Shown here: positions 1 through 52,739 of the stretch, piece after piece
Layout of the letters: every line of letters starts with the position of its first letter
How positions within the stretch are numbered: the first letter of the stretch is position 1
NCBI GenBank assembly: GCA_026025075.1
Contig: JAPEUI010000109.1
Span: 1-52,739, forward strand
Length of the DNA stretch: 52,739 nt
Direction of reading: 5' to 3'
DNA from: Vezdaea acicularis
Taxonomy: Eukaryota
Notes under the pieces: model-generated
Seen by the model: the letters and a program-made list of their open reading frames with translations, nothing else
Database searches by the model: none
Told to the model about the DNA's origin: nothing
Program-made: the position numbers and the translations under genes

Positions 1-2538
1 GCATCATCGGCTCTCGTTGCCCCCCTCATCGTGCGGCTGGTGCAAGGCACAGCCGCCGCGGTTTCTAATCTCGGTCCTATGGCGGGGGGGGGGGTGTCGA
101 GCACCGACTTCATCCACTCCACTCCCACCCGCAATCTCAAGCACCGCGCAGGCCGCGTTCATGCGACCGGTGGGCAGCGAAACACATCGATGGGTCACGG
201 GGGTGCGTTTGCCGTGGCCGATGAGCAACCCCGCGAGGCACTCTCCTGACGAACGCATCCACCTCTGCCCCCCGTCCTACGCGCCCATGCCCGGTGCCTC
301 TCATCTCGCCTGGAGAGGTCCCGGTGCAGAGGAGCGTGGGCCGCCATGCATGAACTTCACGTCGCACCGTCACGGCCTTCCGCGTCTCCCTCGGCGGTGC
401 AGAGATATCAGCCGCAGCGGAGGAGGGAGGGAACGGAGAATTGTAAATAGAAAGATCGGATGGGATAGGGCGCGTACGTAGCGACGCAGGATTTCGGCGG
501 GACCCCCATCTCTCTCTCGCACTCGGCTCTCCCTCTCGCTCTCTCGCTCTCGCGCCACCATCCACGCCTCCATGCCCCGGTTCATGTCTCCTCTTTTTCC
601 TCCGTCGCTCTCCCGTCGTCTGTCCGGGAGCTCCATGCGCCAGGATGTTGGCACGACCAGCGCTCGTCGGTGGGACGTGGGGTAAGTTTAAGGCGGGCAC
701 CCGCGAGTCTGCAGCGCACCGGCGAGTCAGACATGGTCGTTTCTCCCCCAGCTCCACTCCCGCGGCCTGTTCGTTTCCCTGTCGTGTTGTCGAAGCGGAA
801 AAGCCCTAAGGGGGAGGGCAGGGTTCGGTCACGGCGGGGCGGACTGCCTAAGGCGCCTGCTGAGGCAGGGAACGCACCCTCTCGGCCTCTAGGAGCTTAG
901 CGTGCCCCTCCGCGCACCGTAGCCGGGCACATCTTTCAAACCTCCACCCTCCGCGCGCATGCCCCTCCGCTGCAGCGATCGTCCGACAGGCAGCAGCGCG
1001 AGGGCGAATGGGAAGAGACCGAAAGAGAAGACGAACCAGACAGAAAAAAGGAGAAGCGCCCGTTGGCCGCGCATGGTGGGTCGTGCGTGGTGCTGCGGTT
1101 CTGCTCCCCACCCCTCTCTCCCTCTTGGTGCAGCCACCTTATGTCTGCGCGACGCTGACTCGATCTGCCTTCGAGGTGCCAGCCGGACGGAGCAGACTGA
1201 CGCAGGACGCGGCCGCGCCGGCGCCGTCATGTCATTCGTCGACGGAGCCAAGAGGGTTCTGCGGGACTGCGCACGCAACCGCTTGAGTCAGCCCCCTGAC
1301 GCAGGCTCGAGTTGCCTCAGGACGTGGCTGCCGTCCGACCGTGGGGCCCTCACCCGCGCTCGACCCTTTTGGATATTCTTGGGACTTGGGACGCCTCCGG
1401 TCTCACTCTCTCCACGCCAGGGAACTCTCTTGCGTCTTTTCCTCCATGATCGACCGGCTCGTCCTGCCCACCCCCAAAGGTGAGTGTCAATCCGCCGCTT
1501 GCTCGCGCATGGACCAATCAAGCCCGCCGACGTGGGTCTGCCCCTTCATCCTCCAGGTCTGGCCTGGACCGACGGTACGAGCATCGTCGGCGCTTGGACC
1601 TTTCCAGATGGCCGGATAGTTTATCGTTCTCGATTGGGAACAGGAAGCATCCTTTCGGCCTCCTGCCACGCCCTCGTCCCCCTCTTCGTCGTCGACGGTC
1701 CGGGGTCGCGAGGGAGGGGGGGGAGGGGGAAGGGAGGGGGGTGAGTGGTGGGTGGTGGAGGCCGAGAGCGATGGCGTTGCGCCCGTTAAATCGTCCGGCG
1801 GCCAGACTCCACATTTGCTTTCGTGCAGCCATGGGACCTGCTTGGTCGATCGGCCTCCTCGCCCTTAGCCGCGCTTTGCTTCCCCCCCCGGTACCAGGGC
1901 GAGAGCGTGAGGCTCTGAGGCTCTTGGGTCTTCCCGCACAGACGCTCTCCGTGGAACCCGCTCCCCGACCGCCCAAGCCCGCCCGCTCCGTCTGGCCACC
2001 ACACCCTTTTTTCCGCCGCGGACATCCAGCGCGACACATAAAGGCCATGGACCGCAACCCTCTCGACGGGCTCGAGAGGGGAGGCGTAGATGCGTCGCTC
2101 CGCCCGTGCTCGACCTCAATTCAATTCCTCCCTCATCGTCTCTGGCTTCGATCCTTGACCTCACGGCCTCCTCTGGACGCAGCGGGTGTGCGGCCCCGAT
2201 TTGCCTGGTGGGAAGCCTGAAACGCCGTGGCAGACGTTTTGACCTGCTCAGCCCCCCCTGCGCGAGTCCAGCATCACCACACCCACCACCCGGCCAAATT
2301 CACGTGCTGCATGCTACCGCGTTGAACGAACGAGACGTTCCTCCATAAAGGGAGACGGGTGGCACGGTTGCATTGGGATCGTTCATCCTCAATTCACCCC
2401 CATTGTTTACACCATCGCCCTTCTGACCGCGCGGTCGTCCTCGTCGATCGACCCTTTCCGACCTACTGACCTCAGTCGGACACTCGCCCACTCTCTCTGG
2501 CTCTGCATTACGCGACCCGCCTCCCGCGGTGGATCTCA

Positions 2539-2544
2539 TATAAA
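2539..2544 (+). promoter_or_regulatory. Candidate TATA box of the C2H2 transcription factor gene
   Basis: TATAAA in otherwise very GC-rich DNA, ~115 bp upstream of the ATG at 2658. Confidence 0.45.
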
Positions 2545-2657
2545 GCCGGCCCTCCCTTGTCCTCTAGCCCCGTCTGCGACGGTCGGACCCTCCCTCCCCC
2601 CCCCCTGGTCTGCTCCATCGACACGCTTGCCGACCTGGACCGCCACCAGGAGCTGCC

Positions 2658-4410
2658 ATGATGAACACCGAACACATCTCGTCCTACGCGGACTTGCACC
2701 CCATTGAGTTTGACCCTCACGGTCCCTTGAGCGGGGAGCATCACTATGACTCCTCGTTGTATGACTTCGACGGCCATCGTTCTCCCTGGAACAGCCTGAA
2801 TCCACGATCGAAGCGGCTTTCCTTGCCATACGATTTCCCACAGGAGATGATCCCGGGTCTGGCTTTCTTCCAGGAGGCCTTTCCCTCGACGAGCACGATG
2901 GCCGTCAACCTACCCTGGCATGATATAAGGCCGAGCTACGAACCGCAGGCACCGTATCCATACGTACACCATCAGCAACGCGGCCCCTCTCCGTCTCAGT
3001 TGTGGGCGGAGAAGCTGTCGGACACGGACTGCTCTTCCACCACGGCCGGACTCTCCCCGAAGGCCCCTCTGTCGGACGGCTACAATGGTGCTCACATGGA
3101 TCCGCCCATGAGCTTTGGGGACCAGAGTCGCGAAGTCCTCTACACGGACTTCAACTCGCGGGGCGGATCCTCCTTTGTGAACCCACAGCATGTCCAGCAG
3201 CAACCCGACGCGACGGACGATGTGTACGCAAGGTCACTTGCTGATGCTCACTCTCCCCTGTCGTTGGAAAACTACCATCACTTGGAAGTGGACTTTGCTG
3301 GGGCCCACTCGAGGCCACTGACTCTGCTGACGGATGGTCCCTCTTATTGCCAGCACGAGGATACATCGCTCCGCCACTATTCCCAGGGCCATGATTCGGG
3401 CATCGGCAGCAGCGCGATCGACGATGCGGAGGAGACCAAGTCGGACGTCTCGGCCGATGAAGAACAGGACATGCCGGATGCAGACGCCGCGGCAGACAGC
3501 GAATACTCCCCCAAGACCCCTCCCACCACTCGAACGCGGCAACGGCGAGCGAGCACGCGGACCGGCCGGGGTGGCAACAGCAGCAGCACGATCAGTCCGC
3601 CATCGAGGAGCCGCCGGCGTGCGAGCTCGGGGGCTGGAGCCGGCGTCACGAAGTCCAGAGGCACGAGGCGAAGTAGCAAGAACGAACCCACGCGCTGTAA
3701 CGAACACCCGACGAAAGTCTTTAAAAACCAATCCGAGTTGACGTTCGTCCTCCCCCCTTGAATATGATTATTCGGTTCAGAAACTGACCAAATTGGCCCA
3801 CAGTAAACACATGCAGACGGTACACAACCGCCCCTTCCCCTGTCTGCTCTCCCCGCTCTGCACATCCACCTTTGGCTCGAAGAACGAGTGGAAACGGCAC
3901 ATCTCGACGCAGCACCTCGTCCTGTTTAAGTACCGCTGCCGCGAGCCCAATTGCATCACGCCGGCCAACGCCGCCGGCGGCACCGAAGGCCGCTTCAACG
4001 ACTTCAACCGCAAAGACCTCTACACGCAGCACCTCCGCCGCATGCACACGCCCGCCCATATCAAGAACAGCGCCGCCGGCAGCAACCAGAAGAAGGTGTT
4101 TGAAGACACCCAGTTTCCCGCCATGCAGGCCCGCGCCAAGATGGCCGTGCGCGAGGCCCCACAGTCCGTCGCCTGTCTCGGCTGCCAGAAGCGTTTCCAC
4201 GGCAAGCAGGCCTGGGAGGACCGCATGGAGTGCCTCGGGCGCCACCTGGAGATGGAGTCGAAGAGCGGCGAGTCCGCGCTTCGCGAGCGTGGCGCCGACG
4301 AGGAACTCGTCGCCTGGATGGCGACGGAGGGACTCATCAGCGGGGAAGAGCGGCTGCGGCTCGAGAAGACCGCGGAGGCGGATCGCGATGCCGAGGGAGA
4401 CGTCGAGTAG
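2658..4410 (+). CDS. C2H2-type zinc finger transcription factor (2 exons; intron 3743-3803)
   Basis: Removing GTTCGT...CTGAC...CAG joins ORFs 2658..3761 and 3793..4410 in frame (SELT-KHMQTVH). Fingers: CNEH..KHMQTVH; RPFPCLLSPLC..FGSKNEWKRHISTQH; CREPNC..FNRKDLYTQHLRRMH; CLGC..MECLGRH. Acidic/Ser-rich N-terminus and an Arg-rich basic stretch. Confidence 0.88.
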
Positions 4411-5757
4411 CTGAATCATCCCTTGGAGACGCCGGTTTTCTTTTCGTTGGTGCTGCTGTTTCACGGACCTCGACCCTGTTTTTCCGTTTTTCCTTTCTCT
4501 TCTCCTTCACATACTGCGCCTAGGAGCGCATCACGGACGAACCTACACCCCTCCTTACTCTTATTTCACCGGGCAGGCATAGCGCAAGAGGAAAACTTAT
4601 CGATGGCTTATTTGGGTCTTGGGGGCATACGTCTAATTTGGATCGGGAGCCGGGCTGGGCTGGACTGGACTGGACTGGGATGGAACGGATGGGACGGTAT
4701 GGGATCTATTCGTCTCTTCTCCTTTTTTTGATTTTCTTGTGCTGGACTTAAAAAAACTGTCGACGTGGTCTTGGGATTTAGTTGGATTTGGTATCGCTGT
4801 ATGCCTTTTTTCGTTGGTCCTCGTTGTGGTTGTTGTGGTACTCAACTCTGCCTAGATTTGGAGGCGTGGGAACTGGGTTGTGCGGGTCTCGTCACCGTTT
4901 TTTGTTGTTTTATGTTTTGGAGAGAGAGAAGGGGGGTATGTGGGAAGTTGACGGGGCGGGGCCCTTCTCCTAATTGGTAAAAGAGAGAGCGAGGGAGAGA
5001 GAGGGAGAGGATGAATTATTGAGTATTGAATAATGGTTATACCACCAACCTACCTTGGAAGTCTTAGATGGGAGTGTCGTGATACTTCCTCCCCACCCCC
5101 CCTTACGACTTAATCTGCAATGAACACCCCATCCCAATCCCCCACCCCCCGCGAGATCACTAAACCCCCGCCCTCTCTTCCCACGCAAGCGTCACCCTAT
5201 GTTTCTCCCCCCCTCGAAGCTGGAGAGGTATCCCATCCATCCGTACGCCACGCCCGCCCATCTTTATGTTGCCCCTCTACCTCTCCCCCTCTCTCTTCTA
5301 TTTGGGGGCGATATCGGAATATTCGTGCTCGAGGGTCTAGGGTCTCGGTACCCAGCTCTCGGCTCTCAGGGTCTTGACATTTGATTCCAGCGCGGTGGGG
5401 AGGTTTTTGGTCGGGATTACAGTAGTCGGGTCTTAGCCCTAGTATCGACCGACCTTCCTTGGCGTACTCACTCACTCACTCACTCGCTTACTCTCTTGAT
5501 ACAAGCGCAATCGCGATCGTAATCCCAATCCTACTAGCTCCGGGAAATTGTTTTTAGGGCGTTCAGATTCTTCTTACTTCACCCCGCGCCGGAAGCTTTG
5601 GAGCAAGCGGGTGAGGGGGTTGTTTACTCCACGCCGTTCCTCCACGACTTTGCAGCACGCAAGAAACCCTGAGTACCGTCCCGGGTACGCCCGGAGAGAG
5701 ACTCACTTGCACTACGCGGGTGGCTCAGGGGTATCTTGTATATACTACTACTGGGCT

Positions 5758-6205
5758 TTAGAATAGGGACTGGAACCGCTTGAGCCTGCGTGATTTGACG
5801 GCAGTAGGATTATGAAGAAGTGATGGGAGGAGGGTCACTGTAGCGGGGTATACTCGCCCCGCTTCATTATCTACTTCTGACGCTGATAGTTGACTTGCAA
5901 TTGCTCTTCTTTTTTTGAATTGATGGGCATGTTTTTTTCTGTGTACATTTGGACTGTTCTGATGGTTAAGCTTTTTGTTTGAGCTGTTCAAATTGTTATT
6001 CTCACCAGGCTCTTTGGTAAGCTTTAATTTCCATTTAAATCCGCTGGTCAACCGCTCATCCCATAGCTCCCGTTATTCGTTAGAACTGGCAACCAATAGA
6101 GGACAAAAAACATTCCCGATAGAAAAGATACCTCGAGCGCCCCCTCCTTGGCGGAACAGACGTAGCTCAGACTCCGTATACGTGTACCTCCGTAATATAT
6201 CTCAA
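5758..6205 (-). pseudogene. Possible degraded ORF remnant
   Basis: Minus frame reads DILRRYTYTESELRLFRQGGGARGIFSIGNVFCPLLVASSNE*RELWDERLTSGFKWKLKL... and continues into ORF 5758..6051. No ATG and no family recognised. Confidence 0.25.
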
Positions 6206-6279
6206 ATCTGCCTCAGAGCTAAGTGGTGGTGGTGGTGGTGTCCTCGCTTGATGATCGAGTGCGTTAACTAGTCTTGAAT

Positions 6280-6427
6280 CGGCCTAGATGCTTTCAGTAA
6301 CTGCCAAATACCCCTGCTTACTGAATGCATCTAAGCCGCTTCGAGCCTAGATGCATGAAGCTTGAGCCAGATACCCCTCCCCTGTATGGTGAATGCATCT
6401 AGGTCCCGTTCCGAGCTTAGATGCATC
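6280..6427. repeat. Degenerate array of palindromic arms related to the 155-bp repeat at 51.7-52.3 kb
   Basis: Arms 6280-6300 and 6318-6338 are complementary at 19/21 positions around a 17-nt loop. Further CCTAGATGCAT/ATGCATCTAGG-type arms at ~6346, ~6393 and ~6416. Confidence 0.8.
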
Positions 6428-6944
6428 CATCGACGGCTAAACAGCGTTTTACTATAAAGATACGTGATTATTGCCCCCCCCCCCGAGCATCAACATTAAA
6501 CTTTTCCTCGACTTCAAGCATCGTTGCGAGACGAGCGTTCTGAACTTCTTTCTATTGTAGCTACAAACTAACACGACGTTTTCTTCACCGCTGCAAAGGA
6601 TCGAGAAGTATCGATAGTCCATCTCAATGGTCTTTTTTTCTCCTCTCTGCTGCTGCTGCTGCTCCTTTACTCTAGCTGTGCGCTCTGTCTGCTATTGGCG
6701 TAGCTACTCGAGGCTATCCAGCCGCATTTACCCTTTTCATTGATGAGCTTTCGCGCTTGCTTGCTTGCTGATAGCAAGTATGCCTCACGGCCATGCACCA
6801 CTCCTCCTCCTCTCCGCACTTACCTTACCCTCTCCAGTCGTTTGCCTCTCCCCAACCGTCTGCCTCCCATCCGGCGCGCACAAATCCTCATTGTCGTCCC
6901 CACCCCACTCACCCTCTCTCCTTCGCAGTATCGGCGGGAGGAGC

Positions 6945-9407
6945 CTAGCCCCCATCCCCACGCGCCGCAGGACCGAACGGGTTCCGAGACATCATGGGCC
7001 GAGGAGGCAGCTGCCTTGGCGGCGACCGAATATAGCCCCCCGGGATCCTAGGACTTACTGGCGGAGAACGGAAGACGGTGTCGAGGACCGTTGGGCCAGC
7101 GAGTGGCGAGTGGGTGAACCCGCCGGGCATCCTCAGGGTTGCGGGCGGAGAACCAGGCGCTGGACGGCTGCGGAAGGGGAGCGCGGTTTCTACTGAGGGG
7201 CGGCGGGTGTGCACTGCTTTACGGGGACTGTCGTTGGCTGTTCACCGTTAGCAGGAATCAATAACGAGTACAAGAATGGGGAACGCACTGGAGGTAGGGC
7301 CATGATAATCATCGTCCATCGATCTCTCGGACGAATACGTAGACGCCCTCACGCGTACCCTGGGGCGAGCCCCCCCCTCAGCCGAAGAGTAGAGAGGACC
7401 AGACAGATCCGGACCGAACATGACGCGCGGACCACCGACCTGCGCTTGCGTGCTCTCCCAGCTGTCCTGCCGATCCGGCTGCAGATACTCGTCTCTCAGC
7501 ACCGATAGCCGCCCTCGCGATCGATGAATACGTTCGGGTTCATACATATGAACGTGCTGGACATGGCCCGAGAACACATTTGAGGGGCGCTCGTAGTAGT
7601 TCTCGCTACTACTGGGGCCGGCGGTTGAATATAGGGTTCCGGAGCCGCTGGAAGTAGACTGGGACCGGCTCGGAAAGGGGGTGGCGGGGTGGTAGCCTCG
7701 GTCTTGGACAAATTCGTGGAATGGTCGACTCGGCGGCATCTCGCGGGGAGCCGGCCTCCCAGATTCCATGTGAGCCTCGGCGGCAGCAAAGGCTTCAGAC
7801 TGCTTGTACAGAGTGTCTTGGCCTGGGAATTGGGAGAAACTCCCGGAGCTCGAACGCCTATGTCGGTTGGTATTATAACGTTGTCGCTCGGGACTGTAGC
7901 CACGTCGCTCGGGACTGTAGCCACGTCGCTCGGGACTGTAACCACGTCGCTCGGGACCATATCCACCACGGTCAGGACTGTATCCATGTCGCTCGGGACT
8001 ACAATCTCGTCTGCCTGGACTATAACCGCGTCGTTCGGGACTATAACCGCGTTGGAATGGGTTATAATCATGTCTTTCGGGAACAGAACCACGCCGGACG
8101 GGACTATAACCGCGCGGATGCATATCGTAGCCATGTCTATAGGGGGCAGGATGGCTGGCAATCCTTTCCCCGGCTGCTAGGCGCGCCGGGGGAGCGCGTG
8201 GAGACTCATCGATCAAATCGAGCTCCCCAGATTCAATCTCCACAGATTGATTGTGAGAGCGGCCGTGGGTCAAGCGTCTGACGGTGTCAGTGCTCATATC
8301 TCTATCTCTTGGATACTGTATAGCAGGCCCTACACGCCTCAAGACCCGACGAGTCGATGGTTGGCGTGCGACTCGAGACGTTTCGTCAAAGCTACCCGCA
8401 TGGTTCAGGGTTGATCCTGCCTCCGGGCCAGGGTCGGTGCTGATGCGAATCTGTAGTCGCGTGTTTTTGCCTCCTTTCTTTTCATCTTCCTTCTTTCTTC
8501 CAGCTTTTTCCTTCTGCGTCTCCTTCTTCTTCTCAGCCCGGGATGTGCGGCGCGACTTGGGCTCGCTCTCATCAGTAGATGTCTCTTCCTTCAGACATCG
8601 TCGACACACGCCCTCCTTCGGGACTTCGCCGGGGAGTAGAGGATGACGCCTGTTGTAGCGAGCCGAGCGAAATCGACCACAAGAGGCACAGCTATGTTTC
8701 ATGAGCGGCCCAGAACTTGTGATGCGTGCCACCGTAGTGTCCATTTTTGGCTCGTTTGTTGCGGGAGCGGCGGCAGGAGCAGCGGCAGGAGCAGCGGTGG
8801 GTGCAGCGGCAGGTGAAGGCTTTGCGGCAGTGGCGGAAGCCGGTGGTGGTGGTATGTGATGAAAGTCAGCGCCGCCATGGTTCGGCCATGGGCCAGGCCA
8901 TTGAGCGTACGTAGGTGGGTAATGAGCAGGTGTATGTGACGGATAATGTTTAGTCGGCTGATGATGCACCCAAATATTTTGCTCTGTGTTCCAGTAATAA
9001 TAGTTGTTCGGATCCCACTGCAGAGGCGGTTGTGTGAATTGACCCCCAGCGTTTGGCGGTGGAGCAGCTGGAATCTGCACTGCAGCTGGTCTATGATATG
9101 CTACAGGTGGTGTCGGGAGGTTCTGGTGCAGACTCGCCGCCCGAGGTCGAACTCTGTTCTGGCCGAGCGCTTCAGTAAGGAGAGTCATACCATTACCGAC
9201 TCGAACTGGCTTTTGTGGCTTAGGAGCAGGGGCCAGAGTAACCGGTACGTATACGTAGGTCGGGCCAGGTTGCTGAGGCGGTACTCTAGTTTTGTTGTTA
9301 GCCATTTAGTTCTGCTTCACAACTCACGTAGTGCTCTGTCTCGGATTTTTCAGGGGAACCGACCCTGCGACGCCTTTGGGATCACTTCCGTTTTGATTTG
9401 AAGCCAT
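6945..9407 (-). CDS. Uncharacterised Pro/Arg/Ser-rich protein with a CxxC-x24-CxxC module and RGYSPER heptad repeats (3 exons; introns 9327-9286 and 7288-7238)
   Basis: 685-aa ORF extended by in-frame introns GTGAGT..GCTAAC..TAG (42 nt) to the ATG at 9407 (MASNQNGSDPK...) and GTGCGT..GCTAAC..CAG (51 nt) into ORF 6945..7214. Confidence 0.75.
7884..8114 (-). repeat. Coding 21-bp tandem repeat, 11 units (consensus RGYSPER)
   Basis: Repeating tcgctcgggactgtagccacg on the + strand; 11 x 21 = 231 bp. Confidence 0.95.
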
Positions 9408-10497
9408 GTAAATCTTGGGACGTGACTTGTGGAATGATGTAGACCTCCAAATTCGAGCGTTTCAAGAGTGTGATGTATGAAAGCTACTGTTCGGGGCTGA
9501 TAAGTAAGGTCAAGGTCACAAATCATATAAGGGTTGAATGAAACTGACTGGAGCCAGGACGATAGAGATTTGGTAGTGTAATGGCTGGAAACCTATCGAC
9601 TGAGGTCAATGGATGATGTGGAAGCGTGGATACTCATTGGAATATCTTTATGGAAGATCGGGGCCCGGTAACGGTTTGTGTTGAGGCTCAGATGGTAGCT
9701 CTGAGGAGCGCAGAACACATAGGAGTACCCAGAGGCACACAGGACACATAGGGACACGCAGGCTAACGTAGCTCCAGCCGCGATAGGACCCACAACATAT
9801 CGTCATTTCGTCTTTCACATTAGTATTTACTTGGCACTTGTCACGAAAAAAGGAACTTGGCATGTTATCAATAAAAAATAACATTGTATTAAGTCTTGCA
9901 ACATAGAAAATCGGACCTATGCCAGAGTTTGAACGAACAACCAATGCTCTGTGTTTGGCCTCCTAAGATGGTATAATCACGCCTGGTCCTGGATATCTCA
10001 ACTGGAATCGAAAATGGAACGGCCATGCTTTGTAATTATTGGCTCTTTGGTGCCATGGAGCACGCCCGACCTGGGAGTAGCTTCATGGGGAGGTTGTCCG
10101 TCCACTCTCAGCCTGGCATAGCAAGCGTTTCCCTCGTTGGTCCAGATCAAACGGTTGGGACTGTACAACTTCCGTCTAACCACTGGCTCGTTCAGCAGCA
10201 TTGTGTCTCAATAGATGAAAGATGTATGGTTGGCTGCTGTCCGCCGAAGCGAACTGATACATGAAGGAAGTATACGCTTTGTGATATGAAGTGAGAACTC
10301 CCCCTGAACCTTCTCGCTTCGCGTTCGCTCCCTAGTGGACTACCCCACCACTAGCTTCCAAGGAACGCCAAACCCTAATTCCCATCCCAACTATTGCATC
10401 CTCACTAATCACTTTCTGCGAGTGATCCCGATCTACCTTGCATTGCATCCTTCGGCTCAGCTATCGCGTATTTAATCTAATCCACCACTCCACAATC

Positions 10498-12277
10498 ATG
10501 AGGGGCGAGGTAGGTTCTTGCGAATTCATCATGCCAGTGAATTTTGCTGCGTTTAGTTGAACAGCCGTAACCACAAAAGCAAAGTATTGGCGAACACAGC
10601 CCAGGAGACCCTGCTGACATTGGTCATATTCAGATCTGTCACCTTCACATCGGTCAAGCAGGTACCCAGCTTGGGAACAGCGCTTGGGAGCTGTAAGTAC
10701 CATTTCACATAAGAAACGCGCGGTACTTCAGTATTGAAGCATTGCTAACACTGAGTCGCGTCGTCTCAGCTACCTCCTCGAACACGGACTCAAGGCTGAT
10801 GGCCGCCTCGACCCTGATGCCAAGGAAATCGGTGAGGGCGGTTCTTTCGAGACTTTCTTCTCGGAGACTGGCGCCGGCAAATATGTCCCTCGTTCGATCT
10901 TCGTCGATCTCGACCCCTCTGTGCGTTCTCCAATACCAAATAAAGACATACACCTTAACTCACGGATGATGCTAGCCCATCGATGAGATCAGGACCGGTT
11001 CCTATCGTCAGCTTTTCCACCCGGATCTCTTGATCAGCGGAAAAGAAGACGCAGCGAACAACTGTAGGTAGCGCTTGGATGCGAGAGCTCGCAAATATAC
11101 GCCTGACAGATCGTGCAGATGCTCGTGGTCATTACACTATCGGAAAGGAGCTTGTGGACAATGTCATCGATCGGATCCGACGTGTTGCTGGTAAAGCAAA
11201 CTGGCAGATTTTCCCAATTGCATTGCTAATTCAGCCGTAGACAATTGCACTTCGCTCCAAGGCTTCCTGATCTTCCATTCTTTCGGCGGTGGGACTGGCT
11301 CTGGCTTTGGCGCACTTCTTCTCGAGCGTTTATCCACCGACTACGGAAAGAAGTGCAAGCTTGAGTTTGCTGTCTATCCCGCGCCCCGTATGTCTACAGC
11401 GGTAGTGGAACCATATAACGCTGTTCTTTCTACTCACAGCACTATTGAGAACTCTGACTGCACCTTCCTCGTTGATAATGAAGCCGTGTACGACATATGC
11501 CGCCGAAATCTCGATATCCCGCGGCCTAGCTACGAGCACCTCAACCGCTTGATTGCTCAGGTGGTCAGCTCCATCACATCAAGTCTCCGATTTGACGGTG
11601 CCTTGAATGTCGATTTGAATGAGTTCCAGACGAATTTGGTGCCTTATCCGCGAATCCACTACCCGCTCATCAGCTACGCCCCTGTCATCTCTAGCTCTAA
11701 GAGCAGTCATGAGAGCTTCAAGGTCTCGGATCTAACCTTCCAATGTTAGTGCCCTCTACGGCTTTCCATCTCTCTCTCTCGTGACTTTGCTAAATCAAGT
11801 TATCAAGGCTTCGACCCTAATAACCAGATGGTCGTGTGCGATCCGAGGAATGGCAAATACATGGCCGTCGCGCTCCTCTACCGGGGTGATGTTGTTCCTC
11901 GAGATTGTAACGCGGCCGTTGCGTCTCTCAAGGCCAAGACGTCGTTCAACCTCGTAGAGTGGTGCCCGACTGGGTTCAAGATTGGCATCAACTACCAAAA
12001 ACCAGTGAGAGTCCCGAATGGAGAGCTCGCCCCAGTCGATCGTTCAGTCAGCATGCTGTCCAACACTACTGCCATTGCTGAAGCCTGGAGCCGTCTTGAT
12101 CACAAGTTCGACCTTATGTATTCCAAGCGCGCATTCGTCCATTGGTATGTTGGTGAAGGGATGGAGGAGGGTGAATTCAGCGAAGCTCGTGAGGATCTTG
12201 CAGCTCTGGAGAAGGACTATGAAGAGGTTGCCAGTGATGGCATTGAGGAGGGCGAAGATGCAGAGGGCGAATACTAG
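10498..12277 (+). CDS. tubB: Alpha-tubulin, alpha-2/tubB type (six introns)
   Basis: Spliced N-terminus [31 protein letters not shown] motif; AVVEPYN; C-terminus [33 protein letters not shown]...EGEY. The MRGE start matches the Aspergillus tubB class. Confidence 0.96.
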
Positions 12278-12908
12278 GCGCGTGTCTCAAATGCTTTCTG
12301 GAGGTTTGAATGCCTTGGGTACTATTCATGAAGACCATGCGACTGCGCGAGCGCTGTAAATTTCTCTACCCTGCAAGTTATCTTTTCTTAGATGAAGACT
12401 GAGTAAATAGTCTAAGAATTTGCCGTCATAGGCGATACACCAAGGATACTCGCTCCTGGTTATGATTTCCAAGTGAGGTAGAGCATAAAGCAACGGAGCA
12501 TTATTCAGATCTGTGAGAGTTCACGACATCCTGAGATAGGACCGCAAGTTCATTAGAGCTTTAGATTAGGTTCGAGTTCTCATGTATAGATAGTCAGAAT
12601 GCGCGAAGCCATATCATCCCGTCGCCTATCAATTCTTTATGTGCTAGATCCCAGCTAGAGCCCCACGTCATCTCTCATTAAGGCCGAATCTTGAATCCCC
12701 ACCCCATCCGCCCCAAAAGCTAATATAGAACCAAAGAGAGTCGTTTCTATAGGACATTTGCAACGGAATAGAGTATACTACTTGCTTGCATTAAAGTCGA
12801 AGGAAGGCGTCGAAGCTGTCTGAGGGACACGATATACATTGAGCTTGGTGTGTTTCCACCAATCGTAACCCTATTGATTATAGGAATGTGTAAGAGTGAC
12901 TAGGCTTT

Positions 12909-13416
12909 TCAGCACATGTCAAAGCAGCACTCGCAGCAATCGGCGCAACATTCACAACCCTCTTCGCATACGCAGCAACAGCAAAGGGTTGCAAGGCTAG
13001 AGGAACGAGCATACGTCAGCGAGACCACAAGGCCAATGACTGTGCATGCTGCGGCAGCGGTGGAAATGAAACCTCCGACTCTGACAGAATCGGAATGGGC
13101 GAAACTTACATTGTAGCCAAACAGCCATTGTTGCCCCGTCGTTGCTTCACTTGCTGAGGTGGGCCTTGCTGGTATTGCATCTTCATAAACCCCAAGATTA
13201 GTAAATTCTACCAACAGAAGACACTATGGTTTATCCCTTCGTATGAGTGCCAGGTGGACTTACATTCTGAGGCGCGCCATATGGCTGGGCTCCATATTGC
13301 GGGGCGCCATATTGTGGGGCACCATACGGAGGACCGCCGTATTGCTGTCCACCTCCATAAGCCTGCGGAGGTGGTTGAGGCCCTTGCCCACCCTGATAGT
13401 AACCCGCAGCCGACAT
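12909..13416 (-). CDS. CYSTM-type cysteine-rich tail-anchored membrane protein (3 exons)
   Basis: G/Q/P/Y-rich N-terminus with YGAPQ repeats; spliced middle exon MQYQQGPPQQVKQRRGNNGCLATI; tail LATLCCCCVCEEGCECCADCCECCFDMC. Confidence 0.85.
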
Positions 13417-14780
13417 CGTAAATCGATATGATTGCGATAGCTTCTAGTTAAGGCAAAGATTGATGTGGCCCGGTGATGTTGCCGATATCGTCAATGACGT
13501 ATGTTGGGAATGATGGATCTTGTTCGCTTCACGAATATCCTTAATCTCAGATGTGTATTCGGCAAGCTCAAATAAGCCCTGAGAGAAGGTCCAGCTAGTA
13601 TAACGAAAGAAAGAAAGCACGGTCGTCTAGATCTGTCAGATAACTCGGCGTATGTAAGGTACTAGAAGGCGTTACAGCCAAGAATTGAGTGGCAGCTACG
13701 AACTGTTGTGCCGCGCCGCACAGTGGCGAGATCGAATCAACTTAACCGGCATGTGTCAGTCGGCAGAACCCGCTGAGCTATCTGCGTCCACCCACCCTTA
13801 GCCCGTAAACATGGCGGGGTGCCTGTATGTAATTGTTTTGAAGCAATTAGTAACATTGAACACCGAGTGGGATCTAGCTTAGGGGAGATGGAGAAAAAAC
13901 CATGTGCCCTTCTAACAAAGAAAATCCGACACAGCCATGACGTGGCGTTTATTACATTGTAACACAATAAAGTGGTCATCAAAGCATGATATCTTGCTCT
14001 AGGGGAGCGCTCACGACGTGCAGACGCACTCAAACCAAGCTCAGATCAGGGCGGCATCGGAGCGATCCCTTGTCAATATTCAGATCAACCCTGCTCTACA
14101 ATGCCAAATCTGCTCTATGATATCAAACCTTGACTAACGCAAGGCGTTGGATTAGGTGAAGATCCCGCATGTCGGCATCCTAGACATGAATAGAACTTCA
14201 GAAACCCTAGTTAGTTCTCGGTTCTCGTCAGCCAACATCAAAAATCACTACAGGGAGAGGTTCAGCAAATGATCTGGTTAGTACGCTACTGTTCTATTTA
14301 AAGGTCGAAGGTTGATCGCAAGCCTAGATTTCTGAGATGACCATCGAAATCGCTGCTGCTTCAGGTCTCAATCAAAGACCAGCAAAGATTCATAATGAGG
14401 CTTCTCTAAAATGGCAGACCATCATTACTAGAATTCGAGTTAAGAGGAATGCTCGATTTGAATTGTGGATTGCCTGAACCTTACTGACGGCAAGCCTGGT
14501 CGACGCGTCCAATGGGGAGGAATCGTTTAGATCTTTTGGATGTTGCGGCCAGGGGGGAAGGTACCAATGAGAATCCAGCGCCCATACGTCCGCGGCTGCG
14601 CCTATGGGGCTGCAGCATATGGCTATACCATTGGATAACCCAACGCATTGAAGTCGGGCTCGATCGCTGAAGGTTCTTCAGAACACCTTAACCGTCTAGC
14701 ATGGCAGCCGTAACTCTACAGGACAATAACACGCTAATCGTTGATCAAGCCGGCAAAGCAGATGTATCGCGCCTCCGGGA

Positions 14781-17700
14781 ATGGCAGACGCATCGTCTTC
14801 ACCAGCATTCACGCTTGAAGAGGCCTATGCGGATGCTGTTGCGCAACTCGAACGCCTTCAACAGGCAGGCCACTTATCATTAGTTGACTATAACATCGTG
14901 GTAGATACGAGACGACCAGAAGAGCTACTAGCTATTATCAACGATGCTGCCACTCGCAGTGCCAAATCCCACCCGGATGCCAAAAAAAGAGTTCAACGCG
15001 TTGTGGAGCCCCTTCTCATGAGACTGGAAAGATTTGGAAGTGCTATTGATCTTTTAGCGCAATGTTCCCCTCAGATTACGGGCGTCAATATTGTAGGACT
15101 AATATGGGGATCAGTCAAGTTTCTCCTCGTCATCGCGCGAGATATAATCGATACATTCCAGAGCGTGTTGAATACCTTGGACTCGATTTTTAAAGCACTA
15201 CCTGTATTGGATATATACCATAAGCTGTTTGGATCTTCAAATATTCAGCTCATCCGGGCACCTCTTGTCAAGATGTATGCAGAGTTTGTCGCATTTGCGG
15301 TTCAAGCGGTCAAATCTTTTAATCGATCTGAAATGCGAACACTTGTCCGATCAGCGTGGAGCTCTCTGCAAAAAGAACTTAAATTGTGTATAATCAGAAT
15401 AGAAAAAGCGGGAGAGGATCTGGATAAAGCCGCGCAAATAGAACATCTAAACCAAGCAGAACAGATGCATAGCAACTTGAAGTTAGAAATCGAAAAGCAA
15501 GAGAGGTTCCGGCGTGAGGTCAGGCTTTACTTTGGTCAGACTATCGATAGTCGCATTTCCACTGATTTTGCCTTACCTCCTCTTAACGACGCTCCCATCG
15601 ACCTTTTGTCGGTACATTTCTATGGCCGCAATCAAGAAATTGAGCTTCTAGGTCGGCTTTTCCAGAAAAAGTACGGAGATAGTCCCACGCGTTGTGCGAT
15701 TCACGGAATGCCAGGCCTTGGCAAAACTCAGTTAGCACTGAAGTATGTGAAGGTTTCTTACGACCTTAAACGCTATTCACATGTATTTTGGATATCTGCT
15801 GCTACAATCGAGAGGCTCAATCAAGGCTTTTCTAAGATGCTTGATCTCCTAAATCACACGGATCGTTATCACCCAGAGCAGAACACAAAATTGACAGCAG
15901 CGCGCCGTTGGCTAGAAACGTCTCAATCAGGCAGCTCTAGGACCTGGCTACTCATCTTTGATAACGTAAATATAGACACACTCGAATTTATTCGAGAGCA
16001 CCTTCCCCGCCAAAACTCGCAAGGAAATATTTTATTCACAACAAGGACCGATGGAATCGCCAAAGCTGTAGTCCACGCAGCTGGAGAACAACATCAAGTT
16101 CTAGAGCTTCAAACTCCAAGCGTAGATGATGCGGCAAAACTACTCCTGGACCATTCTGAGATCGATGAGAGTAAGGTACCCTCCGCTTTGACTAAAGCAA
16201 GAAGATTGGTTGAAAGCGTTGGTTGCTTGCCGCTTGCTATCGGTCAAGCGGCGTCATTCATGAAACAATCACATAAGACTTTGGACGATCTATTGGTCCT
16301 GTACAGGGACGAGCACAAATTCCAGGTTCTAAGTTGGGAGAATGATCTGACCTCCTATGAGCAAAAATCTGTTACGGCCACCTTTGTTTCTCAATTTGAT
16401 ACTCTAGATCGCCTTCATCCTGAAACAAGCAGTCTCTTAAAAATACTCTCATTCTTGGACCCTGAAGGCATACCAGTTGACATGATTGTCGAAGGAGCCA
16501 AGACTTTGTTGCAGCAACCTTCTTCAACGATGCTGCTAGACAATTCTGCACAAGCGAGTAGATCAGTAACTCGCCTGGCGCACATTTTCAAAAGAAAACA
16601 ACGAAAACGACAGACCCCGATTAGCTTGTCCGAAAACGGCTCCTCGCAGAAATCTGATATTAGTTGTGATCCAATCATATGGTCGAGACTGGAAGCATTG
16701 GCTCAAACACCTATACAGCTGCAGAAAGCTATTCAGCAGCTTCAGAACCACTCATTAGTTGAGCATCTTCTTGATGTGAACACGCCTATACTTCGTTTGC
16801 ATGATTTGATACAATTCATGGTTCAGCAAAGAGTAAAGGTAGAGAGAACCGAAAATGAAAATTTCATCTTGGCGACAACGGTTGTCTGTAATGCCTTTCA
16901 AAAGGTTAGAAACCCCGAATCCAGCAAATCCTGGGTTCAGTGCGAGATGTATATTCCACATATTCAGTCTTTGCTTGCAAGAGATAGTGTCCATGGTCAA
17001 AACGCCTTAAGGCTTTTTTGGGCTGGCGCCGATATTGCAAGATACATGGGAGTAAGAGGACGCTTCGAAGAAGCCGCTAATATTCTAAAACGCACGCTAG
17101 AGGGCTGTGAGCGACAGCTGGGCCCAGACCGGGAAGATACGCTAAGAATGAGACACGCTCTTGGGAACCTCCTTATGAATCAAGGCCAATACGCTGAAGC
17201 TGAAGAGCTGTTCCGGCGAGTGCTAAAAAGAAGGGAGGAGATAGATTCAGACAGTCCTGATACTCTAAGGGCAATGGGTGGTCTTGCAAGTGCTCATGTG
17301 GCGCAAGGTCAATGTTTAGAGGCGGAACAGCTATACCTAAAGGTACTCGAAAACCTCGAGAAACAGATTGGTAAGGAACACCCAGATACTCTAAGGACAT
17401 TGGACGGTCTCGCATGGGTTTATAGCTATCAGGGCCAATATTCAAAAGCCAAAGATCTATATATACGGGGGCTTCAGGGGTGGCAAAAACTAATGGGTAC
17501 AAACAACCCCGAAGCATTAAGAGCGATGCGAAATCTTGCCAACGTATATTGCCAACAAATGGCTTACTCCCAGGCAGAGTCCTTGTATAAACGTGCGCTT
17601 GAAGAGTCGGAGAAAGAACTAGGGTGGGACCATCTCAGTACTTTGGAAGCTGCAGGAGGCCTTGCGATTGCCTACTCAAGTCAAAGTCGCTACCAGGAAG

Positions 17701-18089
17701 CGGAGCAGCTTTACAAGCGAGCACTCCTGGGCTTTCAGAAGTATCTAAAACCAGAGCACCCTCAAATAACAACAATTTTGCATAACCTTGCACTCGTCTA
17801 CAGCAATCTTGATAGGCACTCGGAAGCCGAAGAGCTATACAGGCAGGCATTGGAAGGAGAGGAAAAGCATTTGGGTCCGAACCACCCAGAGACTCTTGGA
17901 ACAGTAAACAATCTTGCGATGTTCTACGTGAATCAAGGCCGCTATACAGCAGCGGAGCAACTTTATTCTCGAGCGCTTGAGGGCCGAAAGAAATGCCTAG
18001 GCCATGACCATCCTGAAACGCTGAAGACGTTGGACAATATTGCAACCCTCCGTCAGCTGATGAACGCTCCTTCAATGACGCCTGGTTAG
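14781..18089 (+). CDS. Fungal NLR-like STAND protein: helical N-terminal (Goodbye-like) domain, NB-ARC, TPR repeats; intronless
   Basis: Walker A GMPGLGKT, Walker B WLLIFDNV, ILFTTR, GCLPLAI, LRLHD. About 8 kinesin-light-chain-like 42-aa TPRs (LGPNHPETLGTVNNLA). N-terminal LERFGSAIDLLAQ...GLIWGSVKFLL motif. Confidence 0.92.
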   Translation: MADASSSPAFTLEEAYADAVAQLERLQQAGHLSLVDYNIVVDTRRPEELLAIINDAATRSAKSHPDAKKRVQRVVEPLLMRLERFGSAIDLLAQCSPQITGVNIVGLIWGSVKFLLVIARDIIDTFQSVLNTLDSIFKALPVLDIYHKLFGSSNIQLIRAPLVKMYAEFVAFAVQAVKSFNRSEMRTLVRSAWSSLQKELKLCIIRIEKAGEDLDKAAQIEHLNQAEQMHSNLKLEIEKQERFRREVRLYFGQTIDSRISTDFALPPLNDAPIDLLSVHFYGRNQEIELLGRLFQKKYGDSPTRCAIHGMPGLGKTQLALKYVKVSYDLKRYSHVFWISAATIERLNQGFSKMLDLLNHTDRYHPEQNTKLTAARRWLETSQSGSSRTWLLIFDNVNIDTLEFIREHLPRQNSQGNILFTTRTDGIAKAVVHAAGEQHQVLELQTPSVDDAAKLLLDHSEIDESKVPSALTKARRLVESVGCLPLAIGQAASFMKQSHKTLDDLLVLYRDEHKFQVLSWENDLTSYEQKSVTATFVSQFDTLDRLHPETSSLLKILSFLDPEGIPVDMIVEGAKTLLQQPSSTMLLDNSAQASRSVTRLAHIFKRKQRKRQTPISLSENGSSQKSDISCDPIIWSRLEALAQTPIQLQKAIQQLQNHSLVEHLLDVNTPILRLHDLIQFMVQQRVKVERTENENFILATTVVCNAFQKVRNPESSKSWVQCEMYIPHIQSLLARDSVHGQNALRLFWAGADIARYMGVRGRFEEAANILKRTLEGCERQLGPDREDTLRMRHALGNLLMNQGQYAEAEELFRRVLKRREEIDSDSPDTLRAMGGLASAHVAQGQCLEAEQLYLKVLENLEKQIGKEHPDTLRTLDGLAWVYSYQGQYSKAKDLYIRGLQGWQKLMGTNNPEALRAMRNLANVYCQQMAYSQAESLYKRALEESEKELGWDHLSTLEAAGGLAIAYSSQSRYQEAEQLYKRALLGFQKYLKPEHPQITTILHNLALVYSNLDRHSEAEELYRQALEGEEKHLGPNHPETLGTVNNLAMFYVNQGRYTAAEQLYSRALEGRKKCLGHDHPETLKTLDNIATLRQLMNAPSMTPG

Positions 18090-18241
18090 TCATTACAGAG
18101 ACATAACCTAAGTCATTCACATTCGAAGGCAATTTGATTTGGGATTGAGAGTATGTAAGCACATGCTCATGGAGTCGGCGGATGCTCTCAGGGGTCTCCG
18201 CTCCCACGTTCGCAAGCATTTCCAATGCAAACTCGTAACGT

Positions 18242-20480
18242 TTATGGGGTAATGTTGTGGCGAGCCTTGATCAAATCGGCAGCCTAAATTCAAAGATTCA
18301 TCAGTATTCTCAGCAGCAGAGAAAGAGTAAAGGAGCCCACCTTTTCAGCAACCGCATAAACAGTCGCACTGAGGTGCGTTGCGGGTATCAAAGGCATGAT
18401 GCTCGCATCCACGACGCTCAGTCTTGCCACGCCATACACCAACAAGTTTGCATCGACCACGCCGCCAAGCTCCCTATTCATCATTGCGCATGTACAGCAC
18501 GGATGTGAATAGCTCGGGACTATCAGGTCCTTTAATGCTACCCGCAGCTCCTCATCTGTCGTGAGATTTGCACCGGGTGATAGTTCCAGCAGACCAAGTT
18601 CCTGCATCGGCGGAGACGCTATTGCTGCCCTGTTGATGCGAAGCGCAGCGATAATTGTTTCAAGATCTGTTGGGTCACTCAAGACACCAAAGTCGATCAC
18701 AGGCTGGCTTAGAACGTCCGTGGTATTAATTTGAATGGATCCACGGCTAAGAGGCTTGACAAGCGTGATAGGGACCGTATTGCCTCCACCCCACCCTGTT
18801 TCCTGAACAGACGCGTTCGTGGAGCCATATAAGCGGAGCACGATTGAGCGCTGCGCAGCATAGCCAGCCAAAATAGCGGCGTCTGCAGATGAAGGGTGTA
18901 TTGCCGCCAGGGCTTGAGAGCTGCCGAGTTTTATGATTGATTGATAGTCAGAGGTAATGTTCGGCAGCGGAAGGAACACAACGGTATTACCAGACTGTGC
19001 TGTAATGGTGTATGGACCTTGGCGACTGGACTGGTAAAGAGCCAATTGCTCATTGGCATAAGTTTGGTTGGATGCCAGCATTCCAACGTTTGGCACAAGT
19101 GGATTTGAAACTAAAAGCCATTTGAGTTAGCGACGCATGTTCAATTGCAGTATTGAACAACCACGGAAATTGCAGGAGCACTTATGTGTTTAAAAGGGAG
19201 CCTTGTCCTACGACATATAACGCAGATAAGGCAACTACGTACCATTGTAGAAAGAGTACAGAGTCGGATGATCCTGGAAATTCTGGCCAACGCCAGGCAG
19301 ATCTACCGTTGCGCCAATTCCCAGACTCTGAAGGAGACCACTGGGACCAATGCCAGAGAGTTGGAGGACTTGGGGGGAATGGACAGATCCTGCCGCCAAG
19401 ACAACCTCCGTTTTGGCCATGGCTGTGCTAGTTTGGTTGGTCTCCCGAGACACATACTCAACCCCAGTAGCTACCCCGACTTCGAAGATTATTCTTTGTA
19501 CAGCAGTATTGGGGAGGAGATGATAATTCGGTCGTGACCCGATGACCCGGTCATAGTGTGCCGTTCGCGCATATGATCGAGTCTCGTCTTTGGGGTCAAG
19601 GGAACTTGGTGCCCAGAATGCCCCTTGGGCTTTGCCGTTACCTGGATCCTGTGCTGTCGAAACCCCAATGCTAGACCATGCTCGGAAGAAGTTTTCTAAA
19701 TAGGATAGTTCAGTTGGCATGGCGGCCCCTCTAGATCAATTTTCAAAATCTGGGATACGCACTGATAGAGGGAAACTGAAAAGTGGGATAGCTTGATTGG
19801 ACCGGCCCGCCGAATCCATGTACGGAATCATCCCATGAAATATCAAACTCTTCCGCGAAGCTTTGAGCAGCCGGAGTAAAGTTTTCGCTCTGCCAGATTT
19901 CAGAATTAGGATCTTCGCCCTAGCAGATCTGAAATCAGGTGCTACCTACTTTCTTGAAGTAAGGGAGAAGATCATCCCAACCCCACCCTAATGCTCCCAG
20001 CTCAGTCCACGCATCGTAATCTGCCGCGGACCCACGGTCAAAGAACATGCCGTTTATCACGGTACCTCCACCCACAACAGCTGCAGCTGGAACGCTGAAC
20101 GTGCCATTATTCAATCCAGGCTGAGGAATGCTCGTGAGATTGAATTTATAAGGGGTTGTTGTCAAGTTGAGAAGGCCAGGTACCAGAACAGAGTCTTCAT
20201 GATTATCAAGAGGGCCGTACTCGATTACTAGCACTGTGGCTATTTGCCGTCGCGTATGAGCTTCTGTCCAATGCAAAGGGTACGGAAGGGATTACTTACT
20301 GTTCGAGTCCTCAGTCAAGCGGTCTGCAACAGTAAGGCCACTAGTTCCTCCTCCTATGATAACGAAGTCATATGAAGCATTCAATGCCGTGTCGCGGCCA
20401 ACAATTTGGGCATACTGCGGTAAGGCAAATCCTCTGCTTACCGCAAGACCGAGCGCAAGAAATACGACGTGAGCTAACAT
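18242..20480 (-). CDS. Secreted GMC oxidoreductase (AA3_2-like), multi-exon
   Basis: Signal-peptide-like N-terminus; FAD motif YDFVIIGGGTSGLTVADRL; GGGTVINGM; LAAGSVHSPQVLQLSGIG; VGQNFQDHP; SYSHPCCTCAM; GVVDANLLVYGVARLSVVDASIMP. Last exon AADLIKARHNITP ends at TAA 18244-18242. Confidence 0.93.
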
Positions 20481-21405
20481 ATCTACCTAGGTCTAGAGAT
20501 GTATCGATACGGTCCCAAGTCAAGTGGATCGTGTAGCTGAGCGATAGATCTGTCATAATGAAAGGAAGCAGAAGGACTTAAGTGCCTTCCCCACTATTTA
20601 ACGTGTAACGTGAATTTACTGATCCGAGGGCTTTCGGTGTATACGTCCGTAAGATATGTGAAACGTAGACGTAATGACCCGATGTCTGAGCTTTGTATGG
20701 ATGACATTGGTACTGGCAAGAAGGATTCCAAAAGCCCCCCCCCCGGCCCTACCTCCGCGAGAAGATTATAACCTTAATACTACATTCAGACTTGAGACTA
20801 AGGCATAAGAACTAATTTGAGAAGATTGTTCATCTTTCTATTCCAAAATCCAGAACAGCTACAGCGCGTCAGAAGCATGGGTTTAGTAATACCACAACCA
20901 AAAAGGTTTTACGCGCTGGTGGTTAAGGACTGGTGATCATTCAAGTTTAGGCGAAGGAACAACGGTTAAGGCTGAGTTAGGTTCAAGGGGAAGTCGATAT
21001 GCAAGGATCCAGATCAACTAGGCGGTCTTGGACATAAGCACTTAGAGGTTACGTCCGTATACTGATCTAGATTGTATGGGAAGGAGCCGGAGAAATACCG
21101 CACAATTACCCGACTTGAACGTGAATTCTTGGCGAATAAGCCCTGCTAAAGATGCGATGTTCAACATGTAAATGGCGAGATTGCTTCTAACAGGGCTTGT
21201 GATTTGAGGCCAAATATTAGTGGGGATCATCTGACTATAACCCGCAATTTTCGTAGATCTTAGCAGAAACATTGCGCTACGTAGACAGTACACATGGGCT
21301 TGTAAAAGCAGGATAAGGCAACCTGTCCAACAAAATAATTAATCCAATGAAGCCATAAAAGATATGAACAAGCCCCCAGTTTCGCCAGTAGATCCCATAA
21401 GCTTC

Positions 21406-24400
21406 TCATGCTCCCATTACTACAGCCTTGGCTTCTGTAAGCCACTCATCGATGTTGGTCATGGACCCCTCTAACCACCCCATCGCCTTCTCAACCACCA
21501 ATTCCCAGCTGTCCGCGTCTTTAGCTAATCTCTTCTGCAAGAAAGCTATCGCTAATACTGTCGCCCAGATCACGTCCTCATCCTTGACGCCCTTCAAATC
21601 CGTCGATATTCTGGCAAGGCCTCGTTGAGATGCCTGACTCGAGACTTGAATAGTCTCAAGGAGCTCATTAGTAAGGGTCCAGCTTCCAACAAAGGATTGT
21701 AGCGCTATGATCACATGCATGCGATCAAGGTCAGTACTTGGTTTTGGAGCTGGAGCCGGAGCCGGAGGAGCCGGAGCTGGAGCTGAAGGTGATTTCCGCC
21801 CGAGCCATCCAGAAGAAGAAACATTCCCGACCGATTTCTTAGAATTTGCAAATAGAGACTGATAGCCTTTCTTTTTCCTCTGAACACCTCCTTTAGTACT
21901 CGGCTCATGTGACGCCAGAGGAATTCGTTGTTCGTATCCACCTGTTGGTTGAGGTTGATGGCCTTCATCCTCAAACTCGACTGGATCAAAGTTGGCTGAG
22001 TCTAGAGCATGTGTACCCTCAAAGATGCCAGAGTTCGGCTCCACAAAGGGAGTTCCACTTAGCGTCGGGGTTCCACCACCGACTCCAAAAGATAGTGAAT
22101 GCCTCAGGTGCGATGCTGAAATAGGTGCAGCAGGAGCTGGAGGGTAATGACTGTTCATTCCACTACGGTCGGCAAGTAGTGAGCCAGCTTTACCGACGCG
22201 GTAGGGACTGCCTGACGGCGCTCCAGAATATGGATTACCCGCTGTTCGTCCTGGAACCTGCACCGGCGCGGATTGGAACTGCGGCATAATGGACCCTCCT
22301 CTCCTAAACTCTTTTACAGCCCCCCCCCCGCTAGCTGCCAACCGATTTCGAGTCGAGACATCAGGAGGCTGCGCCTGCTGTTGCTGACGATATTCCATGA
22401 GATTCGTCCTGAACTTTACATTTGAATCTCTTGTTAAGGTGTGGTATTTCGTTTCGTTGATAAGCCGAAGGGCACTCCGAGGGATTGCCCCGGTTGATGT
22501 GGATAGAAGAGTCCCTGAAGATATAACAGACGAATCGATTGATGCAGTATCATTAGCCATATCGTTAGAAGAACTGGTGTTGTTGTCAAATTCCATGTTT
22601 TCAGTAAGTTGAGCCATACTTCTCGCTGATGATGTGGTATCGAGGTCACTTGATTCACTCTTAAAGGCCGCGCTGCCTGAAGAGCTGGGTGTGAACAATC
22701 CTTCAGTAGAATCTCCATCGCCAGAGAGCACTTTAGAGTTCTGCCTTTTCTCAGCCCTCTCCTTCTCATCATTTAATCTCCTTAATCTGTCCTCGATCTC
22801 TTGCACGTTGCTCTCCGCAGCGACAAAGGAGCACCACTTTCCTCCGACTTGGAACTCGACCCCAAGGCGAACGGCTTCTCTTTGGACCATGTCATGGAAT
22901 TTACTCTCAAATCTTTCTTTAAGAGGGACGCCACCTTCATCTTTAGCATCAAAGACCCAGCCGCGCCCTTCTTCAAGTTCCTGGACGGCCTTCTTGGCTG
23001 CTAACTGATGGAAGGTCTCCCCAGGCTCTTGTAGGATTTGAACAGGGATCTCCAACTCCAACGGTCCTCGGGCAGAGTGACCTTTGAGAATGACAGACCT
23101 CGGAGTTCTGTCCACTGTATCGGGCGACATGAGGAGATAGACCATAGTCCTTGAGAAAGGGAAGAGCGGCGGTATCTTGTTTGGAGCTTGCATTAACTTT
23201 GGTGGGGTGAGCGAAGGCAGATGGCTGAAGCGCTCCATCCCATCCGAGTCTGAAACGTCAGTGCTATTGTTTTCAGTAATATTTTCATCGAAAAGTGAGA
23301 TAGGTTTTTGAGGCGCTGGTTCTGGTTCCCTTAAAGAGTCGCTCATGAGTATGTGGAGCTCATCCGTTACTTTGGCGATGAGCTCAAACCCATCATCGGC
23401 GCTCGAGTCGTATTTGACTTCCAAGGAATAATTCGTGACATGTGGCGATAAAGCGCCCTTGAGCATACGAACAACCTTACCGTCCATCTTTTCACCGTTG
23501 TTAACAACCTGACTAAAGCCATTTCCGGCTCTAGCAATCCCTTCGATCAAAGAATGTGAAACACCATCGCCGATACCAAGGGTGAAGACCCTTATGGGTG
23601 CTTCGCTCTCAATGATCTCCTTGTTCAGATAAGAAAACAGTTCTTGTTGATTGTATATCTCTCCATCGGTGAGGAGCATGACCTCAAGCGAGAGGTCGCG
23701 GTATCGATTTTCGAGGGTCGCCTTTACTGGGGTGAACATTTCAGTGCCACCAAAGTCGGCGCTAAACTTTTCGACATGACGCATAGCCTCTTTAAGTGAA
23801 GATTCATCGTATGCTTTGCTTTTAGGCCATAGAAATTTATGGCTCGATCCGAAGGAACAGATATTGAATTTAACCCCTATTGGAATTGATTTCAAGAAGA
23901 CCTTTAGTGCAGAGACCAGTGTTGGAATATTGCTGTGCATGCTTCCACTTCTATCTGCAATGAAGACAATCTCGGGTCGAGAAGGTGGTAGTTGAAATTT
24001 TGGGACCAGGGACACCGCTAGGGCTCTCTGTCCAGCGATGTGGGGGTGGGTCTCCAGCAGTGCAATTGGCTTCGTGGTCTCTTTAGCTGAGATGGAAATA
24101 ACAAAGTCCTTATCAAGCTCGGTGGAGCCCAGTGAGAGCATTGCTGATGCTTTATTCATAGCAGGGGCTTCTTCGGACGTAGTCGAGGTATTTCCCATCG
24201 TCACTGCAATCGGGTGGGTTGAGGATTGCATGCCACGAACGAAGGTCTCTTCATCCATCATAACGTCGACTACAATCTTTATGCCACCAGTTCCGCGGGA
24301 AGATTTGGCAAGATTTGATGATAATTCGGCAGATGAGGATCCATAGCGTGGAGCAATTGCAGTTGGTATAGTAAAACGAATACCGTCGACTTCAGCATCG

Positions 24401-24840
24401 TGCTTCAATTCGCCGATATATGTGATCTGGACAATGACTTTTTCGCCTGCGGGAATGTTTCCAATCTTTGTTGTGAAGATATCTGATGATTCAACCGCCT
24501 GCTCTAAGAGTCCAGCGGTCTCCCCTTGCTCGATAGCTTTTTCAAAGATAGCCTTCGCCTTCTCCTTCTCTTTCACGATGCCTGTTAGCAGGCGAGAGCC
24601 AATTTTGCAGTTAAATCCGACAACACTGACTCCATCATACATGGGAAAGGTATAGCATGCCTCACTAATGGAGTTCTGGCTGCTGGGATTGATGAAACAT
24701 TGAGTGAGAACTGTTCGAGAGCTAGTTGAAAGAACTTTAGTGTGAGCGCTGAGTTCGATTTGTGGAAGATAGACCCTTTCCCAAACAGAGGATTTGAGCG
24801 TGAGGTAGTAGCATCCACATCTATAGCCATGAGAGGCCAT
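21406..24840 (-). CDS. VIT (vault inter-alpha-trypsin) + vWA domain protein (VWA5-like), intronless
   Basis: VIT motifs (YTFPMYDGVSVVGF, AKAIFEKAIEQGETAGLLEQ, FTTKIGNIP); MIDAS DRSGSM; GGTE; LLTDGE; RVFTLGIG; C-terminal IIALQSFVGSW...WELVVEKAMGWL. First ATG at 24840. Confidence 0.9.
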   Translation of the reverse strand: MASHGYRCGCYYLTLKSSVWERVYLPQIELSAHTKVLSTSSRTVLTQCFINPSSQNSISEACYTFPMYDGVSVVGFNCKIGSRLLTGIVKEKEKAKAIFEKAIEQGETAGLLEQAVESSDIFTTKIGNIPAGEKVIVQITYIGELKHDAEVDGIRFTIPTAIAPRYGSSSAELSSNLAKSSRGTGGIKIVVDVMMDEETFVRGMQSSTHPIAVTMGNTSTTSEEAPAMNKASAMLSLGSTELDKDFVISISAKETTKPIALLETHPHIAGQRALAVSLVPKFQLPPSRPEIVFIADRSGSMHSNIPTLVSALKVFLKSIPIGVKFNICSFGSSHKFLWPKSKAYDESSLKEAMRHVEKFSADFGGTEMFTPVKATLENRYRDLSLEVMLLTDGEIYNQQELFSYLNKEIIESEAPIRVFTLGIGDGVSHSLIEGIARAGNGFSQVVNNGEKMDGKVVRMLKGALSPHVTNYSLEVKYDSSADDGFELIAKVTDELHILMSDSLREPEPAPQKPISLFDENITENNSTDVSDSDGMERFSHLPSLTPPKLMQAPNKIPPLFPFSRTMVYLLMSPDTVDRTPRSVILKGHSARGPLELEIPVQILQEPGETFHQLAAKKAVQELEEGRGWVFDAKDEGGVPLKERFESKFHDMVQREAVRLGVEFQVGGKWCSFVAAESNVQEIEDRLRRLNDEKERAEKRQNSKVLSGDGDSTEGLFTPSSSGSAAFKSESSDLDTTSSARSMAQLTENMEFDNNTSSSNDMANDTASIDSSVISSGTLLSTSTGAIPRSALRLINETKYHTLTRDSNVKFRTNLMEYRQQQQAQPPDVSTRNRLAASGGGAVKEFRRGGSIMPQFQSAPVQVPGRTAGNPYSGAPSGSPYRVGKAGSLLADRSGMNSHYPPAPAAPISASHLRHSLSFGVGGGTPTLSGTPFVEPNSGIFEGTHALDSANFDPVEFEDEGHQPQPTGGYEQRIPLASHEPSTKGGVQRKKKGYQSLFANSKKSVGNVSSSGWLGRKSPSAPAPAPPAPAPAPKPSTDLDRMHVIIALQSFVGSWTLTNELLETIQVSSQASQRGLARISTDLKGVKDEDVIWATVLAIAFLQKRLAKDADSWELVVEKAMGWLEGSMTNIDEWLTEAKAVVMGA

Positions 24841-26473
24841 GGCGCGTCTAGTCGAGAGTCGCAAGGTACGTGGTGATTCAAGACTATCTACAGACAATGC
24901 AGGATTTGGTTTTGATTTGAAACCCAGGGTTGGGGTTTTGAACGGGCTTATCCACTCTTTCGAGGCCAGGATCAGCGGAATGTCTCAGAACTTCGAGAGA
25001 GCTGAACGATATTGTTCAATTGAGACCAAGACTTATCAATCGAGGGCCCCAAACTAATAGACGATGGTTTACGAATAGCACGAGATATCAAAAGGTACTG
25101 AGGAGAATGTCTCTTTTTGAAGAGGCATGAACATTTAGCAGGTATCTCTTATAGAAAGGAATATGAAATGGCAGCCTAGAATCCAGGTACGCATTCTCAT
25201 ACGCGACCAAGCTCCTGGAAAGAGCGCATTCGGGCGTCTTGTCAGAAGGCACCAGCAGACAGAATTCCGTCCCGCAACTTCGAGAAGATTGAGCCTTACG
25301 GTGCACCCTGCTCGGGATTTAAGCAAGGGTCAACTATAGTTGCCTGGCGCCGTGGCGCAAGCGAGCCGGTGCCAATTTCAGGCATCAGAACGACGACCAT
25401 TAAAATCGCGTTCGGCGGAGGAAACAGTCGTTGCTAACCCGTTTGAACTTATTTATCGATTCATGAGAAAACGGGAGAGGCCGATTCGGACAGCGGCAGA
25501 GGACTGAGGTTTTACAGTAGTCGCAGACGCAGGTGCATGTGCACGACACTTCTATCTTCAAAGGCGGTGACGAGCCCCACAAAACCCTGCCGAAGAGCGC
25601 TGCGAACTAATTTGATATTGCCGAGCCAAACTCAATTAGTACGAAGCTGCAATCTCATGAGACGTTCCCTTTACTCCCAGAAGAAGGTTCGAGTATGGAG
25701 CGGTACTGCTGCGGCCACTTCATAATAGATATTATCCGGGAGTGATTTGGATATGGATCGTGCGGCTTTTGCGCGACTGGAGCAGGACGCGCGCAAAGTG
25801 GCGGCCTCAGGGCACTATCTACCTTACCGGTAGAGTTCGCCACACATTCAAAGGCCTTCGTTGCGATTAGACGTCTCACTTTATAGCCTGTTTTTGACAA
25901 TCATCGGCAGGATATCGAAGACAAGGTAAGGTTGACGTTGTCAAGAAGATTCGCCTATATCAATAGTAGGGCAAGTTCCGGTAACTTAAGCACCGCGATT
26001 AAATTGCCGTAAAGTCCCCGTTCATCTTCAAGGCTTCAAAGATATCCCCGTTAATTGATTTCGTTTTCTATATAAATTTGGTCTGCACCAGATATGAAGC
26101 AGACTATCGCCGCGTGGGGATGTACGAATGGGGCGTAATGTACGGTTACGGATGAAAGAATTCACACCTGCATGCACCAGGTCTCCAGAAATCAGATGCG
26201 CGCCGTTTCATTATCCTATGCCAATACAAGATGGCCATTGTGTCCGAGGTGTATGCTTACTCGGAAGAACCTTGCTAGGATGCGCTTGATTGTGTAAAGG
26301 TAGTCTCAGAGATAAGTCTGGTCATCAACCATATGTTGGCTGCATCCGAATGGTCGGTCGGTCCCTCATCTCCAAGCCGGCCGTACCGGTGAAACGCGCA
26401 ACCACGCTACAGTCGGGCCCCTCCAAAGCTCTTCGCTTACAGCCCACATTCGAGACCGACGTCCTTTGGGCAG

Positions 26474-26627
26474 CACGCGGGTGACAAAAAAACCGGCACA
26501 CCCGTACAACCAAAATTGCAGGTGTTTGCAGATGTTTGCTCAGGAGGCGAAGTACTCTACTACACAATTTTGGTGGTCAGGTACCTCGCTAAGCCTATGG
26601 TGTGCCGGTTTTTTTGTCACCCGCGTG
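26474..26627. mobile_element. 154-bp MITE with perfect 29-bp TIRs and a 4-bp TSD (GCAG)
   Basis: 26474-26502 CACGCGGGTGACAAAAAAACCGGCACACC is the exact reverse complement of 26599-26627. GCAG lies directly outside both ends. Internal inverted 10-mers at 26509-26518 and 26565-26574. Confidence 0.88.
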
Positions 26628-27507
26628 GCAGCAGGCCGAACGCCAACATCGCAATATCGCAACGTTTGCTCGCCAGCTAATATGGGTTGAAGCACCCTTA
26701 ATTACCTGTAGGCCACGATCGAAATCCAGACAGTCGAACCCGCTTCGATACTATCGTGTGCGTCGCACAAGAGGGCGTTTCGACTTCAAAAGATATATCC
26801 TGTGGAACGAGGAGCAGGTTGTTTGTCCAAGTGGAGATCTCTCCCGTTCCCTGCGTTCTGATTATACGACTTGCAACGCTAATGCTGCACCCCTCGCCCC
26901 AAGCTAGGATGCGACAACTGGATTCGCCGCATTGGCTTCCGTTGTAGGGTCCCAGCCATCAGTACATGTAGCCCTCGTGAAGGACGCTAGTACTTGGGGG
27001 GACCTATTTTAGCGTGCCCCCTGCAGGTGTTACACGGTTGATACGAGTGACGGGCGCTGAAATGGCCTAGATGACTCAAGTCTTGGTAAGTGTCCTTGTT
27101 CGCGATTGAGAGGCACGCATGGAGCTGCAAGAAGAAACATCTTACTTTCTGACACACCCTAGTGATCTATATATGCGACTACACTAATGCGCGTGGACTT
27201 TCGCTTCAGCAAAAAGCGAGTCTTTACCGAATTGTGGTTTGTCAAAAGCCCCGCGTGGCAGATGCAATGATGATCGATTCGTTCTGCAAAAGTCGAGGGG
27301 AGCAATAGCGTAACTTCCGGAGGATTCTTTTTTGATGAGTCTTGCAAAGAGCTTAGAAGGGTCAGGGTCACGTGTGTCCGATAGAGCCGCCGCCGCCGCC
27401 TCCGCCTGATTGGGATGCAGGAGATGGGGCGGCTGTCTCCTCTTGCCAGAAGACCGTGAGTGAGGCTGGACGCAGAACTGTCTCTCCGTCTTCCATGCCT
27501 CATCACC

Positions 27508-30500
27508 ATGTCCCACCAGGATCTTGCGTCGATATGGCTCTTCCTACACGGTCGCCTGGACATAGACAATATTCTGCGCGAGCTGATCGGACAATATTCT
27601 TTGAACGTTCCTGTCCTCAAGGCTGACCATGCGCAGTTGCGCAAAGCCTCCTTCCGACACGTCGTAACTCTCAAAGCGATATTCGACCTACAAAGAACAT
27701 ATCTTCAATCACCAGAGCCCAGTGTTGAGTCTAAGGCTTCTCTATTGCAGCACGATGTGCTATTCTCGGCGATCATACATCTACTCGAGGTCAAGGTGGA
27801 AAGCTTCTCACCCGATAGCGGACTTGCGGACAATACGGCATGCTGTAGTATATTCGCCCAAACTCTGTTCTCGGCCCTTCGCGCGCTCCTTTTGAGGAGA
27901 AGGGCGCTCACTCCGAAGGACCATGAGGTACTCACTGTGCAATTTAGTAGGGCTTGGAGCGACGAGCAACTTGATGATGCAGACCACTTCATTGTGAATT
28001 CACTATGTCGTAGGGTGATCCAAGAGCTCTCCAGCAGTACGCAGAATAGTGTGTATGAACAGCCAGCGTGTGGCAGGACTACTCTCCCAGATTTCTTCCA
28101 AGGGCTTGTAGGTGCCCCAAAGCCAATTGATAGAAGGCTTACGATGCTAATAGAAACAGTACCCCCTTGAGTCAGGAGATGACTCGGTCGTAGAAGCCGT
28201 TGAGGAGACCAATCATGTTTCAATGAGCTCTTCAGAATGGTTTCACAATGCGTTAGTTCTATATGACGTCTGCTGGAGCACCGTAGCAGCTTTGACCCAA
28301 CTATGTATGGACGTCCGAAGACGGAGGGAGTTACAGCGATGGTCACTCGCCGACGAAGCTGTAATGATGAATGACCTTGATCAGATCTTAACCGCCCGCT
28401 TTCGGTTACAGGAAAAAATATATGGCGAGGCGATCCCTGGACGACATGATCAGAACGTAAATTGGTCGAACGAACAAATGAAGGCCCTCTTAAGCTCGGG
28501 GCTCCGTTCGACATGTACTCAAGATCAATGCGACTGCTTAGCAGAAAATCATCTTGCTGCAATACAGAATCAAGTAATTTACCCTTTCCATCAAATCTCA
28601 TCCCCTCGGCTCTCACGAATGTAACTAACGAGACGCGATTTCATTAGCGTCTCAAATACGGTGGACAAGATGTATTGTCGCAGGTCAGAAAGTACTCAAA
28701 GATGGCTCCATATATTGAAGAGGTAGAGAGTGCTCTAAAGCAGCTACACTCGACCTTGGAATCTCGGGCTTCCGCACTTCTGGATTCTAGTGGAGAGCTA
28801 AAAGGCCTTGCGCAGAGCTTGAATGACTATACCCAAAGTTGGGCTCCAGGGTTGGCCTACTCTATGGCTTATGGGAGTAAAGGAAACCCTGTTTCGGATG
28901 ATCTTTACGTCATGAATTGCCCAAAGCTTCATCCCGTACCGTCGAAAGATTTGTACAACATGATCAAGGACGAGGATAGAGGGGATAGAAAGTCAAAGGT
29001 CCGTTTCAAAGCCTTCTTATGCATGGCAAGTCTTCGACCACTGTGGGCTCGAATGAACTACCTTCGCATGACCCCGGCGGTTTTTTGCTGACATGATTTT
29101 AGCGCGACAAAGCTCTTCTGGTTGGTGTCCAGGCTAATATAAAGTGCGACCAATGCAACTGGCGTTCCGATACGATATCGGCAAGGAAAGTTGAGCCCCT
29201 ATCTAAAATCTCGTCCGATATCCAAGATCAGCTGCGCATCCAGCGAAAGAATACAGAGCGTAGAGCTGAGCTTCATGACTCAAAGTCGAAGGGCTCTGTG
29301 TCGGGCATTCACGCGACGCGCCAAGACGAGGCGCCATCAGGACTACGCTCAACACCTTTTCCGACCAACAATCCTCCAATAGATACGAAACGCTCGAATC
29401 ATGTCCACGAGGAGCGTCGTCCGTCCAATGTTGGTGTTAGGCCACCTCACGAAATCGACCGCCCAAACATGACCTTCGACGACCGGCACCCGCCTTTCAC
29501 TGACATTAGTGCTGTCGCTGAACATCGCACTGGCCCTGATAGTAAACGCTCAAAACCGGCACTCAACGATCGTCGTCCCTCATATGCTGATCTTGACTCA
29601 TCTCCAAACATGGAGCCTCGAATGGTAGCCACTAATGGTCAAAGCCCCTCCTTGTCTAAATTTAGCTCCGTCGCTGATCTCAATGTCGGCGTTGACGCGA
29701 GCCATTCTGATCATGCTCTTGAAGAGCGTCGCCCATCTTTTGCTCCTCCATACAGTGATATTAATAAGACCGAAATGGTTGGTCAGGTCACGGCCAGACA
29801 ATTTCATTCATCCCCTCTATCATCTCATGCCAACACTCCACCACCTCAAACCCAGCAGATCGACCGCGAAAATTTCCCTGAGTTGCATCACATAAATCCC
29901 GAGAATTTTCCAGAAGTCGTAGAATCATCCATTCAAAGACGGCCGGGACCAGTATCAATCGGCTCCGACGATAGTGCTAGTAGATTTGTTCGAGACACTC
30001 CAGCACGCAAGCAGAAGAAATGGCAGTCACTTTTCACTTCAAGTCGCTCCTCAGCGCAAGCTTCATCAACCCCATCGGCTGCCTTTTTCACTTGCGGTAA
30101 AAGCTTGTTACTCTGGAATGAGCGGGGAGCTGGCTGTTACGACCTTCACAACGCGGAGAGCATAGGTTTTCGAAGAATCAATGCGAGTAACGTTCGCATA
30201 GCAGCTGGTGGAGCCGGTAAATGTGCAGTTGTCTCAAAGAGCGGAACAGTATGTTGATGAAACTATTCGAGTGATCTTGAACCGTACTAATGAGAGGACA
30301 GGAACATATCTTAAAAGTATTTGAAGGCAGTTGCGATGCGCCCGTTCGCGATTGGAAGATCGAGGGCCTGCCCTATGCGATGTCTATTTCACGTAATGAC
30401 CAATACCTTGCCCTCAAATACAGCCGCTACGTTCAAATATTCGACATCACAAGCGGAACTCAATTTAATCATCCACTGCCTCACCAAAATAGTCGATCGG

Positions 30501-31163
30501 GTCGAGGTAATCATCTCGTTGCATTTTCTAATGATAGCCTGTCCTTCATCACCTCGACGCGGTATGAGCCCGAGAAGGTCATCACATACTGGAGCGAATG
30601 CACTGTTCCATCCAGTACTAACCGCGTTGAAAGCAGTGCTCCCTTCGTAGGCTCCTTCTGTTCTTCCTTGAAGAGCTATTCTAATTTGTCTGACTTAGGG
30701 TCTTGTTGGCGATGATGGCCTATCTGCACTCGTCTACCCCGATAGCACCCTACAAGCTGCATTCTTGACAAGTTTTACAGAGAAGGGCTATCCAGTCTTG
30801 CTCTCCCTGAAAGATCCAAGCCCTGTCAGCCGGCTGTTACGCGATCATAAAGGCCAAATAGGAGCAAGGATACATCGGGCCACTCTTTGCGCTACCGGTA
30901 CCGACTTGGTCCTAATAAATCAGCGTAATGATATATTTTGGATCATGGATCCTTTTGGTCATGAGCAAGTAGCGCGTCAAGTTACAAGCATTAAGCGGTC
31001 TACCTCTGTCAAGCGAGAGCTCGAGATGGGTATGCCGAATAGTGACGAAGTACACATATTTTGGATCGATAGGGGACGGGGTAAGCTCGTGACAGTGGGG
31101 AAGTCCGGGGGCAAAAGCAAACCGCGAGAATTGACCGTGGATATGGAGCAACTCGTCGCTTGA
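27508..31163 (+). CDS. Uncharacterised multi-exon protein with a probable C-terminal WD40-like beta-propeller
   Basis: ORF pieces join through GT-AG introns at about 28108-28159, 28574-28647, 28999-29102, 30249-30301 and 30647-30698. Beta-rich blades such as MSISRNDQYLALKYSRYVQIFDI and VAFSNDSLSFIT. Confidence 0.7.
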
Positions 31164-32967
31164 CCAGCGAGCATACCTTAAGCGCAGGGCTCTGCCCTTA
31201 TAATACATGTGTACTCGGGGATGGAAGAAGGCGTTATAAAACAGGAATCAAGGAGTAATGTATGTTGAATGAGCTTCATTGTTGTTTCCTATAGTGATGA
31301 TCTCAATCTAGGGAAGCCTCTTTCAGAATTAGACATTGACACCGCACTGAATAAGGCGCTGGATTTTAGACTCCAGGAGACTCTCGAGTACTCCACAGGT
31401 ATGGATAACGAGATTTGATGCAATGGCAGGGACCGGAATTAGGTTTACAGCGCTGGTAGGACAGTCAGTCCTAGTATATGTGGCCTACTGTCTATAATAG
31501 TCTTCTCCTCAACTCCACCTAACCAGTAAGACTTGTCCGTATGGCTTTACTTGGAGGTCGGGCTACGCAAAAACCCGAAGACCCTGGTAGTATCACCGAT
31601 CACGATGGCAATGCAGCTCTTCCCAAGAATCTATCTACTTGCCAACTACTCTTCGAGGCCGTGTCTTACAAGAGGGTGAAAGTTACTGCACAGCTCTATG
31701 CAGACGGCCACGTCGTGCAGCTGGAACGGGTGCACGACATGCTTACTGGAGTTAAGACACATAGGCAGGCTTGGCGAAACTTGACTGTCTCCTTCGTACT
31801 TATGCAATACTTCTGCACAGAGGTAGATCGAGACCCCAGCTAGAGCTGCATACTGTGATACGTTCGTTCGGAAGGCTCGACAATGTCCTTTTATCAGTGG
31901 TGCCAAGTTATCAGAACCTATCTCGGTCCAAATGTAAAATCAGGACCTCAGTTGAGGGCCAGTCGTCCAGCTCAAACGCTTGCTGGGATGGACCGCCCAG
32001 GGACGATAAGGGGCCAAAAGTCCAATTTCCACCTGCCGTCTTCCTGCGACTGGAGCTTCAAAGTGCGGGGATGCTACCGCAAAGGCCTACAGAACGAACC
32101 ACAAAGCAGCTTTTGCGCCACGGAGATATCTCGGAGTTCGTCTCGAAAATAAGCGGCGGTTGCGGAAACATAGCGCACAAGCTGAAAAAGCAATCGTAAA
32201 CTTTATTTTCTTGGCCTTGACGCGGGATCCATTCAGCATTTTAAATTAGAGAGGGCCACACGAGCTGTCCAGGTTTCTGCATCTCCAAGTGGGGTCCAAG
32301 ACTGGGGTCCTCAGCTGGAGATAGTTTGCTCGGCAACTTGTCAGACGTTCAGGTGGCGGCCTCGCCCCACCTCGCCTCATGCTTGCAGGGCTGCCCCGAT
32401 CCGCATGGCTCAATGGTGTCGACCAATAGATTTCGACCCGAAAGGTTGGCGACCAATGCTCACCCACCACCTCCAACTGGCTACAACTATTTGCAGGCGA
32501 TGCAGCTCCTGCAGATTGCCGGGCTACTCATCTCACTGCTGCTGTGCTGCTGCGCTATTCATGCTCATGGTCTGCGCAAAAGCCTAGACTGCTAGAAATA
32601 CTTCGTCTCGGATTGTGAGAAGGAATGTACCCTTCTCTTCTCGGCCTTTTCTTCTCCTTCCTCCCTTTGCTCACCACACTCTCAGTACACAGTGGAGATA
32701 CTTCGTCAACTTCTAGCTGAAGCAATTGTAATAAGCAGTATGCTTAAATCGCTCTTATAACCTACTCGCTGCAGCTCTTTCTCCTCATAGCTTGTTTCAC
32801 TCATTTATATCATCTTTCTTTGAAAGAGCTGGCCCGCCAATCCTTACAGTGCTTCTTTTTAAAAATTTTGAAGTCTTAAACCTTCCTGACATTGCCTTCT
32901 AAAACCACCGCCCTCCTGCCCGAAGTCGATATTTTCAACGGCTCCTTGTGAGCACCAGGAGCTCTCC

Positions 32968-34960
32968 ATGGATGACAACGGCCTATTCTTGGCTAGTGGC
33001 GTGGAGATGAAGAAACCCATGGTAGATACTAAATCTACGGAGCGAGGCCGGAAGCACTATGGCTCGACTGGCTTAAGGTATGCTATACGAAGCTTACCTG
33101 TAAAGCCTCCTGAGTGTTATTGACCTTGATCCTGTAGGCGTGTTCTTAATGAGCGCCATGTCAATATGATCGCGTTCTCGTCTACTATCGGAATAGGGCT
33201 CTTCCTTCAGTCTGGCAAGATCATGTATCTCATTGGGCCAGGTGGGGCCGTCATCGCATATCTACTTATGGGTTCTTTACTATGGTCAGCCGTTGCGTCG
33301 CTCGGAGAGATGACCGCCATTTTCCCGGTAAAAGGGCCGATAATCGATTTCCCCAGTCGCTATATCGATGAAAGTGTCGGCTTCGCAGTCGGATGGATGG
33401 CGTGGTACGTATTGAGCTCGAACCCGATTTCTTCTTCCTTACATTGTGCTAAACATTCAAAGGTTTGCATACGTTAACCTTACGGCCACGGAGGTTAGTG
33501 CTGTTGCACAATTGTTCAATTTCGGCTTCACAAAAGATTACCTTCGGGAGTTTAACTATCCGCGAGAGAATCTCGGCTGGGGCTTCGGCCAGGAGACAAG
33601 CCCAGCTGTTTGGGTTGGAATCTTCCTCATCGTCGTCTTACTCATCAACCTGCTTCCAGTCCGGGCCTATGGCGAGATTGAATATGTCTGCGGGTGCATC
33701 AAAATGGTGGTCATTGTTGGTATGATTCTTGCAAACGTCATTATCAACGGGAAGAATGCGAACAATGGCCAGAGCCATAGCCGATTTCAATTCTATCAAG
33801 CTCCATATGGATTTTTCTCCCGGAACACCACGGTTGCCACCAGTAGCCAGGTTTATACATACACAGGAGATACTGGTAGGCTAGTGGGCATGTGGTCTGC
33901 AATGACTACAATATTTTTCTCGCTCCAAGGATTCTTCACCGTGTCCATCACTGCCGCAGAAAACAAACATCTGGATAAAGACGAGAGCATTAAACTGGCA
34001 ACACGGAAGATCTCCCTCCGTGTGATCACGCTATATGCGCTTGTCGTCTTCACCGCTGGCCTGAATTTACCATATAACGATCCAAACATTCGCGATACGA
34101 GCATCAGCTCTATCAGGCGAGGACAGAACTCGCCTCTCATCATCGCTTGCGTCCGCAATGGAGTCCTCGGTTGGCCACACTTCCTGAATGCTTTCTTTAT
34201 TTTCTCTGCGTTCTCGACCGCAGTCAACGCTCTTTATGTGGCGTCGCGACTCCTACATGCGTTGGCGAGTATTCGAAACGTTTGGCCAGAGGCAGTCTGG
34301 GCCAACACGGTCCGAACGAGACTAGAGAGGACGTCAAGTAAGGGTGTACCGGTCACTGCGGTGTTCGTCAGCTGGCTTTTTGGACTGCTCGCGTTCCTCG
34401 CCGTCAGGCCTTATCCTTCAAAGATATTGGGCCGTATGGCAACCTATTGCACATGCTCTCTATTGATTGTCTACGCATGCGTTTGCCTGGCTTTCCTCAG
34501 CTTCAAAACACGCACCTTGGACGAGGATCCCAAAGAGGATCTTGTCCTCACTACTGAAAACGGCACCTTCCTCAACCGGAATGCTAGCGACTATCCTTAC
34601 AAATCTCACTTGCAATGGGCCAGAGCTGCCTACGGTCTAGTCGGCTGCTGCCTACTGCTTTTTTTCAACGGCTGGCGATCCTTCTTACACCCTTTTAGCA
34701 CGGCCGACTTCATCGCCTCATATCTCAATGTTTTGATCTTCACCATCCTCGTCGCTGCTTATCACGTCAAGGACGAGCGTGAATGGAATCCACTGCGCTG
34801 GACGAGGCGGGCCACTATGGACATACAGAATCCGATGGCAACGCGCGAGAAAGATGTGAATCTCCGAAAAGGCCGGCTGCACCGTGCGAATACGGAGAAG
34901 TTCTTCGTGAAAGAGAACGGTATTAGAATCTTGGAGTTTATTTGGGTTTGGCTTAAATAG
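32968..34960 (+). CDS. Amino-acid permease (YAT/APC family), 3 exons
   Basis: LNERHVNMIAFSSTIGIGLF, GPGG, SLGEM, GFAVGW, YGEIEY, YVASRLLHALA, GVP motifs; many hydrophobic TM segments. Confidence 0.93.
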
Positions 34961-35032
34961 AATTTAGATCGTTGTATATATTATCATGACATAGCAACAC
35001 ATCCTTTTCATCCCTTACATGCAACCCCGTTA

Positions 35033-38000
35033 TCATTTCATCATGCTAGTTCCACCCGTCCCTATCAATGCAAATTCCGCTACTGTTGCGCCAACTGTTT
35101 CAGGACTTCCCTGTGTCCCCTCGATTTCCAGTCTCGCATAAGACCCACTCCAGATTTTCGTATCACTCGATATTGTGACGTTAGTTGTATTACCCTCATA
35201 TGGGCGTATGATGTCGTTCGTTGCTACGTCGAACGGGCTTGAGACTGATATATTGTCGACACTTATTGATACAATGACCCCGTCGAAAGCAGAATTATTA
35301 GCCAGCAACACGGTAGCTGACACTGGTGGAGCCTGGCCCCAATCAAAGCTCAGCGCGGTGACCTGCTGAGGAGCGACCGTGGACATATCAATGGTGATTC
35401 CTGTCCTGCCGGTAGACACCGGTTGCCACTTGGTGCTGGCATCGCCATCAACTGCTGCAAGCGGAAACTGACCAGCCTGGTAAGCGTCTGACGAAGACGC
35501 TGGCCGACACTGAATGATGTTCCCAGAATCACTGATTTCGCTGAAATATTGGCGGTTTTCAATGATGAGGGACGCTCCAGCCGCAAGATTCTCCACACGA
35601 CGCTCAGCCTGTCCAACCAGGATTGGCATATTCTGACCAGCATACGTATCGTTGACATAGGTGTCACTTGTCACAAACCGAGTAAGCGTCGTATGGGTAT
35701 TATTGATCGTAGCCGAGAGTGTGGCGCCACCATAGTAAAAGCGTCGGAGACGCACTTGAGGAATCTGAGGTGGAAGTGCCGGGTCCACCAGGAGGTATTG
35801 CTGATCGGTCCGCATCCCAAGCCAACCATAAAGACCTACTTGATTGAATCCCCCATGACCAGTACTGTGTCGCTATTAACATGATTTTTCGTGATGGAGA
35901 GCATGGAGGAAGCTTACAGGAACGGGAAAGCGGGATTTGTGCCCCCATTAGCGGTATAGTTGTCAATCTGCTGCTCTGAGAACTGATACCAAGGTGCTCT
36001 GGTGTAAGGCTTGAAAGCATTCAACGAATACGTATAGGCGCTACAGCCTGACAGAGACACCTCGTTTGCAATTATACTAATGATACTGTAGGTCATGGCT
36101 GGTCCGTCTGCGGACTGTTTGTTTGAATACTGAAAATCTATGTTTAGTAGCTATACCTGGGGGCTTGAGGCCTTTTAGCAATACTCACATAAGCCAAGTC
36201 CATCCGCGACTGAGCTTCAGTATAGTTGTTTGAGTAGTCCAAAGGGTATGTATTTAAGACAACATCTGCCTGTTTTACAGGTACGCTGTTGTTCATACCA
36301 TCGTACTCGATAGTAATGCCGGATGGGTCGTATGGAACTGCCACATTGCTTGAAATATTTGTCCAAGTCTCGTTAATGCCCATCCCGTAAAGACCTCTGA
36401 AATAATTCGCAGTGGCAAGGACCTTGCTTGCAGACGCCAAAGTGTATGCTCCGTTGTTAACGAAATTGGCGTATTCATCCTGTTAAGGTCAGTCAGGGAC
36501 AGTACCTGTATTTCAAAAAGTTATTCAACAAACCGGATCAGTCATGTTGATGATGTCCCATTTTTGAGTGCTACCATTGTAGTGAAGTAGTTCCGCGTAC
36601 ATGTACGCAACGGATTGGTAAATAGGCCACGCTTCGTCGTGCCACCATTGCTCATCACCAGTAATGTTGCGATGCTGGAGGAGCATCTGAGCAATGTCAC
36701 TGTTCAGATGATACTGATAATCTACACAAGGGCCGGTCCCAGTGCAGTTGCCAAAGCGCGCGCTCGTCCACGGATACAAAATCGCGTCACTTGTAAAGCC
36801 ATTGTCCAAGGCATTTTGGTGAGCTTGACCAGCCTTTGCAATTCGGTAATTAGCGATAGTTCTCGCGTACTTTGGATGAGATGCAACAAGTCCTGGAGAC
36901 ATGAAAATGTCAGCGTCCCAGAAAACAAGGCCGCCGTAGGGTTCTTCGGAAATTCCGCCCACACTGATGCTGTTATCATCCAGGCCTTTTCCTAGCCCAT
37001 CCGGAAGAGTGTTCTGTAAAAGGTAGAATGGCGTGAAGACTGAGATTATCTGAAGGTCCTGAATGTTTGGATCATTAGGAAGGGTACCGTCCGCGTTAGA
37101 GTAATCGTCTACAGACTCTCTTGGCAATAATTCCTCCCAAGCAGCTTGGTGCTCTGCGAGCAGAGCATCCCATCCTGTAGATCGAGCTGATGTGGAAGCA
37201 TTGCGGGATGTTCGCTCTGGGTTCGAGAACGCATCTGCGGAAGCGCCTCCAATATACTTGAAAAGTGTCGCCGTTTCGCCAGCTTTCAGCTTGATATCAA
37301 AGGATTGTGCAATTGTAGTCTCATTTTCAGATATATAAGCTGAATTATTGCCAACTCTTCTCGAACTCTGATTGATTGCCATCGCAGAGAAGTCGGCGGA
37401 CGACACCACGAACGCGGTAATATTGGACAGTCCGTTGGGATACACAGCAGAGTAGATCGAAGATACATTTGGGTCCATCCCTTTGTTAATCGCAGTAGAT
37501 CTGACAGCACTCCGTCCGTCTAGAATGTCAGTCACTGTGCCAATAGCATCTTTTGAAGCAGTAATGTCGGCGCGAACTGCCGCAACATTCGGCCTGCTTC
37601 GACTGACGAAAAGCGTGTATACCACACGGAACTGCGTCTGAGACCCACTTGGCGTCCATGTATACGTCCATGTTGCAAGCCCCTGCTTAGCCGACAGGCT
37701 CGAGTTGAACCCGGTTATAGTTGAGTTATTCACTGTTGCATCCAGGAAGGCACCCCCAAATTCAAACAGAATTGCTCCCCAGTGTGGTATCCCCGATATC
37801 ACACTCTCTCCGCCCTTTTTTAAAAGTTCCGGAAAGTTGGTTCGAGTTGTGTTTGGCTGCGAGTCCCAGAACCCAGCAATTGAACAGAATGTCTGCCGTG
37901 GGCTATCCAAAGGCCATCCATTGATTGGGAGGGGACCGCCATTAGGGTCAGTCAAATTCTTATCTGCCTCGTAGAAAGGTCCAGCAGCAGCCAATCCGAG

Positions 38001-38201
38001 ACCGAGATATCCATTTGCAAGGTTGATGCGCGACTGGAACTGCGCCTGAATCAACTCGTTCGTAGACAAAATCCAGTTGTTATGGTCATAGGTAGTGTAG
38101 GGCGCAGGTATATTGAAATCAGCTGCTTGCGCTCGCACATGTGTCGTGAAAGCTGCCGATACAAGTACCAGAGTGGTCTTGAAAGCTGAAAGTATAGCCA
38201 T
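35033..38201 (-). CDS. ATH1: Secreted acid trehalase, glycoside hydrolase family 65 (multi-exon)
   Basis: Signal peptide MAILSAFKTTLVLVSAAFTTHVRAQ; LANGYLG; GLVFWDADIF; YPWTSARFGNCTGTGPCVDYQYHLNSDIA; NMTDP-DEYAN; VKQADV; DGPAMTYS; C-terminal AVDGDASTKWQP. Confidence 0.92.
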
Positions 38202-39688
38202 GATCGTTGGTAAAACCGCTGAAGGCAAGTAGACCTGCAAGTTGTCCAACCTTTCTAGACTCAGGCCGTATCTCTGCGGGATATCCGAAGGTCCGGCAAT
38301 CTCTGAGGGTTCTTGAAATGCAGGAAAGACATGAAATCTACGTTCAATTAGTCATAGGGCCTTAGCAACAAGATCGCTGAGGAAAGGCGTCGTGGACGAA
38401 CATCAGCAAGACGAGGAGATATGGGATGTATAGCCAATACAGAGAGCCATAATATGGAGACCTCCTCAATCTAAACCTCTCGTTCCCCTCCCGTTCGGCA
38501 CGAAGTTGAGGACTTCCCGGAGCCATGACGCAGGTGCTGATGAACAGGAGGCACCGGTCTTTAGCGCGCAATGGCTGGCAATTTGAAGGTTGGTCCGCTA
38601 CGTAGCCTTGCGGCCACCGAGGTGGCGAGAAGTACTAAAAGCCTTGGGTACGCCCCGGCGAATGCCTTGGCATGTGGGGCAGCGCCGACACCTAGCCTCT
38701 TAACCGACGCCTTACGTCTTAGGGTGAGGGTGCGCGGGAACGGGTACGAGTAGACCTTCCAGCGTGATCAAGTGATCGTGAAATAAGAAAATGCCATCCC
38801 GCAATAGCGCCGAAGCTTGTGGGTCGAGAAATGTGGGGAAGATCTAGCGAGATCGACCCTGAACCCGATTTCATCATCGAGAGGAGAACCAGGAAATGCC
38901 GTCAAGCGCTAGCGGGAGGAAACGCAACCTTTCTCTTCTCTGCCCAATGGGACGGTCTCCATGGCTCTGTTCTCACTGAATAACCCGCTTATGTTATAGG
39001 CTTCGCGAAGTTCACGCCCAATGACGTCAGAAGCTCCGTCACTTCTGCAGGAACCAAAGGCGTCAACGGTCCCATTTGAAAAGGATAACAAAATTACAGA
39101 TTTATAGGAGGGCTGGGAGAATTTTCGTCGAATGGTCGAACGGTAATTGAGTATCGGGTGATTTTTGATAACCGTCTCATCACTCAAGGCTTGGATGTTT
39201 TTGCCAAGCTACTAAGAAAAGGAGGGAGAATGCTACGCGTTATCCCGTTGCGCATCCATTCACGTATCGTGGTCACATTGACTGCAATTTGCCTAGCTTG
39301 ACTAATAACTATCATTGATATACGTGGGCGATTCTACAGAGCTCAGCTAGTCTGGATCGTAGCCTGCACGTACTGGTATGAATTTGGTTCTTGACGATGG
39401 GCTCTAAGAATGTTAGGCTCCTGGAGACGACTTTCGCTAGTGACTCGATAACCTTAAGTGGTTTAATATAAGTCCAGAAATACTCGCCCAAAGTTCTTGG
39501 ACGTAGTTGATAGCTCACATAGAGAGGCTCTTTAACAATTGGCGTGGCATCCCAAGCTGGGGCGTTGAGTATCAACCATAAGGATCCCTTCGCTATCTCG
39601 ATGTCATTCCTGACACCCTTGTTCGATATATGAGCAAGAAAACCGAATTCCGCAAGCCCGCTCTCAAGCCAACGACCGAGCCCATGAG

Positions 39689-42600
39689 ATGAATACTCAT
39701 GGACAAGGAACTCCTCGGTACGACACGCTCCGTAAGTAGACACCAAGTACATCTTCATATATCCAATATTTGCCATGAATGAGCACTGTTATGACGATTT
39801 TCATACGTTCCTAAGTAGACTTACACTGACAATTGCATCACGTAGGGGAATCCTCGCAAGATGATGCCTCCACGACCCACTCCCCACAACTTGTACCACA
39901 TCACACAAACCACCTGGATGCGCTCTCGGATGAAGATGTAGCCCCTCATGACACATCTGCCTTGTGGGACGAGAGCGACTCGGATTCTACGGGACTGGGA
40001 GATGATAAGGCACACAATGCAAGCAAGGAGAAAGCTCGCAACAAACTCCATGAGGTTGAACATCGACGCGAGACAGGGAACACAACACCTTCGGATGACA
40101 CCTTGGAAGGTTTGCTTCCGCGCGACAAGCAAAGGAGGACTGCACTATATGATTATGCTGCAGAGAAACAGATGAGTCACGCGGAATCGAAGCTCTTCTA
40201 TCAGCGTAGCCAGAATGAAGCTCAAGAAATCGGAGGAGCTGCCTCATTACAAAATGCTGACGGGCTCACTCGAGCAATGACGGCCCCAAGTATGGTTGGA
40301 GAACCTGGCACATTGAGTCGGACTGGGAGTCTTAGGTCCAGACAAAGCACTCGGAGTTTCATCCACACCCAAGGGTCTATCAAATCAGGTGTTCCGACCA
40401 GCTTGGTAAACGAGAACGACCTTGCTGGAATCACAAGCATGCATGAGCCAAGTCAAGGCAATGATGATCATGAGCACTCCAGCTACATAGCGACAGTGGA
40501 GCGCTCTGCCGGCCAAGGCGGAAATGTTGCAAGAAGTCAGACCTCCAATGTTGGGCTGTCTCGTGAACACGAGGATGTGGGTCTTCATGCTCAGAGCGCT
40601 GAGGCGATGGAAGCTGCAATTGGAGTAGGAAACACTAGCGGAGGCTTTGCGGACAGAGATGGCAACATCAAGACAGAACTCGGCGAAATATATACTAGGA
40701 TCCAGAGAGTTCTTGACCTTCGTCACAAATATATTCGACTTTCTTTACAAGGACCTAATGATAACCCGAAAGATGATCCTGCCTGGCAAATATATCCGCC
40801 ACCTCCCGAGCCTGCATGGGAGGATGAGAGGGAACGTTACGGGGCCAACACTGGGACAGATAGCATGACCAACAGTGGAATACTCGCATCTGAGTCCGCC
40901 ACACGCTTCAACAGCGAGATTGGTCGTCCGCTCAGCTCTACAGGCTCACAGGCAAACCTTCGGTCTCCTCTTGCACCGCTGCGGAGGCGAAAACCTGGTC
41001 AGAACATAGGTGAAGATTTTGACCTCGCCGACTTATTGATACCAGAAGCAAGTGAGATGACCTTCCAGCTCGATGAAAATAGCGTATATCAGGTATACGA
41101 AAACGCTACGTCCGCTCAACTTGATACTCCTGTCGTGAATATCCCCACGCTTCGCGAATTCTACATGGATCTAGATCAAATATCGAACGTATCTTCTGAT
41201 GGTCCCAGCAAGAGTTTTGCATTCAGGAGGCTGCAATACTTGGAAGGCAAATTCAACCTTTACATGCTGCTCAATGAGTACCAAGAGGTAGCCGACAGTA
41301 AACGGGTGCCTCACAGGGACTTTTATAACGTGCGTAAAGTCGATACGCATGTGCACCATTCAGCCTGCATGAACCAGAAACATCTTTTGCGCTTTATCAA
41401 AAGCAAGATGAAGAAATGCCCCGATGAAGTTGTCCTGGTTCGGGACGGCAAGCATCTGACCCTTCGCGAGGTTTTTGAAAGCATCAACTTGACAGCGTAT
41501 GACCTTAGCATAGATACGCTCGATATGCATGTAAGTTCGAACAAGTATTGTCCACTTCTCCATTTGCCTGACATTTGAGTAGGCTCACACCGATTCCTTT
41601 CATCGTTTCGATAAATTCAATCTGAAATATAACCCTGTAGGCGAGTCGCGACTTCGTGGGATCTTCCTCAAGACCGACAACTTTATCGAGGGTCGGTATC
41701 TGGCTGAGTTGACAAAAGAAGTCATATCCGATCTCGAATCAAGCAAATATCAGATGGTCGAATGGCGGGTTTCGATCTATGGGCGTGAGATAAACGAATG
41801 GGATAAACTAGCAGCTTGGGTTTTGGACAATAAATTATTCTCACATAACGTCCGCTGGCTTATCCAAGTCCCGCGTCTCTTTGACGTCTATAAAACAGAG
41901 GGTCGCATGGAAAACTATGAGCAGGTTGTTATCAACTTATTTCGGCCGTTGTTTGAAGCCACAAAAGATCCTTCTAGCCATCCAAAACTTCACGTGTTCC
42001 TGCAAAGAGTCATTGGCTTTGATAGCGTGGATGATGAGAGCAAAACAGAGCGTCGTCTTTACAAAAAGTTCCCAAGTCCCAAAGACTGGAATACGAAACA
42101 GAATCCTCCATATAGCTATTGGATCTATTACCTCTTCTCTAATATCGCATCTCTTAATGTGTGGCGAAAACAGAGAGGATTCAACACTTTCCTGCTCCGG
42201 CCACATTGTGGAGAAGCTGGTGGAACAGAACATTTAGATGCCGCTGCTCTCTGCTGCCATAGCATCAGCCACGGCCTTCTCTTACGAAAAGTACCGTTGC
42301 TGCAATATGTTTTTTATTTGGAGCAGATAGGCATCGCGATGTCTCCATTGAGTAACAACGCTCTTTTCCTTGCCTACGAAAGGAATCCCTTTCCCCAATA
42401 TTTCAGGCGGGGCCTTAATGTGTCGCTCTCGACTGATGATCCACTCCAGTTTGCTTTCACCAAAGAACCTCTGATAGAAGAATACTCTGTTGCTGCGAAC
42501 ATTTATAAGCTGAGCGCTGTCGATATGTGCGAGCTCGCAAAGAACTCAGTGATGCAAAGCGGCTATGAGCACGCTGTAAAGCAGCGATGGTTAGGCCCTG

Positions 42601-43309
42601 ATTACAACCTACCTGGTGCTCTGGGTCACTCCATGGCAAAAAGTAATGTCCCTGATATTAGGGAGGCGTTCCGATATGAGACACTGACTCAAGAGCTCTT
42701 AATGTAAGGTCATGAAAGCTTCAAATGGACATGCTAACAAGATGTAGGGTTAATCGCTACAGTTCATCAAGTTCGAATCAAGCAACGGCATCTTCCAATC
42801 TACCGCAAAGACCCAACTTTGCTCAACAACCACCAGCGCCACAGATGAATAACATAAGTTCAATTCCAGCTCATATTTCGCCAGTCATTCCCGCGCAACA
42901 AGCTCGAGGGCCTCAATCGCCATCATTCCCTGCGCAACAGGCACGGCTTCCGCCTTCTTCCTCGGCCGTAGATATGACTACACTCAGCGGCCGGGAGAAT
43001 GTTTCAATTGGAGCAGCTGCGCTTTCTCGGCGGCAGTCAAGCTCCGTGGTACCATCAACCCCAGCACAAGGTCCAACAGCAAGATGGCCTGCGGAGGGAA
43101 TAGCGCATGCCGGGATGATAGCTGGTGAACCGAGAATATTTCCGGGCGTTGTGAGTAAAAGTGCAAGAAGAGACAGTATACGCCAAGGGAGTATGTCGGA
43201 ACGAGATAGAGAAGGCTTGGCCAGCCAGAGGGCTAAGATTCCCTTAAGCTCCGTTGGAACCAGAGACGAACAGCAAGAGCAGATCGAGAAGTCTGAAGAA
43301 CTTCAATGA
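39689..43309 (+). CDS. AMD1: AMP deaminase (start tentative; introns ~39732-39845, 41531-41582, 42704-42747)
   Basis: [65 protein letters not shown] signature motifs. Confidence 0.96.
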
Positions 43310-43562
43310 ATAGCGACATATCTATTATCACTTATCCTAATCCTCATTAATCCAGAGTGCTATCTGCTACAGTATCATAGTTGCTGTGACCAAGCTCGCT
43401 AAGATATTGGTTATGCTCCTGTGGTAGTCGCCCTTGCCGGAAGTTGCCGTGCTCTCTGGAGCGCCAAGACTTTCGAAGAGAACACCTTCGGAATATCCGC
43501 GCGGTACTCCCCTGTCACAGTGTAATTCAACTCTTCACTTTTTCAACTCCCCGTCGGCCACC

Positions 43563-46277
43563 ATGGCTGTTGTTACCCCAGTGGATCCATTCCTTCAGGG
43601 GCACACAGGTAGAAATACACGTGGTCTTCTCAGGCTCGTCATTCTTTGCACAATTGCGGCTGCAGCTGTAGCAAGTAGGCTGTTTAGTGTTATTAGTACG
43701 TACGCGCAAGGTCGAAGGAAAGGCTTCATAGGACCTCACCAATGGAGACTTGACGGAGATTAATCTCGTATCGTAAAAGTTACTAACTGATACTCTCCAC
43801 AACATAGGATTCGAGAGCATTATTCATGAATGTATGTTTTCCCAGCAGACCAAGTCGAGCAAATGGCTCCCTATACCTGCACTAAGAGCTTGACACCTCT
43901 GAGCCAATCTCATTTATGTAACTCATAGTCGATCCGTGGTTCAACTTTCGAGCGACGAAGCATTTAGTAGAGCATGGATTTTACAGTTTCTGGGACTGGT
44001 TCGACGATCGTAAGCCGCCCTTTTCATATTCCTAGCCATTAACATGAAAACTCAAAGACATGAGCAAAATCTCTTCATTCCCTCAAGGTGTGCGCATAGC
44101 TTTGAAAAAGCTAAACTTACCACTATCTACAGGCACATGGCATCCGCTCGGCCGAGTGACTGGAGGCACTCTTTATCCTGGACTCATGGTTACAAGTGGA
44201 GTCATCTACCACATCCTACGTTTCCTTACGATTCCTGTCGACATTCGAAATATATGTGTCTTGTTGGCTCCTGCATGCTCTGGATTGACAGCGTTAGCTA
44301 CCTACCTGTTAACGTCGGAGCTGTCACCTTCGCCCTCTGCTGGCCTACTAGCGGCCGTCTTTATGGGAATCGCGCCTGGCTATATCTCAAGATCAGTGGC
44401 TGGAAGCTACGACAATGAAGCTATTGCCATATTTCTCCTCGTCTTCACCTTCTATCTATGGATCAAGTCCGTGAAGAATGGTTCTGCCATGTGGGGAGCA
44501 CTGACTGCCCTTTTCTATTTCTACATGGTTTCAGCATGGGGTGGTTATGTCTTCATCACGAACATGATACCACTTCACGCCTTTGTCCTCATTGCCATGG
44601 GGCGATTCAGCCCTAGGCTGTATGTGAGCTACAGCACATGGTTTGCCTTAGGAACCCTTGCCAGTATGCAAGTGCCATTTGTAGGTTTTCTACCCATTCG
44701 GAGTAGTGAACATATGTCTGCGCTTGGTTTGTCTTCCATTTGATCGAGAGGGGAATATCTCTAATTGGAGAATAGGAGTCTTTGGTCTGATGCAGTTGGT
44801 CGCTTTTGTTGAGTTTGTGAGACAGCAGGTACCAAGTAAACAGTTCCAGACACTTTTGCGGGCACTGATTATCGTCATCTTTGTCGTGTCTATCGGTGGA
44901 CTAGTCCTCTTGACCGTATCGGGCGTGATAGCCCCTTGGACAGGGCGCTTCTACTCATTATGGGATACTGGCTATGCGAAAATCCATATTCCAATCATTG
45001 CATCCGTTTCGGAGCATCAGCCAACGGCCTGGCCAGCCTTCTTCTTCGACCTCAACATGCTGATCTGGCTTTTCCCGGCGGGCGTATATATGTGCTTTCG
45101 AAACCTTAAGGATGAGCAGGTCTTTATCATCATCTACGGAGTTCTATCAAGCTACTTTGCTGGAGTGATGGTTCGGCTGATGCTGACCTTGACACCTGTT
45201 GTTTGTGTAGCAGCAGCGCTAGCATTGTCTAACATACTCGATACCTATTTGACCGTGGATTCTCCATCAGCCGAGACGTATGCAAATGGTAATGGGTCGG
45301 GTGATATCCCACCGATCAACACCACCTCTTCAACAGCTTCCAAGAAAGCCGCCACCCATGACGGACTGCGATCAACTCGAGTTCCCTTTATTGGGGTATT
45401 CTCAAATGTTTCGAAAGCAACAATCGTAGGAGCAATCACCTCCTACCTTCTTCTCTTCGTGTTACATTGCACCTGGGTAACATCGAACGCTTATTCATCC
45501 CCGTCTGTTGTCCTAGCCAGCCGGCTACCTGATGGTAGTCAGCACATCATCGACGATTATCGAGAAGCTTACTACTGGCTTCGGCAAAATACCAAGCAGG
45601 ATGCTAAGATAATGTCATGGTGGGACTACGGCTATCAGATTGGTGGTATGGCAGACCGCGCGACGCTTGTTGATAATAATACCTGGAATAATACTCATAT
45701 TGCGACTGTTGGAAAAGCCATGAGCTCCCGAGAAGAAGTTAGCTATCCCATTATGCGGCAACATGAGGTTGACTACGTCCTGGTAGTATTTGGTGGTCTT
45801 CTCGGATATTCTGGAGACGACATCAACAAGTTCTTATGGATGGTGAGAATTGCTGAAGGTATCTGGCCAGATGAAGTCAAGGAACGAAACTTCTTCACTG
45901 CTAGAGGGGAGTACCGAGTTGATGATGAAGCGACACCCACGATGAAGAACAGTCTCATGTACGTAATAATGAATGAGGGCCAAGGATTTTACTAATGGAG
46001 TTGTAGGTATAAAATGTCGTACTACAACTACAACAACCTCTTTCCTGCTGGACAGGCTCAAGATCGAGTACGAGGCTCAAAATTGCCGACCGAAGGGCCG
46101 CAGCTGAATACCCTAGAGGAGGCGTTCACGAGCGAGAATTGGATTATTCGGATCTATAAGGTGAAAGATCTGGATAACGTGGGCCGAGATCACGCTAGTG
46201 CGGTTGCGTTTGATAAAGGCAACAAGAAGAAGAAATCGGCGGCGAAAAGAAGAGGGCGTATCTTAAGAGTTGATTGA
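43563..46277 (+). CDS. STT3: Oligosaccharyltransferase catalytic subunit STT3 (multi-exon)
   Basis: [81 protein letters not shown]. Confidence 0.97.
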
Positions 46278-46618
46278 TTTCTGGGATAAGAAAATTAGTG
46301 TAAAAGTATGTAGAGTAACAGTAAAAATCTTGCATAGGACTCTCTCATTTGCTGCGTAGTAATGGGTCAGACCACCATAGTCAAGCTGAGATGCCCCAAA
46401 GAGCCGGTATTGACGCATTCTAGTGCTGCATCTCGTTATTGATGATGTGACACGATTAGGATTATGGGAATTTCTTCCAGCAGCCAGACGGCCTAGAAGA
46501 TGGTTGCATACCGGGATGACGTGGTTGTAGTGGAGGGACGGCATAGATGCTAATTGGTTATTTGTGCATAAGCGAGCATTAGTATGCGCTTCTAATGCAA
46601 CGCAGCCTATTAAACGAT

Positions 46619-46686
46619 GAATAAACTGTCAAGCGCGCTTTCGTTTCGCTTGGCGTCAAGGACTAACGGCGCTTGACGGTTTATTC
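46619..46686. repeat. 18-bp inverted repeat (hairpin) upstream of the orphan ORF
   Basis: GAATAAACTGTCAAGCGC (46619-46636) and GCGCTTGACGGTTTATTC (46669-46686) are complementary at 17/18 positions. Confidence 0.7.
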
Positions 46687-47034
46687 CTCATCTCATTGGT
46701 TACACTTCAATTTTTAGTGTGCTCTATCTATGGTAGCGACTATACAACTTCTGATAACCTGTCGTGTCATTGAATCATTGGATAAAGTAAATTGCGCATG
46801 TATGAAAATTGCTTGTGTTAATCTCGCTTAAGCTAAATCAATTCGCAATTGGTTAGTTTCATTGAATCAGACCTAACAAAAATGGAATAGGCAGTTTTCA
46901 TATCACGCTGGACGGTTTATTCTACTTGTGATTGGTTATTATAGACACGCCACTATAAGCCATAAGTGGCCTTCCTACCATGTCAATAAATATCAATGCA
47001 TCCGCCATAGCATTTGATGTCTCCCATCAAAATC

Positions 47035-50000
47035 ATGGGGCGAAAAGCAAAGACTCAAGCAGAAAAGCTGCAGGCTCAACAAGCACGGCAAAATCATTAT
47101 CAACTTAGAACCTTGAATCAGCCCTATTTATCAACACCACTAAGCGTCTTACCAGAATCCACATCATCATCTATTCCAGCTGTTTTGGCTCCATCAATTT
47201 CCTCACCAGTTTTGCATGCTGCAAGTGAACAGAATGAGCCTTTTGATGGACTTGTCAATCTTTTTGCTGATGCCCAACTTGATGTTGAGTCTAATCCAGA
47301 AGCAGATCATCCTCTTTTGCCGGCAGAAGCATCTGAAGAATCTGATATTGACTTAAATATTCTACTAGATCATCATTCAACTACTTCAGATGAAGTCAAT
47401 TCGGAATCCAATGAACTTCTAAATCTATCATTTGCATCAAATCAGGAACCATCAACTATTCAAGGCCAATTAGATGTTGCTGATGAGGCCAGACTTGAGT
47501 TGAAAGCCTTCAGACAACCTTTAGAGCTTTTGGACAGCTCAGATATCTCTTCCAGTATAGCGTCTGATGTCTTGGAAAGAGACGATGATATTGCAGACAC
47601 TCAATCTTTTACATTGAGTGAAACAAATTCAGACGATGCTTTAGGATTGGATCATGAAATTGATGAACGACTACAAAAATCCTGGAGCACCACTTGTTCT
47701 TGCAATGCAGGAACAAACTTATCAGACGAATCAGGCTTGGGATTTAAGGAAATGTGTCAATATTGGAATAGGCATATGCCCAGAAGAGACAGTCCTAGTC
47801 GCTCTAGTACCTTTCCGATAAATTATGAAAATCTGTTACCAAGAGATGGAAGACACGGAGACTATCGGAACATTGCTTGGAAAGCATTGTTAGCGGGGGA
47901 AGATGGAATTCCTCCAAGTTTAAATGTTGCCTGTTCGGAAATAGAGTCTGGTATCCCTATTCAAGAATCTTCTCTCCAAATATCTCGACGTTGGGATGTA
48001 GACAGCTTGATAGCAGAGGTTACCAGTTTGGGCGTACATCGGGATGGATTTGATCTAGCCTATCGGCCTCCATACTTGCGACGTGTGACCCAAAATCCCT
48101 ATGTAATATTTCAAGGAAAACGCCTGCATCAGATAAAAAACCAAAGGTTAGGACATGGACTTGCCTCTGCCGGATTCAATTATCAGTGCCATGTTTTCTT
48201 TCCTCATATGCCTGTTCTTCATCGGGATGGAACTCATTTGACAGATGTACAACAGGAGGAATGGATTGACAACATTATCATTCCGTCCTTGCGCGAAAGT
48301 TGTCCAGATGATATTCTGCAACATCATCCTCGAAGTTTTGCAGAAGTTAAAATCAAAGCAACCGCCAAACAAGAGTGGCATCCTACCGGTGTGCAACAGC
48401 CAATAGATCTTCGATCTTGCATTCCTGAGGAGTATTTGGATTGTTTTTGGAATCTTGTCTTGCAGAAATGCAACAGCCCTAGATTTGCCATTTTCCGGGA
48501 GGTGTTTTTGATTGTGCAAGGGCACAATCTAAAGCTCTTTACCAAGAAGCTTGATCCTCAACAGGTTCGACAAGATTATTTCCGTCATCTTCGGCGATGT
48601 TTTCATGCCAATGAACGGTACATGCCTGCACAAAAATGTTGGATAGATTTAGGACTGGAAGACACTCCAGAACCATTTCAGAATGAAGCAGTAACTCTTT
48701 TGCGAAAATCCAAATGTTGTGCCAGCTGGAATATTCAATTTCAAGCTGTGGATCAAAGATCATCACTTCTTCGCACTCAAGAGTTTCCTTGGGCATTAAC
48801 TCGAGATATCATGTCAACTCGTGCTGAAATATTGCCAACAAACAAATGGCATGCCAAAGGCGGAATTGCTTTTAACAAAGCTTATAGCCTTCATAAAGAT
48901 CTCTTTACTACTCCAGTAAAAGGATTGGTTCCATTTGATCATCAGCAGCTGGAAGGATTAGCATATGATCAAGACCTGCTCAACCGTTGGTATGGGTTGA
49001 GCTATCGGGGCAGGCAAACCTCCCATCTAGACAAACGCCAGCATCTGCTAAAGATATATCAACATGCTAAACAACGGGTAAATCAAGCGATATGTTCTAC
49101 CATTGATACCTGCTTTGGTGTACGGCAAGAATATCGAATGACTCTTGAACGTTTTTCCCGCCTACAGTTAGATGCTGCTTTAAATGACGCAGCAAGCAAC
49201 GATCCATATCGACATCGGCCCTATTATGTATTTCGAACCAAAGATGTCAATACATATATTGGATATGACATCAATCGATGGTTGATGTGTCTAGAAGCAT
49301 TGATCTGTCAAGTTAATCCAGGGCCCATTGGACTTTCTCCTGCATCTGCAGAGCAACAGATGATCAATGGTGTGATGGTTAGCGCTATCATCAGAACATT
49401 GCATTCCAACTTGGGAAATGTACAAAAATTGCTGCAAAGATCTATATGGTTGCATGATTGGAAAGTCAAATCACTTTTGGAAGAAAATGAAAGTGAATTA
49501 GATGAGAATGAAGAATTGAATGAAGTTTCAACACGTCTAGGGCTGGATTATTGCAAAAGTTTAGAACAGACTGGTTTAGCTTAGTTGCCCTCAGATTTAA
49601 TCCTATGGGAAGGTCTTCCAATGTTCAAGCCAGATATCATTCCTCGACTAGGACTAGCAATCAATGGATTTGGTAGACAAAGAAACCAAACCTTGAGGAT
49701 TCAGAATCTTCTTCAGCAAGAACATCGAGAGTTGGCGCTTTTTCGGGAATGGTTGCAGCGGTCACTGACTTTTCCTAAGGAGAGCTTGGATCCTCATGCG
49801 CGCAAATGGGTATTTCAACTAGGAGCTGAATTGATCATTCAATCCTATCAACTGGAGATCCTTGATATTCTGCGTCAACGTTCCAAGGAATTGGATCCAA
49901 GAATAGACATAGTCCAAGAACGCTTTGATGCAATACAGTCTAAAGGCCTAGAGGGATTTAGCTATGATCTTTTAACAAGACTTCTGGAGATGCCGCCGCA

Positions 50001-50655
50001 TCTGATCCTAGTTAAAAAAGCCGCCCGTCGTGGTGTGAGCCTTTTGGATCAATACAATACTGGTACCTGGATTGGCCGCATTGCTGGACTGTTTGGTTTA
50101 GATGATAACATGCCTGGCGCAGTCAAAAAACGTGGATGGGAACACAGCCCATTTCGAGAATGGAAACGCCGGCTTCGACATATTGTCAAAGATGTGCTAG
50201 GACCAAAGACATCAAAAAGCTTTGAAAAAGTGATCAATCTTCACGCTTGCCAAAAGATGTGGATCATACCGCAGTACAATATTGACAAACTCTCTGTCAT
50301 ACGAACAGCTTCAAAGCACAATGCGCCCAAGACTTTTGAAATGCTGCAAGAGATGGAAACATTGTCTCGGACCAACTGGGTTATCCCGCAGCTGAATCCA
50401 CTGTATTTTGGAATGTTTGAAGCTTTGGAGCAATCAGTCCAGCAGGAGAGCCGTCTTAGTACTGGATCAAATCCACATTGGCAAGAAATTCATGAACAAC
50501 TGACGAGAGCAGATCAGCTTCTTCTTTTGACTGAAGGTGACATTTATTCTGAAGACTCCGGATTAATCAAAAATCCAATACGATATGGCATAGACACCAA
50601 GCTAAATCTAGCTTTAGAATTCAAAAATCAACTGGAAAGAAACAGAGAAAACTGA
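47035..50655 (+). pseudogene. ~1200-codon intronless orphan ORF interrupted by a single in-frame TAG (49582-49584); probably mobile-element encoded
   Basis: ORFs 47014..49584 and 49585..50655 abut in the same frame (TGLA*LPSD). More AT-rich than neighbouring genes and flanked by repeats. Confidence 0.75.
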
Positions 50656-50749
50656 TCAATGTTTTGCGTGGTCATCATCGTGGAATGGATTTCAATTAGT
50701 CAATTTTGATAGATTCAATGTTCTGGCAGCAGTTTCCAGACATTGAGTG

Positions 50750-51610
50750 AAGAATTGCCAATTTTGAATCTCCAAGTCCTCTGGGATCAGTTTTGCGTCA
50801 TCGATCACGGATTTGTCGATTCTCAATCTGTTGATCCTCTAATATCAATCGAGATACATCAACTCTTGACATCAACTTTTTTGATCTGCCAGTTTTCACC
50901 CTCTGGATCATCCGGCATTGGTTTTGACTTGTCGATTTTTACCCTCTTGACTTTTTGAAATAGATTCCGAGTCATCCATGATGAACCTGCCAATTTTGGC
51001 CCTTCTGGTCTTGTGGCATCAGTTTTGTGTCATCGATCACGGATTTATCGATTCTCAATCTGAAGATCCTCTGGAATTGATCTTGAGACATCAACTCTTG
51101 AGATCAACTCTTGATCTGCCAGTTTTCACCCTCTTGATCATCCGGCATTGGTTTTGACTTGTCAATTTTTACCCTCTTGGCCTTTTGAAATTGATTCCGA
51201 GTCGTCTTTCAGAAATCTGCCAATTCCAGCCCTCCTGGTCTTCTGGCATTGGTTTCGCGTCATCGATCACAGATTTGACGATTCTCAATCTGATGATCCT
51301 TTGGAATCGATCTTGAGACATCAACTCTTGACATCAACTCTTGATCTGCCAGTTTTGACACTCTTGATCTTCCGGCATTAGTTTTGACTTGTCGATTTTT
51401 ACCCTCTTGGCCTTTTGAAATTGATTCCAAGTCGTCTTTCAGAAATCTGCCAATTTTGGCCCTCCTGGTCTTCTGGCATCAGTTTTGCGTCATTGATCAC
51501 GGATTTGACGATTTTCAATCTGATGATCTTTTGGAATTGATTTCGAGACATCAATCTTTGATCTGCGAACTATTTTTACCCTTTAGGCTTTCTGAAATTG
51601 ATTCTGGGTT
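50750..51610. repeat. ~230-bp tandem repeat, about 3.5 diverged copies
   Basis: Anchor atcagttttgcgtcatcgatcac recurs with substitutions at 50786, 51018, 51248 and 51478 (periods 232, 230, 230). Confidence 0.92.
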
Positions 51611-51689
51611 ACTGATCATTGATTCTTGTCTTAACACTTAAAGTTTGTCGGCATAGCTTTTAATTTATTTATCTCTACTCCCTCGATCT

Positions 51690-52335
51690 GAAAAGCACTT
51701 AGGCCCAATTAGGCTGTCACAAATAACATTTTCCGCCTCAAAGCCCAAATGTCTTTATTAAACAATTCTATTGGTCGTTTAGAAACGGGTCTAAACTCAA
51801 GACGGCCTAAGTGCTTTTAATAAGCAGGGGTATTTCGTCGTTGTTGAAAGCACTTAGGCCCGATTAGGCTGTCACATGCGACATTGCCAGCCGGACGGCC
51901 GGGATGTGTTTATCGAACAATTCTATTGGCCATCAGGAAGCGGGTCTAAGCTCAAGACGGCCTAAGTGCTTTCAATAAGCAGGGGTATTTCGTCGTTGTT
52001 GAAAGCACTTAGGCCCGATTAGGCTGTCACATGCGACATTGCCAGCCGGACGGCCGGGATGTGTTTATCGAACAATTCTATTGGCCATCAGGAAGCGGGT
52101 CTAAGCTCAAGACGGCCTAAGTGCTTTCAATAAGCAGGGGTATTTCGTCGTTGTTGAAAGCACTTAGGCCCGATTAGGCTGTCACATGCGACATTGCCAG
52201 CCGGACGGCCGGGATGTGTTTATCGAACAATTTTATTGGCCGTCAGGAAGCGGGTCTAAGCTCAAGATGGCCTAAGTGCTTTCAATAAGCAGAGGTATTT
52301 TGTCGTTGTTGAAAGCACTTAGGCCCAATTAGGCT
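51690..52335. repeat. 155-bp tandem repeat (4 full copies plus a partial) carrying 17-bp inverted arms
   Basis: GCACTTAGGCC at 51695, 51850, 52005, 52160 and 52315. Arms TTGAAAGCACTTAGGCC and GGCCTAAGTGCTTTCAA. Confidence 0.97.
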
Positions 52336-52612
52336 ACCATCTATGAGTCATCGTATATTGAAATCAAAGTGATAAGGTATTGAATATATGACGGTGATAA
52401 TATTGATATGAATCCATCAGGTTGTCTTTCAAAATTCAAGCCAAATTCTTGGTTCAAATTTTCTATAAGTAGACGTAAAGTTTTCCATGTTAAAGTCTTT
52501 AAAATTGATCGCTATTAACTCTTAAAGACTTCCATATAGCCATTCTCTTATCGCTCATCATTTCCAAAGTCTATACTATTCCTTTAAGAAATAGTTCCTC
52601 TTTACGCTTATC

Positions 52613-52739
52613 ATGGAGTCTTATTTTGAAAATGTTGTATCGTCTGCATCCCATCTCAACGATCACATTATACCAGACACCACACAACTGACGGTCGAAG
52701 AACTCAAAGCCGTTCAAGAGTCAATTCAAGATTGTAGCT
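52613..52739 (+). CDS. Possible 5' end of a gene running off the window
   Basis: atcATGG context; frame open to the window end: MESYFENVVSSASHLNDHIIPDTTQLTVEELKAVQESIQDCS. Confidence 0.3.
   Translation, partial: MESYFENVVSSASHLNDHIIPDTTQLTVEELKAVQESIQDCS

What the first reader, a model, noticed from the sequence alone, without database searches (positions are those of the whole stretch)
6280..6338. The same 59-bp palindrome occurs 45 kb apart, inverted, with compensatory changes in both arms
Seen: the reverse complement of 6306-6338 (cggcttagatgcattcagtaagcaggggtattt) matches 51958-51990 (cggcctaagtgctttcaataagcaggggtattt) at 28/33, including an exact TAAGCAGGGGTATTT. Both sites have the same geometry (21-nt arm, 17-nt loop beginning GCAGGGGTATTT, 21-nt arm). 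The arms differ in concert (TAGATG/CATCTA vs TAAGTG/CACTTA; CAG/CTG vs CAA/TTG), which preserves pairing, and both sites occur as local arrays. Inference: a constrained cis-element such as a nick site, origin or recombinase site, with a conserved asymmetric loop. The copy at 6.3 kb would mark a relic of a related element.
Basis: partly seen in the sequence, partly recalled or inferred. Interest (0 to 1): 0.75.

Follow-up and report, generated by a model that had tools for sequence, protein, structure and literature searches.

The report
Fungal rolling-circle transposon cut-site hairpin
The repeated hairpin is the end signal of an undescribed fungal jumping gene whose enzyme looks like the replication-starting nickases of bacterial plasmids, a kind of enzyme not known to drive transposons or to work in eukaryotes.

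Summary
The 59-bp hairpin at 6280-6338 is a diverged piece of the 155-bp tandem unit that closes a 5.9-kb mobile element (46438-52335) of this fungal genome. The element has one sharp left end (7 junctions), a 1,212-codon orphan gene broken in 4 of 4 near-complete copies, and hairpin arrays in 3 of those 4. The gene belongs to a large ascomycete family without Pfam match. Its modelled core matches the two solved Rep_trans rolling-circle initiators best of 48,161 chains (Z 6.2 and 5.7; modest), and its most conserved residues fall in the order of the Rep_trans D-D-Y-E active site. Three of 7 left ends sit at one position just inside telomere repeats. There, at the element's first base, and at the end of the conserved hairpin loop, TAGG follows 19 bases later, which predicts a nick after GGGGTATTT. 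Best reading (0.62): a rolling-circle transposon driven by a Rep_trans-fold nickase, with the hairpin as cut and stop site and the 6.3-kb copy a relic of a sister subfamily. Against: no sequence-level homology to Rep_trans, no right end seen at the predicted nick, loop absent from 29 distant relatives. Not found in the searched literature.

The parts
6274..6460 (-). Relic of a diverged sister array: upstream part of the unit, hairpin 2 and hairpin 1, spacing shortened to about 65 bp; no relative of the gene nearby
   Evidence: Aligns to the 155-bp unit beyond the hairpin, 0 of 300 shuffles; tblastn of 7 relatives finds nothing in window 1-46000; only other matches in the genome are the arrays
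6280..6338 (-). Hairpin 1 (the finding): 21-nt arms, 17-nt loop; predicted nick on the minus strand between 6306 and 6305 (inferred)
6346..6403 (-). Hairpin 2, same outer arms (TAGATGCA type), loop keeps AGGGGTAT
46438..46460 (+). Left end of the element, starts ATTGATG; TAGG begins 19 bases after the first base
   Evidence: Same first base in 7 of 7 junctions in the genome and with two further flanks in public runs; spacing
46616..46689 (+). Second, unrelated hairpin in the 5' region; a similar one lies before the gene in relative L073
47017..50655 (+). Orphan gene, 1,212 codons, one premature stop at 49582
47956..49161 (+). Uninterrupted core modelled as Rep_trans-like nickase; conserved D (47995, 48001), D (48646), E (48658), K (48877), Y (48883), K (48895), R (49123), E (49129)
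50756..51558 (+). 230-bp tandem array, 3.5 copies, no strong hairpin
51692..52335 (+). 155-bp tandem array, 4.2 copies, with four full hairpins (59-mers starting 51803, 51958, 52113, 52268); predicted nick after 51835, 51990, 52145, 52300 (inferred)
52336..52739 (+). Unique A+T-rich sequence after the array; not shown to be the continuation of the left flank
   Evidence: single match in the genome; no contig of 4 runs joins 46438 to it

Best explanation
The hairpin is the cut-and-stop signal of a rolling-circle transposon whose enzyme has the Rep_trans (TBP-like) fold instead of the HUH fold of Helitrons and Replitrons. Shown: a mobile unit with one exact left end, one long gene and a right-hand array of hairpins. 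Inferred: the protein binds a site ending in TAGG and nicks one strand 19 bases 5' of it through the invariant tyrosine and a D-D-E metal site; it starts at the left end, the displaced strand is released at a hairpin loop after GGGGTATTT, and the strand is joined into a target of the same geometry. The junction between subterminal repeat and (TTAGGG)n has that geometry, which explains the insertions at chromosome ends. Tandem hairpins give repeated chances to stop; read-through leaves whole hairpins and foreign sequence at the right. The 6.3-kb copy is the stranded right end of a sister subfamily whose arms (the likely binding sites) changed together while the loop core was kept.
For: Mobility: 7 of 7 left junctions share the first base, with 4 unrelated flanks and 3 flanks of one repeat; two more flanks and an allele that leaves the element at 46438 in public runs. 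Linkage: arrays follow the gene in C12, C4, C163. Enzyme: Rep_trans likeness was written down from motifs before any fold search; AlphaFold models pLDDT 94.6 and 95.8; RepSTK1 (Z 6.2, 171 aligned, rmsd 4.7) and RepDE (Z 5.7, 164, rmsd 5.3) rank 1 and 2 and are the only 2 of 48,161 chains with Z 5 or more. D14/D16 91 of 91 rows with a residue, D231 92 of 93, Y310 93 of 93, R390 and E392 91 of 91, each on its own strand, Tyr at a strand end followed by a helix, as described for RepDE D46, D142, Y191, R212, E214 (PMC4797284 section 11). These residues are kept in 4 of 4 copies; pN/pS in the core 0.15-0.28. Geometry: TAGG starts 19 bases after the junction position in 6 of 7 empty chromosome ends examined (18 in one), 19 bases after GGTATTT in 5 of 5 window hairpins examined, and 19 bases after the element's first base. 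Precedent: a hairpin downstream of a Rep_trans-fold gene is the origin of archaeal virus SNJ2, where the relation was also invisible in sequence (PMC13107129).
Against: Z below 8, which the tool calls common; Foldseek finds nothing at E 0.001 in PDB or BFVD; profile-profile comparison with 57 Rep_trans proteins is not significant (best P 0.09, though motif I falls in register); motif II is not recognisable, motif I has W for R, the lysine is at +4 not +2, and there are inserts of about 108 and 65 residues. The model's coordinates could not be inspected, so clustering of the residues in space is unverified. No right end is seen at the predicted nick: the window's last unit and the relic keep a whole hairpin plus 10-11 bases, C4 and C163 run off their contigs, C120 is cut short by an LTR-like repeat. 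The 19-base rule was noticed after the fact, the chromosome ends are copies of one repeat, and empty sites of the other 4 insertions are unknown. The loop is absent from 29 loci of distant relatives. No helicase is encoded. The relic has no gene beside it.
Confidence: 0.62

Rival explanations
1. Same enzyme, but the hairpin is only a Helitron-like stop signal or binding platform and the strand is released about 10-11 bases past the last arm, not in the loop.
For: Both visible right boundaries (window 52335, relic about 6268) keep a whole hairpin and lose similarity 10-11 bases after it, at CT followed by A; Helitron1 ends 10-12 nt after a hairpin (PMC5148889).
Against: Does not explain the shared 19-base spacing to TAGG or the kept loop core; neither right boundary has a known empty site.
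Confidence: 0.13
2. An integrated plasmid- or virus-like replicon: the hairpins are replication origins of an episome that is captured at breaks and chromosome ends rather than actively integrated.
For: All characterised Rep_trans-fold proteins start plasmid, phage or ICE replication (PMC5714925; PMC13107129); one hairpin has its spacer flipped in C4 and C163, as palindromic origins do; 3 of 7 junctions are at chromosome ends.
Against: Base-exact left end in 9 different flanks; no capsid or other gene in the unit; no relative in IMG/VR, GTDB or PLSDB; no joint from right end to left end in 4 runs (contigs only).
Confidence: 0.1
3. A mobile element with another chemistry (for example an unknown DDE-type or recombinase enzyme, or a passenger of a larger element); the Rep_trans likeness is a common sheet fold and the hairpins are binding sites.
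For: Modest Z, no sequence support; in relatives the gene lies beside SNF2 or RecQ-like helicase genes, and in family L074 another palindrome brackets both the gene and a helicase gene like cassettes.
Against: No other fold reaches Z 5; an invariant tyrosine in the right order between acidic motifs; no terminal inverted repeat or target duplication seen.
Confidence: 0.11
4. The hairpin is a functionless satellite unit carried by the element; arm covariation comes from template switching in a palindrome and the 6.3-kb copy is a decayed stray.
For: Loop 14 of 17 versus arms 32 of 42; few independent compensatory events; 3 of 19 degenerate-pattern copies vary inside the loop.
Against: Loop core kept in 10 of 10 aligned hairpins, linker kept, and the spacing shared with the left end and the targets.
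Confidence: 0.04

Closest known systems
Rep_trans (PF02486) initiators: pT181-family RepC/RepD, RepSTK1, MOBT relaxases
   Same: Best structural matches; acidic-acidic-Tyr-RxE order with ligands on separate strands; hairpin with kept loop and subfamily-specific arms resembles a shared nick site with specific binding site
   Different: No Pfam or profile match; core about 380 versus 190 residues between first Asp and last Glu; motif II missing, K at +4; 1,200-residue protein; sits in a chromosomal repeat of a fungus, not a bacterial plasmid, phage or ICE
Rep-Arvir (RepSNJ2, DUF7845) of archaeal viruses and plasmids (PMC13107129; passages and section 26 read)
   Same: Rep_trans fold recognisable only by structure (rmsd about 4.5 there too); K two before the Tyr; origin hairpin downstream of the gene
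   Different: Archaeal replicons integrated by other means; wHTH domain not tested here; no sequence match seen
Helitrons, including fungal Helitron2/FoHeli (PMC5148889; passages read)
   Same: Eukaryotic element of 5-6 kb, exact 5' end, 3' hairpin, no duplication seen; likely rolling-circle mode
   Different: No HUH Rep, no helicase domain, no 5' TC or TCAG, no CTRR or ATTTT end, no asymmetric inverted repeat found; hairpins in a tandem array
Replitrons (PMC10288648; passages read)
   Same: Single Rep gene without helicase, exact left end, fuzzy right end with carried-along sequence, right-end hairpin
   Different: Replitron Rep is HUH; reported from plants, algae and protists; short direct terminal repeats not seen here

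Membership tests
Rep_trans (PF02486) | Match to the Pfam model or significant profile match | tested here: not met
   0 families for both halves of the gene; no Rep_trans hit in 26 relatives; hhalign not significant
Rep_trans (PF02486) | TBP-like curved beta-sheet catalytic fold | tested here: inconclusive
   Ranks 1 and 2 of 48,161 chains, Z 6.2 and 5.7, 171 and 164 aligned, next unrelated Z 4.8; below Z 8; Foldseek negative
Rep_trans (PF02486) | Three acidic metal ligands (motifs N', I, IV) on three separate strands | tested here: met
   D14/D16, D231, E392 nearly invariant, on strands 9-22, 228-238, 389-396; met in sequence order and secondary structure only
Rep_trans (PF02486) | Catalytic Tyr on a beta strand followed by a helix | tested here: met
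   Y310 in 93 of 93 rows, strand 304-311, helix 312-317
Rep_trans (PF02486) | Exact motifs I RxD, II T/SxY/ExG, III YxKxxE | tested here: not met
   WxDxGxE, no motif II among conserved columns, KxYNxxK (motifs from PMC5714925); motif IV RxE is met
Rep_trans (PF02486) | Ligands and Tyr clustered in one pocket; homodimer | not testable with these tools
Rep_trans (PF02486) | Metal-dependent nicking with a 5' phosphotyrosine adduct | not testable with these tools
   bench test
Helitron | HUH Rep domain fused to a helicase | tested here: not met
   No Pfam hit; invariant columns hold no HUH motif
Helitron | 5' TC and 3' CTRR, or Helitron2 asymmetric inverted repeats | tested here: not met
   Left end ATTG; 5' end versus reverse complement of the unit not above shuffles, 101 of 300; right end not securely known
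Replitron | HUH Rep with GYxxK | tested here: not met
Rep-Arvir | DUF7845 domain followed by MarR-like wHTH | tested here: inconclusive
   No Pfam hit, but the C-terminal half was not folded and I do not know that the Pfam copy holds this model
Structured RNA (Rfam) | Match to an Rfam model | tested here: not met
   0 matches at E 1 in two loci covering both sites

The most novel reading that the evidence does not exclude
A new order of eukaryotic transposons, widespread in ascomycete fungi, that moves by a Rep_trans-fold tyrosine nickase, cuts 19 bases 5' of TAGG, and uses the resemblance of its own site to the telomere junction to home to chromosome ends; it would be the first Rep_trans-fold enzyme in eukaryotes and the first used as a transposase.
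Probability: 0.5. Interest if true: 0.93.

Novelty: categorically new. Interest (0 to 1): 0.84.

Why it matters
All described rolling-circle transposons use HUH enzymes, and a 2026 paper calls Rep_trans bacterial and extends the fold only to archaea (PMC13107129). A eukaryotic family of more than 600 clusters with this fold, sitting in mobile units, would add a third domain of life and a new transposase chemistry, would explain a class of unannotated fungal repeats and hypothetical proteins, and offers a testable cut rule and a possible telomere-homing, single-strand insertion tool.

Tried and rejected
Chance match of the two hairpins: rejected. Structured RNA: no Rfam match. Further copies of the 6.3-kb variant in the genome: the arm pattern gave the two relic hairpins and 3 other places, against 2 for the control; a degenerate loop pattern gave 19 array or relic copies and 18 one-mismatch places, against 29 for the control. 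Loop in viruses: 100 stretches matched, 80 listed, 0 of 80 with arms. Gene in IMG/VR, GTDB, PLSDB: none. PDB by sequence: none. ESM Atlas: no usable hit twice. A covariance model of 10 hairpins over 55 sources found the arrays and relic hairpin 1; the only other notable hits were loop-less hairpins in L093, which I count as generic; relic hairpin 2 was not listed separately. A second family of the gene in this genome: a distant relative as query returned the same 4 copies; the C157 match (59 residues, 49%) had no hairpin near it. A matching left end near the relic: none above shuffles. Idea that the C120 left and right flanks are halves of one repeat: rejected. Idea that the first A is target sequence: one allele covers it, but empty chromosome ends mostly read T there, so I treat it as element. 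No RNA holder listed. No run covered 51830-52739, which proves nothing. No earlier finding of this scan matched.

Full report
1. The observation. The 33-mer matches at 28 positions and the 59-mers at 46; both sites have 21-nt arms (19 pairing) and a 17-nt loop. The 15-mer with up to 2 mismatches occurs 5 times in the window where 0.09 are expected. Three arm pairs change on both sides, four differences are one-sided; on 10 aligned hairpins 96.5% of cells pair and 4 of 20 pairs change on both sides, far above slid controls, but most of this is one split between two subfamilies. The 6.3-kb site is larger than reported: 6274-6460 aligns to the 155-bp unit including linker and upstream part. The loop as a whole is not more conserved than the arms (14 of 17, 32 of 42), but its core is kept in 10 of 10 hairpins.

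2. Setting. The window is contig C12 of an 18.9-Mb fungal assembly with ordinary genes between 9 and 46 kb. A protein 99% identical to the orphan gene product is labelled Vezdaea acicularis by its source. All 16 exact loop matches lie in C4, C12 and C163.

3. The element. Copies in C12, C163, C4, C120 and C245 align at 92-97% from window 46438 onward; C135 and C88 hold the first 127 bases at contig ends. All 7 begin at the same base; public moss-associated runs add two more flanks at that base and an allele that follows the left flank to 46438 and then leaves. Inside: a 5' hairpin, one gene of 1,212 codons, a 230-bp array and the 155-bp hairpin array. The gene is broken by 1-3 stops in 4 of 4 near-complete copies, yet pN/pS against the window copy is 0.35-0.48 overall and 0.15-0.28 in the core, and nine candidate catalytic residues are unchanged in all. 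Arrays follow the gene in C12, C4 and C163; C120 is cut short in the 230-bp array by an LTR-like repeat. In C4 and C163 the first full hairpin has its inner part inverted between unchanged flanks (2 of 16 units listed, probably one event). No right end is secure: two arrays run off contigs, and the sequence after 52335 is unique and was not joined to the left flank in any run.

4. The protein. No Pfam family matches it or, apart from one sub-threshold hit, 26 relatives. It has 631 relatives among 50%-identity representatives; named ones are ascomycetes of several classes, with one bacterial-bin label on a 4-kb contig that I take to be mis-binned. From motifs alone I noted a Rep_trans-like pattern before folding. 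Models from 93 sequences are confident. In the wide structural search the untrimmed model gave RepSTK1 and RepDE as the long whole-domain matches among helical noise (ranks 2 and 10); the trimmed model put them at ranks 1 and 2, the only 2 of 48,161 chains at Z 5 or more, with a TBP chain at rank 45. The conserved residues follow the Rep_trans order: D14/D16, D231xxxE235, K308xY310, R390xE392, against D46, D142xxxD146, R189xY191, R212xE214 of RepDE (PMC4797284, passages and section 11; PMC6499999 passages). Against this stand Z below 8, negative Foldseek searches (inovirus proteins appear only with E above 0.01), a non-significant profile comparison, altered motifs and large inserts. I put the Rep_trans-fold nickase reading at about 0.8. 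It works like Rep_trans; it is not a member by the family's sequence tests.

5. Targets and the 19-base rule. Three of the 7 left flanks (C120, C135, C88) are copies of one repeat, 75-79% alike, 34-39 of 57 bases at the junction against 15-21 for the other 18 pairs; being far more diverged than the element, they point to separate insertions at one position (within 1 base). That repeat has 13 matches: 8 run into (TTAGGG)n, 3 into another repeat, 2 into this element. C120 itself ends in a telomere 4.6 kb beyond the truncated element. In 7 empty ends examined (C305 left out, its match stops short of the junction) TAGG starts 19 bases after the junction position in 6 and 18 in one, preceded by AA(G/A)C(A/G) at +10. 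In 5 of 5 window hairpins examined TAGG starts 19 bases after GGTATTT, with that word at +12. The element's own first base lies 19 bases before TAGG. The two words together occur at 10 of 73,920 background positions. This was noticed after the fact and the ends are related, so it is one strong hint, not a proof.

6. Mechanism. Shown: mobility, exact left end, linkage of gene and array, fold and motif likeness, shared spacing. Inferred: nick at the left end, strand displacement with a host or neighbouring helicase, release at a loop after GGGGTATTT, joining into targets of the same geometry, and read-through that leaves whole hairpins. This follows what is known of Rep_trans origins, where a hairpin carries the nick and a nearby repeat gives specificity (PMC4797284; PMC13107129, passages and section 26). 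The relic's arms differ in the same way in all its half-sites, as expected for the binding sites of a sister enzyme; no such gene was found in the assembly. Template switching at palindromic origins could cause both concerted arm changes and the flipped spacer (recalled; I saw only the title of Cheung 2004 in a reference list).

7. Other genomes. In 29 metagenome loci with relatives at about 30-50% identity the loop is not found inside a hairpin. Some have their own hairpins: L073 before the gene, like the window's 5' hairpin; L070 250 bases after it; family L074-L076 on both sides of it and of an adjacent RecQ-like helicase gene, while L081, 88% alike in the gene, lacks them. So association across species is suggestive only.

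8. Novelty. Seven full-text searches found no eukaryotic or transposon-borne Rep_trans protein; the library lacks most subscription papers, the term is matched only in joined form, and Repbase and Dfam could not be searched, so an unclassified entry may exist. PMC5714925 (passages) lists Rep_trans for plasmids, phages and ICEs; PMC13107129 calls it bacterial and adds archaea. Helitrons (PMC5148889, passages) and Replitrons (PMC10288648, passages) use HUH enzymes. No supplements were read; the alignments in those of PMC4797284 and PMC13107129 could bear on the motif comparison.

9. Verdict. Real feature, end signal of a mobile element (0.9); rolling-circle transposon with Rep_trans-fold enzyme cutting in the loop (0.62); categorically new if so; interest 0.84.

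Noticed in passing
G000 C26, C302, C299 (L246-L248): A different repeat occupies the same position just inside the telomere where this element sits in C120, C135 and C88; its start also appears as a loose end at window 46991 in run X2. It may be a second element using the same target rule.
   Followed up: no
L074 1037, 6075, 6538, 11421; L086 81: A short palindrome (core GGCATGTTRACATGC) brackets the related gene and, separately, an OrsD/DEAD helicase gene, like cassettes; flanks are shuffled in L086.
   Followed up: partly
L073 9968-13921; L072 670-4149: Relative fused in frame to a helicase C-terminal piece in L073; SNF2 helicase gene upstream on the same strand in L072. Possible helicase partners.
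   Followed up: no
L027 (C120) 1168-4329, minus strand: Two orphan frames (502 and 550 aa) between the truncated element and the telomere, no Pfam hit; a motif near the end of the 502-aa frame recalls DNA base-modifying enzymes (from memory, untested).
   Followed up: partly
L027 4277-4640 and about 30 matches elsewhere in G000: About 365-bp repeat that looks like a solo LTR, clustered on C283, C244, C249, C79.
   Followed up: partly
L017 765-821; L018 1062-1118: First full hairpin of the array has its spacer inverted relative to the other units.
   Followed up: partly
window 26474-26627: Perfect 29-bp inverted repeat 96 bases apart, MITE-like.
   Followed up: no
window 14745-18089: NB-ARC plus TPR gene of the fungal NLR type.
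   Followed up: no
window 27460-31163: DUF7100 and DUF7099 matches below cut-off, with orphan frames between.
   Followed up: no
window 46486-46530: Weak likeness of the 5' region to the left arm and loop of the hairpin (10 of 300 shuffles reach the score).
   Followed up: partly
G000 C157 128335-128511: 59-residue piece 49% like the gene, no hairpin near; perhaps an old relic.
   Followed up: partly
window 7248-9305, minus strand: 685-codon low-complexity frame with 21-bp repeats next to the relic, no Pfam hit.
   Followed up: no

Follow-up and report, generated by a model that had tools for sequence, protein, structure and literature searches.

To our knowledge, the DNA transposons of eukaryotes fall into a handful of enzyme classes, i.e., DDE, tyrosine recombinase, HUH Rep and Polinton-type. 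Hairpin origins are the site of action of Rep_trans initiators, which nick DNA in a metal-dependent way, form a covalent 5'-phosphotyrosyl adduct, and carry a catalytic Tyr between basic residues (RxYxK/YxxK) together with three carboxylates on separate strands; Helitrons, Replitrons and IS91 work in a comparable manner through HUH enzymes. [quoted passage not shown] A literature search likewise returned no Rep_trans-type enzyme in eukaryotes among the matches listed.

The locus considered here lies at the right end of the window, the whole stretch of DNA that was analysed, which constitutes an entire contig (52739 bp) of a MAG of Vezdaea acicularis, a fungus associated with lichens. The most plausible reading is a eukaryotic mobile element of a new kind, combining a Rep_trans-like tyrosine nickase, of putative activity, with a hairpin site.

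A dispersed unit with a sharp left boundary

The element is directly adjoined by the housekeeping genes STT3, confirmed by a match to Pfam PF02516 at 44706-45992, and AMP deaminase. As the original prediction had stated, the DNA becomes richer in AT directly past STT3: GC falls from about 0.46-0.49 (44000-46500) to 0.39-0.44 after 46500, corresponding by segment to 0.48 over AMP deaminase and STT3 and to 0.41-0.42 over 46439-50655. RIP of the window copy was considered and rejected, since TpA/ApT (0.50) and (CpA+TpG)/(ApC+GpT) (1.84) are not RIP-like, and its low GC is therefore not due to RIP. The unit and the two arrays at its right are as follows:

46439 to 51690, + strand: one copy of the dispersed repeat, a candidate mobile element, left end sharp, right end approximate
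50756 to 51558, unstranded: 230-bp tandem array, 3.5 copies, 87% matches, length varying between copies
51692 to 52335, unstranded: 155-bp tandem array, 4.2 copies, 93% matches, candidate part of the element only

The left end was located by comparing the window with contigs of X1, X2 and X5, which are sequencing runs from related strains or species. The X1 and X2 contigs that carry the STT3 flank match the window to 46438 and continue with 27 unlike letters, and the STT3 contig of X5 shows 173 unlike letters after 46360. In other contigs, namely a second X1/X2 contig and record 19 of X5 (17268 bp), the match begins at 46438 and is preceded by unrelated DNA. Among these contigs of related strains or species, which represent two organisms, no fewer than three different left flanks abut the boundary 46438/46439, and in the closest strain the STT3 flank diverges exactly there; the start of the element, formerly placed at 46550, has to be moved accordingly. 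Within the V. acicularis MAG, copies of the gene described below occur on three contigs (the window, 12203 bp and 58820 bp) and form one 90% cluster; the protein copies differ at 9 of 746 and 30 of 607 residues, and residues 790-828 constitute a mosaic variable segment among near-identical copies. Several copies with identical ends at different sites characterise transposons in general, and this is what was found for the left end, given the three MAG contigs and the flanks.

Moreover, summed contig depth amounts to 28-38 over the element versus 9-10 in the flank for X1, and to 17-27 versus 6 for X2. Depth is about 3-4 times that of the flank across 46856-51283, and the copy number of the unit is low, about 3-4. 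Cover extends to the bin 51284-51775 and, in contigs from four runs, ends before 51776-52739, so that it is evidence neither way on the 155-bp array. Position 51690 is an approximate right end, which may lie farther right, even past the contig end. A comparison of the left end with 50656-52739 for terminal inverted repeats yielded only chance matches of 13-20 nt, and a search with contigs of related strains found no right end, target-site duplication or empty site.

The 230-bp array, present as predicted, is non-coding, with no long ORF on either strand, and is a length-variable internal part of the unit, as a joint from 50746 to 51444, skipping 697 bases, is seen in both X1 and X2. The second array was likewise rightly located but wrongly described as an array of palindromes: the 155-bp unit itself is not palindromic, and its 20-nt inverted termini make 57-bp palindromes only at unit junctions. 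A relative of this palindrome lies elsewhere in the window, at 6280-6338. The proposed layout, in which a hairpin and two arrays flank the ORF, is not supported in that form, the 230-bp array being internal and the hairpin an internal, conserved site just upstream of the gene. Repeats downstream of the gene in L008, a related metagenome locus, were rejected as a counterpart array, being intron-containing coding repeats. At 52613 begins a putative open frame, of which 42 codons precede the contig end.

The gene, its family and the upstream palindrome

The left part of the unit comprises the following features:

46553 to 46938, + strand: box cluster with four ATTGGTTA (46553, 46695, 46848, 46931) and ATTGGATA (46777)
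46606 to 46699, unstranded: family-conserved palindrome/hairpin, CCTAT-N10-ATAAAC-stem/32-nt loop/stem-GTTTAT-N10-ATTGG
47035 to 50655, + strand: gene from an unnamed family, 1206 codons interrupted by a single premature stop; start MGRKAK kept in relatives
49582 to 49584, + strand: premature TAG at codon 850, where the paralog P0159 has Trp and homologs have L, W or F

About 600 bp separate the left boundary from the gene, which is directed inward. The ORF of about 1200 codons claimed earlier exists as a 1206-codon frame but is not open, as the in-frame TAG cuts it into 849 and 356 codons; in the annotation (M1824_000416, P0158), a fake intron of 21 nt hides this stop codon. A first search with the window protein returned 10 homologs, whereas profile searches collected 1405, 954 and 442 clusters (50% identity) at E<=1e-3, 1e-10 and 1e-30, respectively. 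The family is spread across Pezizomycotina, its named members belonging to Leotiomycetes and several lichen fungi. No match of the ORF to a known transposon superfamily was found, in agreement with the earlier view of an unnamed class: Pfam (E<=1) matched neither of the two window pieces, none of the 10 homologs and none of 20 long members. In addition, no match better than E 0.19 came from PHROGs or NCBIfam, the family profile had no match at E<=10 among PDB sequences, the ESM Atlas provided no usable lead, and no fused longer forms of the protein were found, which is weak evidence.

Relatives were also collected as metagenome loci (L001-L020 and others) by a related-locus search with an 8-sequence alignment. 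Two of these, L001 and L010, are 88% identical over the ORF and upstream DNA, while their downstream flanks are unrelated, and they lie at non-syntenic sites; since their similarity ends at the ORF end, the unit of that lineage seems to comprise a single gene. The unit in the window contains no capsid gene, helicase or other further gene.

The hairpin with its ATTGG cluster was correctly recognised from the outset. Its arms (46606-46636 and 46669-46699) are 31 nt long and 81% complementary, and folding as DNA gives a z-score of -5.4, with none of 200 shuffles folding as well; all other copies have C at 46627, which makes their stem perfect. Four of the five ATTGGTTA octamers of the window lie in the cluster, all on the + strand, with 1.08 expected in the whole window, and the right half of the palindrome has a second copy at 46912-46938. 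Across the family, the palindrome reads CCAAT-N10-ATAAA-(variable stem-loop)-TTTAT-N10-ATTGG and precedes the start codon by 90-430 bp, about 340 bp in the window. It is present in four of the five loci with a recognisable MGR(K/R)AK start (the window, L008, L018 and L019), and a relaxed pattern, derived after the sites had been seen, matches four times in 251.8 kb, where 0.03 matches would be expected. Between loci, the inner stems vary in sequence but keep their pairing, as counted in register by script; MAFFT/RNAalifold misaligned the five palindromes and predicted no pairs. A search of as much as 3 kb of upstream DNA did not find the palindrome in the L001 group (L001-L005, L009) or in L010, L013, L006, L011 and L020. 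Upstream of the palindromes of the window, L008, L018 and L019, a search for conserved terminal sequence gave local alignment scores within the shuffled range. The palindrome contains a CCAAT box and a TATA-like box and might instead belong to a promoter.

Predicted fold and proposed mechanism

The original prediction saw no nuclease motif in the ORF. This remark needs revision, as motifs resembling the Rep_trans set occur in the following domain:

47962 to 49239, + strand: alpha/beta domain, residues 310-735, predicted Rep_trans/TBP-like curved beta-sheet

The model of this N-terminal domain (pLDDT 94.3, pTM 0.90) finds its best structural matches in the Rep_trans rolling-circle initiators pT181 RepC/RepD and RepSTK1 (PDB 4CWC, 4CIJ), although Foldseek returned nothing at E<=0.001 in PDB or BFVD. 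No HUH or helicase structure occurs among the fold matches of the domain; for DDE/RNase-H-fold enzymes (KDZ, hAT, MULE, Tc1), there is neither a Pfam match nor such a fold among the matches listed, an absence that is not proof. Sequence homology to Rep_trans is not apparent either, with hhalign probabilities of 0.2% for pT181 RepC and 0.1% for five plasmid Reps aligned together.

Family residues that are invariant or nearly so lie on predicted strands, i.e., D80xD82, D297xGxE301, K374xY376...K380 and R456xE458xR460 in a numbering that differs from that of the window protein. Their order agrees with that of the Rep_trans motifs D46, R140xD142xA144xD146, R189xY191xK193 and R212xE214, which read SIDRIT, RxDxAxD, RxYNKK and WRxE in the five aligned plasmid Reps; this correspondence is only a pattern match, made after the fold match. 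The proposed catalytic residues of the window protein are D321, D323, D538, E542, K615, Y617, K621, R697, E699 and R701.

On this basis, the N-terminal domain may act as a Rep_trans-like (TBP-fold) tyrosine endonuclease with Tyr617, within K-A-Y-S-L-H-K, and with a metal ion presumably held by carboxylates on separate strands (D321/D323, D538/E542 and E699). The enzyme would recognise the conserved palindrome upstream of its own start codon as an extruded or single-stranded hairpin. Nicking at the hairpin would then allow the unit to be mobilised or copied in a rolling-circle or copy-and-paste manner.

Competing explanations and described systems

The sequence from 46439 to about 51.6 kb, possibly further, is read as a slightly decayed copy of a low-copy, dispersed, single-gene element of V. 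acicularis; this reading, judged jointly with the whole of the explanation above, stands about evenly between right and wrong. Among the competing explanations, a lineage-expanded host gene family, e.g., of a TBP-fold DNA-binding regulator, would have spread by segmental duplication and carry an autoregulatory or bidirectional promoter palindrome, the window copy being a recent pseudogene. We consider this unlikely. The dN/dS values of 0.153 and 0.134 indicate a constrained protein, and such purifying selection fits a host gene as well, as do the low copy number, the failure to find terminal inverted repeats or a target-site duplication, the position of the palindrome with its CCAAT and (T)ATAAA motifs 5' of the start codon, and the synteny of the gene with a SNF2 helicase gene in L011 and L017. 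A host family is, however, hard to reconcile with a single left boundary shared by the different flanks, with the 88%-identical copies at non-syntenic sites, and with the RIP-mutated relative in L020, where C>T or G>A changes account for 389 of 489 differences. Furthermore, 1405 clusters are far above expectation for a single host gene, covarying inner stems are needless for a promoter, and the invariant Asp, Glu, Tyr and Arg on beta-strands resemble those of an enzyme. The gene is multi-copy and has non-syntenic relatives, in line with the original prediction, rather than being a single-copy syntenic host gene; its broader notion of a selfish or virus-like element of an unnamed class accords with the copies, the sharp left boundary and the large Pfam-less family, though not with the layout as written.

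Somewhat less probable still is a much larger, cargo-carrying element that would have the gene in first position, facing inward like the 'captain' of a Starship, and would extend from 46439 past the contig end with the arrays and the next ORF inside. The position and direction of the gene agree with this. Moreover, the empty site suggested downstream of STT3 did not emerge from the flanks: with up to 3 mismatches allowed, the window contains neither the 27 letters past 46438 in X2 nor the 30 letters that open the 173-letter stretch past 46360 in X5, and if they are host DNA, the insert reaches past 52739. On the other hand, the ORF lacks a DUF3435 or tyrosine-recombinase match, and the similarity between L001 and L010 stops with the ORF. 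A subtelomeric repeat unit, comparable to Y' of yeast and spread by recombination between chromosome ends, is very improbable: the copy does occupy the last 6 kb of its contig beside tandem arrays, its near-identical copies do contain a mosaic segment, and a helicase gene adjoins the homolog in L002, but (TTAGGG)3 was found neither in the window (<=2 mismatches) nor in 25 metagenome loci, housekeeping genes directly adjoin, and the left boundary is identical across contexts. Least credible is an integrated plasmid- or virus-like replicon that has left its Rep gene and hairpin origin in the chromosome; a Rep_trans-like domain beside a hairpin does recall pT181 and archaeal Rep-Arvir replicons, but the unit holds no capsid or other gene, BFVD yielded nothing at E<=0.001, and the copies are chromosomal with host flanks.

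Returning to the single-gene mobile element, the wider claim that it represents the first eukaryotic mobile-element superfamily in which a conserved hairpin is the target of a Rep_trans-like tyrosine endonuclease with the TBP fold, diverse and widespread in Pezizomycotina, is advanced tentatively, its chances being slightly below even. If true, an enzyme superfamily that is known to date from plasmids and viruses of bacteria and archaea alone, and was described as confined to bacteria until a 2026 report of archaeal relatives, would reach the third domain of life, and a new class would join the short list of eukaryotic transposition mechanisms. More than 1000 protein clusters from ascomycete and lichen genomes, now labelled "hypothetical", would gain a name and a testable function, and fungal elements would be linked to bacterial plasmid and phage initiators, conjugative relaxases and archaeal Rep-Arvir initiators. 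Genes of the family are now annotated as host genes and should be masked or labelled as mobile DNA.

Compared with described systems, the element resembles Starships in being fungal and in carrying the putative mobilising gene first at the 5' end, pointing inward; Starships, however, span tens to hundreds of kb and their captain is a DUF3435 tyrosine recombinase, whereas the ORF here has no Pfam match. With Helitrons and IS91/ISCR it shares the proposed mobilisation by a tyrosine nuclease, the lack of terminal inverted repeats and a subterminal hairpin, yet those elements use a HUH Rep, joined by a helicase in Helitrons, neither of which Pfam matched here, and the Helitron hairpin lies at the 3' end. 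Replitrons, as far as they are characterised in the account in PMC10288648, are likewise eukaryotic elements with a single Rep-type gene, neither helicase nor terminal inverted repeats, palindromes near their ends and a proposed copy-and-paste mode, but they encode a HUH endonuclease, bear short direct terminal repeats and were found in plants, algae and protists.

Rep_trans (PF02486) initiators and MOBT relaxases have four types of motif on beta-strands (D; DxA/GxD/E; basic-x-Y-N..K; RxE) that recur here, as a pattern, in unchanged order on predicted strands, and the gene here likewise adjoins a hairpin, at which its product could act. Unlike in Rep_trans, the tyrosine motif here is Y-x-x-x-K instead of Y-x-x-K, helical insertions make the domain about twice as long, about 470 more residues of helical domains follow it, sequence or profile similarity is lacking, and the element is chromosomal in a eukaryotic host. 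Finally, going by the description in PMC13107129, Rep-Arvir (DUF7845) of archaeal viruses and plasmids displays a TBP fold and a kinship to Rep_trans in structure only, combines a catalytic Tyr, putative in our case, with acidic residues, and, like the domain studied here, gives only marginal Foldseek matches to PDB; it differs in being archaeal, while an essential hairpin lies next to its gene just as a hairpin adjoins the gene in V. acicularis.

Extent and layout of the repeated unit

The window is a eukaryotic contig. According to Pfam, ordinary fungal genes are distributed along it, and the last of them, STT3, is followed by DNA of lower GC content.

Features of the window (fungal genes by Pfam)
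14781-18089: intronless NB-ARC/TPR NLR gene, 1102 aa, with DUF7708, NB-ARC and TPR repeats
21406-24897, - strand: VIT-VWA protein
Amino-acid permease and GH65 hydrolase
39833-42707: AMP deaminase
44060-46277: STT3
46606-46699: hairpin (palindrome)
46912-46938: second right half-site of the palindrome
47035-50655, + strand: long reading frame with one in-frame TAG
50756-51558: 230-bp array
51692-52335: 155-bp array
52613-52739: 42-codon open frame (MESYFENVV...)

The GC content amounts to ~0.48 through STT3 and 0.40-0.42 beyond, in agreement with the noted shift to AT-rich DNA, and the strong hairpin, the ATTGG cluster (four ATTGGTTA boxes inside 386 bp) and the 230-bp array were likewise recovered. 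Two further components that had been noted stood in part: the ~1200-codon ORF is present as a long frame, interrupted by a TAG at 49582-49584, and the announced 155-bp palindrome array exists, but its unit has 20-nt inverted termini rather than being a palindrome. The short frame in the last row leaves the contig end and may constitute the start of a next gene.

The left boundary was located by aligning Logan contigs of four sequencing runs to positions 38000-52739, namely of X1 and X2 (moss metagenomes of one study), X5 ("organism A") and X6 (an air metagenome). The STT3 contig of X1/X2 follows the window with ~97% identity until 46438 and then continues with 27 unlike letters. At 46438, an additional contig of X1/X2 is connected to a flank that differs again. 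The STT3 contig of X5 (~93% identity) carries 173 unlike letters beyond 46360, and a 17268-bp contig of the same run consists of 16.7 kb of unrelated DNA followed, at its end, by 46438-47010. Since contigs of X1, X2 and X5 switch flank there, the repeated unit starts at 46438/46439, ~160 bp past the STT3 stop, and encompasses the hairpin and the gene as well as the 230-bp array. The summed contig depth over 46856-51283 is 3-4x that of the flank, a figure that is not a copy number, and a joint 50746>51444 in X1 and X2 represents other copies with three fewer 230-bp units. The window holds no match to the letters that X2 and X5 carry past the boundary, and a search for a terminal inverted repeat found none.

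The 155-bp array is a candidate member of the unit. A palindrome related to that at its unit junctions is located elsewhere in the window: a 57-bp palindrome at 6280-6338 (also 6388-6431) shares a 20-nt match at 95% with the junction palindrome. It resembles a short palindromic repeat whose dispersal is independent of the large ORF.

A fungal gene family and its possible selfish traits

A word-seeded search yielded 10 relatives of the gene, and a profile of eight of these retrieved 1405 clusters at E<=1e-3, of which 442 reached E<=1e-30, from 1.84 billion representatives clustered at 50% identity. In Pfam, neither of the two window pieces, none of the first 10 relatives and none of 20 long members found a match, nor did the family match PHROGs, NCBIfam or PDB sequences. 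All named members, from Vezdaea, Xylographa, Flavoplaca, Gallowayella, Variospora, Teloschistes and Pseudogymnoascus, are termed "hypothetical protein". One family protein (P0072) is labelled as belonging to a Terriglobus roseus MAG; its 4314-bp contig is probably a fungal one that was mis-binned with the bacterium. For intact members, dN/dS equals 0.153 (994 codons) and 0.134 (875 codons), and these members are under purifying selection.

The window copy itself is interrupted. All eight aligned homologs have L, W or F at the position of the TAG, and the paralog P0159 of the same MAG has Trp, and the TAG is therefore a nonsense change, TGG>TAG. In GenBank, the model M1824_000416 (product KAI9854323.1, Vezdaea acicularis MAG) excises the stop and its surroundings, seven codons at 49573-49593, as a 21-nt "intron"; this is too short for a real fungal intron, and hence the gene model masks a pseudogene. 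At 90% identity, the protein shares its cluster with one ENA protein and with models from two other contigs of this MAG, one of 12203 bp (M1824_002928/002929) and one of 58820 bp (M1824_000242), besides the 52739 bp of the window; the gene is thus multi-copy in this genome. Aligned with the window copy, the paralogs show 9 differences over 746 residues and 30 over 607; as annotated, their genes are split or truncated. ORF residues 790-828 (about 49402-49518) account for 22 of the 30 positions at which P0159 departs from the window copy, the rest of the protein being nearly identical, and this stretch may accordingly be mosaic or gene-converted.

Further signs of selfish DNA emerged from 25 metagenome loci with relatives. 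The copy at L020 (9799-12819) differs from that at L014 at 489 positions, 389 of them C>T or G>A; its GC content is 0.40, down from 0.51, and its TpA/ApT reaches 1.56. By this classical sequence signature, L020 is a RIP-degraded copy. Repeated DNA is a prerequisite of RIP. The window copy is devoid of a RIP signature. Moreover, L001 and L010 are 88% identical across the ORF and ~1.2 kb upstream of it, while their downstream DNA is unrelated.

Large, co-oriented helicase genes adjoin some family members, OrsD plus DEAD/Helicase_C at L002 (6787-11535) and SNF2 at L011 (670-4149) and, in synteny, at L017. They may be partners of the family genes or adjacent to them by chance; the helicase lies outside the stretch common to L001 and L010.

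The palindrome upstream of the gene

The N-terminus MGR(K/R)AK... can be recognised at five loci, namely the window, L008, L016, L018 and L019, and at four of them a palindrome of the architecture CC(A/T)AT-N10-ATAA(A/C)-[stem-loop]-(G/T)TTAT-N10-(A/G)TTGG is situated 90-430 bp upstream; the fifth, the degenerate L016, retains the right half only, as judged by eye. A relaxed pattern gave 4 matches in 251.8 kb vs 0.03 in Markov resamples, a significance that is overstated because the pattern was defined post hoc. Conservation covers the outer motifs as well as the distances between them. The inner stems (TGTCAAGCGCG, GCGTCAAGCG, AGGGCCA and CCGT) vary in sequence and length with pairing kept, which points to selection for a hairpin or cruciform and not for a duplex binding site. 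All other Vezdaea-type copies have C at 46627, rendering the stem perfect; the window copy thus has a C>T change there. At L019, the palindrome is tandemly duplicated (740-792 and 847-899), the second copy being degenerate. No palindrome was found upstream of the L001 group, L010, L013, L006, L011 and L020; either it is not universal, or these sequences lack true 5' ends.

Candidate enzyme and interpretation

AlphaFold2 with family alignments yielded confident models of full-length P0002, a family protein (pLDDT 88.3, pTM 0.82), and of window residues 310-735 (pLDDT 94.3, pTM 0.90). In the predicted protein, helical domains follow an N-terminal alpha/beta domain that features a long beta-sheet. 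Nothing significant was returned by Foldseek from PDB or BFVD; an exhaustive VIA-align structure search with the domain model against 48161 chains gave its best matches among Rep_trans (PF02486) rolling-circle initiators. The Rep_trans active site, according to excerpts of PMC4797284, comprises Y191 with R189 and K193, R140-D142-A144-D146, R212-E214 and D46, with the metal ligands E214, D142 and D46 each on a separate strand. The most conserved fungal residues (P0002 numbering) are D80xD82, D297xGxE301, K374xY376...K380 and R456xE458xR460, five of which (D297, Y376, R456, E458, R460) show no variation across 53 sequences, and the window copy retains every conserved motif residue. They all reside on predicted strands in the motif order of Rep_trans, a likeness at the level of pattern; the putative counterparts in an alignment of five plasmid Reps are SIDRIT, RxDxAxD, RxYNKK and WRxE. 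Profile-profile comparison with Rep_trans speaks against this reading, with probabilities of 0.2% and 0.1% and hence no homology at that level.

Taken together, the best-supported account is an element that is mobile, or at any rate selfish, and of a kind not described before. The original prediction of a selfish or virus-like element of an unnamed class, rather than a host gene, is thereby partly supported. We consider a dispersed selfish element quite probable, while the full statement including the Rep_trans-like enzyme is evenly poised. In such an element, the single gene would encode a Rep_trans-like tyrosine nickase, the conserved hairpin would probably be the site recognised by the enzyme, and the element might move or copy itself by a rolling-circle or copy-and-paste process. 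As rivals, the gene may head an element of much greater size, or belong to an expanded host gene family whose promoter palindrome is conserved; a subtelomeric repeat or an integrated replicon would be further readings. Among the papers listed by literature searches on new Pezizomycotina transposon superfamilies and on Rep_trans in fungi or eukaryotes, none dealt with such an element; V. acicularis itself is mentioned in one of the papers searched, a lichen inventory.

The selfish element thus proposed would be unusual in its enzyme, as Rep_trans enzymes are stated to be apparently restricted to bacteria (PMC13107129, 2026, in excerpt). A parallel case in the same source is the archaeal Rep-Arvir family, which, as proposed here for the fungal family, is tied to Rep_trans by structure only, with no more than marginal Foldseek matches, and whose essential hairpin adjoins its gene, just as the fungal gene is located near a hairpin.
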